A DNA stretch of 32,000 nt from Paracoccus suum. Its GTDB lineage: Bacteria > Pseudomonadota > Alphaproteobacteria > Rhodobacterales > Rhodobacteraceae. This document shows positions 1 to 32,000 of the stretch, piece by piece. A model generated the notes under the pieces. The model ran no database searches. It saw only the letters and a program-made list of their open reading frames with translations, and was not told the DNA's origin. The stretch is from NCBI RefSeq assembly GCF_003324675.1, contig NZ_CP030918.1, forward strand, positions 1,770,001 through 1,802,000, given 5' to 3'. The number at the start of each line of letters is the position of its first letter. The stretch's first letter is position 1. The translations under genes and the position numbers were made by a program.

Positions 1-699
1 GGAGCCTGAGAGGTTCCGGTTCAGCCGGTGCTCTGCGCCGCTCGCGTGACCGAGTTCATGCAAGGCCGTCCGGTGCCAGTTGATCGGCTCGAAATAGGCG
101 GCTGGCGGAGGGACTTGCACGTAGTCGAGCGACGGAACGTAGAACGCCCGGTTGCCGCCAATGCGGAAATCGATGCCGGTCGCTTTGATGAGCGCCTCCA
201 CCTGGGGCTCGATCATGCCGGGCGGCGGCGGCGGCGCGGTCGCCTCGATGTCTTCGGGCAGGTCGTCGCATTGCGCCGTGTTGAACACCGTGAAGCGCTT
301 CAGGAACGGGATCGCCTGCGCTTCCTCGCCAGCCTCGAAGGCGCGGCGCTTCTCGTCCTCCGGCGTGAAGCGGTCGGCATAGACGACGGTGGTGCCGCGC
401 TCGCCCTTGCGGACATGGCCGCCGAGCGACAGTGCCTGGCGGAAGGTGAGCCAGCCCTGGCCGGGAAAGCCGTGCTCGATGACGGCTCCCCAGAGGATCA
501 GGACATTGATGCCGCTGTAGCTTCGCGAAGTTGCGGCGTTGCGCGGCAGGCCAAGCGGGGCCTTGGCCGCCGACGTGCCCCAAGGCTGGACCCACGGCAC
601 GCGGCCAGCTTCCAGCTCCCCGATGATCTTGTCGGTGATTTCGTCATAGAGGTTCGCCCGGTCGGCTCCGGCACGAACGCGGCGATCGTTTCTGGACAT
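1..699 (-). CDS. ardC: ArdC-like antirestriction protein (ssDNA-binding N-domain plus zincin metallopeptidase); N-terminal 233 aa, C-terminus beyond the left edge
   Basis: My own translation of the minus strand from ATG at 699-697: MSRNDRRVRAGADRANLYDEITDKIIGELEAGRVPWVQPWG...GWLTFRQALSLGGHVRKGERGTTVVY...HRTALHELGHASGAEHRLNR. It shows the ArdC-N/DUF1738-type signature and an HEXXH (HELGH) zincin motif. The frame stays open to position 1. GGAGAG RBS lies 5 nt upstream of the ATG. Confidence 0.85.
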   Translation of the reverse strand, partial: MSRNDRRVRAGADRANLYDEITDKIIGELEAGRVPWVQPWGTSAAKAPLGLPRNAATSRSYSGINVLILWGAVIEHGFPGQGWLTFRQALSLGGHVRKGERGTTVVYADRFTPEDEKRRAFEAGEEAQAIPFLKRFTVFNTAQCDDLPEDIEATAPPPPPGMIEPQVEALIKATGIDFRIGGNRAFYVPSLDYVQVPPPAAYFEPINWHRTALHELGHASGAEHRLNRNLSGS

Positions 700-857
700 C
701 GCGGCTCTCCGCGACGGGCGCCGGAAGCCTCTCCTCCAGCTCTCTACCCGTCACGGCAAAACCGGTCCGCACTCTCACTCTAATAGTTCAGGCACTGCAT
801 CGTGTGGTCGGGCAGCGCCATGATCGGCGCGGTGCGATCAAGTGAAACGGCGCGTGA

Positions 858-1115
858 TCAAGCAGTGCGCTCGGACCGCCAGTGGCCATCTTGGCCCTTG
901 GCGAGCCGCCAGTTCTGCACGGTTACGAGCGTGCCGCGGGCGGTGCGATAGTCGGGAACGGTGAGACGGATGGAATCGCCTTCGGCGCGCCATTCCGCGA
1001 TGACGGTGACGCCGTCGCCGAACTCGACCAGGCAGTCGGGCGCGGCCTTCCCATCATCGTCGACGGTGACGCGGCCTTTCCGAAAGGCATGGCTATGAGG
1101 AAACAGGAAACGCAT
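858..1115 (-). CDS. Hypothetical small protein (85 aa)
   Basis: ATG start preceded by AAGGAGAAAG RBS. GC-rich third positions. Same strand as the neighbouring island genes. No family recognised. Confidence 0.55.
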   Translation of the reverse strand: MRFLFPHSHAFRKGRVTVDDDGKAAPDCLVEFGDGVTVIAEWRAEGDSIRLTVPDYRTARGTLVTVQNWRLAKGQDGHWRSERTA

Positions 1116-1188
1116 TCGGGCGCTTTCTCCTTCTCGGCGTCTTACGCCTTGAAGATCGCGCTGGACGATCGCCTGACAAGGGGGCGTT

Positions 1189-1256
1189 GCGGGGTCTCCC
1201 CGCAGAAGGGGGTGTGCCGGCGACCTTGGCGCCGGCCAGGGGGAAGGCTTTCCCCC
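1189..1256. other. Cluster of three GC-rich stem-loops in the intergenic region
   Basis: gcgggg-tct-ccccgc (1189-1203), gccggcg-accttgg-cgccggc (1216-1236), gggggaa-ggct-ttccccc (1239-1256). Located 16 nt downstream of the stop of the 1272-1649 gene. No clear U-tract on the minus strand. Confidence 0.35.
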
Positions 1257-1271
1257 TTCACCTGAATTTGC

Positions 1272-1649
1272 TCACCTGGTCCCGGCCTGCTTCCGACGAC
1301 GGGCCACGGTACGAACGCCAGCACTATCGCCCATGGTCATGTCACCCAGGCTATGGAGATGAAGCGCCGGATGCGATGGCAGCGTCACCGTAAGTTCGAG
1401 CTTGCCGCCGACGGCCTCGACATAGCTGCGCAGCGTCGAGAGATACATATCCGCCTGCTTTTCGATCTTGGACACCGACGGCTGCTTGATGTTGAGGGCC
1501 GAGGCGATGTCTTCCTGCGCTTTGCCGGCGATCTGGCGCAGCTCGCGCAGACCCTCGACCTCCTGCCGCAGTTCCTGATAGCGCGCTTCGATAGCTGCCT
1601 GTTCGTCAGCAGGAAGCCCGGCAATGATTTCGTTCAGGCTCCGAGCCAT
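1272..1649 (-). CDS. XRE-family HTH protein, HigA-like antitoxin of the kind partnered with Gp49/DUF891 (RelE/ParE-superfamily) toxins; orphan copy 1
   Basis: 125 aa. The stretch LRELRQIAGKAQEDIASALNIKQPSVSKIEKQADMYLSTLRSYVEAVGGKLELTV is the typical HTH plus C-terminal beta segment of this antitoxin class. It sits directly downstream of a toxin remnant. Confidence 0.85.
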   Translation of the reverse strand: MARSLNEIIAGLPADEQAAIEARYQELRQEVEGLRELRQIAGKAQEDIASALNIKQPSVSKIEKQADMYLSTLRSYVEAVGGKLELTVTLPSHPALHLHSLGDMTMGDSAGVRTVARRRKQAGTR

Positions 1650-1650
1650 C

Positions 1651-1788
1651 TCAACGTCCCTTCTTTGCGGATTTCAGGCTTTCCACATGCTCGGAAAACC
1701 GTAGATCCGCTTTTGCGATGAGCTGCCGGTAGAACCGCTGCTGACTCTCGCCGGATGCATCGCCCGCTACGCGCCCGATAGTGCTATT
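1651..1788 (-). pseudogene. C-terminal remnant of a Gp49/HigB-like (RelE/ParE superfamily) toxin gene
   Basis: The open frame gives NSTIGRVAGDASGESQQRFYRQLIAKADLRFSEHVESLKSAKKGR*. This resembles the conserved toxin C-terminus (..GGDK.GD.R[WF]Y...IP.AD.l...Hl..l...G). There is no in-frame start. An upstream ATG (1799-1797) is out of frame and terminates after 10 codons. The stop lies 1 nt before the antitoxin ATG. Confidence 0.6.
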
Positions 1789-1794
1789 TCAACG

Positions 1795-1823
1795 TTCATA
1801 GCCTCAAAGCTATACCGGATCAA
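1795..1823 (-). promoter_or_regulatory. Candidate sigma70-type promoter P1 with a palindromic operator in the spacer
   Basis: The minus strand reads TTGATC (1823-1818), a 17-nt spacer, then TATGAA (1800-1795). The spacer contains ATAGC-N6-GCTAT. It is homologous to the element at 7010-7038. Confidence 0.5.
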
Positions 1824-1903
1824 CAAAACCACACGCGACCAAGCGAGTGATCATCCACCGTGGAGTACCGCCCCGATCGCTAGACACTTTATCGAGCGGA
1901 CTT

Positions 1904-2791
1904 TCAGATCGTGAAAGCGGGTCTCGGTCCCGGCCAATCGGGATCGGTTTCCATCTGGCTTGCGAGATCGGCTGCTGCGACCCGCCTCAGGCTAGACGCC
2001 GCAATGAATTGGACACCGAGCGCCAACCTGACAACCGAAAGCCGCTTCAAGCCTGCGGGCTTATATCGGCTCGCAACATAGGGCGGCAGGCTCGCCACCA
2101 CGGCTTGAACTCGCGCATCGTCGCGGTGCGGCCGTGCGGTAGCCATACGCTGGGCGAGCACAGCCAAGTTGTGACCGTCCTTGCCTTTTCGGAAAGAGTC
2201 GGGATCGACACCATCCCAAACCAATGCTGCCTTTATGGACAGCTCGGCGGCCATGCAGATTGGCTGTACTACCGAGTCGTGGCTGAACGAGGTGGGCAAT
2301 GTGTTCGCCACGTCTTCGAGATTCGACCCCGCCATCCGCCAGAGCGTCACCGCGCCAGCATTGCGTTGCTCAACCTCGTTGAGACCCATTGTGAAATCGT
2401 GAATGTCCGCGCCGGCAAAGGCGACGCCAGCGGCGATCGACCGATCTTGGCGGCACCAATTCCACCATTCCTCCGCATTCTCGAAGCCCGTTATCTGCCA
2501 AGGCTGGAGAGAATTCTGACCGAACAGGACGGGGAAAACGGCCTTTCGCACCTGATCGACCGAAGCTACCAATCCGATTCCGGCACCGGGCCAACTCGTC
2601 TCGACTTCCGGCATCATGGCCGCATAAGCATCCATGATGCGTTTGACCTCGGGATTGCCGCCAACCCCCATCACGAAACTGGAGCCGAGCAACTCCATCG
2701 CGGCCCGGAACGGCCGCTGGTGAATGTGAACACCATTCTCGGCATATTTCAGATCCAATCGGCGCAGATCGTCCGCCGTCCACCTACTCAT
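1904..2791 (-). CDS. Uncharacterised protein (295 aa) with a HEPN-like helix; last gene of the operon
   Basis: ATG with AGGAGA RBS 6 nt upstream and a 9-nt gap to the preceding gene. The segment AELSIKAALVWDGVDPDSFRKGKDGHNLAVLAQRM (R201-x5-H207) resembles the HEPN R-x4-6-H / K.HDL..L helix. Confidence 0.75.
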   Translation of the reverse strand: MSRWTADDLRRLDLKYAENGVHIHQRPFRAAMELLGSSFVMGVGGNPEVKRIMDAYAAMMPEVETSWPGAGIGLVASVDQVRKAVFPVLFGQNSLQPWQITGFENAEEWWNWCRQDRSIAAGVAFAGADIHDFTMGLNEVEQRNAGAVTLWRMAGSNLEDVANTLPTSFSHDSVVQPICMAAELSIKAALVWDGVDPDSFRKGKDGHNLAVLAQRMATARPHRDDARVQAVVASLPPYVASRYKPAGLKRLSVVRLALGVQFIAASSLRRVAAADLASQMETDPDWPGPRPAFTI

Positions 2792-2800
2792 TTGGGTCTC

Positions 2801-3631
2801 CTACCGACCGTTGGCTAAGCGCCGGAGGAAGGTTCGCGCGGTAACAAGCACGACGTGGAGACGGAAGGTGCTGTGATCCTCGTCCGAAAGACCGGGGTGC
2901 GATCCTTCGGTGTGCAGCATCTTGAAAAGGCCATTGACGTAGTTCTTCCCGTCTCCGGTCCATTCATTGCGGCTCGTCGACAAGAAGCCGATTTCCGCCA
3001 GCAATGCCCGGCGATTTTCGGAGCTGGGCCTTTTCGCTGCATCTTCCGGGCGGACGTTGCGGGCAATGTCGTCGAACAGGCTTTCAAGGAATGTGCGAAG
3101 TTGTCCGTTGCAGGCAGCCCAATCGCCGCGGGTGTGCGCCTCGATCGCTTGATCGAGATGACCGAGTGGGGTCATGAAAGCGAAGGATTTTAGGAGCCGA
3201 TGCACTTCATCGTCGGTTTCGGGAAGCTGGATTTCTCCCGGCAGCGCGGCTCGAATTGATGCGTTCCGACCATTGTCGTCCCAGACCAACACAAAGGCAT
3301 CGCGGGCAAGCCCACGGGCAAACGCCGTCTGCAATGGATGAATCGCGTCGGGTTGTGCCAGCAGCGCCGCTTGGCGCACGACGGCTTCGCCGAGCGTCAT
3401 GCGACCATCGAGCGTGTCGAGGATTGCATCGACGCGCTGGACGACAATGCGTCCAAGCAGATCGCATTTTTTCGCGACGCTGATGCCGGTATCTGACGAA
3501 ATCTCATCCTCAAGCGCGAGACGAAGCACAACCTGGTTGAAGCGCGCCTGGCTGTGCTGTTCGAGCAGTTCGACGGCAGCAATCAGGGTCGGACGGGTGA
3601 AGGGAGCTGATTGCATTGGCGGGCTACTCAA
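2801..3631 (-). CDS. Uncharacterised protein (276 aa from TTG at 3631, or 271 aa from ATG at 3616); fifth gene of the operon
   Basis: Coherent protein-like translation. The start either overlaps the ATPase stop by 8 nt (TTG) or lies 7 nt after it (ATG). The C-terminal helical region is LRTFLESLFDDIAR...LFKMLHTEGSHPGLSDEDHSTFRLHVVLVTARTFLRRL. No family recognised. Confidence 0.75.
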   Translation of the reverse strand: MSSPPMQSAPFTRPTLIAAVELLEQHSQARFNQVVLRLALEDEISSDTGISVAKKCDLLGRIVVQRVDAILDTLDGRMTLGEAVVRQAALLAQPDAIHPLQTAFARGLARDAFVLVWDDNGRNASIRAALPGEIQLPETDDEVHRLLKSFAFMTPLGHLDQAIEAHTRGDWAACNGQLRTFLESLFDDIARNVRPEDAAKRPSSENRRALLAEIGFLSTSRNEWTGDGKNYVNGLFKMLHTEGSHPGLSDEDHSTFRLHVVLVTARTFLRRLANGR

Positions 3632-5387
3632 ACCGCAGGCCGAATAGCCCCCCAGTGTCGGTCGCGTCGGTCAGCTTCGTGTCCATGACATGGGAGCGGA
3701 TATTGAACCCGGCCTTGAACCCTTCACGCGGCAGCGCGTCAGAGTTCATTGTGACAATGTACTGAAACCCGGCAGCCTCAGCCCGTTCGGCGCCGAGTTG
3801 CAACGCCTTAGCAACCTGCCTTTCGTCCACCCCATCGAATAGATGGCTGTCATGGACCAGAAAGCCGGGACCGCGCCCATTCTTAAGGCTAATCTCGGTC
3901 AACATGAGATCGAAGCAGAATATCTGCATATTGGTAATGCCCTTGCTTCGTTGTCCATCGATATGGACCTCGAATTGGGGGCCGCTTCCGGTCTCGCCAA
4001 TCGTTAGGCTGCCAGCCTTTTCGTAAAGGGACTCCGAGAGCGACTCGAAAATGAGGATAGCCTCGCGGATGATGTCGGTCCGCTCGTGAATATCGTCGCG
4101 TAGCGCCTTGGTCAGGTTGGCCCGTTCGATGTCGAGTTCAGCCTTGGTGCTTTCGATCCGTTCAGCGGTATCGAGCCGCTGGCGAAGTCCCTCGACCTCA
4201 GCCTCGGCCCGGCCGGCTTCTTCGCGCAGCGATGTATAATGTTCGAGTGCTCCACCGGAGCGCAGCACACCCATTATCTGACGACGCCGACGGTCGCGCT
4301 CGGCTGTGCGCTGATCGCGTTCAGCGATGCGGGCCTCTGCCGAGGTGATCTCGGCGGTCAAGTGCGCGCGCCGGTTCTCGATGATAGTTCGGTGGAAGCG
4401 CTCCACCTCGTCGAAACGCCGCCGCACCATGTCGGGGAGGACGACGCCGGCCTCCGCATAGAGTTTCGTAACGTCGCCCAAGTCGGGCGCATCCTCATCA
4501 ACCAGCGACGCGCGAAGCTGTTGCAGGAGATCGCCGTCGATCACATTCTCGACGTTCATCCCGTCAATTTCGCGCGTAATTTCGTTCGCCTCACGCTCCA
4601 GAGCTTTGTATTCAGGCACTACCTCAAACGTTTCAAGCTGCTGGCGAAGCCGCACGGCACGAGCCTCCGCGACAGTCAGCTTCGTTCTGAGATCGGCCGC
4701 TTTGCCGAAGAAGCGGCCAAGATCGCCGCTGCGGGCTGCCTTACGCAGTTCCTGAGCGACCTTCTCCTGCGCGCGCAGTTCCTGAAAGCGGCCGGGAATA
4801 CTCCAGTCGAGGCCAAGCAGATAGCAGATCGAGACCTGCTGATCCCACGGCTGCTGCATTCCCGAATGTTGCATTGGCTGCTGAAAGCCGCCGCTGTTCT
4901 GACGACGGACGAAATAGGAGAAGAGCGAGCGGAACGACGGCTGGAAACGCTCGGCTTCGTCGCCCGCCGAAATGGGCAGGTCGAACCAAAGCTGACCGAG
5001 GTTGGCTTTCCAGTTCTCATTCGATAACTCGAACAGGCCGGCGCGCGTGTCGAACTGCGGCGGGATCGGCCAGTTCTCGACGGCGCCATTGACAAAGACC
5101 CGGCTCGGCTTGGCGCCGCTACGGGCCGCCGAGATGGTTTCTTGCGCAATGTCGACGGAGACGTCGAAGGTCCATGCCGTCAGCGCATCAGAACGGAATA
5201 TGCTATCCTTGCGCGCGTCGGCGCCAAACAAGAAATGGACCAGCTCGATGAAACTGGTCTTGCCCGCACCATTCCTCGACTGGCGATCGTTGGCGCCTTC
5301 GCTCTTGTCGGCCAGCAGGATGTTCAAACCCGGCTTGAAGGTCAGTGTCTTGAAAGACGCGAGGTCGCTGCCGAAACGGCGGATCAT
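3624..5387 (-). CDS. ABC-3C-type ABC/SMC-like ATPase with a coiled-coil insert (DUF2326-like C-terminus), 587 aa
   Basis: Walker A NGAGKTS (aa 39-45). Long Arg/Glu/Leu-rich coiled-coil at roughly aa 200-470. Signature-like GQRSKGITNMQIFCFDLML. Walker B/D-loop GFLVHDSHLFDGVD. ATGA start/stop overlap with the upstream 81-aa gene. Confidence 0.85.
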   Translation of the reverse strand: MIRRFGSDLASFKTLTFKPGLNILLADKSEGANDRQSRNGAGKTSFIELVHFLFGADARKDSIFRSDALTAWTFDVSVDIAQETISAARSGAKPSRVFVNGAVENWPIPPQFDTRAGLFELSNENWKANLGQLWFDLPISAGDEAERFQPSFRSLFSYFVRRQNSGGFQQPMQHSGMQQPWDQQVSICYLLGLDWSIPGRFQELRAQEKVAQELRKAARSGDLGRFFGKAADLRTKLTVAEARAVRLRQQLETFEVVPEYKALEREANEITREIDGMNVENVIDGDLLQQLRASLVDEDAPDLGDVTKLYAEAGVVLPDMVRRRFDEVERFHRTIIENRRAHLTAEITSAEARIAERDQRTAERDRRRRQIMGVLRSGGALEHYTSLREEAGRAEAEVEGLRQRLDTAERIESTKAELDIERANLTKALRDDIHERTDIIREAILIFESLSESLYEKAGSLTIGETGSGPQFEVHIDGQRSKGITNMQIFCFDLMLTEISLKNGRGPGFLVHDSHLFDGVDERQVAKALQLGAERAEAAGFQYIVTMNSDALPREGFKAGFNIRSHVMDTKLTDATDTGGLFGLRFE

Positions 5388-5629
5388 GGTTGAACCCTCC
5401 GCACCAGGCCGCGATCGAAGTCAACGGCACCAATCGTGAAGAGCAGGTCGAGCGAGAGAATGAACCACTGATAGTCAATGGGAGCATTGGGCGCATGAAG
5501 CGAACGGCGTCCGCGCATCTCGTCCCACAGCCGCGACATCGTCATCGGTCGCTTTAGAATATCGAGAACCTCTGCGCCAACGCCAATGAGCGCGCGATCG
5601 GGACGGACATGCTTTGTCGGGAGGATCAT
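5384..5629 (-). CDS. ABC-3C middle component-like small protein (81 aa)
   Basis: Its size, position between the effector and the ATPase, and pattern (PDRALIGVGAEVLDILKRPMTMSRLWDEM....IDYQWFILSLDLLFTIGAVDF) are typical of the small MC proteins. ATGA overlaps at both ends. Confidence 0.8.
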   Translation of the reverse strand: MILPTKHVRPDRALIGVGAEVLDILKRPMTMSRLWDEMRGRRSLHAPNAPIDYQWFILSLDLLFTIGAVDFDRGLVRRVQP

Positions 5630-6540
5630 GATGCCTCCACAGAAATGATGGTCGGATCTTCGAAGATGTCGCAGCTATCGAAAAAATAAGCGAGGACTGC
5701 CAGCGCCGCTCCCTGACGCTTCGGCTCGCCATTGAAGCCGGCATAATCCTGAAGGTGCTTGAAAATCGTGTCGGCCGGAAGATCGAGAGCTTTCAGCTCG
5801 GCATATCGCAGTCGGAAAGCCTCGGCGATGCGCTCGCCGAGATCGGGACGGGGAATTTTCTGGAAGAATGTATCAACGAGCGCCGACTTCCGTCGACCAA
5901 TGCGCAGAAACAGGCCCGATTCCTCGGATAGTGCGTTTTTTTCCAGCTTTTCCGGCGACGGCGGCGTCAGTGGCGGATCGCTTGGATTGGGCTCCTGCCG
6001 CTGGAGCGCCTCGATGATCGGCACCAGATCAGACATGACGAGGCGATCCACGATCGCTATCGAAGCCGCAGGACCGAAGAGGGCCTGAAGCGCGGCCAGA
6101 TCGAGCATCATGGTAAGATCCAGCAACTCCGGCTCGGACCAAGTGGTAATGAGCAGCGGCGCATGAGCCTGACGAAGGCCGTCAATATGCTGAACCGCGT
6201 TCGGCGGGAGTCCGCGCCCGTCGTTATGGACGAAGACCCACTCCAGCATGTTGCCGTTCCAATGGGCACGGGCACCGTGAAAGTCTTCATCGACTTTGGC
6301 GATGAGGTCGGCTTCCTTCATGGCATCGGGGGCGTAGCACTGGAAAACCGAGCCGGAGCTGATCCGGCGGCCATCGCATTTCAGGTCCCCATAGGGACCG
6401 TAGGGGCGGACCTCCTCGAAATCAGCACCGAGGGCATGGCCTGCGAGAAGCACGAACCAATCCTGAAAGGCGGTGCCTTTTTTGGTGTGAAACGCCAAAC
6501 GGAAACGATCAACGTAGATGGACCGCTGCAACTCATCCAT
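5626..6540 (-). CDS. ABC-3C effector-like protein (304 aa): Mrr/PD-(D/E)xK-like N-terminal domain plus helical C-terminal domain
   Basis: Start taken at ATG 6540 (MDELQRS...), overlapping the XRE stop as ATGGATGA. The N-terminus FQDWFVLLAGHALGADFEEVRPYGPYGDLKCDGRRISSGSVFQCY resembles the Mrr-cat motif FE..v..ll...G....GDgGiDG....vQcK. The C-terminal half is helical, as expected for the shared C-terminal domains of ABC-3C effectors. Confidence 0.8.
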   Translation of the reverse strand: MDELQRSIYVDRFRLAFHTKKGTAFQDWFVLLAGHALGADFEEVRPYGPYGDLKCDGRRISSGSVFQCYAPDAMKEADLIAKVDEDFHGARAHWNGNMLEWVFVHNDGRGLPPNAVQHIDGLRQAHAPLLITTWSEPELLDLTMMLDLAALQALFGPAASIAIVDRLVMSDLVPIIEALQRQEPNPSDPPLTPPSPEKLEKNALSEESGLFLRIGRRKSALVDTFFQKIPRPDLGERIAEAFRLRYAELKALDLPADTIFKHLQDYAGFNGEPKRQGAALAVLAYFFDSCDIFEDPTIISVEAS

Positions 6541-6913
6541 GGCGCCGCCTTGGCGTCGGATCGTCGCTCTTCTTCCGCACCGATGCGGCTCTGACAGGTA
6601 CAAGATCGCCAAGATGATGAATCCGCAGCACCGGCCGCTTGGGTAGCTTGACAGTCAGCTCCAATTCGCCGCCGACGGCTTCCACATAATTGCGCAAAGT
6701 CGAGAGGTGCATGTCACTCTGCTTCTCGATCTTGGAGACGGACGGCTGCGTAATATTCAAAGCGGATGCGATATCCGCCTGCGCTTTGCCTGCGATCTGA
6801 CGAAGTTCGCGCAAACCCTCGACCTCTTGTGTCATATCCTGCTGACGCGCATCTATGACGGCCTGCTGGTCGTGAGGAAGGAGAGCATCGATATGGTCGG
6901 TGCTTCTACCCAT
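6533..6913 (-). CDS. XRE-family HTH protein, HigA-like; paralogue of 1272-1649 and first gene of the ABC-3C-type operon
   Basis: Start taken at ATG 6913 (MGRSTDHIDALLPHDQQAVI...), giving 126 aa. Roughly three quarters of the positions are identical by eye to the 1272-1649 product over QEVEGLRELRQIAGKAQ.DIASALNI.QPSVSKIEKQ.DM.LSTLR.YVEAVGG.LELTV. Confidence 0.85.
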   Translation of the reverse strand: MGRSTDHIDALLPHDQQAVIDARQQDMTQEVEGLRELRQIAGKAQADIASALNITQPSVSKIEKQSDMHLSTLRNYVEAVGGELELTVKLPKRPVLRIHHLGDLVPVRAASVRKKSDDPTPRRRHG

Positions 6914-7034
6914 CTTGCTGTCCTTCCTTGATACGTGTTGGCATGGTGACGTTGCTGCCAAACGACAGATCAGCCAATGCCGTGATTCCTTCGACAATAG
7001 ATCTGCGTTTGTATAGCTTTAAGGCTATGTCCGG
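6906..7034 (-). pseudogene. Possible second toxin remnant (weak)
   Basis: The frame without a start codon gives PDIALKLYKRRSIVEGITALADLSFGSNVTMPTRIKEGQQDG*. It aligns loosely with the toxin C-terminus at 1651-1788 ([FL]Y...I..ADL.F...V......K.G). Its TAG overlaps the XRE ATG (GATGGGTAG). Confidence 0.3.
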
Positions 7035-7038
7035 TCAA
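7010..7038 (-). promoter_or_regulatory. Candidate sigma70-type promoter P2 with a palindromic operator, upstream of the XRE/ABC-3C operon
   Basis: The minus strand reads TTGACC (7038-7033), a 17-nt spacer, then TATACA (7015-7010). The spacer contains ATAGC-N6-GCTAT. An ungapped alignment with P1 matches 21 of 29 positions by my hand count. Confidence 0.5.
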
Positions 7039-7327
7039 CGGAAAGGGCGTGTGGCCCGTCCGGCGAGGCTACCGTAGATCGGCGACAGCTCGCGGCCCAG
7101 GCGTCGAGATCATCGACGGCATAGCGGACCCACTTGCCGAACTTGTGGTAGGCAGGTCCGCCGCCGAGCGAGCGGTAGCATTCGAGCGTGTGGGCCGACA
7201 GCGCGAGGTATCGCGCTGCGGCTTCGGTATCGACGAAGCGGATCGGGCCGGCGTCGTCGACAAATTGGGCGCGGCGCAGGATGTCGGGTGTCGGCCAGCG
7301 GCGTTGGGCCTTGGCTTCCTCACGCAT
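7025..7327 (-). CDS. Excisionase/AlpA-type (MerR-like) HTH DNA-binding protein, 100 aa
   Basis: Start taken at ATG 7327 (MREEAKAQ...), overlapping the integrase stop as ATGCGTGA. The segment FVDTEAAARYLALSAHTLECYRSLGGGPAYHKFGKWVRYAVDDLDAWAA matches the excisionase-family HTH pattern. Confidence 0.7.
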   Translation of the reverse strand: MREEAKAQRRWPTPDILRRAQFVDDAGPIRFVDTEAAARYLALSAHTLECYRSLGGGPAYHKFGKWVRYAVDDLDAWAASCRRSTVASPDGPHALSVDRT

Positions 7328-8732
7328 GATCGGCCTCCTGCGCTTCAACTCGCTTGCTGCCGGGCGGCAGGGTCCGGTTCTCACCGCTGCGGTGGCGGAA
7401 GGGCCGGTAGTTTCCGACGCGCGTGCGCGAGGCGTATTTGCCGTCCTCAAACCCGAGCGGCTTGCCGTCCGAGCCGGGGATCGCGGGTGCAGACTCCACG
7501 ACCGGCGCGACGGGCGGCGGCTCCATAGCGGGAGGCGGCGGCGCGGGCGGCTGGTGCTCCACGCCGATCACGTTCATCCGGCGCCGTGTCACGGCTTCCG
7601 CCGCCGCCCGGACAGGCTCGTCCTCGGTGTGGACGTAACGCATGAACATCGTCACCGTCTTGTGGGCGGTGAGCGCCATGCCGACCTTCACCGGCACGCC
7701 GGAGTTGGCGATATCGGTGGCGGAGCGATGCCGGATGCCATGGGTGCCGACATGAGGAAGGCCCGACCGCTCCAGAATGCGCTTCCAGCCTTGGTAGTAG
7801 GTGTAGGCCGACATCGGCTTTTCCGGGTCAAAGATCGAAGGGCAGACATAAGGCGAATCCACCATCAGCGGCGCGTTCTCGAAAAGGCGCTGGGCCTCGG
7901 CGCTCATCGGCTTCGACATCCCGCCCGTCTTGCTGTCCGGCCAGACGACGCGGCGGTTGTCGAAATCGACCCAGGCCCATTCGAGTTCGGTGATCTCCGA
8001 CATGCGTGCGGCAAACTCGAACTGAAGCCGGATGGCCAGAACAATGAACGGGTGTTCCAGTCCTTCCGCCTCGGCACGGTCAAGATATTCGAAGAGTTTG
8101 CGCATTTCCCCATCGGTGATGAGGCGGGTCTTGCCGCGTTCGGGGTATTTCGGGACATGGCGGCAGGGATTGGAGCCATCAGGCCGCAATCCCCAGACCT
8201 CGGCCACGTTGAACATTTTCCGGCACATCGCCAGAACGCGGTTCGCGCTGGTGGGGGACTTCGCCATCTTCTTCATGAGATCGGCAATGTCGGCGCGCGT
8301 AACATCCGGCACCTTCAATTGCCCGAGCTTCGGAATGAGGTGGCGCTTGCCCCGTTCCCGATTGGACTGGACGGTCGAGGGCTTATTGCGACCCTCAGAA
8401 TAATCGGTGATGAAACGATCGAAGAGTTCTTTGACCGTCGGCGCCTGACGGGTCGCCGTCCGCTCGGCGCTGGGATCGCCGCCACGCCGGACCTCGGCGA
8501 GCCAGTCCTGCGCGACCCCACGCGCCTGTTCGACGGTGATCTCGCCGTAGCGGCCAATGGCGGGCTTTCGGCGCTGACCGCTGTTCGTGACATAGGCGAT
8601 CATGAAAGTTTTCCGACCAGCGGGCGTGACCTTCACGAGAAAGCCGGGTATCGTCGTATCGCGGAGTTCGTAGTCGCGTTCTTGCGGGGTTGCGGCGTCA
8701 ACAGCCGTCTTGGTGAGCTTGATTTTGGCCAT
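7320..8732 (-). CDS. Tyrosine-type site-specific integrase (P4-like, DUF4102-type N-terminus), 470 aa
   Basis: N-terminus MAKIKLTKTAVDAATPQERDYELRDTTIPGFLVKVTPAGRKTF. Catalytic region HGIRHRSAT...TAHKTVTMFMRYVH. AAGGAGG RBS 7 nt upstream of the ATG. Confidence 0.95.
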   Translation of the reverse strand: MAKIKLTKTAVDAATPQERDYELRDTTIPGFLVKVTPAGRKTFMIAYVTNSGQRRKPAIGRYGEITVEQARGVAQDWLAEVRRGGDPSAERTATRQAPTVKELFDRFITDYSEGRNKPSTVQSNRERGKRHLIPKLGQLKVPDVTRADIADLMKKMAKSPTSANRVLAMCRKMFNVAEVWGLRPDGSNPCRHVPKYPERGKTRLITDGEMRKLFEYLDRAEAEGLEHPFIVLAIRLQFEFAARMSEITELEWAWVDFDNRRVVWPDSKTGGMSKPMSAEAQRLFENAPLMVDSPYVCPSIFDPEKPMSAYTYYQGWKRILERSGLPHVGTHGIRHRSATDIANSGVPVKVGMALTAHKTVTMFMRYVHTEDEPVRAAAEAVTRRRMNVIGVEHQPPAPPPPAMEPPPVAPVVESAPAIPGSDGKPLGFEDGKYASRTRVGNYRPFRHRSGENRTLPPGSKRVEAQEADHA

Positions 8733-8752
8733 TCCTAACCTCCTTTGAGGCC

Positions 8753-8788
8753 GGATTTCAGGTGCAAAATAGGAGCACCTGGAAATCC
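8753..8788. promoter_or_regulatory. Imperfect 13/14-bp inverted repeat just upstream of the integrase start
   Basis: ggatttcaggtgc (8753-8765) and gcacctggaaatcc (8775-8788) are complementary apart from a 1-nt indel, with a 9-nt loop. It lies 21 nt upstream of the int ATG. Confidence 0.45.
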
Positions 8789-8869
8789 AGCCATGGCGTG
8801 TGCCCGGTTAGGTATGGATGTGTTGATAGCCGAAAAAAGCTAGTGCCTACAGACGGTTATCGGGAAATC

Positions 8870-8896
8870 GGATACCCCCGGATAGACAAAGGATAG
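8870..8896 (+). repeat. Three phased GGATA(G) direct repeats next to the att core
   Basis: GGATA at 8870-8874, GGATAG at 8880-8885 and GGATAG at 8891-8896. Spacing is 10 and 11 nt, about one helical turn. Candidate arm-type integrase or Xis binding sites. Confidence 0.35.
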
Positions 8897-8910
8897 GCCA
8901 TCTGGGCTCG

Positions 8911-8966
8911 CTTAAAATCCCTGGGGCCTGAGGCCCGTGCGGGTTCGAGTCCCGCGGCCCGCACCA
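8911..8966 (+). tRNA. tRNA-Leu(UAA) 3' partial copy (anticodon loop to CCA), not a complete gene; probable att site of the island
   Basis: Reads cttaaaa (anticodon loop, TAA), tccct (3' anticodon stem), gg-ggcc-tga-ggcc-cgt (long type-II variable arm), gcggg-ttcgagt-cccgc (T arm), ggcccgc-a-cca (3' acceptor strand, A73, CCA). No complementary 5' acceptor strand (GCGGGCC), D arm or 5' anticodon stem is present upstream. Confidence 0.75.
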
Positions 8967-9081
8967 ACCATCCCGTCCTGCGCACAGCGACACCGCGGCG
9001 CGTTGCCGAGGCGGGGCGGCATGCTTAGTCTGTCCGCCGATCCGGGCACATCCCGGCCGGCCGGAAGAAAAGTGAGACGCG

Positions 9082-10878
9082 ATGGCCCGCAGAACGACCC
9101 CTGTGGGTGACCGCCCCACCACCCGGCGCATTGGCGCCCTTGGCGCGCTGTGGCCCTTCCTGCGACCCTACCGCGGCCTCCTCGCGGCGGCGATGCTGGC
9201 CCTGGCGCTGACATCGGCCATCAGCCTCATCCTGCCTCTGGCGGTGCGCCGCGTCGTCGACGGCTTTTCGCAGGGCGCGGGTCTGCTGGACGAATATTTC
9301 GGCGCGGCGATCGGCATCATCGCCTTGCTCGCGCTCGCGACCGGCCTTCGCTACTACCTTGTCACCCGCCTTGGCGAGCGGGTGGTGGCCGATATCCGCA
9401 AGGCCGTGTTCGACCGCGTGATCGGCATGTCGCCCGCGTTTTTCGAGCGCGTGATGACCGGCGAGATCATCAGCCGCATCACCACCGACACGACGCTGAT
9501 CCTTTCGGTCATCGGTTCGTCTGTCTCGCTGGCGCTGCGCAACATGCTGGTGTTCGCGGGCGGCATGGTGATGCTGATGATCACCTCGCCCAAGCTGACG
9601 GGCCTTGTCCTGCTGATCGTGCCCATCGTGCTGGTACCGATCATCGTCCTTGGCCGGCGTCTGCGCGGGCTGTCGCGGCAGAACCAGGACTGGATCGCGT
9701 CCTCGTCCGGCGCCGCGTCGGAAAGCCTGCTGGCTGCGCAGACAGTGCAGGCCTTTACCCATGAGGGCGCCAGCCGGGCCAACTTTGCCGAAGTGACCGA
9801 GGCCAGCTTTGCCGCCGCGCGCCGCCGCATCGCCACCCGCGCCGTGATGACCGTGCTTGTCATCTTCCTGATATTCGCGGGCGTCGCTGGCGTGCTGTGG
9901 ATCGGCGCACGCGACGTCCGCCTGGGCGACATGACGGTCGGCGGGCTCGTCCAGTTCGTGATCTACGCCATTATGGTTGCCAGCAGCGTCGGCGCACTGT
10001 CCGAGTTGTGGGGCGAGTTGCAGCGGGCCGCGGGCGCGACAGAGCGGTTGGGCGAGTTGCTGGCGACCCGTGACACCATCGCCGATCCCGCCAACCCTGT
10101 GGCTCTGCCGCGCCCGGTCGCCGGGCGCATTGCGCTGCGGAACGTCAGCCTCAGCTATCCCTCGCGACCGGGGGCGCAGGCGCTGGAGGATGTCAGCCTC
10201 GATATTGCCGCCGGCGAGACGGTCGCCCTGGTCGGCCCCTCGGGGGCGGGCAAGACCACCGTGGTGCAGATGATCCTGCGCTTCTGGGATCCCGATCAGG
10301 GCCGTGTCACCATCGATGGCATCGATCTGCGCGACATGGCACGCGACGATTTCCGCCGCGCCATCGCCTTGGTGCCGCAAGAGCCGGCGATCTTTGCCAC
10401 CAGCGCGCGGGAGAATATCCGCTTTGGCCGCCTCGATGCCACCGACGCCGAGGTCGAGGCCGCCGCGCGCGCGGCCTATGCCCATGACTTCATCGCCGAT
10501 CTGCCCCAGGGCTATGACAGCCCGCTGGGCGAGCGGGGGGTGATGCTGTCCGGCGGCCAGCGCCAGCGCATCGCCATTGCCCGCGCCATGTTGCGCGACG
10601 CGCCGATCCTGCTTCTTGACGAGGCGACCAGCGCGCTCGATTCCGAGAGCGAACGGCAGGTCTCGGGCGCGGTCGACCGCCTCGCGGCCGGGCGCACGAC
10701 GGTGATTGTCGCCCATCGGCTGGCAACGGTCAAAAAGGCCGACCGTATCGTCGTGATGGACGGCGGGCGGATCGTGGCTCAGGGCACCCATGCGCAACTG
10801 GTGGCCGAGGGCGGCCTCTATGCCCGCCTGGCGCGGCTGCAGTTCACCGACGGGCCAGTGCAGACGGCTGCTGAGTAG
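9082..10878 (+). CDS. ABC exporter, fused transmembrane and ATP-binding domains (ABCB/MsbA-like), 598 aa
   Basis: N-terminal TM region followed by Walker [10 protein letters not shown], signature [14 protein letters not shown] and Walker [13 protein letters not shown]. Confidence 0.9.
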
Positions 10879-11007
10879 GGGCCAAGGGGGCCGCGCCACG
10901 CCCCCGCCGACGCTGCGTCCAGCTTGCCTCCGGCGTCCTTTCGCTTGCCCCACCAACTGCTTTCAGCCCATCTTGCCGCCCACAAATTGCCAAAAACCGG
11001 GGGGGAC

Positions 11008-12903
11008 ATGGCCAGCAGCATGAATACGCTCGCCGAGCGTAATGCGATCGAGGCGCAGGGCGATTATGCGGACCGCGATCTACCGGTGACGCTGTTTGCC
11101 TACCTGACCCGCATCCGCGATCGCGTGCCGGACCGGCCCGCGATCAGCTTTCAGCTGCTGTCCGGCCCGCGCACACGCGCCTGCACCCTGACCTGGGACG
11201 AATATCACCAGCGCGTCACCGAATGCGCCAACCTGCTGCGCGGTCTCGGGATCGGGCCAACCGACACCGTCGCCTATCTTCTGCCGAACTGCCTTGAGGC
11301 GGCGGTGGTGCTGGTCGCCGGCGCGACCGCCGGCATCGTCAACCCGATCAACCCGCTGCTGGAGCCAGAGCAGATCGGCGCCATCCTGCGCGAGACCAAC
11401 GCCAAGGTGCTGGTCACCCTGCGCCCGTTCCCCAAGTCGGACCTGGCGCAAAAGGCGGCCGCCGCCGTCGCCATGGCGCCCGATGTGCACACTGTCCTGC
11501 AGGTCGATCTTGGCGTTTACCTCGGCGGGCTGAAGCGTGTTGCCGCCGGTCTGATGCGGCCTCGCGTCAAGACCCGCCACCACGCGAAGGTCATGGACTT
11601 CGAGGCCGAGGCGTCCTCGCGCAAGCATACTCGCCTGAACTTTGACGACCCGCAGCACGATCGCATCGCCGCCTATTTCCACACGGGCGGGACCACTGGC
11701 ATGCCCAAGGTCGCGCAGCATCGCTATTCGGGGATGATCTACAACGGCTGGCTCGGCTCGGAGTTGCTGTTCACCGAGGAAGACGTCCTGCTGTGCCCGC
11801 TGCCCCTGTTTCACGTCTTTGCCGCCTATCCGGTGCTGATGTCCTGCATCGGCTCGGGCGCGCACATGGTCATGCCGACGCCGGCGGGCTATCGCGGCGA
11901 CGGCGTTCTCGACAACTTCTGGAAGCTGGTCGAGCGGTGGCAGGCGACTTTCCTGATCGCGGTGCCCACCGCCATCGCGGCGCTGATGCAGCGCCCGGTC
12001 GATGCCGACGTCAGCAGCCTGCGTACCGCCATCTCGGGCAGCGCGCCCCTGCCGATCGAGCTTTACAACCGCTTCAAGCAAGCGACCGGGGTTGAGATTG
12101 CCGAGGGCTATGGCCTGACGGAATGCACCTGCCTCGTCAGCTGCAATCCCATCGACGGCAAGAAAAAGGTCGGCTCGGTCGGTATTCCCTTTCCCTACAC
12201 CGAGGTCCGCATCCTGCGCCGCGCCGATGGCAAGCTGCAGGAATGCGCGGTGGACGAGATTGGCGAGATCTGCGTGTCGAACCCCGGCGTCTTTGAGGGC
12301 TCGACCTATACCGAGGTTGACCGCAACCGCGACCTGTTCGCCGAGGGGCGCTTCCTGCGCACCGGCGATCTTGGGCGGCTCGACGCGGATGGCTATCTGT
12401 GGATCACCGGCCGGGCCAAGGACCTGATCATCCGCGGCGGACACAACCTCGACCCGGGTATCATCGAGGAGGCACTGATGTCGCATCCGGCCGTGGCGGT
12501 CGCCGGCGCCATCGGCCAGCCAGACGCCTTCGCCGGAGAGTTGCCTTGCGCCTATGTCGAGTTGGTCGCCGGCATGACTGCCACCCCGGACGAACTGCTG
12601 ACCCATTGCCGCCAGCGCATCACCGAGCGCGCGGCGGTGCCCAAGCATATCGAAATCCTGCCCGAACTGCCCAAAACGGCGGTGGGCAAAGTGTTCAAGC
12701 CGCAGCTGCGCGCCCTCGCGACGGCGCGCGTTCTGGATGTTGCGCTCGCCCCCCTCGGCGCTTCGGTTGGCGCGGTGGACGACGACAAGACGCGCGGCAT
12801 GCTCGCCCATGTCCGCCGCAAGGCCGGCGCTGACGAGGCAGCGATCCGGCAGAAGCTGGGCGAGTTCTCCGTCGCCTGGGAGTGGGAGCAGGGCGGGGAC
12901 TAA
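11008..12903 (+). CDS. Acyl-CoA synthetase / AMP-dependent ligase, 631 aa
   Basis: Start taken at ATG 11008 (MASSMNTLAE...). AMP-binding motif YFHTGGTTGMPK; further motifs GYGLTE, TGDLG and K at PKTAVGKVFK. Confidence 0.9.
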   Translation: MASSMNTLAERNAIEAQGDYADRDLPVTLFAYLTRIRDRVPDRPAISFQLLSGPRTRACTLTWDEYHQRVTECANLLRGLGIGPTDTVAYLLPNCLEAAVVLVAGATAGIVNPINPLLEPEQIGAILRETNAKVLVTLRPFPKSDLAQKAAAAVAMAPDVHTVLQVDLGVYLGGLKRVAAGLMRPRVKTRHHAKVMDFEAEASSRKHTRLNFDDPQHDRIAAYFHTGGTTGMPKVAQHRYSGMIYNGWLGSELLFTEEDVLLCPLPLFHVFAAYPVLMSCIGSGAHMVMPTPAGYRGDGVLDNFWKLVERWQATFLIAVPTAIAALMQRPVDADVSSLRTAISGSAPLPIELYNRFKQATGVEIAEGYGLTECTCLVSCNPIDGKKKVGSVGIPFPYTEVRILRRADGKLQECAVDEIGEICVSNPGVFEGSTYTEVDRNRDLFAEGRFLRTGDLGRLDADGYLWITGRAKDLIIRGGHNLDPGIIEEALMSHPAVAVAGAIGQPDAFAGELPCAYVELVAGMTATPDELLTHCRQRITERAAVPKHIEILPELPKTAVGKVFKPQLRALATARVLDVALAPLGASVGAVDDDKTRGMLAHVRRKAGADEAAIRQKLGEFSVAWEWEQGGD

Positions 12904-12965
12904 GGCTGTAGGGGCCGGCCGGCGTTTGGCCGCCCTACCGTTCGCGCGTGATCGGCGGGTGGGCC

Positions 12966-13589
12966 TTAACTCGCGAGCGTCTTGCGGCCGCGGGCGACAA
13001 GAGCTTGCAGGTCGGCGAGGCTGTTCTCGCCGAACACCGCCTCATCGCCGCAGATCAGGGTCGGGGTGCCGACAAGCCCCATATGGTCTGCAAGTTCGAT
13101 CGACCGGTCGATCTGCGCGCTGACCGCCTCGCCCTGCATGTCCTTTTCCAGCCGGGGTATATCCAGCCCGACCTTGCGCGCAACGCGCAGGACGCTGGCC
13201 TGTTCGGCCCGGCCCGACATGCTCAGCAGCCCGCTGTGCATCTGCCAGTACTTGCCCTGCTGTAGCGAGGCGAGCGCGGCGCGGGCGGCAAATTCCGAAC
13301 CTTCCCCAAACACCGGCCATTCATGCAGCACCACCCGCAGCTTCGGATCGGCGCCGATCAGCTTTTGCATCGTCAGCAGCATCTTGCGGCAGAAGGGGCA
13401 GTTGTAGTCGAAAAACTCGGTCAGGGTGATGTCGCCGTCGGGATTGCCGAGGACCGGCGCGCCGGGATCGCGCTCCAGCGCCTTGCGCAGTTCCTCGGGC
13501 ATGGCATTGGCCCGCTGGGCGGCCGCCGGCAAGGCAGCCGCGCCGCTCGCAGCGGCGATCAGGGCGAGAGCGTGGCGGCGGGTCGGCAT
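12966..13589 (-). CDS. DsbA-family thiol:disulfide oxidoreductase, secreted, 207 aa
   Basis: Start taken at ATG 13589 (MPTRRHALALIAAASGAAALPAAA, a signal/Tat-like leader) with AAGGAAAC RBS. CPFC active site within FFDYNCPFCRK. Confidence 0.85.
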   Translation of the reverse strand: MPTRRHALALIAAASGAAALPAAAQRANAMPEELRKALERDPGAPVLGNPDGDITLTEFFDYNCPFCRKMLLTMQKLIGADPKLRVVLHEWPVFGEGSEFAARAALASLQQGKYWQMHSGLLSMSGRAEQASVLRVARKVGLDIPRLEKDMQGEAVSAQIDRSIELADHMGLVGTPTLICGDEAVFGENSLADLQALVARGRKTLAS

Positions 13590-13736
13590 GGCGTTTCCTT
13601 TCGGGCCGGCTTTCGGGCGAAGGACGGGACATTCGGCCGGCGGATAGCCCAAGCCATAATCCCCCGCGACCCGACGAGGAAATCACGATCCGCTCACGAA
13701 AAACCAGTGCGCGAAGAGGCCACCCGGCACCGGAGG

Positions 13737-14165
13737 TCAGCGGCGACAAAGCCGGGTCTGGGGGTCCAGCGCGACATATTGCTTGGCGCTGATGCGGACC
13801 ATGTTAAGCGATTGGCGCCACTCGCTGTCCCATTTGCGCTTGATACCGCCGCGATAGGTGGCGGCCATGATCTGATCAACGATGGGCGGAATGAAGTTCG
13901 TCCCCTCGATACGCGGCGCGTGAAAGCCGACCGTGGCGTTTGGGGCGAGGCAGGCGTTGCGCATCGTGATCAGCATCGTGCAGGCCGAGCGGCAATAGCC
14001 CCGGATCTCGACCGGGCGGCCGCTGCGCTCCAATTGGGCCCGGCGTTGCAGCATGGCGAGGACGTTGCCCCCGCGGTCGTTGTTGATGACGATCGGCCCA
14101 CGCGCGGGCTTGGCCTGCACCGGCAGCGCGAGGCAGAGGGCGAGCAGGAGGGTGGGCAGGCGCAT
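13737..14165 (-). CDS. Secreted hypothetical protein, 142 aa
   Basis: Signal peptide MRLPTLLLALCLALPVQA. Several Cys residues. No family recognised. Confidence 0.6.
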   Translation of the reverse strand: MRLPTLLLALCLALPVQAKPARGPIVINNDRGGNVLAMLQRRAQLERSGRPVEIRGYCRSACTMLITMRNACLAPNATVGFHAPRIEGTNFIPPIVDQIMAATYRGGIKRKWDSEWRQSLNMVRISAKQYVALDPQTRLCRR

Positions 14166-14229
14166 GTTTCGATCCCTTTTCCGGCAGCCCGCCAGATTGA
14201 CCGCCGTGTCAGATCAAGGGATTATGCCG

Positions 14230-14258
14230 CCCTGCGCCGGTCATGAACAGGCGCAGGG
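14230..14258 (-). terminator. Candidate stem-loop downstream of ettA
   Basis: ccctgcgcc (14230-14238) pairs with ggcgcaggg (14250-14258), a 9-bp stem. No strong U-tract. Confidence 0.35.
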
Positions 14259-14276
14259 ATCTCTCAACCAGTCACA

Positions 14277-15932
14277 TCACCGCGTGAATTTCTTGTACTT
14301 CACCCGCTTCGGCTCGATCGAGTCCGGACCCAGGCGGCGCACCTTGTCGGCCTCGTAGGCCTCGAAGTTGCCCTCGAACCACTCGACATGCGCATCGCCC
14401 TCAAAGGCCAGGATATGCGTGCACAGACGGTCGAGGAAGAAGCGGTCGTGGCTGATGATCACGGCGCAGCCGGCGAAATCCTCCAGCGCGGCTTCCAGCG
14501 CCTGCAGGGTCTCGACGTCCAGATCGTTGGTCGGCTCGTCCAGCAGCAGGACGTTGCCGCCCTCTTTCAGCAGTTTGGCCATGTGGACGCGGTTGCGCTC
14601 GCCCCCCGACAGCAGGCCGACCTTTTTCTGCTGGTCGGTGCCCTTGAAGTTGAAGGCGCCGCAATAGGCGCGGCTGGCGATGGTCGCATCGCCGAGCTGG
14701 ATCAACTCGGCGCCGCCAGAGATTTCCTCCCATACGGTGGCCTCGGGGTTCAGCGCGTCGCGGGACTGGTCGACATAGGACAGCTGCACCGTCTCGCCGA
14801 GGGTAATGGTGCCTTCGTCGGGGGCCTCGCCGCCGGTGATCATCCGGAACAGGGTCGACTTGCCGGCGCCGTTCGGGCCGATGACGCCGATGATTGCCCC
14901 CGGCGGGACGGTCAGCGACAGGTCCTCGATCAGCAGCTTGTCGCCCATCGCCTTTTTCAGACCGGCGATCTCGATCACCTTGCCGCCCAGGCGCTCGCCG
15001 TTGGGGATGACGATCTGCGCGTTGCTGATCTTCTCGCGCTCGGACTTGCCGGCCATTTCGTTATAGGCGTTGATCCGGGCCTTCTGCTTGGCCTGACGGG
15101 CCTTGGCGCCCGCGCGGATCCAGTTAAGCTCGCGCTCAAGCTGCTTTTGCTTGGCCTTGTCCTCGCGCGCCTCTTGGGCTGCGCGCTTGGCCTTCTGCTC
15201 CAGCCAGGCGGAATAGTTGCCCTCGTAGGGGATGCCGCGGCCGCGATCCAACTCGAGGATCCACGAGGTGATGTCGTCGAGGAAATAGCGGTCGTGCGTC
15301 ACCGTCAGGATGGTGCCGGGATATTCGATCAGGTGCTTTTGCAGCCAGGCGATGGTCTCGGCGTCGAGGTGGTTGGTCGGCTCGTCCAGCAGCAGCATGT
15401 CCGGCGCCTCGAGCAGCAGCTTGCACAGCGCGACGCGGCGGCGCTCGCCGCCCGAGAGGCTCTCGACATCGGCATCGTCGGGCGGGCAGCGCAGGGCCTC
15501 CATCGCGACGTCAACCTGGGAATCGAGGTCCCACAGGTTCTGGGCGTCGATTTCGTCCTGCAAGGCCGCCATCTCGTCGGCGGTCTCGTCCGAATAGTTC
15601 ATCGCCAGCTCATTGTAACGGTCCAGCTTGGCCTGCTTGGCCTTGACGCCTTCCATGACGTTGCCCCGGACGTTCAGTGCCGGGTCCAACTGCGGCTCCT
15701 GCGGCAAGTAGCCCACGGTCGCGCCCTTGGCGGCCCAGGCCTCCCCGGAAAAATCCTTGTCGGTGCCGGCCATGATCCGCAGCAGCGAGGACTTGCCCGC
15801 CCCGTTCACGCCGACGACGCCGATCTTGACCCCCGGCAGGAAGTTCAGGTGGATGTTCTCGAAGACTTTCTTGCCGCCGGCATAGGCCTTCGAGACGCCA
15901 TCCATGTGGTAGACATACTGATACGAGGCCAT
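14277..15932 (-). CDS. ettA: Energy-dependent translational throttle protein EttA (ABC-F ATPase), 551 aa
   Basis: MASYQYVYHMDGVSKAYAGGKKVFENIHLNFLPGVKIGVVGVNGAGKSS... Two ABC cassettes and a typical EttA N-terminus and length. Confidence 0.95.
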   Translation of the reverse strand: MASYQYVYHMDGVSKAYAGGKKVFENIHLNFLPGVKIGVVGVNGAGKSSLLRIMAGTDKDFSGEAWAAKGATVGYLPQEPQLDPALNVRGNVMEGVKAKQAKLDRYNELAMNYSDETADEMAALQDEIDAQNLWDLDSQVDVAMEALRCPPDDADVESLSGGERRRVALCKLLLEAPDMLLLDEPTNHLDAETIAWLQKHLIEYPGTILTVTHDRYFLDDITSWILELDRGRGIPYEGNYSAWLEQKAKRAAQEAREDKAKQKQLERELNWIRAGAKARQAKQKARINAYNEMAGKSEREKISNAQIVIPNGERLGGKVIEIAGLKKAMGDKLLIEDLSLTVPPGAIIGVIGPNGAGKSTLFRMITGGEAPDEGTITLGETVQLSYVDQSRDALNPEATVWEEISGGAELIQLGDATIASRAYCGAFNFKGTDQQKKVGLLSGGERNRVHMAKLLKEGGNVLLLDEPTNDLDVETLQALEAALEDFAGCAVIISHDRFFLDRLCTHILAFEGDAHVEWFEGNFEAYEADKVRRLGPDSIEPKRVKYKKFTR

Positions 15933-16010
15933 CGCGAAGCTCCTGATCCCTAGGTTTGGCGGCTATGTAGGGGTTTGCAGGGCAAAGCGAAAGCGGTCAG
16001 CCGCATTGTC

Positions 16011-16460
16011 CTAGGCGTCGGGGCCGATCACGCCCTTGCGCAGGGTGATGCAACCGTAAAAACGGCGTTCGCCGGTCTGAATCACGGCATAGGCGCCGCG
16101 CGCGACGTCGTAGAAGGCGAAGCGCTCGATGCCGATCATGGGGCGGTGGCGGCCTTCGTGGCGGTCGATGACGGCCTGCACCTGTTCCTGCACCCGGGGG
16201 ATCTCGTCCGGCTGGTCAACGACCTGCATACGGCCTGCGAAATCATCGACAAACGTGTCCAGGGGCAGGACCGACAGCACCGCATCGGCCGCCTCGGGCA
16301 GGGTGCAGTCCATGCGCAGCAGGCTGCCGTGGACCGTCGATTGCGCCACCTGATCGGAGGGGAAATTCGCGTCGGCCAGCACCAGAAGGTCGCCATGGCC
16401 CATGGCGCGCAGCACGTACAGCACCTCGGCATTCAGGCGCGGATCGATTCCCTTCAGCAT
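16011..16460 (-). CDS. RbsD/FucU-family sugar mutarotase/pyranase-like protein, 149 aa
   Basis: MLKGIDPRLNAEVLYVLRAMGHGDLLVLADANFP... is characteristic of the RbsD/FucU transport protein family. Confidence 0.8.
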   Translation of the reverse strand: MLKGIDPRLNAEVLYVLRAMGHGDLLVLADANFPSDQVAQSTVHGSLLRMDCTLPEAADAVLSVLPLDTFVDDFAGRMQVVDQPDEIPRVQEQVQAVIDRHEGRHRPMIGIERFAFYDVARGAYAVIQTGERRFYGCITLRKGVIGPDA

Positions 16461-16590
16461 GTTGCGTTCCCTTGCTGGCGTGCTCCGGCTCAGGACTAGC
16501 CGCGTGCGACGCGGCTGTCATCATCGGCGATTGCACCGCCGGACAGGGGCGGCCCAAAAGGGATTGCGCCATCAGCGCGGACATTCAGCC

Positions 16591-16620
16591 AAGCAAAAGG
16601 GCGGACCTTTCGGCCCGCCC
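16591..16620 (-). terminator. Rho-independent terminator after the BMP-family transporter operon
   Basis: On the minus strand, a 9-bp GC-rich stem with one mismatch (16599-16607 / 16612-16620) and a 4-nt loop is followed by TTTTGCTT. It lies 22 nt after the stop at 16642. Confidence 0.7.
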
Positions 16621-16641
16621 CTTGTCTCGCGAAATCCCCGA

Positions 16642-17721
16642 TCAGCTCGGCAGCTGCGCGGTGATTCCCTCGACAAAGAAGTTCATGCCCGACAGTTCTT
16701 CGTCGGTCGCCTTCTGGCCATCGGCAAGCCAGTCGCTGCCGTCCTGCTTTTTCAGCGGGCCGGTGAAGGGGTGCAGCTCGCCCTTGGCAAGGGCGTCCTT
16801 GACCGCCTCGGCCTTGGCTTTCACGTCCGCCGGAACGGCATCGGTGATCTCGCCGATCTCGACCTCGCCGTCGCCGATGCCCAGCCAGACACCCTCGGAT
16901 TTCCACGTGCCATCCAGCACGGCCCCGACGCGGCGGGTATAATAGGGCGTCCAGTTATCGATGATCGAGCTGATGCGCGGCTTGGGCTTGAAGTTGGCCA
17001 TGTCGCTGGCCTGGCCAAAGCCGTAGACCCCGGCCTCCTGCGCCTTGGCGAGGGGGGCGGTGGAATCGGTGTGTTGCATGAACACGTCCACGCCCTCGGC
17101 GATCAGGGCGGCGGCGGCGTCGGCCTCCTTGGCGGGGTCGAACCAGCTGCTGACCCAGACGACCTTCATCTCGACCGACGGGTTCACCTTGCGCGCCGCG
17201 AGGAAGGCGCTGTTGATGCCCTGCACGACCTCGGGGATCGGGAAGCTGCCGATATAGCCGATCTTGTTCGACTTGGTCATCAGACCGGCGATGGTGCCGA
17301 TCACCGCGCGGCCCTCGTAGAAGCGGGCGTCATAGGTCGAGACGTTGTCGGCGCGCTTGTAGCCGGTCGCGTGCTCGAACTTCACGTCGGGGAATTTCTT
17401 GGCGACGTTGATGACCGCGTCCATGAAGCCGAAGCTGGTCGCGAAGATCAGCTTGTTGCCGGCCAGCGCCAGCTGGGTCAGCGCGCGCTCGGCATCGGCG
17501 CCCTCGGGGACGCTTTCGATGTAGGTGGTCTTGATCTTGTCGCCATAGGTCTTTTCGATAGCCTGCCGGGCGAGGTCGTGCTGGTAACTCCAGCCGCCAT
17601 CTCCGACCGGACCGACATAGATGAAGCCGACCTTCAGCGGCTCGATGGCCTGTGCCCGGACGGGCAGGGCGGCAAGGGTGGCGAGGCCGGCGGCCGAGGC
17701 GAGGAGGGTTCTGCGATCCAT
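16642..17721 (-). CDS. BMP-family (basic membrane protein / nucleoside-binding type) ABC transporter substrate-binding protein, 359 aa
   Basis: Start taken at ATG 17721 (MDRRTLLASAAGLATLAALPVRAQA, a Tat-like signal). The segment KVGFIYVGPVGDGGWSYQHD is typical of the BMP/PnrA-like family. Confidence 0.9.
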   Translation of the reverse strand: MDRRTLLASAAGLATLAALPVRAQAIEPLKVGFIYVGPVGDGGWSYQHDLARQAIEKTYGDKIKTTYIESVPEGADAERALTQLALAGNKLIFATSFGFMDAVINVAKKFPDVKFEHATGYKRADNVSTYDARFYEGRAVIGTIAGLMTKSNKIGYIGSFPIPEVVQGINSAFLAARKVNPSVEMKVVWVSSWFDPAKEADAAAALIAEGVDVFMQHTDSTAPLAKAQEAGVYGFGQASDMANFKPKPRISSIIDNWTPYYTRRVGAVLDGTWKSEGVWLGIGDGEVEIGEITDAVPADVKAKAEAVKDALAKGELHPFTGPLKKQDGSDWLADGQKATDEELSGMNFFVEGITAQLPS

Positions 17722-17753
17722 CAAAGGGCTCCCTGTCGTGATGCTTGTTGGTG

Positions 17754-18629
17754 TCAGCGGGTGGCGTGAAAGGTCTGGCCCAGCGATCCGGGGGCCGATC
17801 CGGCGCCGCTGCGGGAAAACTTTGCGCGGGCCGATATCAGCACGAGGGCGAGGATCGTGGCAAGATAAGGCGAGGCGGCCAGCAGTTGCGTCGGTACGGC
17901 GAACCCGGCGGCCTGGGCGCGCAGGTGCAGCACGGTGACGCCGCCGAAGAGCCAGGCCCCGGCCAGAACGCCCCAGGGCGACCAGCCGGCAAAGACGACG
18001 ATGGCGACCGCGATCCAGCCGGCGCCGGCGGTCATGCCCTCGGTCCACTGCAGCACGCGGGCGATCGAGATATAGGCCCCGCCGACGCCAGCCATCGCGC
18101 CGCCAAAGGCGATGGCAGCCAGCCGCAGCGCGCGCACCGGATAGCCGAGACCATGGGCGGCCTCGTGGTTTTCGCCGACCGCGCGCAGCACGAGGCCAGA
18201 TCGGCTGCGGTTAAGCCACCACCACAGCAGCGGCACCATCGCGAGGCCAGCCCAGATGACCCAGTCAAACCTCACCGGGGGCGCCTTGACCCCCTCGTAG
18301 GGGCGGCCGAACATCGCCGTCAGGCCAAGGCCGAACAGCGTCAGCGCGAGGCCGGTCGCGACCTGGTTGGTCAGCAGCCCCAGCGTCAGCACCGCAAAGA
18401 TCAGGGACAGGGCCGCGCCCGCCAGGGCTGCTGCGACAAAGCCGACCGTCGGGCTGCCGGTGGCGTGGGCGGCGGCAAACCCGGCCAGCGCGCCGGTGAT
18501 CATCATGCCTTCGACGCCAAGGTTCAGCACACCCGCACGCTCGACCACCATCTCGCCCAGTGCAGCGAACAGGATGGGGGTCGCGGCCGCGATGAGCAGA
18601 GCCAGCAGGGCCATCGGATCGGTGATCAT
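17754..18629 (-). CDS. ABC transporter permease (BMP-type system), 291 aa
   Basis: Start taken at ATG 18629 (MITDPMALLALLIAAATPILFAALGEMVVERAGVLNLGVEG...). ATGA overlap with the upstream permease stop. Confidence 0.9.
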   Translation of the reverse strand: MITDPMALLALLIAAATPILFAALGEMVVERAGVLNLGVEGMMITGALAGFAAAHATGSPTVGFVAAALAGAALSLIFAVLTLGLLTNQVATGLALTLFGLGLTAMFGRPYEGVKAPPVRFDWVIWAGLAMVPLLWWWLNRSRSGLVLRAVGENHEAAHGLGYPVRALRLAAIAFGGAMAGVGGAYISIARVLQWTEGMTAGAGWIAVAIVVFAGWSPWGVLAGAWLFGGVTVLHLRAQAAGFAVPTQLLAASPYLATILALVLISARAKFSRSGAGSAPGSLGQTFHATR

Positions 18630-19744
18630 GCGTGCGGCCTCCAGCGGATGCGAAACCGGGTCAGCAGGTCGAACCCCAGCAGAAAGAACAGCAGCATGCC
18701 CTGGAACACCTGCACGCTGGCGGCCGGCAGGTTCAGCGACATCTGCGCCAGCTCGCCGCCGATATAGGTGAGCGCGAGCAGGAGGCCTGCCAGCAGAATG
18801 CCAATGGGATGCAGCCGGCCGAGGAACGCGACGATGATGGCCGTAAAGCCGTAACCAGTGCCGAAGCTGTCGGTGATCTGGCCGGCGGGTCCGGCGACCT
18901 CGAAGAGGCCGGCCATCCCGGCGAGGGCGCCCGACAGGCCAAGGCACAGCGCGACCAGCCGGCCCGGCATCACCCCGGCAAACCGCGCCGCGCGCGGTGC
19001 CTCGCCGGCGACGCGGATGTGAAAGCCGATCAGGCTGCGCGACATCAGCACCCAGATTGCCAGCACGGCGATCAGCGCCGCGATCACGCCCCAGTGCAGC
19101 CCGGTGCCGGAGATCAGTTCGGGGTTCGACGCTGAGGGGTATTGCTGCAGGTTGCGCGAGCCGGGAAAGCCGAAGCCCTCGGGGTTTTTCATCGGCCCAA
19201 ATGCCATCCAGGCAGCGATTTTCTTGGCCACATAGACCAGCATCAGCGAGACGAGGATCTCGGACGCACCGAACCAGTTGCGCAGCAGGGCAGGGATCAT
19301 GCCCCAGGCCCAGCCGCCGACAGCGCCCGCCAGAACCATCGCCGGAAATATCCACCATGCCTCGGTCGGATAGGCGGCCAGCGCGACGGCCGCGCCGCAG
19401 ATCGCGCCGATGATGTACTGCCCCTCGGCGCCGATGTTCCAGATACCCGCGCGAAAGCCGACGGCGAGGCCGCAGGCGATAAGGATCAGCGGCCCCGCCT
19501 TGACCAGCAGCTGGGGGCGCGAATAGCCCGATGCCGGGCCGAACAGCGGGTCCCAGAAGATCGTGCGAATCGCGGCAACCGGGTCGAACCCCATCAGCGC
19601 GAACAGGATGCCACCGGCGATCATCGTCGCCAGCACCGCTATGATGGGCGTTGCCACCTGCCACAGCACCGAAGGCACGGCGCGCGGCTCGAGGCGGAAC
19701 ATGACGGGCCGGGTTGCTGTCGAAACGCTCATGATGCCGCGCAT
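18626..19744 (-). CDS. ABC transporter permease (BMP-type system), 372 aa (alternative start at 19732)
   Basis: Multi-pass hydrophobic protein with ...IFWDPLFGPASGYSRPQLLVKAGPLILIACGLAVGFRAGIWNIGAEGQ... The permease pair is typical of this transporter class. Confidence 0.9.
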   Translation of the reverse strand: MRGIMSVSTATRPVMFRLEPRAVPSVLWQVATPIIAVLATMIAGGILFALMGFDPVAAIRTIFWDPLFGPASGYSRPQLLVKAGPLILIACGLAVGFRAGIWNIGAEGQYIIGAICGAAVALAAYPTEAWWIFPAMVLAGAVGGWAWGMIPALLRNWFGASEILVSLMLVYVAKKIAAWMAFGPMKNPEGFGFPGSRNLQQYPSASNPELISGTGLHWGVIAALIAVLAIWVLMSRSLIGFHIRVAGEAPRAARFAGVMPGRLVALCLGLSGALAGMAGLFEVAGPAGQITDSFGTGYGFTAIIVAFLGRLHPIGILLAGLLLALTYIGGELAQMSLNLPAASVQVFQGMLLFFLLGFDLLTRFRIRWRPHA

Positions 19745-19786
19745 GCAGCAGGACCGACGGTTTGGGCAACAGGGAAACGCATGGCG

Positions 19787-21367
19787 TCAGGCGACATTCG
19801 CCACCTCCATGCCATGCGCGCCGCCCAGCATCAGGCCGATCCGCTCCAGCGTCAGGCCCTCGGTCTCGACCGCCGGGCTGAGGCGGCCGGCGTTCAGCGC
19901 CGCAAAGCGATCCGACAACTCCAGCAGCTCGTCCAGGTCCTGGCTGATGACGATGATCCCGGCGCCGCCTCGGGCGAGGTCCAGCAGCGCTTGCCGGATT
20001 GACGCGGCAGCGCCTGCATCGACGCCCCATGTCGGCTGGTTCACAACCAGGACCGTGGGCCGGCCCAGCACCTCGCGGCCGATGACGAATTTCTGCAGGT
20101 TGCCGCCCGACAGCGCGCGGGCTGCCGTGCGTGGGCCCGGCGTGCGCACGTCGAAACTGGCGATCACCCGCTCGGCATAGGCGGTGGCGGCGGCGCGATC
20201 GACCATTCCGTTCCGCGCCAGCTTTTGGCGGGTAGCGCCAGTCAACAAGGTGTTGTCTGCAAGGCTCATCCCCGGCACGGCCGCGTGGCCGAGGCGGTCT
20301 TCGGGCGCGGCGAGCAGCCCGGCGGAGCGGCGCGCCTCGGGGCCTGCGGCTGACAGGTCATGGCCCGATAGCACGACGGTTCCGCGCGGGCTGCGTATCT
20401 CGCCCGACAGGGCCGAGAGCAACTCCTGCTGGCCGTTGCCGGCAACGCCGCCGATGCCCAGCACCTCGCCCGCATGCAGGCTCAGCTCGATCTCGCGAAG
20501 CGTCGTCCCCTCTGCCGAGGGCGCGGGCGCGCTGAGGCCGGTGACGTTCAGGACCGCCGGGCCCCGGCTGCGGCCACTGCGGTCCACCGCGCGCAGCGTG
20601 CCGCCGACCATCAGCGAGGCCAGCTTGGCCGCCGTTGCCTCGCGCGGATCGACGCTGGCAACAACGCGCCCCTGGCGCAGGATCGTCGCGCGGTCGCAAT
20701 GGGCGCGGATCTCCTCCAGCTTGTGGCTGATATAGAGGATCGCAGTTCCATGCGCGGCCAGTTGGCGCAGGGTGGCGAACAGGATCTCGCCCTCCTGCGG
20801 GGTCAGCACGCTGGTCGGCTCGTCCATGATCAGCAGGCGCGGGTTCTGCAGCAGGCAGCGGATGATCTCGACCCGCTGGCGCTCGCCCGCGGAAAGGTGG
20901 GCGATGCGCCGGCGCGGGTTCAGCGGCAGGCCGTAAGCGGCGCTGACCTCGGCGATGCGGGCGGCCAGCGCGCCGCGCGGCGGCGGCGATTCCATCCCCA
21001 GGGCGACATTTTCCGCGACCGTCATGGCGTCGAACAGCGAGAAGTGCTGGAATACCATCGCGACCCCGGCGGACCGGGCGGCACGCGGATCGGCCGGGGC
21101 ATAGGGCGCCCCACCCAGCCACATCGCGCCGGCATCCGGCCGCACAAGGCCGTAGATCGTCTTGACCAGCGTCGATTTGCCGGCGCCGTTCTCGCCCAGC
21201 AGGGCGTGAATCTCGCCGGGGCGAACCGAAAAGCCGATATCGTCATTGGCCCGCACGCCGGGATAGGTCTTGCTCAGGCCCTCGGCCCGGAACACGGCTT
21301 CTGTCACGCGGATTGCCCCCTGCTTCCCGTGCGGCGACATTAGCCCGGCCAGCGGCTTTGCGTCCAT
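19787..21367 (-). CDS. ABC transporter ATP-binding protein with duplicated ATPase domains, 526 aa (alternative start 21340, 517 aa)
   Basis: GENGAGKSTL, LSAGERQRVEI, LIMDEPTSVL and a second cassette LSGGNLQKFVIGRE. The 1217-aa track ORF extends antisense into dnaE, so the start must lie before 21392. Confidence 0.85.
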   Translation of the reverse strand: MDAKPLAGLMSPHGKQGAIRVTEAVFRAEGLSKTYPGVRANDDIGFSVRPGEIHALLGENGAGKSTLVKTIYGLVRPDAGAMWLGGAPYAPADPRAARSAGVAMVFQHFSLFDAMTVAENVALGMESPPPRGALAARIAEVSAAYGLPLNPRRRIAHLSAGERQRVEIIRCLLQNPRLLIMDEPTSVLTPQEGEILFATLRQLAAHGTAILYISHKLEEIRAHCDRATILRQGRVVASVDPREATAAKLASLMVGGTLRAVDRSGRSRGPAVLNVTGLSAPAPSAEGTTLREIELSLHAGEVLGIGGVAGNGQQELLSALSGEIRSPRGTVVLSGHDLSAAGPEARRSAGLLAAPEDRLGHAAVPGMSLADNTLLTGATRQKLARNGMVDRAAATAYAERVIASFDVRTPGPRTAARALSGGNLQKFVIGREVLGRPTVLVVNQPTWGVDAGAAASIRQALLDLARGGAGIIVISQDLDELLELSDRFAALNAGRLSPAVETEGLTLERIGLMLGGAHGMEVANVA

Positions 21368-21391
21368 TGCGACGCGTCCCCCCGAGGCACT

Positions 21392-24300
21392 ATGTTTGCG
21401 GCCATGCCCGACAATCCCCGATTCATTCACCTGCGCTGCCATTCGGAGCATTCGTTGCTGGAGGGCGCGATCCCGGTCAAGAAACTGCCGGCGCTCGCCG
21501 CCGCCGCCGGCATGCCCGCCGTGGCGCTGACCGACAGCAACGCCCTGTTCGCCGCGCTCGAATTCTCGGTCACCGCGATCGACAAGGGGGTCCAGCCGAT
21601 CGTCGGCTGCCAGATGGTCCTGCAGGTGGGCGAGCATCTGGCGGCGGTGGTGCTGCTGGCGCAAAACCGGACCGGCTGGATGAACCTTATGGCCCTGTCC
21701 TCGTGCCTGTTCCTGCGCGAGGGCAGCCCGCTGCCCGCGCATGTGACCGAGGCGGAACTGGCCGCCCATGCCGAGGGGCTGATCTGCCTGACCGGCGGCG
21801 CGACCGGCCCCGCCGGCCGCATGGTTGCCGCCGGCCGGACGGCCGATGCGCGCGCGCACCTGGAGCGCCTGCACGCAGCGTTCGGCGACCGCGTCTACGT
21901 CGAGTTGCAGCGCCACCCGAATGCCAGCGGCGTTCTGACCGATCTGGAGGCAGCGTCCGAGGAGGGGCTGATCACGCTGGCCTATGATCTGGGCCTGCCG
22001 CTGGTCGCCACCAACGACGTGCATTTCCCCACGCCCGACCTTTACGAGGCGCATGACGCGCTGATCTGCATCGCCGACAAATGCTATGTCGATCAGCGCC
22101 AGCCGCGCCGCCGCCTGACGCCGGCGCATCATTTCAAATCCGCGGCCGAGATGGTGACGCTGTTCGCCGACCTGCCCGAGGCGGTCGACAATACGGTCGA
22201 GATCGCCCGCCGCTGCGCCTTTGCGGTCGAAAAGCACAAGCCGATCCTGCCGCGCTTTGCCGATGACGAGATCGAGGAGCTGCGCCGTCAGGCCCGCGCA
22301 GGCCTCGACGCGCGTCTTGCCGTCATTCCCCTCTCCGCGACGCCCGAGGAATACACCGCCCGCCTCGATTTCGAGCTGGGCATCATCGAGCAGATGGGCT
22401 TTCCCGGCTACTTCCTGATCGTGGCCGACTTCATCAAATGGGCCAAGGGGCAGGGCATCCCGGTCGGGCCGGGACGCGGCTCGGGCGCAGGCTCGCTGGT
22501 GGCCTACGCTCTTACCATCACCGACCTTGATCCCTTGCGCTACAACCTGCTGTTCGAGCGGTTCCTGAACCCCGAGCGGGTCTCGATGCCCGACTTCGAC
22601 ATCGATTTCTGCATGGATCGCCGCGAGGAGGTGATCCGCTATGTGCAGGGCAAGTATGGCCGCGACAAGGTCGGCCAGATCATCACCTTCGGCGCGCTGC
22701 TGTCCAAGGCGGCGGTGCGCGATGTCGGGCGCGTCCTGCAGATGCCCTATGGCCAGGTCGACCGCCTGTCCAAGATGATCCCCGTCGAGGGCGTCAAGCC
22801 GGTCAGCGTCACCAAGGCCATCGCCGACGAGCCGCGCCTGCGAGAGGAGCGCGACCGCGAGCCGCAGGTCCGCCGCCTGCTCGATTATGCCGCAAAGCTG
22901 GAGGGGCTTTATCGCAACGCCTCGACCCACGCGGCCGGGGTGGTGATCGGGGACCGGCCGCTGGACCGGCTGGTGCCCCTCTATCGCGACCCGGCATCGG
23001 ACATGCCGGCGACGCAGTTCAACATGAAGTGGGTCGAGGCCGCCGGGCTGGTCAAGTTCGACTTCCTCGGGCTCAAGACCCTGACCGTCATCCAGGGCGC
23101 GGTGGACCTGATCCGCCGCAGCGGCCGGCACCTGCACATTGCCCCCGATGGGCGCCACCTTTATGCGCCGCCGCCGGGCGCCGAGGATGACATCGGCGCC
23201 ATCCCGCTGGACGATGCCGCCAGCTACGATCTGTTCGCCTCGGCCCGCACGGTTGCGGTGTTCCAGGTGGAATCGCAGGGCATGATGGACGCGCTGCGCC
23301 GCATGCGCCCGACCTGCATCGAGGATATCGTCGCGCTCGTCGCCCTCTACCGTCCCGGCCCGATGGAGAACATCCCGGCCTATTGCGACGTCAAGAACGG
23401 CCGGCAGGAACTGGCCTCGATCCATCCCAGCATCGACCACATCCTGGCCGAGACGCAGGGCATCATCGTCTACCAGGAACAGGTGATGCAGATCGCCCAG
23501 GTCATGGGCGGCTATTCACTGGGCGGGGCCGATCTGCTGCGCCGGGCAATGGGCAAGAAGATCGCCGAAGAGATGGCGAAGGAGCGGCCCAAGTTCATCG
23601 ACGGCGCGACCGGGAATGGCGTCGATGCCAAGAAGGCAGGCGAGGTCTTTGACCTGCTGGAGAAATTCGCGAACTACGGCTTCAACAAATCGCATGCCGC
23701 GGCCTATGCGGTGGTCAGCTACCAGACCGCCTGGCTGAAGGCGAACCACCCGGTCGAGTTCATGGCCGCGGTGATGAACTGTGACATTCACCTGACGGAC
23801 AAGCTGGCGGTCTACCGGCGCGAGGTTGCCCGGATGGGGATCGAGATCGTGCCGCCCTGCGTCAACCGGTCCGAGGCGAATTTCAGCGTCGATGCCGGGC
23901 GCATCGTCTACGGCCTTGGCGCGCTGAAGGGCGTCGGGGCCGAGGCGATGGGGCTGATCGTCATCGCTCGCGACGGCCGCCCCTTTGCCGACCTGCACGA
24001 CTTTGCCCGCCGCGTGGACATGAAGCGGGTCGGCAAGCGCCCGCTCGAGACGCTGGCCCGCGCGGGGGCGTTCGACCTGCTCGACCCGGACCGGGCGCGG
24101 GTGCTGGCCAGCCTCGACGGGCTGGTGGCCTGGTCGGCGGCCGTGCAAGCGCAGGCCGGATCGAACCAGACCAGCCTCTTTGGCGCGGGCGAGGACCTGC
24201 CGCCGCCGCGCCCGGTGCGGACCGAGCCTTGGTTGCCGGCCGAGCGGCTGACGCAGGAACATGGCGCGGTGGGCTTCTATCTTTCCGGCCACCCGGTCGA

Positions 24301-24880
24301 CGACTGGCTGCCGATGCTGCGGCGCAAGAATGTCGTCACGCTGGCGGAACTGACGGCCGCGGCGGCCGATGGCCCGCAGGTGGCGCTGATCGCAGGGACG
24401 GTCTCGGCCCGGCAGGAAAAGAAGTCGGCGCGCGGCACGCGCTATGCCTTTGTGCACCTGTCCGATCCGACCGGGCTTTACGAGGTGACCATGTTCTCGG
24501 ACCTGCTGGATGCCGCGCGCCCGCACCTGGAGCCGGGATCGTGCATCGTGCTGCAGGTCCAGACCGAACCCTCGGGGGACCAGTTGAAGATGCTGGCGCG
24601 CACGGTTCAGCCGCTGGAGGCGGTTGTGGCCGATGCCGAGGCGGGCAGCCTCGCCGTGCGCGTGTCGGATGCGGGCGTCGCGGGGGATGTGGCAACGATG
24701 CTGGCCCGCATCGCCGCCGAGGTGCGCGCCGGTCCCCGGGCGCGCGGCCCGGTCCTGCTGCGCCTGCGCTGCGGCGAGGACGAGGTCGATATCGAGGTCG
24801 CGACCGACGCCCCCCTGACCCCGCCCGCCCGGCAGATGCTGCGGGCGGTGCCGGGGGTGCTGGAGGTGGTGGAAATCTGA
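21392..24880 (+). CDS. dnaE: DNA polymerase III alpha subunit, 1162 aa (alternative start 21404)
   Basis: PHP domain start [16 protein letters not shown]. The segment [17 protein letters not shown]...[23 protein letters not shown] is diagnostic for DnaE. Confidence 0.97.
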
Positions 24881-24997
24881 CGCGGGGGAGCGCGCGTGCT
24901 CCTGCCTGCTTAGGTGTTGGTAAGCCTTTGCGCGTCGCCCGGTTGCCAGCCAAATCGCTATCTGGCAGCCGGCGCCTCTCGCAGGCTGCAGATCAGA

Positions 24998-27652
<2,655 letters not shown>

Positions 27653-27757
27653 GGCGGGTGTCCGGTGTGGCAGGGGCTGCACCGCAGATAGTGGCAGGCG
27701 GCGGGCGGGTAAAGTGCAACGCGCGGCGGGCGTCCCCGCGCTGCACTGGCCCAGCGG

Positions 27758-28213
27758 TCAGGGGACCAGCGGTTTCTTGAACCCGATATGCGTCGACGCA
27801 TAGCCCGCGCGCTCGTAAAAGCGTCGGGCGTCGGTGCGCGCGGCGTTCGAGGTCAACTGCATCAGGCGGGCACCGCCCGCGCGGGCGCGATCCTCGGCGT
27901 CCGTCAGCAGGGCCGCCCCGATCCCCGCGCCACGCAGATTGGCGGCGACGCGGACCCCCTCGATCTGCGCGCGGCAGGCGGCGGACAGGGACAGGCCCCA
28001 GATCAGCGTCAGCTGGTAGCAGGCAATCACCGCACCATTGGCATCGGTGCCGACGATCAGCTGGTTGTTGCCTTCGGCCTTCATCGCGTTGAAGGCGGCG
28101 CGGTAGTGATCGAGGCTGCCGGTCTCGCGGGTGCGGCCAAGCTCGTCATCCATCAGCAGGTCGACAACGGCCGGCAGGTCGGCATCGGTCGCGGGGCGGA
28201 ATTGCACGCTCAA
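27758..28213 (-). CDS. GNAT-family N-acetyltransferase, about 150 aa (TTG start at 28213 or GTG at 28207)
   Basis: The segment QIEGVRVAANLRGAGIGAALLTDAEDRARAGGARLMQLTSN..R..A..FYERAGY is a typical acetyl-CoA binding core. Confidence 0.85.
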   Translation of the reverse strand: MSVQFRPATDADLPAVVDLLMDDELGRTRETGSLDHYRAAFNAMKAEGNNQLIVGTDANGAVIACYQLTLIWGLSLSAACRAQIEGVRVAANLRGAGIGAALLTDAEDRARAGGARLMQLTSNAARTDARRFYERAGYASTHIGFKKPLVP

Positions 28214-28881
28214 ACGAGGGCCTCGGCGAAAGCTGCAATCAGGGCGGGGTCCTTGTCGCCGGGCGCACGCTCGATGCCGCTGCTGACGTCAACCGCGGGG
28301 GCGCCGGTCAGGCGCACTGCCTCGGCTACGTTGGCCGGGTTGAGGCCGCCGGCCAGGAACCACGGGCGGGCAAGCCGCTGACCGCCGAGCAGGCGCCAGT
28401 CAAAGGCGATGCCGTTGCCGCCGGGCAGCACGGCACCGGGGGCCGGCTTGGCGTCCACCAGCAGCAGGTCAGCGACCGTGCCATAGAGGCGCAACTGCGC
28501 CAGATCATCCGCGACGGCCAGGCCGACGGCCTTCATCACCGGTAGCCCGGTGCGGGCGCGCACCTCGGCCACGCGGGCCGGGGACTCGCTGCCATGCAGT
28601 TGGATGATGTCCAGCCCAGCCTCGGCCAGGGCGAGGTCAAGGGTGGCGTCGTTCGGGTCCACGAACAGGCCGACACGGGCGATGCCGGGCGGCACATCCG
28701 CGATCAGCGCGGCAGCGACGGTCGGGGTGATCGCGCGGGGGGAGCGAGGAAAAAAGACAAAGCCGAGATAGCGCCCGCCGGCATCTAATGCAGCCGCGAC
28801 GTCGGCGGGGCGGCTGAGGCCGCAGAACTTGATCGCGGTCGGGCGGGGTTCGGCCAAGGGATACTGCAGGCGGACAGGCAT
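28210..28881 (-). CDS. trpF: Phosphoribosylanthranilate isomerase, 223 aa
   Basis: IKFCGLSRPADVAAALDAGGRYLGFVFFPRSPR...IQLHGSE...FLAGGLNPANV. Confidence 0.92.
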   Translation of the reverse strand: MPVRLQYPLAEPRPTAIKFCGLSRPADVAAALDAGGRYLGFVFFPRSPRAITPTVAAALIADVPPGIARVGLFVDPNDATLDLALAEAGLDIIQLHGSESPARVAEVRARTGLPVMKAVGLAVADDLAQLRLYGTVADLLLVDAKPAPGAVLPGGNGIAFDWRLLGGQRLARPWFLAGGLNPANVAEAVRLTGAPAVDVSSGIERAPGDKDPALIAAFAEALV

Positions 28882-28887
28882 GGACCG

Positions 28888-29277
28888 TCAGCGACGTGCC
28901 GGCAGTGCGGGCACGCTGCTTTGCGCCGCACTTTGCGGGGCAGGGGCGCGGTCGAGAAGGGCAAGGACGTCATCGCGGGGGCGACGGCGGGCGCCGGCCT
29001 CGGCCTCCAGTTCGGCCAGGTCGCGGGCGCGACGGGTGCTTTCGGCGCGCAACTGTGTTTCGCGCAGCCATTCCCAGATGAGACCCAGGACCATTCCCAG
29101 CAGCAGCGCCAGGAAGATCACCAGGAACAGCGGCATGGTCACCTGCCAACTGCCGCCCAGATAGGCGTCAAGGTTGGCCGGGAAGGGGCGCAAGACGACC
29201 ATCTGGCGATTGGCGAGGGCCAGGACGACCAGCGCGATCGCCAGCAGTCCGAGGAACATCATGCGAATCACGCGCAT
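28888..29277 (-). CDS. lapA: LapA/DUF1049-family inner-membrane protein, 129 aa
   Basis: Start taken at ATG 29277 (MRVIRMMFLGLLAIALVVLALAN). Two TM helices followed by a charged tail. Conserved position between ihfB and trpF. Confidence 0.7.
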   Translation of the reverse strand: MRVIRMMFLGLLAIALVVLALANRQMVVLRPFPANLDAYLGGSWQVTMPLFLVIFLALLLGMVLGLIWEWLRETQLRAESTRRARDLAELEAEAGARRRPRDDVLALLDRAPAPQSAAQSSVPALPARR

Positions 29278-29341
29278 CTCACCACCCCTTTGTAGTTTGT
29301 CCCGCCGGTTCCGCAGGCGGGACACCGGGCAGGGGTGTCGC

Positions 29342-29629
29342 TTATTCCTGCCCGCCGTTCAAGCGGTCGCGCAGCAACTTGCCGGTCTTGAAGAACGGCA
29401 CATGTTTTTCTTCAACCGTCACCGCCTCGCCCGTGCGGGGGTTTCGGCCAGTGCGGGCATCGCGACGTTTCACCGAGAATGCGCCAAACCCCCTCAGCTC
29501 GACCCGGTCCCCGCGCGCCATGGCGTCGATAACCTCTTCGAACACGGTATTGACGATCCTCTCGACGTCTCGCTGCACCAGATGCGGGTTCTCGTCGGCG
29601 ATTTTCTGGATCAGCTCGGACCGGATCAT
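29342..29629 (-). CDS. ihfB: Integration host factor beta subunit, 95 aa
   Basis: [70 protein letters not shown]. Confidence 0.95.
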
Positions 29630-29834
29630 GGGGCTTCCTTATGCTGCGCGCGCGTCAGTCGGCCAGTCCTGTGCCTGGGCGGCCCGCGGCTATCCCGGAA
29701 CGTGCCGCCGGGGTCAGGTGAAAACGCTAGTGGAAGGGAATGGTTGCAAGTGGTTGGGGCGGTCCCTCCAAGCCCTGCTACGAAAAACGCCCGTTCCGGG
29801 GTCTTGGCCGGATCGGGCGTCATGGTCTTTGCAA

Positions 29835-29858
29835 GCGGGGCGCGTCATATCGCCCCGC
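29835..29858 (-). terminator. Candidate stem-loop after rpsA
   Basis: gcggggcg (29835-29842) pairs with cgccccgc (29851-29858). On the minus strand it is followed by TTGCAAAG, a weak U-tract. It lies 11 nt after the stop. Confidence 0.4.
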
Positions 29859-29868
29859 CGCTCGCGTC

Positions 29869-31548
29869 TTAGTTGCGGTTCTTCAGGGCCGCACCAAGGA
29901 TGTCGCCCAGCGACGCGCCCGAATCGGACGAGCCGAACTGCTCGACAGCCTCTTTTTCTTCGGCGATCTCGCGCGCCTTGATCGACAGGCCCAGACGGCG
30001 GGACTTGGCGTCGACGTTGGTCACGCGCGCATCGACGTGGTCACCGACCTGGAACCGCTCGGGACGCTGGTCCTGACGGTCTCGGGCGAGGTCCGAACGA
30101 CGGATGAACGATTTCATGCCGTTGTATTCGACCTCGATGCCGCCTTCCTCGATCGCGGTGATCGTGGTGGTGATGACCGAGCCGCGCTTGACACCCTCGA
30201 CCGCCTCGGAGGCGGCGTCGTTGCCCAGCGCCTTGATCGACAGGCTGATGCGCTCTTTCTCGACGTCGACTTCCTGGACGACCGCCTGGACGGTGTCGCC
30301 CTTGCGGTAGTTCTGGATGGCGTCCTCGCCGCGCTGGTCCCAGCTGATGTCGCTGAGGTGGACCATGCCGTCGATGTCGCCCTCGAGGCCGACGAACAGA
30401 CCGAACTCGGTGATGTTCTTGACCTCACCCTCGATCTGCGTGCCGGTCGGATGGGTCTCGGCAAAGACTTCCCACGGGTTGCGCATGGTCTGCTTAAGGC
30501 CAAGTGAGACGCGACGCTTCTGCTCGTCGATCTCCAGCACCATCACGTCGACTTCCTGCGAGGTCGAGACGATCTTGCCGGGGTGAACGTTCTTCTTGGT
30601 CCAGCTCATCTCGCTGACGTGGACGAGGCCCTCGACCCCGGCCTCCAGCTCGACGAAGGCGCCGTAGTCGGTGATGTTCGTCACGCGGCCGCGATGCACC
30701 GATTCGATCGGGAACTTCGAGGCGACGGTGTCCCACGGATCGGCCTGCAGCTGCTTCATGCCGAGGCTGATGCGGTGCGTTTCCTTGTTGATCTTGATGA
30801 CCTGGACCTTGACGGTCTCGCCGATCGCCAGGATCTCGGACGGGTGGTTGACCCGGCGCCAGGCCATGTCGGTGACGTGCAGCAGGCCGTCGACACCGCC
30901 GAGGTCAACGAAGGCACCGTATTCGGTGATGTTCTTGACCACGCCATCGACAACCTGACCTTCGTGCAGGTTGGCAATGACCTCGGCGCGCTGTTCGGCG
31001 CGGCTTTCTTCCAGGATGGCGCGGCGCGAGACGACGATGTTGCCCCGGCGGCGGTCCATTTTCAGGATCTGGAACGGCTGCTTCAGACCCATCAGCGGGC
31101 CGGCATCGCGCACGGGACGGACGTCAACCTGCGAGCCGGGCAGGAAGGCCACGGCACCGCCCAGATCGACGGTGAAGCCACCCTTGACGCGCCCGAAGAT
31201 GGCGCCGTCGACGCGCTCTTCCTTGGCGTAGGCCTGCTCGAGGCGGTCCCAGGCTTCCTCGCGGCGGGCCTTCTCGCGCGAGATGCTGGCTTCGCCGCGC
31301 GCGTTCTCGACGCGGTCCAGATAAACCTCGACCTCGTCGCCGACCTTCAGGTTGGCTTCCTCGCCGGGGGCTGCGAATTCCTTAAGATCGACGCGGCCTT
31401 CCATCTTGTAGCCGACGTCGATGATGGCCTGGCCCGCCTCGATGGCGATGACCTTGCCCTTGACGACCGAACCTTCGTTCGGGGTGTCGATTTCGAGGCT
31501 GTCGTTCAGGAGGGCCTCGAACTCCTCCATGGTCGCGTTCTTCGCCAT
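29869..31548 (-). CDS. rpsA: 30S ribosomal protein S1, 559 aa
   Basis: Start taken at ATG 31548 (MAKNATMEEFEALLNDSLEIDTPNEGSVVKGKVIAIEAGQAIIDVGYK). Repeated S1 domains. Confidence 0.97.
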   Translation of the reverse strand: MAKNATMEEFEALLNDSLEIDTPNEGSVVKGKVIAIEAGQAIIDVGYKMEGRVDLKEFAAPGEEANLKVGDEVEVYLDRVENARGEASISREKARREEAWDRLEQAYAKEERVDGAIFGRVKGGFTVDLGGAVAFLPGSQVDVRPVRDAGPLMGLKQPFQILKMDRRRGNIVVSRRAILEESRAEQRAEVIANLHEGQVVDGVVKNITEYGAFVDLGGVDGLLHVTDMAWRRVNHPSEILAIGETVKVQVIKINKETHRISLGMKQLQADPWDTVASKFPIESVHRGRVTNITDYGAFVELEAGVEGLVHVSEMSWTKKNVHPGKIVSTSQEVDVMVLEIDEQKRRVSLGLKQTMRNPWEVFAETHPTGTQIEGEVKNITEFGLFVGLEGDIDGMVHLSDISWDQRGEDAIQNYRKGDTVQAVVQEVDVEKERISLSIKALGNDAASEAVEGVKRGSVITTTITAIEEGGIEVEYNGMKSFIRRSDLARDRQDQRPERFQVGDHVDARVTNVDAKSRRLGLSIKAREIAEEKEAVEQFGSSDSGASLGDILGAALKNRN

Positions 31549-31753
31549 GCGGCTGAAATATCCTTTGACGTGGGTTGCTGGCCTTGCGGTTGGCTCCGCC
31601 GGTCTGTTGTGGACGCCCTTCGGTAACGACAAAGGGTCGCGGCAAAGATGCCCGACCCCTGTCATGCGGCCTGTTCTGGCCATGTCGCCTAAAGACTTGC
31701 GGCGCTCTCTACCTCACAAGCTGCCCTTGCGCAAGCGCGCAGCCCCGGTGTAG

Positions 31754-32000
<247 letters not shown>

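Follow-up and report, generated by a model that had tools for sequence, protein, structure and literature searches.

The probable integrative element and its predicted ABC-3C operon

Gene content and related loci indicate that a region of the window, i.e., of the whole 32-kb stretch of DNA analyzed, belongs to an alphaproteobacterial integrative (conjugative) element (ICE) and represents its end next to the integrase. This region carries the tyrosine integrase of the ICE (positions 7320 to 8732; Pfam Phage_integrase, Arm-DNA-bind_3, and Phage_int_M), an Xis/AlpA-like HTH_17 excisionase (7025 to 7327; Pfam HTH_17, E 9e-7) whose ATG lies in an 8-nt overlap with the integrase stop, and the 5' part of ardC (1 to 699), encoding an anti-restriction ArdC N-domain (Pfam ArdcN, E 3e-43) and a zincin peptidase (MPTase-PolyVal, E 5e-21); these and all features described below lie on the reverse strand. 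Since ardC runs off the window, the ICE extends leftwards; the att sites, relaxase, and T4SS fall outside the window, and a window scan returned no tRNA or Rfam RNA at the junction. Comparison with 80 related loci (designated by L numbers, like the further relatives below, with L003 being the sister island) revealed a conserved core order of Int, Xis, promoter-operator, Gp49/HigB toxin, HigA-like XRE, cargo slot, 79-nt hairpin element, and ArdC. Integrase homologues (64 to 95% identical) occupy the same relative position in at least 30 related loci, and Xis is kept upstream of the toxin-antitoxin module. The distal boundary of the cargo slot, directly before ArdC, is a G+C-rich multi-hairpin element of 79 nt (1178 to 1256), which separates cargo from ArdC in L001 to L009, L014, L018, L044, L054, L068, and others. 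In related loci, defence cargo of many types follows the toxin-antitoxin operon, with Gabija, type IIG restriction-modification, PDC-M30/M41, PDC-S31, and SIR2-like and HNH proteins all found in the slot; in this ICE family, the operon serves as the point of entry to a hotspot of defence cargo.

In the window, all parts of an ABC-3C (Lamassu-like) system are present, including an effector with an ABC-3C C-terminal domain (EFF; 5626 to 6540; Pfam CTD10, E 1e-14; PADLOC PDC-M68A, E 1e-18), a small middle component (5384 to 5629; Pfam MC6, E 4.5e-24), and an ABC/SMC-like ATPase with DUF2326 and CTD10 (3624 to 5387; Pfam DUF2326, E 2e-43; PADLOC PDC-M68B, E 9e-166; weak LmuB match, E 5e-14). The CTD10 effector, MC6, and the ATPase, as well as their canonical order, are those of Lamassu/ABC-3C (LmuA-LmuC-LmuB; PDC-M68, a candidate system in PADLOC-DB), and the effector shows 87 to 97% amino acid identity across seven genomes, its N-domain having drawn no family assignment. 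Two accessory genes were also observed. The first, g276 (2801 to 3631; real start probably the ATG at 3616), found no family match in Pfam, PADLOC, and other profile searches, and copies 80 to 96% identical to it follow the ABC gene in L003, L039, L047 to L049, L062, L074, L075, L081, and L082. The second, g295 (1904 to 2791), has a sub-threshold Pfam HEPN match (E 0.077) and is present in L003 and L081.

Two HigA-like genes lie on either side of this system, namely, XRE1 (1272 to 1649), the ICE-core antitoxin gene and now an orphan, and XRE2 (6533 to 6913), the first gene of the ABC-3C operon. As originally predicted, they are close paralogues, with 70% identity over 113 aa (E 3e-55). Both match Pfam HTH_37 (E 4e-8), and their best PDB matches are Mycobacterium tuberculosis HigA2 (7EWC, E 3e-8) and HigA3 (6LTY, E 1.5e-5). 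The profile searches gave HTH_37 and generic HTH matches only, with no WYL domain or C-protein family membership, and the PADLOC match was HTH_VI (E 2e-6 to 9e-6). A Paracoccus suum protein matches XRE2 at 100% identity and a Brucella protein (P0012/L081) at 81%, and XRE1 is 93 to 96% identical to Enterovirga and Kaistia copies. An in-situ duplication was rejected, given that XRE2 is kin to the Brucella cassette protein and XRE1 to the Enterovirga/Kaistia ICE copies. These affinities place XRE2 in a cassette-borne, long toxin-less clade and mark XRE1 as the ICE-core antitoxin.

At 6540 to 6533 (ATGGATGA), the end of XRE2 and the beginning of the effector gene share 8 nt, and the genes as called in six relatives show this overlap too, in line with the proposed coupling of XRE2 to the effector gene at the head of the ABC-3C operon. 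Further overlaps join EFF and MC6 (4 nt), MC6 and ABC (4 nt), and ABC and g276 (8 nt). The best explanation is a polycistronic operon, with XRE2 as the predicted first cistron, followed by the effector, MC6, the ABC ATPase, g276, and perhaps g295.

Fate of the Gp49 toxin genes

An intact toxin-antitoxin ancestor was recovered in relatives, an intact Gp49 toxin of 121 to 122 aa being encoded directly upstream of the XRE in ∼70 of the 80 related loci. The partner toxin class is Gp49/PF05973 (Pfam E 4e-21 for intact neighbour toxins), and the toxin is highly conserved across the ICE family. Together with HTH_37 and the HigA2/HigA3 relatedness, these neighbours assign both XREs to the antitoxin class of Gp49 toxins.

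A decayed toxin had been proposed ahead of each XRE, and only the one at XRE1 proved recognizable. Remnant 1 (1651 to 1788), which now forms the XRE1 leader, comprises the last ∼45 codons of a Gp49/HigB-type toxin, i.e., its C-terminal third, with the N-terminal ∼75 to 78 codons gone and no in-frame start codon. When a toxin protein profile was compared with the six-frame translation of the window, positions 1654 to 1788 gave the sole match (E 7.9e-19), with no other toxin-profile match anywhere in the 32 kb; a toxin DNA profile matched 1782 to 1652 (E 2.5e-34). Against the 80 loci, the remnant showed 65 to 95% identity (tblastn), and it is 96% identical to L003, being more conserved than the XRE1 coding DNA. 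In the case of the supposed second remnant (6906 to 7034), the protein profile returned noise (E 56) and the DNA profile no match, and its 5' part is the Xis stop codon plus the conserved promoter-operator rather than toxin coding sequence. A weak resemblance of its last 70 nt to toxin 3' ends was obtained in an ATG-anchored, ungapped nucleotide comparison (43% identity versus 26 ± 4% for shuffles, z ∼4). This supposed remnant overlaps the XRE2 leader (6914 to 7009; ∼99 nt; RBS AAGGAAGGA), where the deleted toxin gene had stood. The interval between operator and XRE holds 366 nt of toxin in relatives versus 99 nt at XRE2, indicating that the toxin gene was lost there. Thus, both XREs are toxin-less, as claimed, copy 1 having a start-less toxin remnant and copy 2 a short leader in place of the toxin gene. 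The best explanation is that internal deletions removed the toxin genes at both copies, with the promoter-operator and leader probably kept each time.

The putative promoter-operator and the XRE recognition helix

The two DNA segments that the original prediction had flagged for XRE binding turned out to be copies of a family-wide putative promoter-operator, TTGACC-N4-CATAGC-N6-GCTAT (7038 to 7013 and 1823 to 1798). Copy 2 (7010 to 7038) has a predicted -35 TTGACC (7038 to 7033), the palindrome ATAGC-N6-GCTAT (7028 to 7013), and a -10-like TATACA (7015 to 7010), while copy 1 (1795 to 1823) has a -35-like TTGATC (1823 to 1818), the same palindrome (1813 to 1798), and a -10-like TATGAA (1800 to 1795). 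The palindrome occurs exactly twice in the window, versus 0.21 matches expected. The copy 2 promoter was not called by a generic sigma-70 scan because A is the last base of its -10 hexamer. Conservation of TTGAC-N-CATAGC-N6-GCTAT extends to 73 of the 80 loci, where it abuts the toxin ATG, and in nine toxin-less modules with unrelated upstream context the promoter-operator lies 93 to 99 nt upstream of the XRE. In silico, the palindrome of both copies is of a putative autoregulatory type that is conserved family-wide.

Moreover, changes in the operator half-site go together with changes in the recognition helix of the XRE. Among pairs taken from toxin-linked and toxin-less modules, QPSVSKIE was associated with ATAGC/GCTAT in 79 distinct pairs and QPSVSQIE with ATAGG/CCTAT in 8, with 0 discordant, although these figures are a poor count of lineages, since the co-variation may reflect one or a few ancestral switches. 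One helix residue (K or Q) thus tracks one operator base (C or G). XRE1 and XRE2 share their recognition helix and their type of operator, for which reason they would be expected to cross-regulate both promoters. In addition, L042 carries a second, stand-alone promoter-operator before Gabija, which may be a hint of trans-regulation.

M. tuberculosis HigA2 binds ATATCAC-N6-GTGATAT by EMSA and regulates several other genes (PMC11205783), and the N6 spacer is common to that operator and the XRE palindrome. HigBA2 (Rv2022c-Rv2021c) and HigBA3 of this species thus resemble the XREs in the HigA2/HigA3 homology, in the toxin-first order (seen in XRE relatives), and in the N6-spaced palindrome. In contrast to type II HigB(Gp49/PF05973)-HigA(HTH_37) modules, both copies here are without a functional toxin; compared with HigBA, the operator occupies the spacer of the promoter, ahead of the toxin start rather than within the toxin gene, and the antitoxin gene is joined by overlap to a defence operon.

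Proposed regulation of the defence operon and competing explanations

The toxin-less unit, made up of the operator, a leader of ∼99 nt, the XRE, the effector, MC6, and ABC, is found again in Brucella, Azospirillum, Rhodopseudomonas, Bradyrhizobium, and Xanthomonas. The cassette at 6932 to 1921 is 91.5% identical at the nucleotide level to Brucella locus L081, which has a different context, and the homology stops at 1921, within g295. In a metagenome survey, an XRE was found directly upstream in 34 loci, i.e., nearly all of those with an effector at ≥70% identity and enough upstream DNA, the loci without it being L109, L163, and the short-flank L151. The toxin was near-full-length in 17 of the 34, truncated in one (L099), cut by the contig end in one (L124), and absent from 15. 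Where effector identity was ≤68%, short XRE C-terminal fragments occurred in L160 to L162 only and the rest had none. Compared with Lamassu/ABC-3C, this sub-clade has a conserved fourth gene, the HigA-like XRE, plus a dedicated putative promoter-operator, whereas effector homologues at ≤63% identity are without a HigA-like XRE. Since toxin, XRE, and ABC-3C still occur together in about one-half of the near ABC-3C relatives, the XRE/ABC-3C link was not born of toxin loss in this genome, and that route was rejected. The toxin-less XRE-headed operon is accordingly judged to be a clade-wide state, not a local event.

XRE2 is most likely the repressor of the ABC-3C operon, a candidate anti-phage system. 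As a whole, we consider it reasonably probable that the XREs are toxin-less ICE regulators retained with their operators, that XRE2 autorepresses the Lamassu-like operon, and that the cassette was captured next to a resident module. XRE dimers would bind ATAGC-N6-GCTAT, which fills the TTGACC-N17-TATACA spacer and overlaps the -10 hexamer, and would thereby repress their own transcription together with that of the defence genes, and through such negative autoregulation the effector complex, which may be toxic, could be kept scarce and its level buffered. De-repression might follow any fall in repressor level, whether caused by transfer to a naive cell (zygotic induction) or by turnover of a labile antitoxin-type protein in infection or stress. 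For the two-copy layout, the best account is that an XRE-headed cassette was captured beside a resident toxin-antitoxin module through homologous (Campbell-type or double-crossover) exchange, after which the resident toxin would have been lost. Of the suggestion that an antitoxin was repurposed as the gate of a defence operon, the operon repressor is thus well supported by comparison, while we infer the binding, repression, co-transcription, and de-repression signal.

Dedicated transcriptional regulators of defence systems include the C proteins of restriction-modification and the BrxR/CapW WYL regulators, which are small HTH repressors encoded by the first gene and autoregulating via a palindrome in their own promoter. 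The XREs resemble these in being small first-gene HTH proteins with an own-promoter palindrome, and by analogy a burst in a naive cell followed by buffered expression might be expected, but they are of the HigA/HTH_37 family and antitoxin ancestry, with no WYL domain and no ligand-sensing domain evident. Literature searches yielded no report of a transcriptional regulator for Lamassu/ABC-3C, nor, for characterised Lamassu systems, of the need for one, which counts against the repressor reading; how bacteria silence potentially self-toxic defence systems while leaving them inducible is little understood. The locus and its relatives offer a testable case, with a small predicted repressor, a defined 16-bp operator, and natural variants with and without toxin, and their comparison shows an evolutionary route from addiction module to dedicated regulator. 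If confirmed, the operator/XRE pair would serve as a marker for finding defence cargo and as a simple genetic switch.

The repressor reading is also weakened by the sigma-70 scan, which did not call the promoter, and by the finding that the XRE precedes many unrelated cargoes in the ICE family, so that part of the adjacency reflects a cargo landing site, not a dedicated regulatory partnership; the ABC-3C operon could also be transcribed by read-through from int-xis. A broader, tentative proposal is that the promoter-operator and HigA-like XRE form both a portable control head and a homologous landing pad, with captured, stacked cassettes under one trans-acting repressor in an ICE-wide, zygotically induced "defence regulon" and the XRE as a fixed fourth component of the PDC-M68 clade. 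Cassettes would then be captured by recombination in conserved toxin-3'/XRE/operator DNA, the toxin would become dispensable, and the XRE of the PDC-M68 clade would travel with its system even outside ICEs. The Gabija operator of L042 and the two operators in the window fit this proposal. In a radical variant, the fast-evolving XRE2 N terminus would contact the ABC-3C effector, acting as the antitoxin of a defence effector.

Orphan or multi-target antitoxins, such as Pseudomonas aeruginosa HigA and Escherichia coli MqsA, act as regulators or anti-addiction modules. It is possible, if unlikely, that the orphan XREs, especially XRE1, which adjoins the anti-restriction gene ardC, are kept to counteract Gp49 toxins encoded by host toxin-antitoxin defences or by ICEs and plasmids that are related, competing, or incoming, with DNA binding being only residual autoregulation. 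Both antitoxin/repressors were retained, as had been proposed, and are under purifying selection (dN/dS versus L003, 0.09 for XRE1 and 0.19 for XRE2); at the N-terminal columns conserved in the family, XRE1 does not deviate, and the strong toxin conservation across the ICE family makes cross-neutralisation plausible. In conjugative elements, the anti-defence leading regions contain an excess of orphan antitoxins (PMC11541004), which would bear on the XREs if oriT places them in such a region. Like those antitoxins, the XREs are retained without toxin, with a conserved DNA-binding domain, on a probable conjugative element near anti-restriction genes; XRE2 differs in being physically and translationally coupled to one multi-gene defence system and co-inherited with it across genera. 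The HTH core of XRE2 has an omega of 0.01 to 0.06 versus toxin-less relatives, similar to EFF and ABC, whereas dN is 10 to 25 times faster in its N-terminal 30 residues, and the ratio of N-terminal to HTH divergence reaches 5.8 in toxin-less versus 3.05 in toxin-linked XREs. This argues against conserved toxin binding, if, by analogy, that segment binds toxin. Neutralisation also leaves unexplained the fixed operator distance, the 8-nt effector overlap, and the co-transfer with ABC-3C into non-ICE contexts.

We give little credence to an ICE-lifecycle regulator, in which the XRE mainly controls int-xis read-through or couples excision to toxin expression, with incidental effects on cargo. The copy 2 palindrome includes the Xis TAG stop, and in most loci the toxin ATG sits inside the -10 hexamer, so the toxin may be translated only from int-xis read-through transcripts; however, the toxin-less module (promoter-operator, XRE, and ABC-3C) stands as a unit without int-xis in L081, L082, and L084 to L087. 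Least credible is decay in progress, with the XREs as leftovers of modules broken by cargo recombination, their promoter used by the cargo and the proteins without selected function, for although toxin truncations are sporadic in relatives (L001/L002, L007, L019, L021, and L073 to L075) and the XRE2 leader is fast-evolving (83% identity to L003), strong purifying selection acts on the two XREs and, across toxin-less lineages of several genera, on the HTH core, and every toxin-less relative examined has an intact XRE with the operator at a fixed distance.

Gene layout and the two toxin remnants

On the minus strand, one co-directional array extends from an integrase gene (8732-7320) to the gene g295, with nearly no intergenic space except for 111 nt holding the operator and leader. 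It comprises, after the integrase, a Xis/AlpA-type HTH_17 protein (7327-7025), the HigA-like antitoxin gene XRE2 (6913-6533), the ABC-3C effector (CTD10; 6540-5626), the MC6 middle component (5629-5384), the ABC ATPase (DUF2326; 5387-3624), and the genes g276 (3631-2801) and g295 (2791-1904). The same strand then carries a toxin fragment without a start codon (remnant 1, 1788-1651), the second HigA-like gene, XRE1 (1649-1272), a 79-nt hairpin-rich element (1256-1178), and the 5' part of ardC (from 699 past the left window edge). The G+C content is 58 to 61% over 1001-7000, compared with 65 to 72% for most of the 1-kb bins past 9 kb (63 to 64% in four of them), and a search for tRNA or Rfam RNAs at the island border found none. 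Regarding the proposed translational coupling of XRE2 to the effector, the sequence confirms that the XRE2 stop overlaps the effector start by 8 nt (ATGGATGA, 6540-6533), and the same type of overlap is kept in the gene calls of six relatives (L081, L082, and L084 to L087). An 8-nt ATGnnTGA overlap of identical form joins int and xis (7320-7327), and that between the ABC ATPase and g276 is also 8 nt, given a TTG start.

The two XREs, described in the original prediction as paralogous antitoxins of the class paired with Gp49 toxins, share 70% identity over 113 residues (E 3e-55). Both match the Pfam family HTH_37, their closest solved structures are Mycobacterium tuberculosis HigA2 (7EWC, E 3e-8) and HigA3 (6LTY), and a Paracoccus suum protein matches XRE2 at 100% identity. 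A genome-collection scan queried with both XREs retrieved 80 loci, chiefly from Hyphomicrobiales and Sphingomonadales. Roughly 70 of these carry an intact ORF of 121 to 122 aa, a Gp49/PF05973 protein (E 4e-21), that ends 1 to 4 nt ahead of the XRE start. This genomic context confirms the assignment of the XREs to the antitoxin class of Gp49 toxins.

When a protein profile built from 52 distinct intact toxins was run against the fragments of a six-frame translation of the window, its sole match was remnant 1 (1654-1788, E 7.9e-19), and a toxin DNA profile matched across 1782-1652 (E 2.5e-34). Remnant 1 thus proved to be the start-less Gp49-type piece that had been predicted: it holds the final ∼45 toxin codons, lacks an in-frame start codon, and has the conserved motif GDKSG substituted to GDASG. 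It was recognized only through this family-specific profile made from the neighbors' toxins, Pfam and NCBIfam scans of both remnant peptides having returned no matches. Its DNA is 96% identical between the window and L003, the sister island from Devosia, exceeding the 93% of the XRE1 coding DNA; third-position variability is reduced in the last ∼15 to 20 toxin codons. The second supposed remnant (6906-7034) did not hold up as a demonstrable toxin remnant. It scored E 56 against the protein profile, had no match to the DNA profile, and matched L003 alone by tblastn on the related loci; the 5' part of its ORF is the Xis stop codon plus the promoter-operator. In an ATG-anchored, ungapped comparison, its last 70 nt were 43% identical to toxin 3' ends (26 ± 4% for shuffles, 23 to 36% off register), and the signal was similar in one toxin-less relative (L083) and absent in seven others, suggesting at most a faint toxin trace.

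Origin of XRE2 and its association with the ABC-3C system

Duplication of an XRE in situ was rejected, since XRE2 is nearest to cassette-borne proteins (81 to 92%) and XRE1 is nearest to proteins of the ICE core (93 to 96%). An "empty" Enterovirga island (L004), in which the toxin is intact and cargo is absent, is collinear with XRE1 and the DNA flanking it, with identities of 96% over window 1-1774 and 92% over 7067-8966. The XRE2 clade consists of proteins of 126 to 128 aa with the C-terminal tail RRRHG, always preceding the same effector, MC6, and ABC genes. Its toxin-less members come from Brucella sp. (L081), Azospirillum (L082), a metagenomic ICE with the same 111-nt Xis-to-XRE gap (L083), Prosthecomicrobium (L084), Rhodopseudomonas (L085), Bradyrhizobium (L086), and Xanthomonas (L087), and all of them keep the operator 93 to 99 nt ahead of the XRE ATG. 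The cassette at 6932-1921, which starts shortly before XRE2 and stops close to the g295 end, is 91.5% identical in nucleotides to the Brucella locus, whose surrounding context is unrelated to the window. Leaders computed from metagenome-survey coordinates range from 42 to 114 nt, and their main class is 93 to 100 nt. The Xanthomonas leader holds a piece matching toxin nucleotides 53 to 98 (toxin DNA profile, E 1e-4), which is independent evidence for a descent of toxin-less heads from toxin-bearing ones; it also suggests that toxin deletions occurred more than once.

The effector (E 1e-18) and ATPase (E 9e-166) matched the PADLOC candidate system PDC-M68, with a weaker match to LmuB; the system is therefore Lamassu-like ABC-3C. 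A metagenome survey that took the effector as its seed supports this association. Among loci with enough upstream sequence and an effector at least 70% identical, XRE lies directly upstream in almost every one (34 loci), the exceptions being L109, L163, and the short-flank L151; the toxin is near full length in 17 of the 34, truncated in one (L099), cut by the contig end in one (L124), and lacking in 15. At effector identities of 68% or below, short XRE C-terminal fragments occur in L160 to L162 only, with none elsewhere. Based on these counts, the XRE is a derived, now nearly fixed fourth gene of this ABC-3C subclade, for which the toxin is optional.

Several features of the cassette were observed in addition. 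The N-terminal domain of the effector (residues 1 to 190, window 5971-6540) has no Pfam or PADLOC assignment and is 87 to 97% identical across Alpha- and Gammaproteobacteria; a motif found by eye (YGPYGDLKCDG...VFQCYAP) suggests a PD-(D/E)xK-like nuclease. The slot after the ABC ATPase is variable, containing g276 and g295 (2801-3631 and 1904-2791) in the window and Brucella, and g271 with a Hypoth_Ymh (PF09509) protein in Azospirillum (L082), the L083-type metagenomic ICE, and Xanthomonas (L087); these genes look like accessory modules of the system. In Rhodopseudomonas thermotolerans (L085), two 152-aa Polyketide_cyc2 genes (5199-5657 and 9601-10059) flank the cassette, possibly as a target duplication or recombination footprint, and an unrelated Gp49-HTH_37 pair adjoins it on the opposite strand.

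A conserved promoter-operator and a model of XRE regulation

When the 70-nt stretches preceding the toxin start in the various loci were aligned, they shared a nearly invariant element, TTGAC(C/T)-N3-4-CATAGC-N6-GCTAT, which adjoins the toxin ATG directly or lies no more than 6 nt away and is also conserved where the upstream DNA is unrelated and lacks a Xis coding sequence. Of the 80 loci, 70 have a single copy of its palindrome, and L003 and L042 have two. The window contains exactly two copies (7028-7013 and 1813-1798; chance expectation, 0.21), each with TTGACC or TTGATC ahead and a TATAnn-like hexamer behind. The full promoter-operators (7038-7010 and 1823-1795) are the two stretches flagged in the original prediction. 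On the strength of this conservation, we read the element as a putative promoter, with TTGACC, a 17-nt spacer, and TATACA, in which the palindrome fills the spacer and overlaps the -10 hexamer. A generic sigma-70 scan called neither window copy, because the hexamer ends in A. A leaderless mRNA at the toxin start was rejected, as the -35 hexamer is ∼6 nt too near the ATG, and an RNA hairpin is disfavored for a palindrome that sits upstream of the predicted transcription start and covaries with a protein residue.

That covariation is the strongest in silico evidence that XRE binds the palindrome. Among all fetched loci, the helix QPSVSKIE accompanies ATAGC...GCTAT in 79 distinct operator/protein pairs and QPSVSQIE accompanies ATAGG...CCTAT in eight, with no discordant pair, a pattern that may go back to one or a few ancestral switches; the QPSVSQIE class spans toxin-linked ICE modules and toxin-less modules, one of them from Xanthomonas. 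The XRE homologue HigA2 of M. tuberculosis binds ATATCAC-N6-GTGATAT in EMSA, an operator with the same spacing as that found here, and also regulates several unrelated genes (PMC11205783). The recognition helix is identical in XRE1 and XRE2, and so is the operator type; cross-regulation is therefore expected.

The comparisons show the anatomy, homologies, conservation, covariation, co-inheritance, and selection; from them, we infer the following binding, repression, transcript structure, and trigger. Transcription would begin a few nucleotides past 7010 with a ∼99-nt leader, followed by XRE2, and continue through the overlapping effector, MC6, ABC, g276, and perhaps g295, and XRE1 would be expressed from the promoter at 1823-1795. 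Dimers of both proteins would bind the palindromes and repress both promoters, and such negative autoregulation would buffer the expression of a potentially self-toxic complex, with repression lapsing upon entry into a repressor-less cell or upon repressor depletion.

The most credible alternative, compatible with this repressor model, is that the XREs, mainly XRE1, serve an anti-addiction or antidefense role, in keeping with the position of XRE1 beside ardC (PMC11541004). A role confined to the control of ICE excision is contradicted by the occurrence of the XRE module without int-xis. Pure decay is contradicted by selection: relative to L003, to which both toxin deletions are common, dN/dS is 0.19 for XRE2 and 0.09 for XRE1, and in comparison with toxin-less relatives, residues 31 to 100 of XRE2, its HTH core, have an omega of 0.01 to 0.06, similar to the effector and ATPase. 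The N-terminal 30 residues of XRE2 show a dN of 0.34 to 0.48 in the same comparison, the N-terminal/HTH divergence ratio is 5.8 in toxin-less XREs versus 3.05 in toxin-linked ones, and of the 12 N-terminal columns that are highly conserved, XRE2 departs at 3, the maximum among the compared set (64 other sequences). This pattern fits a protein that has kept DNA binding while a toxin-related function of its N terminus has relaxed, the N terminus being taken as the toxin-binding part only by analogy with Vibrio cholerae HigA2 (PMC11006873).

In most of L001 to L080, with the element ∼30 nt before the toxin ATG, the toxin start codon lies inside, or 1 to 6 nt past, the -10-like hexamer (GCTAT-ATG; e.g., L004:6598-6640; compare window 7015-7010), and transcripts from this promoter should therefore begin within toxin codons 2 to 4. 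The toxin may thus be translatable only from int-xis read-through RNA, with XRE and cargo expressed from the operator-controlled promoter, in which case toxin synthesis would be coupled to ICE excision.

HigA-type antitoxins, orphan and multitarget antitoxin regulators, repressor-controlled defense systems, and ABC-3C/Lamassu systems are already known. In the literature searched, the coverage of which is incomplete, we found no description of a Lamassu-like subclade whose conserved head gene is a HigA-derived repressor with a defined operator or of an ICE-family toxin-antitoxin operon as promoter and landing pad of a defense hotspot, and nothing specific on a Lamassu/XRE link or the present ICE family. 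The XRE-headed Lamassu-like operon is a readily testable case.

The defense-cargo slot and proposed stacking of heads

Across the ICE family, the slot straight after XRE is a hotspot for defense cargo. Among its first genes are those for GajA (E 3e-198), a type IIG restriction-modification enzyme (E 1e-300), PDC-M30/M41 (DUF5131), PDC-S31, a PDC-M68 variant with an HNH effector, and SIR2-like, HNH_5, and Mrr-like proteins. Many start 0 to 10 nt past the XRE stop or overlap it, and the toxin-antitoxin operon therefore heads defense cargo generally. L042 corresponds to L050 with 2.9 kb inserted immediately behind the XRE stop; this insertion carries an HNH-type ABC-3C variant and a second, stand-alone promoter-operator (10111-10136) 215 nt upstream of the resident Gabija genes gajA-gajB (10350-13521), with no toxin or XRE. 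The Kaistia islands L001 and L002 (L001:1019-7378) have two XRE copies, the first with an intact toxin and the second, 96% identical to XRE1, preceded by only the last 88 nt of a toxin, the operator being absent; the two copies are separated by about 5 kb of cargo that differs and is A+T richer. The arrangement looks like an independent case of the stacking process. The segment of operator, toxin 3' end, and XRE may serve as both expression head and homology for recombinational cassette capture, which would generate direct head repeats from which redundant toxin copies would be deleted.

Directly past XRE1, the 79-nt element (1178-1256) is G+C rich, with three short hairpins and no T-run; in relatives it always lies between the cargo end and ardC, and its role may be that of a terminator/insulator or a recombination boundary for the cargo slot. 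The adjacent 395-bp stretch (783-1177), which contains an 85-aa ORF (858-1115, minus strand), is shared by the window, L003, and L004 and missing from L001, L006, L007, and L014. L003 carries an extra 4.5 kb (7460-11987) inserted at window ∼1191-1194, a second insertion hotspot beside the hairpin element.

Follow-up and report, generated by a model that had tools for sequence, protein, structure and literature searches.

The window, that is, the whole stretch of 32,000 nt of Paracoccus suum DNA analysed here, carries between about nt 1191 and 8967 what its gene content marks as a small integrative island with stacked defence cargo. The reading we regard as likely is that this island holds an XRE-repressed, short type II Lamassu core of four genes, and that the two genes downstream (genes 5 and 6) are separate passengers. 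The locus is an ordinary addition to the widespread, catalogued Lamassu defence family. New here are the conserved (predicted) promoter/operator, the toxin-antitoxin origin of the XRE regulator, the HEPN-like gene 5 and the weak HEPN match of gene 6.

Gene organisation and island borders

The initial annotation had described six minus-strand ORFs packed head to tail, and an ORF check located all of them where it had placed them (Table 1). Its junctions are exact: ATGGATGA at 6533–6540, ATGA at both 5626–5629 and 5384–5387, and a 9-nt gap at 2792–2800. Behind the ATPase stop it had offered either a 7-nt gap or a TTG overlap, both of which were seen; as homologues of gene 5 begin at the ATG (MRSAPFTRPT...), the true ATPase/gene 5 junction is the 7-nt gap.

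Table 1. Features of the island, by position in the window.
Feature	Position	Strand	Basis or remark
XRE2, XRE1 paralogue (HTH_37), orphan antitoxin at island end	1272..1649	-	Pfam HTH_37 3.7e-08
Gp49/HigB-like toxin remnant, C-terminal 38 aa	1657..1770	-	tblastn with L022 toxin
Second (predicted) promoter and operator copy, 5′ of XRE2	1798..1823	-	-35 TTGATC 1823-1818; ATAGC-N6-GCTAT 1813-1798
Gene 6, 295 aa, stand-alone, weak C-terminal HEPN match	1904..2791	-	Pfam HEPN
Gene 5, 271 aa, uncatalogued passenger	2801..3616	-	ATG start; TTG alternative 3631
LmuB-type SMC-like ABC ATPase, 587 aa	3624..5387	-	Pfam DUF2326 2e-43
LmuC-type middle component, 81 aa	5384..5629	-	Pfam MC6 4.5e-24
LmuA-type effector, 304 aa	5626..6540	-	Pfam CTD10 1e-14; PADLOC PDC-M68A 1.1e-18
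XRE1, HTH_37 (HigA-like) regulator, 127 aa	6533..6916	-	Pfam HTH_37 4.6e-08
XRE1-Lamassu promoter and operator (predicted)	7010..7038	-	repeat count and conservation
Xis/AlpA-like HTH_17 gene, 100 aa from ATG 7327	7025..7327	-	Pfam HTH_17 8.7e-07
Tyrosine integrase, 470 aa	7320..8732	-	Pfam Phage_integrase 1.4e-18, Arm-DNA-bind_3 2.6e-17, Phage_int_M
tRNA-like 3′ half (T-arm GCGGGTTCGAGTCCCGC, acceptor strand GGCCCGC, ACCA)	8912..8966	+	direct reading

The locus was compared with 80 related genome loci; metagenome loci were counted separately. The trio of effector, middle component and ATPase is present in all 80 (ATPase identity 60–98%), with the same offsets between its genes in nearly every one. 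Since these offsets are so nearly constant, and 26 loci share the same 8-nt overlap of XRE and effector, the ORF overlaps are not due to chance.

The G+C content of the island is 59%, against a background of 65–70%. The operon adjoins a tyrosine integrase gene and an HTH_17 Xis-like gene, in keeping with the mobile-element setting proposed initially, and the xis-like gene overlaps the integrase stop by 8 nt. Integrase homologues (79–94% identical) occupy the same relative position in five related loci (L016, L022, L023, L025 and L036), and Xis-like homologues (80–91% identical) adjoin the integrase in related loci. The tRNA-like 3′ half, which is unique in the window and which we take to be that of a tRNA-Leu, is probably what remains of an att site, at the island end nearer the integrase. 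ARAGORN and Rfam found no complete tRNA at this sequence. Similarity to the Devosia equisanguinis island stops at nt 8967.

The core trio and its relation to Lamassu

Profile searches of Pfam and PADLOC agreed with the ABC-3C identity first suggested for the 304, 81 and 587 aa proteins, which match CTD10, MC6 and DUF2326, respectively, with PDC-M68A and PDC-M68B as the PADLOC matches. The effector has an ABC-3C C-terminal domain (CTD), the middle component (MC) is encoded between effector and ATPase, and the DUF2326 ATPase carries an insert. Judged by sequence, the trio is an ABC-3C system, i.e., a short type II Lamassu (LmuA/LmuC/LmuB). Its placement in Lamassu follows from the literature, which equates ABC-3C with type II Lamassu (LmuA/LmuC/LmuB, DdmABC); the ABC-3C Pfam families are those derived from Krishnan et al. 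2020.

The CTD10 match of LmuA is full-length and spans residues 170–294. Residues 1 to about 135 may form a PD-(D/E)xK-like domain. The AF2 model of the protein (pLDDT 81) shows an alpha-alpha-beta-beta-beta-alpha-beta-alpha-beta topology, and Foldseek returned weak matches to restriction-endonuclease folds (EcoT38I, prob 0.93; Cap4, 0.84; Hef/Mus81; E 0.04–0.4). Residues D52, K54 and D56 are invariant in 39 homologues, and the full set of invariant positions in the alignment is E42, E43, D52, K54, D56, Q67, Y69 and K82. The topology and the conserved E42/E43/D52/K54/D56/Q67 are compatible with a PD-(D/E)xK fold. Where a classical (D/E)xK motif has its lysine, LmuA has Q67-x-Y69, and a Pfam search of LmuA gave no match to a nuclease family.

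The MC6 match of LmuC covers 73 of the 76 profile positions, and the place of the gene between effector and ATPase is fixed in 80/80 loci. LmuB matches PDC-M68B over its full length (9.1e-166), far above its partial match to the PADLOC LmuB model PDLC03859 (residues 13–418, 4.9e-14). The two halves of the ATPase are split by a charged helical insert of about 260 aa (residues ~196–455) that is poor in proline and glycine and has no CxxC motif, hence no zinc hook. Both ATPase motifs pointed out initially, NGAGKTS and FLVHDSHLFDG, are real and conserved among 22 ATPases that are 34–90% identical to that of the window. In this set N39, G42 and K43 of Walker A are invariant, as are F509, L510, H512, D513, S514, F517, D518 and G519; indeed, all of the Walker A, signature and Walker B residues are. 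Relative to the Gx4GK pattern, the first G of Walker A is replaced by S. Short LmuB proteins are described as about 600 aa long, with Walker A GK[ST] and Walker B hhhhD[Q/S/T/E], and the 587 aa, NGAGKTS and FLVHDS of the window protein agree with this.

Lamassu systems have validated anti-phage and anti-plasmid activity, are found in 10–15% of prokaryotic genomes according to published surveys, and have published cryo-EM structures with a stoichiometry of LmuA1B2C1. Their triggers include DNA ends, palindromes and phage replication origins, and activation proceeds by release of LmuA, which then oligomerises (tetramerisation). The view in the initial annotation that this class had no worked-out mechanism or trigger does not stand, because ABC-3C corresponds to type II Lamassu/DdmABC, the mechanism of which was largely solved in 2024–2025. 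Tested family members defend by abortive infection; four of the six assayed gave defence, for which the ATPase site, the effector and lmuC were all required, and systems with PDDEXK and Mrr effectors exist (Millman et al. 2022).

A close parallel in architecture is DdmABC of Vibrio cholerae, with the same gene order (effector, small middle component, SMC-like ABC ATPase), an effector that combines a nuclease-type N-terminal domain (predicted for that of the window) with an ABC-3C C-terminal domain, and all components in Pfam ABC-3C families. As in DdmABC and other short Lamassu, LmuB is about 600 aa, lacks a zinc hook and has S after Walker B. The two differ in family (CTD10/MC6/DUF2326 in the window, CTD7/MC3 in DdmABC), in effector (predicted PD-(D/E)xK/Mrr-like versus Cap4) and in regulation, which would be by an XRE repressor here and is by quorum sensing in DdmABC. 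By effector type, the predicted restriction-endonuclease-type LmuA likens the system to Lamassu-Mrr and Lamassu-PDDEXK. Both proteins of PDC-M68, a PADLOC class of phage-defence candidates, co-occur in the window, and the locus differs from that class in nothing substantive beyond the added XRE gene and downstream passengers. RefSeq homologues 47–65% identical, on plasmids of Sphingomonas, Phaeobacter, Enterobacter, Brucella and Polaromonas, are already named 'ABC-three component system protein' or 'ABC-three component system middle component 6'. A profile of the 22 ATPases, searched against solved structures, gave no Lamassu or other match up to E 10, coiled-coil noise aside. For this reason, and given the partial PADLOC LmuB match, carrying the mechanism over from characterised Lamassu to the CTD10/MC6/DUF2326 candidate branch spans a large sequence distance.

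XRE regulator, predicted operator and toxin remnant

XRE1 begins at the ATG at 6916 (the longest ORF reaches a TTG at 6997), and its stop overlaps the lmuA start at ATGGATGA. The regulator recognised initially is a genuine conserved partner of the trio within a close clade, to which the XRE gene is confined; trios with less than 77% ATPase identity do not have it. The predicted promoter consists of a -35 element TTGACC (7038–7033), a 17-nt spacer and a -10 element TATACA that overlaps the 3′ half-site of a palindrome, ATAGC-N6-GCTAT (7028–7013). The operator also overlaps the xis stop codon. Two copies of the palindrome occur in 32 kb, compared with 0.02 expected, and in 28 of the 29 XRE-bearing related loci it is present as a single copy, always 5′ of the XRE gene. 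Among related loci the layout of -35, operator and -10 is kept despite diverged flanking sequence. A generic promoter scan did not list this site. From the conservation we infer a promoter and an operator at which XRE1 would act as repressor.

The operator lies about 100 nt from the XRE1 start with no toxin gene between them, while in 11 related loci an intact Gp49 toxin gene separates operator and XRE. The intact toxin of L022 (121 aa; Pfam Gp49 1.3e-20) is 79% identical to the remnant in the window (tblastn E 1.1e-15), from which the N-terminal ~82 codons have been deleted. No intact toxin gene precedes XRE1 or XRE2 in the window; the 38 aa remnant is found 5′ of XRE2 only. The two XRE genes form a 300-nt direct repeat of 70% identity. 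By these comparisons, XRE1 descends from the antitoxin of a Gp49/HigA-type toxin-antitoxin pair. Like HigBA-like Gp49/HTH_37 modules, XRE1 and XRE2 are HTH_37 proteins, and sister loci keep the toxin between operator and XRE; unlike these modules, the toxin is gone (XRE1) or truncated (XRE2), and translation of the antitoxin gene is coupled to that of lmuA.

Such an origin, together with the absence of XRE from trios below 77% ATPase identity, would also fit XRE1 being a leftover orphan antitoxin that exerts no control over the Lamassu genes. This is very unlikely, given that the same 8-nt overlap with lmuA recurs in 26 loci and that the conserved XRE1 promoter/operator is the sole recognisable promoter upstream. 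In addition, more distant, plasmid-borne DUF2326 trios have a RelB/DinJ-type antitoxin gene where XRE1 stands here, suggesting a repeated solution.

Genes 5 and 6

Gene 5 has no match in Pfam, PADLOC or NCBIfam. Its AF2 model (pLDDT 82.6) suggests an N-terminal winged-helix-like domain and a C-terminal HEPN-like helical bundle, the latter with weak Foldseek matches to HEPN structures (2q00, 1o3u, 4nqf, HepT; prob 0.6–0.93, E 0.3–1.3). This predicted arrangement, HTH-like followed by HEPN-like, resembles that of AbiJ. The family comprises about 670 clusters when grouped at 50% identity and has the motif R-x-H-x4-H-P-G, with M for R in the subfamily of the window. In the wider family the pattern is R-x6-H, with R in 39/45, and all orthologues of at least 58% identity carry M at the R position.

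Gene 6 is a weak match to Pfam HEPN (0.077, residues 150–246), and 28 of 43 members of its family match the same profile (PF05168), the best at 7.2e-05, which is under the curated cut-off. Some sources name its homologues 'HEPN domain-containing protein', and a gene 6 profile found no match in the PDB. It is a lineage-specific addition that adjoins the trio in no loci but L036, L086 and L121 (1/80 in the set of related genome loci); islands of Kosakonia, Aquitalea, Ensifer, Pectobacterium and Blastomonas carry it as a solo gene. Neither gene matches any PADLOC model, including PD-Lambda-3_A and _B, even at E up to 10. Most likely, genes 5 and 6 are independent abortive-infection-type RNases, or derivatives of such, and not Lamassu subunits.

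Gene 5 follows the ATPase in 14/80 related loci, and in lineages whose DUF2326 ATPases are 35–49% identical to that of the window it comes 7–12 nt after the ATPase. It might then be a facultative accessory that docks on SMC-like ATPase sensors and gives Lamassu an adaptor or a second effector arm, with gene 6 as unrelated cargo. Bearing on this are 58 metagenomic gene 5 loci in which the ORF upstream is on the same strand and at least 100 aa long. A DUF2326 ATPase is directly upstream in 16/58, some of them being only 34–49% identical to that of the window (L092, L095, L149 and L161–163), with gaps of 12–48 nt. In L097 and L099 the upstream gene encodes a different ATPase, an SMC_N/AAA_23 protein of 888 aa, which is also found upstream in L001, where its gene is split. 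We nevertheless think an accessory role unlikely. Most gene 5 loci have other upstream neighbours (PIN 11, AbiEii 6, integrase, DUF6602 and others), the majority of DUF2326 trios are without gene 5, and shared descent of one island family could explain the pairing, as integrases 62–65% identical occur in several distant loci.

Elsewhere gene 5 adjoins PIN, AbiEii, integrase, OLD-like and Hypoth_Ymh/PD-Lambda-3_B genes. Sister islands carry the last of these, a HEPN gene related to PD-lambda-3, a system that acts by abortive infection (Vassallo et al. 2022), directly after gene 5; a PD-Lambda-3_B-like Ymh gene is found in sister loci only, not in the window. By analogy with these pairs, genes 5 and 6 may constitute a separate two-gene HEPN module. 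The Hypoth_Ymh gene follows gene 5, most often overlapping it by 4 nt, in at least 7 genome and 7 metagenome loci, and its protein matches PADLOC PD-Lambda-3_B (2.8e-82); in the lineage of the window, gene 6, a different HEPN-type protein, fills the Ymh slot. A weak hint from hhalign (prob 10%, E 0.003) points to a common N-terminal domain of gene 5 and Ymh. This module is likewise unlikely, since gene 6 is solo in all other contexts examined, gene 5 is often without a HEPN partner and matches no PADLOC model, PD-Lambda-3_A included, and genes 5 and 6 are separated by 9 nt, with gene 6 having its own AGGAG ribosome-binding site.

A broader form of these ideas, and one we hold to be distinctly unlikely, makes gene 5 a plug-in second arm shared by divergent DUF2326 LmuB and unrelated 888 aa SMC_N ATPase sensors, linking the sensing of DNA to an output that is RNA-directed or regulatory, and recruiting interchangeable HEPN partners (Ymh/PD-Lambda-3_B, gene 6). 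If true, it would give Lamassu a modular dual effector.

The six-gene single system of the initial annotation, an extended ABC-3C operon in which both extra genes are required, draws on the shared strand and tight spacing, the lack of a convincing intergenic terminator, the recurrence of the six-gene order in L036 (Devosia equisanguinis) and in L121, a metagenome contig, as well as the gene 5–gene 6 pair in L086, but is highly improbable: gene 6 accompanies the trio in a single island lineage and gene 5 in just the 14/80 loci, close trios (L006–L015, 89–95% ATPase identity) have neither, and each is also found, with no trio beside it, in other defence or mobile-element settings.

Proposed mechanism and significance

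The functional core would thus comprise four genes, the XRE repressor followed by LmuA, LmuC and LmuB, with genes 5 and 6 inserted downstream and probably co-transcribed. A single promoter (TTGACC, 17 nt, TATACA) probably drives expression; the palindrome covers its spacer and -10, and an XRE dimer bound to ATAGC-N6-GCTAT would autorepress the operon. By extension from characterised Lamassu, an LmuB dimer and LmuC would keep one LmuA inactive by gripping its C-terminal domain. When a phage or plasmid invades, LmuB and LmuC would sense its DNA ends or structures associated with its replication; ATP hydrolysis would then lead to the release of LmuA, and the freed LmuA would oligomerise through its CTD into an active nuclease, aborting the infection.

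The locus is a compact representative of the CTD10/MC6/DUF2326 candidate branch, with a predicted nuclease effector of only 304 aa. The predicted XRE1-operator pair could account for the silencing of a toxic abortive-infection operon, and XRE1 itself would be an antitoxin reused as a defence regulator. Genes 5 and 6 represent uncatalogued, putatively HEPN-type families carried along in defence islands; the PADLOC models searched cover neither, and both would be cheap candidates for defence screens.

Gene organisation

The six tightly packed, minus-strand ORFs of the initial annotation were confirmed. Read on the reverse strand, the stop codon of the XRE gene overlaps the start of the effector gene (ATGGATGA), and ATGA overlaps join the effector gene to that of the 81-aa protein and the latter to the ATPase gene. 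Gaps of 7 nt and 9 nt precede gene 5 and gene 6, respectively; gene 5 is taken to begin with the ATG at 3616, as M(R/Q)SAPFTRPT opens every homologue. A generic scan for sigma-70 promoters and terminators remained at background level and was uninformative. The end of the integrase gene shares 8 nt with the beginning of the xis-like gene (7320–7327), so int and xis are also tightly coupled, and both read towards the XRE promoter.

Features of the locus, in window coordinates
Feature	Position	Strand	Remarks
tRNA-like sequence, 3′ half	8912–8966	plus	long variable arm, T-arm and GGCCCGC-ACCA; adjoins integrase; ACCA ends at 8966
int	7320–8732	minus	tyrosine integrase
xis-like	7025–7327	minus	HTH_17
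Predicted promoter/operator	7010–7038 and 1798–1823	minus	conserved; upstream of XRE1, XRE2 and of XRE or toxin-XRE genes (compared loci L006–L041)
XRE1	6533–6916	minus
Effector (LmuA)	5626–6540	minus	304 aa
Middle component (LmuC)	5384–5629	minus	81 aa
ATPase (LmuB)	3624–5387	minus	587 aa
Gene 5	2801–3616	minus
Gene 6	1904–2791	minus
Gp49/HigB-like toxin remnant	1657–1770	minus	last 38 codons; between operator and XRE2; 79% identity, E 1e-15
XRE2	1272–1649	minus	paralogue of XRE1

Core genes and their relationship to Lamassu

In Pfam, the effector matches CTD10 (residues 170–294, 1e-14), the 81-aa protein matches MC6 (4.5e-24) and the ATPase matches DUF2326 (2e-43). PADLOC places the effector and ATPase in its candidate system PDC-M68 (PDC-M68A, 1.1e-18; PDC-M68B, 9.1e-166), with a weaker, partial match of the ATPase to LmuB (4.9e-14), and plasmid homologues are named "ABC-three component system protein" or "ABC-three component system middle component 6" in RefSeq. 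These three sources agree with the ABC-three-component (ABC-3C) assignment made originally, and the ATPase motifs quoted with it are correct, being invariant in 22 ATPases that share 34–90% identity with that of the window. Residues ~196–455 of the ATPase are charged, with few prolines or glycines and no CxxC motif. Comparison of the six proteins with NCBIfam returned only noise, and sequence and profile searches of PDB sequences with the ATPase, effector, gene 5 and gene 6 proteins gave nothing useful.

In the literature, ABC-3C is equated with type II Lamassu, i.e., LmuA/LmuC/LmuB or DdmABC. DdmA carries CTD7 and DdmB carries MC3, whereas the window system has CTD10 and MC6; the two therefore fall in different subfamilies (CTD10/MC6 for the window) of one superfamily. 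Its ATPase resembles the short LmuB proteins, which average 600 aa and have the Walker B motif hhhhD[Q/S/T/E] (587 aa and FLVHDS in the window). The premise that this class has no worked-out mechanism or trigger is out of date, because triggers, a cryo-EM complex and the activation of LmuA have been published for Lamassu. Four of six tested family members gave abortive-infection defence, which required the ATPase site, the effector and lmuC. Palindromic, hairpin-forming DNA is the trigger of DdmABC. The LmuA1B2C1 complex, seen by cryo-EM, keeps monomeric LmuA sequestered; it detects dsDNA ends in vitro and, in vivo, the replication origin of the phage, and it activates LmuA through tetramerisation. 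The CTD10/MC6/DUF2326 branch lies far from the systems of solved structure; searching PDB sequences with an ATPase-family profile gave no match, and PADLOC ranks the PDC-M68 branch as an untested candidate.

Lamassu family members have been described with PDDEXK and Mrr endonuclease effectors. In the effector of the window, D52, K54 and D56 are invariant across 39 homologues, and E42, E43 and Q67 are also invariant. The AlphaFold2 model (pLDDT 81) gives the N-terminal domain an alpha-alpha-beta-beta-beta-alpha-beta-alpha-beta topology, and its top local Foldseek matches are restriction-endonuclease folds, namely EcoT38I (probability 0.93), the Cap4 nuclease (0.84) and Hef/Mus81, at weak E values (0.04–0.4). 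The fold matches and invariant residues are best read as those of a putative PD-(D/E)xK-type nuclease.

The Pfam CTD10 model also matches residues 288–409 of the ATPase (window 4161–4526) over the full length of the model (1.6e-15), and thus recognises both the central part of the LmuB coiled coil and the C-terminal domain of LmuA. A copy of the LmuA domain within LmuB was rejected, as BLASTP and hhalign between the two families gave no support; the match may reflect either a composite model or a very distant common module.

Conserved unit and passenger genes

The initial annotation treated all six genes as one unit, which the comparison of related loci did not bear out. Eighty genome loci carrying ATPase homologues (60–98% identity) were searched for all of the window proteins. 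The effector, middle component and ATPase were present in 80/80, with the same offsets in nearly all. The XRE gene was confined to the close clade (at least 83% ATPase identity), and its 8-nt overlap with the effector gene is exactly the same in 26 loci. Gene 5 follows the ATPase gene in 14 of the 80 loci, and gene 6 does so in one, that of Devosia equisanguinis (L036), which is essentially the same island. Both are absent beside trios with ATPase identities of 89–95% (L006–L015).

Gene 5 also occurs in other settings. Of 80 metagenome loci carrying it, 58 contain an upstream ORF on the same strand that is at least 100 aa long. This ORF encodes a DUF2326 ATPase in 16 loci, a PIN toxin in 11 and an AbiEii nucleotidyltransferase in 6, the remainder including integrases and an SMC_N/AAA_23 ATPase; a separate check bore out these neighbour names. 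Downstream lie Hypoth_Ymh proteins (PADLOC PD-Lambda-3_B, 2.8e-82), OLD-like ATPases, DUF4238 or nothing, and gene 6 only twice. Among the ATPases of the 16 linked loci are some that share just 34–49% identity with that of the window, and gene 5 may therefore be functionally linked to DUF2326 ATPases.

Homologues of gene 6 stand alone in integrase/defence islands of Kosakonia, Aquitalea, Ensifer, Pectobacterium and Blastomonas, where neither gene 5 nor an ABC-3C trio was seen nearby. Given the conservation of the XRE gene and trio, and the independent contexts of genes 5 and 6, the conserved unit is XRE plus trio, and the other two are separable cargo, probably independent passenger genes of putative HEPN type beside Lamassu.

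Gene 5 has no match in Pfam, PADLOC or NCBIfam. Its AF2 model (pLDDT 82.6) has a winged-helix-like N-terminal region and a C-terminal helical bundle, for which Foldseek finds meaningful neighbours only among HEPN proteins, at weak scores. An exhaustive profile search gathered a family of 673 clusters at 50% identity, in which N170, R174 and H240 are invariant and the motif R-[LM]-H-x4-H-P-G-L-S-D agrees with the HEPN Rx6H pattern. The wider family has RLHPxGSHPG, whereas orthologues of at least 58% identity, including that of the window, have KMLHT[ED]GSHPG (residues 229–242), with M in place of R. This replacement occurs in every such orthologue irrespective of genomic neighbours, and the idea that it tracks Lamassu association was rejected. 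With weak HEPN matches and M in place of the R of the motif, gene 5 may encode either a HEPN RNase of atypical form or a catalytically inactive derivative.

The C-terminal half of gene 6 matches Pfam HEPN weakly (28 of 43 family members, best 7.2e-05; window protein, 0.077). By hhalign, gene 6 showed no relationship to either gene 5 or the Ymh protein.

Gene 5 is followed by the Hypoth_Ymh gene (PD-Lambda-3_B) in compared loci L001, L016, L018, L022, L024, L025, L032, L033, L090, L091 and L098, representing sister islands and a Pseudomonas syringae ICE. An unannotated protein of 518–539 aa is often next, and this recurring three-gene module can be positioned 3′ of either Lamassu or an 888-aa SMC_N/AAA_23 ATPase.

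XRE regulators and predicted operator

XRE1 and XRE2 are HTH_37 proteins (Pfam). The window contains two copies of the palindrome ATAGC-N6-GCTAT, and no more (0.02 expected): one ~100 nt upstream of XRE1, at 7013–7028, where it overlaps the xis-like stop codon, and one ~150 nt upstream of XRE2. Of 29 related XRE-bearing loci, 28 have a single copy, in each case 5′ of the XRE gene. Aligned XRE-upstream regions show a conserved TTGAC(C/A) 4–5 nt 5′ of the palindrome and a 3′ half-site that merges into a TATAnn -10 element, giving a promoter spacer of 17 nt, while the surrounding sequence has diverged. The arrangement is that of a predicted autorepressed promoter.

Eleven sister loci carry, between operator and XRE gene, a gene for a 121-aa toxin of the Gp49 family (Pfam 1.3e-20). 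The toxin upstream of XRE2 is truncated, making XRE2 an orphan antitoxin, and no toxin sequence was found upstream of XRE1. The intact toxin genes and the remnant point to the XRE protein being an antitoxin-derived repressor, coupled to the Lamassu genes.

A RelB/DinJ-family antitoxin gene is found directly upstream of DUF2326 trios ~49% identical to that of the window on plasmids of Enterobacter kobei (L171) and Brucella abortus (L172). Thus, in these trios the position of the XRE gene has been filled by recruiting another antitoxin-type DNA-binding protein.

Island borders

Window 1191–8967 matches the D. equisanguinis locus at 94.6% identity, and window 1–1194 matches the far flank of that locus at 98.7%. 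At the 1191–1194 junction, L036 has an extra 4.5 kb (L036 14199–18728), which we take from its ORFs to be metal-resistance-type DNA, encoding ChrA-like, CsoR/RcnR-like and CDF-like proteins. Three consecutive G+C-rich hairpins are found at 1185–1260, at this junction, which may be a cargo-exchange point. The G+C content is ~59% over 1500–7000 compared with 65–70% in the remaining window. The tRNA-like fragment beside the integrase, possibly from a tRNA-Leu, lacks its 5′ half, and no complete tRNA or tmRNA was found at either end of the island. As there is no second copy of the fragment in the window, the integrase-distal border is set only by comparison with L036 and is approximate.

Judged from sequence comparison, the locus is an already catalogued defence system, Lamassu/ABC-3C (PADLOC PDC-M68), with a predicted clade-specific repressor. 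Its interest is modest and lies in the predicted operator, the recruitment of an antitoxin as regulator, and two uncatalogued HEPN-like families.

Follow-up and report, generated by a model that had tools for sequence, protein, structure and literature searches.

The window (the whole 32,000-nt stretch of DNA that was analysed) carries on its minus strand a run of closely spaced genes, headed by an XRE-type regulator of the HTH_37 type (6533..6997; Pfam HTH_37, E=7e-8). The end of the regulator gene overlaps the start of the gene for an ABC-3C effector-like component (5626..6612), which is matched by Pfam CTD10 (E=1.2e-14) and by PADLOC PDC-M68A; CTD10 is the C-terminal domain of this protein, and its N-terminal domain has no annotation. 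The true start of the effector-like protein is likely to be M25, near 6540, giving a product of about 304 aa, because the gene calls in relatives are of 302-312 aa. There follow ABC-3C middle component 6 (5384..5629; Pfam MC6, E=4.5e-24) and an LmuB-like ABC/SMC-like ATPase (3624..5387) that combines DUF2326 (Pfam, E=2e-43) with CTD10 and is matched by PADLOC PDC-M68B (E=9e-166); it shares 100% identity with a Paracoccus suum protein. The original prediction was thus right in placing an ABC-3C core here: the three genes are a genuine, indeed textbook, member of the ABC-3C/Lamassu family (PADLOC PDC-M68), and the order HTH_37-effector-MC6-ATPase is constant in 8/8 sampled close relatives.

Two further genes, here called X and Y, follow the ATPase on the same minus strand, as had been described. 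X (2801..3616, 271 aa) and Y (1904..2791, 295 aa) both have an ATG start. The ATPase stop and the ATG of X are 7 nt apart, and an alternative TTG start, which overlaps the ATPase stop codon, would give a protein of 276 aa (2801-3631). The real start is the ATG, because nearly all of 120 homologues among the matches listed are of 271-273 aa, and the length is 271 aa in independent gene calls. A gap of 9 nt separates the stop of X from the ATG of Y, and the putative ribosome-binding site of Y, AGGAGA, stops 6 nt short of its start codon. The spacing is as originally proposed, and the 7-nt and 9-nt gaps make the suggested co-expression with the ATPase plausible. Beyond Y, a second HTH_37 gene (1272..1649, minus strand; Pfam HTH_37, E=3.7e-8), a paralogue of that at 6533-6997, opens the next unit and bounds the X-Y cassette; a direct repeat of 300 nt with 70% identity links 1342-1641 to 6606-6905. 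On the other side, a tyrosine integrase (7320-8732) and an HTH_17 excisionase-like gene, together spanning 7025..8732 on the minus strand (Pfam Phage_integrase, Arm-DNA-bind_3 and HTH_17), mark an island carrying the whole block. The G+C content is 0.58-0.61 over 1000-7000, compared with 0.60-0.72 in the flanks. No convincing att-like direct repeats were found around the island, and there is no tRNA gene within the 32,000-nt window. A scan for promoters and terminators returned the same counts as shuffled sequence and is uninformative for such G+C-rich DNA.

Predicted architecture of Y and X

The original prediction had recognized neither protein as a member of a described family. Both are real and conserved, and both are absent from the curated libraries: for X as for Y, there was no match in PADLOC or NCBIfam and none above cut-off in Pfam. 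Y is predicted to comprise an N-terminal domain without annotation (about residues 1-115) and a C-terminal HEPN domain of the classical type (HEPN-T). The HEPN-like nature claimed for the 295-aa protein is supported by matches of its relatives to PF05168, structural comparison and an essentially invariant E-x3-K motif. Y itself scores under the 22-bit cut-off of Pfam HEPN PF05168 (13.6 bits, E=0.077), and 26/40 of its relatives match that family at E<=1, the best at 7.2e-5; NCBI/UniRef gives several relatives the name 'HEPN domain-containing protein'. In the AF2 model of Y (pLDDT 83, pTM 0.84), the best Foldseek match is 1wol, with probability 0.85, TM 0.67 and an rmsd of 3.9 A over 131 columns; all E-values in this whole-protein search are >=1, and the only structures to give compact matches are HEPN structures (1wol, 2q00, 2hsb and 4nqf). 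The C-terminal half of Y superposes on classical HEPN-T proteins (PF05168; 1wol ST0689, 2hsb AF0298, 1o3u TM0613 and 2q00), with TM up to 0.67. These are, however, stand-alone domains of ~120 aa, usually accompanied by a minimal nucleotidyltransferase (MNT), whereas Y has no MNT partner and has, in addition, an N-terminal domain of about 115-140 aa for which no relative is known. A similarity of the mostly helical N-terminus to the YTH domain of YTHDC2 was rejected as chance-level (E 0.06-0.8 over 42 residues).

The second HEPN signature of Y, E183-x3-K187, is encoded at 2231..2245 (minus strand, codons E183-K187); the segment AELSIKAALVWDGVDPDSFRKGKDGHNLAVLAQRM begins at residue 182. Among 134 homologues, E183 is found in 133 and K187 in all, so that E-x3-[KR] is present on the helix preceding the histidine motif; the definition of E-x3-K as a HEPN motif is given in PMC3710099, where the HEPN catalytic motif and toxin roles are also documented. 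The original prediction had relied on a R201-x5-H207 motif (2171..2191, minus strand; R201 codon 2191-2189, H207 codon 2173-2171). The histidine of that motif is found in 134/134 homologues; the arginine is not the conserved partner, being present in just 37/134 and replaced by a gap in 87. The conserved basic residue is at position 202, five residues before the histidine, which is K in 103 and R in 27 (K/R in 130/134), and the motif is better written K/R202-x4-H207, or [KR]-x4-H. The preference for Lys over Arg (103 K vs 27 R) sets Y apart from classical HEPN-T proteins and is non-canonical; variant motifs in which Arg is replaced or lost do occur in the HEPN-T clade, for example in Parep1/8 and PDB 2q00 (PMC3710099). 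It should be noted that Y contains two R-x4-6-H patterns, compared with an average of 1.3 in composition-preserving shuffles, and that this pattern alone is not above chance because 39% of the shuffles reach two. The essentially invariant positions across the homologues, down to 38% identity, are E183, K187, H207, H222, D225, R242, Y243 and R269. Taken with the predicted structure, these features support the description of Y as a HEPN-T-like protein.

X belongs to a large family (901 clusters at 90% identity and 675 at 50%), of which 65 diverse members gave no Pfam match and 30 close members no HEPN-type match. The AF2 model has a pLDDT of 84 and a pTM of only 0.55, owing to its two domains. 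The order of helices and strands in the N-terminal part looks winged-helix-like. The C-terminal domain is matched by Foldseek to the HEPN structures 2hsb, 1o3u and 2q00 with probabilities of 0.77-0.91 and TM of 0.52-0.56 (E>0.2). Individual rows, all with E>0.7, are 2hsb (0.91, TM 0.54), 2q00_B (0.87, TM 0.56), 1o3u (0.82, TM 0.54) and 7bxo_F (0.41, TM 0.46), the last being a chain of a toxin-antitoxin complex that we take to be the HEPN toxin HepT; Csm6' is also matched. Sequence and profile searches of the PDB with X gave no support for HEPN, and nor did Pfam or hhalign, so that the assignment is based on the Foldseek matches (E>0.2). On this structural evidence, the C-terminal domain of X appears to be weakly HEPN-like. 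The original prediction had recognized one HEPN-type gene, which is Y, and could not place the C-terminal module of X; apparently both genes are of this type.

The most conserved loop of the X family is encoded at 2891..2920 (minus strand, codons 233-242) and reads M-L-H-T-E-G-S-H-P-G, the family consensus being R-L-H-P-x-G-S-H-P-G. Among 104 representatives, the family motif R-x6-H has R233 in 88 and M in 8, and H240 in 99. The X of the window has Met at 233 in place of the motif Arg, and R-x4-6-H is not found anywhere in it; in the family, the change of D248 to H switches together with that of R233 to M. Because the motif arginine is lost, X is probably not a nuclease and may have a regulatory function instead. 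PDB matches to 3otv (a Mycobacterium 'probable conserved transmembrane protein'), ADRM1 and ArgR were at chance level and were rejected as family evidence for X or Y. A Foldseek comparison of X with viral structures gave nothing usable. Neither X nor Y was found by tblastn in 50,697 phage records, which argues against an origin of the two proteins in phage counter-defence.

Genomic neighbours of X and Y

The original prediction suggested that the locus could be a five-component variant of ABC-3C, and proposed to check it by the co-occurrence of both genes with DUF2326-type ATPases across genomes. Such co-occurrence is not conserved, and the data do not show a fixed variant of this kind. X lies directly behind an ABC-3C ATPase in 19/76 loci, on the same strand and at 7-47 nt, and ABC-3C genes are near Y in only 3/59 species genomes; conserved association with the ATPase, by which a component of ABC-3C would be recognized, was thus seen for neither X nor Y. 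In an unbiased sample of eight ATPases, 87-98% identical to that of the window, one is followed by X and Y, one by X and a Ymh-type HEPN gene (Ymh), one by a deleted form of the cassette, and five have no X. The deletion variant (L150/L151) has residues 1-102 of X fused to the downstream HTH_37 gene, with loss of the C-terminus of X and of Y; 61 index blocks of the sequence collection contain it, and 24 contigs were read from these. In P. aeruginosa, the slot behind the ABC-3C ATPase holds a TIR-TPR protein. The canonical system is complete in the absence of X and Y, which are missing from most ABC-3C loci, even near-identical ones.

These data bear on the suggestion that an ABC-3C subtype has X and Y as genuine subunits four and five, a further effector/sensor pair that the ATPase complex would switch on. 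The position of X right behind the ATPases of three divergent clades is what such subunits would show, as is the HEPN gene that follows X in 14 of the 21 ABC-3C-linked loci (Ymh in nine, Y in five). At Pfam E<=0.1, however, no CTD, MC or DUF2326 domain is found in X or Y, and all three upstream genes have such domains. Moreover, none of the 40 MC6-type ABC-3C plasmids among the matches listed is among the 32 plasmids that carry X, and the ATPase ends the operon in 4/4 of those inspected; the five near-identical ATPases with no X beside them, and the existence of the deletion variant, likewise speak against obligate subunits. The ABC-3C-linked loci include some with ATPases only 34-49% identical and X proteins still 58-85% identical, and the occurrence of X at 85% identity behind ATPases of 35% identity points to exchange of a cassette rather than co-evolution. 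X is equally found behind AbiE and VapBC. We consider it very unlikely that X and Y are subunits in this sense, and the five-component claim as a whole is only partly supported.

X is, more generally, a gene that recurs, tightly spaced, at the end of operons for defence or toxins, including ABC-3C, AbiEi/AbiEii and VapBC. In 11 loci it overlaps the preceding VapC gene by 1 nt, behind AbiEii the gap is 1 nt, and further kinds of operon also precede it. Its downstream neighbour is swappable, being most often a Ymh-type HEPN protein and, in the window, Y. Over 77 loci, the gene after X is Ymh in 13, a 352-aa family in eight and Y in six, others making up the rest, and the gaps to these three are of -4 to +14 nt; the counts are based on tblastn, as counting by ORFs misses partners in G+C-rich DNA, where open frames reach further upstream. 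HEPN proteins (Ymh or Y) account for 19/43 identified partners. Ymh-type proteins (PF09509) are embedded in restriction-modification and defence operons, and a protein with the canonical F-R-N-P-T-A-H fills the slot of Y behind X in sister loci, at a gap of 5-8 nt; this protein matches PF09509 with E=1.5e-41. Neither X nor Y matches PF09509, and hhalign comparisons of X with Y, X with the Ymh partners and Y with the Ymh partners, whole-length and by domain, were not significant. As a separate lead only, the N-terminal part of X aligned with the N-terminus of the Ymh partners at E=0.005 with a probability of 7%. Other partners of X include OLD, PIN_8, peptidase U49 (a Lit-like protease) and a 279-aa protein with a GIY-YIG-like motif. 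No shared N-terminal adaptor was seen among these different partners, which are structurally unrelated, so that direct gating of all of them by one protein is hard to reconcile with the data. In some loci (L064 and L071), the genes that come next after X are convergent with it, and X hence may not need a partner. The X-Y pair is also found in Halomonas, in a setting that has no ABC-3C; X there looks frameshifted and Y is intact.

Y, for its part, has no X upstream in 56/59 species genomes, and so does not need it. Its upstream neighbours include an IrrE peptidase, a reverse transcriptase, AbiEii, a HerA-like ATPase, TatD and VapC, together with a family of 187-515 aa recalling VirB1-type lytic transglycosylases. 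One explanation of this distribution would be that X and Y are unrelated, self-sufficient, single-gene defence or abortive-infection proteins, both combining a sensor domain with HEPN as AbiJ, AbiV, HEC-08 or Ishtar do, and stacked in one island and sharing a transcript with no interaction between them. The unrelated upstream neighbours of Y fit this, as do the many different genes found on both sides of X, and monogenic HEPN defence proteins with a weak sequence signal are well documented. It does not readily explain why the close X clade almost always has a coupled downstream gene, why HEPN proteins are so frequent among the partners, or why the X-Y pair travels outside ABC-3C and is deleted as a block; the missing motif Arg in this clade also argues against an autonomous RNase. 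Stacking of this kind seems to us somewhat unlikely, though it deserves to be taken seriously.

Alternatively, the pair might be an addiction module of the island, resembling a toxin-antitoxin system. The HEPN toxin would be Y, and X would be the antitoxin that neutralizes it, heterodimerizing with it through a catalytically dead HEPN-like domain and repressing transcription through its winged-helix-like N-terminal part. The small gap and the order of antitoxin before toxin are consistent with this, X has no motif Arg, and the joint loss of the C-terminus of X and of Y in L150/L151 would be tolerable for such a pair. Composite active sites that require dimers are established for the HEPN superfamily. 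Y is, however, mostly found in genomes with no X, and the Halomonas locus has an apparently frameshifted X beside an intact Y. Furthermore, X pairs with non-HEPN proteins that could not be neutralized by HEPN heterodimerization, and the MNT-type partner of known HEPN toxin-antitoxin systems is absent, neither X nor any of the neighbouring genes across the window having a nucleotidyltransferase domain. An addiction module is, in our opinion, highly improbable.

A possible accessory cassette

The reading we prefer, tentatively, is that X and Y are a separable accessory cassette, docked 3' of an HTH_37-headed ABC-3C operon on an integrase-bearing island, and not core parts of ABC-3C. Such a cassette would lack a promoter of its own and depend on read-through from the operon before it, which is under repressor control; X and Y would be expressed whenever that operon is derepressed. 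Y would be the effector, a dimeric HEPN endoribonuclease causing translation shutdown and a response like abortive infection, and its N-terminal domain might keep it silent until a trigger is received. In this clade, X may be a HEPN-like partner of a non-canonical or regulatory kind, gating or targeting the effector encoded behind it, whatever its type. A more specific form of the proposal is that X, of a new and widespread family, is the constant subunit of a previously undescribed defence module of two genes, the second of which can be exchanged. The module would be promoterless, plugged in behind ABC-3C, AbiE or VapBC and firing as a second layer on derepression, with R233M/D248H marking a clade that has passed from enzyme to regulator. 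This we regard as speculative and unlikely as it stands.

There are parallels amongst known systems. AbiJ, AbiV, AbiB, HEC-08 and Ishtar likewise combine a sensor-like domain with a HEPN domain that is weak in sequence and visible by fold, and they too lie on defence islands or mobile elements. They have, however, no detectable sequence relation to X or Y: searches of Pfam, PADLOC, NCBIfam and the PDB were negative for X, and Y was matched only by the general HEPN profile. Accessory defence genes embedded within a system operon or at its end, as extra and variable genes, offer another likeness (Payne et al. 2024, preprint); the same slot here holds different cargo, be it X and Y, X and Ymh or the TIR-TPR protein. 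The accessible part of that preprint centres on Hma, type I restriction-modification and BREX hosts, and a constant X-type gene with a swappable partner behind ABC-3C is not mentioned there.

ABC-3C/Lamassu systems are treated as three-gene units. The evidence supports a view of X and Y as widely spread proteins with HEPN-like domains that form an optional and swappable add-on, and against their being constant components four and five of ABC-3C. In this locus and its relatives, the 3' end of one ABC-3C clade is a slot at which exchangeable additional effectors dock. Should X and Y be no more than stacked solo genes, the practical gain would be smaller: two new HEPN-type candidate defence families for the annotation libraries, and a warning that neighbouring genes should not be taken for parts of a system. 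If X does couple a swappable nuclease to upstream toxin-antitoxin or defence operons, this would be a concrete case of layered immunity through the tail-gating of operons, and would assign a role both to a large unannotated family and to a new HEPN-T subfamily.

The ABC-3C operon and its island

Judged from its gene content, G+C and PADLOC match, the block is an ABC-3C (Lamassu-family) operon hosted by an integrase-bearing island. Read along the minus strand, a tyrosine integrase (7320–8732), with an HTH_17 excisionase-like gene beside it, and an HTH_37 regulator (6533–6997), the first gene ahead of the core, precede an effector-like protein with CTD10 (5626–6612), the middle component MC6 (5384–5629) and a DUF2326/CTD10 ATPase (3624–5387; PADLOC PDC-M68B, E=9e-166) with 100% identity to a protein of Paracoccus suum. 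X (2801–3616) comes directly after the ATPase and Y (1904–2791) directly after X; the lengths and spacing of these two ORFs are exactly those of the original prediction. The real start of X is the ATG at 3616 (271 aa): among the homologues listed almost all have 271–273 aa, and gene calls for X in other genomes give 271 aa. The G+C content is 0.58–0.61 over 1000–7000 and 0.60–0.72 in the flanks. ARAGORN detects no tRNA gene in the 32 kb, so the integrase is not beside one, and the search for att direct repeats around the island gave nothing convincing (integrase region 7320–9200).

The effector-like protein probably starts at M25, near 6540, with an 8-nt overlap with the HTH_37 stop. Its N-terminal half has no match in Pfam, NCBIfam or PADLOC; within residues 25–190, PYGDLKCDG...FQCY resembles a PD-(D/E)xK-type nuclease motif, as a candidate only. 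The five-gene ABC-3C-X-Y block is flanked by two HTH_37 paralogues, the second (1272–1649, minus strand) lying 254 nt after Y; they form a 300-nt direct repeat (1342–1641 versus 6606–6905, 70% identity) and their proteins are 65–68% identical. Each seems to stand at the head of one island cargo unit, and in relatives ArdC-like genes come after the second. The Devosia equisanguinis island (locus L001, 11700–16100, compared with window 850–1270) has ~4.5 kb of extra DNA between the second HTH_37 gene and an 85-aa ORF, with chromate transporter-like, cation-efflux-like and transposase-like genes (by eye from translations) that are absent from the window.

HEPN-like features of Y and X

Clustering at 90% leaves 325 relatives of Y, spread over Alpha-, Beta- and Gammaproteobacteria. 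The signature motifs of the HEPN superfamily are E-x3-[KR] and R-x4-6-H, and the HEPN-T clade includes variants of the latter (PMC3710099). Y of the window scores E=0.077 against the Pfam HEPN profile (PF05168) over residues 150–246, and 26 of 40 relatives match it, at best with 7.2e-5, no second family recurring. The AlphaFold model of Y is confident (pLDDT 83, pTM 0.84); whole-chain Foldseek E-values were poor, and the compact matches were solely classical HEPN structures (1wol, 2q00, 2hsb and 4nqf; for 1wol, probability 0.85, TM 0.67, rmsd 3.9 Å). Among 134 homologues, with identity down to 38%, E183 (133/134) and K187, H207, H222, D225, R242, Y243 and R269 (134/134 each) are essentially invariant. 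Profile, structure and invariant residues together argue that Y is a HEPN-T-like domain (~117–290) following a ~115-aa N-terminal domain without a recognisable relative, and the HEPN-like nature first proposed for this protein is supported by the profile matches among relatives, the fold matches and invariant E183/K187/H207. The motif from which that proposal was made, R201-x5-H207, does map to 2191–2171, and its histidine is fully conserved, but R201 occurs in only 37 of the homologues, and at position 202 K (103) predominates over R (27). The string R-x4-6-H by itself carries no evidential weight: Y contains two of them against a mean of 1.3 in shuffled sequences, and 39% of the shuffles also have at least two.

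A weak local similarity between Y residues 57–99 (2495–2623) and the YTH domain of YTHDC2 (E 0.06–0.8, 42 residues) is probably due to chance, because the region is predicted to be mostly helix plus one hairpin. A plus-strand 323-aa ORF (1847–2818), antisense over all of Y, is of the kind typical for spurious long ORFs in G+C-rich DNA, and nothing marks it as a gene.

For X, clustering at 90% leaves 901 relatives, and an exhaustive HMMER scan (E<=1e-3) gives 675 clusters at 50% identity; none of the models in Pfam, NCBIfam or PADLOC fits the family, in a set of 30 close and 65 diverse members. The predicted model (pLDDT 84) has helix-helix-helix-hairpin units, winged-helix-like in look, in its N-terminal part and a helical C-terminal domain, which weakly matches the same HEPN set as Y (2hsb, 2q00 and 1o3u, with probabilities of 0.91, 0.87 and 0.82, and 4nqf), as well as Csm6' and 7bxo_F, a chain of a toxin–antitoxin complex that we take to be HepT. 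That X and Y themselves form a classical toxin–antitoxin pair is improbable. Conservation within the family peaks in G-x-x-K-R-L-H-P-x-G-S-H-P-G-L-S-D, which includes R233-x6-H240; R233 is found in 88 of 104 representatives and is Met in the window's clade, and H153, N170, R174, E218 and S244 are also near-invariant. Residues 233 and 248 (2918–2920 and 2873–2875) covary, as R233 with D248 in most members and M/L233 with H248 in the window's clade, which suggests that they are in contact and that the site has been remodelled. Every test of X as a HEPN protein at profile level was negative; we regard it as HEPN-like with no more than moderate confidence.

Genomic neighbours of X and Y

Across genomes, homologues of X and Y are not consistently linked with ABC-3C. 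X has an ABC-3C ATPase immediately upstream, on the same strand and at 7–47 nt, in 19 of the 76 loci. Of 59 species genomes surveyed, just three (Devosia, Brucella sp. and Halomonas) have X upstream of Y, and in one further genome an unrelated ABC-3C lies at a distance of 1.7 kb. In X-linked loci whose ATPases are 34–35% and 48–51% identical to that of the window, X retains 84–85% and 58–60% identity, respectively, which indicates cassette exchange rather than co-evolution. Upstream of X there may otherwise be VapC (11 loci, 1-nt overlap), AbiEi-AbiEii (1-nt gap), DUF6602, an SMC-like AAA_23 ATPase, a ScpB-like gene or an integrase. Downstream, in 77 loci with enough sequence, are a Ymh-type HEPN protein (13; PF09509, E=1.5e-41, canonical F-R-N-P-T-A-H), a 352-aa family (8), Y (6) and a 493-aa family (3), with gaps of -4 to +14 nt for the three commonest; rarer partners are an OLD nuclease, PIN_8, peptidase U49, RlaP, a GGACT fusion and a 279-aa protein with a GIY-YIG-like motif. 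The 21 ABC-3C-linked X loci include Ymh in nine, Y in five and OLD in two. These counts derive from tblastn with already identified partner families, so that the 34 'other/none' loci may conceal further types.

In the other genomes, Y has varied neighbours, all of mobile elements or defence islands: a 355-aa family, TatD, an IrrE peptidase, a reverse transcriptase, AbiEii, a HerA-like ATPase, VapC PIN toxin and a 187–515-aa family reminiscent, by eye, of VirB1-type lytic transglycosylases. Neither X nor Y occurs among 50,697 phage records. The solo distribution of Y and the unrelated partners of X are consistent with the main rival explanation, in which both are independent single-gene HEPN defence proteins, merely stacked; we consider this only somewhat less likely than the accessory module favoured below.

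One VapC PIN-toxin family (~143 aa, MRYLLDTNII...) stands directly upstream of both X (L076–L094, 11 loci) and Y, where the overlap is 4 nt in an Ochrobactrum genome (L024, 9576–10004); X and Y can therefore take equivalent operon-tail positions. Tightly coupled upstream of Y in two other loci (L012, 8964–10004; L039, 9273–9992) are genes with an R-N-x-x-x-H-H string (IRNATHH, IRNAFAHH) and no Pfam match. Possibly these are additional HEPN-like partners not described before, in which case tandem pairs of HEPN-like genes may be a recurring theme.

The 3' end of the ABC-3C operon

Eight related ATPases (87–98% identity) were sampled because their contigs are long, whatever genes lay beside them. 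The order HTH_37-effector-MC6-ATPase is constant in all eight, and what follows varies: X, Y and HTH_37 in Paradevosia, X and Ymh in Sinorhizobium medicae, a deletion behind a 98%-identical Shinella-type ATPase, a TIR-TPR protein in the same slot in P. aeruginosa, and nothing in the four others. In 4/4 inspected plasmid loci the ATPase is the last operon gene. PLSDB holds 45 plasmids with MC6-type systems and 32 with X, and no accession is shared between 40 listed ABC-3C plasmids of the 45 and the 32. On such gene orders the X-Y cassette is an optional add-on for ABC-3C, and because it is optional the proposed five-component system stands only in a weak form, with X as an addition that keeps recurring. 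X and Y as integral ABC-3C subunits are improbable.

In the deletion variant (L150 and L151, both 6273–6716) a 147-aa ORF joins X residues 1–102 to the C-terminal part of HTH_37, a clean deletion having removed the X C-terminus, the whole of Y and the HTH_37 N-terminus. In the collection, 61 index blocks record its ATPase (P0392, named for Shinella by NCBI; 24 contigs read). In the Pseudomonas aeruginosa locus L156, the 842-aa TIR-TPR protein (6301–8829) begins 36 nt after the ATPase of a 90%-identical ABC-3C operon.

We favour, tentatively, a separable two-gene accessory module; the integral-subunit and toxin–antitoxin readings each rank below both this and the stacked genes. Such a module would be transcribed by read-through from the repressor-headed operon upstream; its HEPN RNase effector would be Y (in sister loci, Ymh), with X, which here lacks the motif Arg, as the partner that regulates or gates. 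In the window's ABC-3C clade, the 3' end looks like a place where extra effectors can dock in general.
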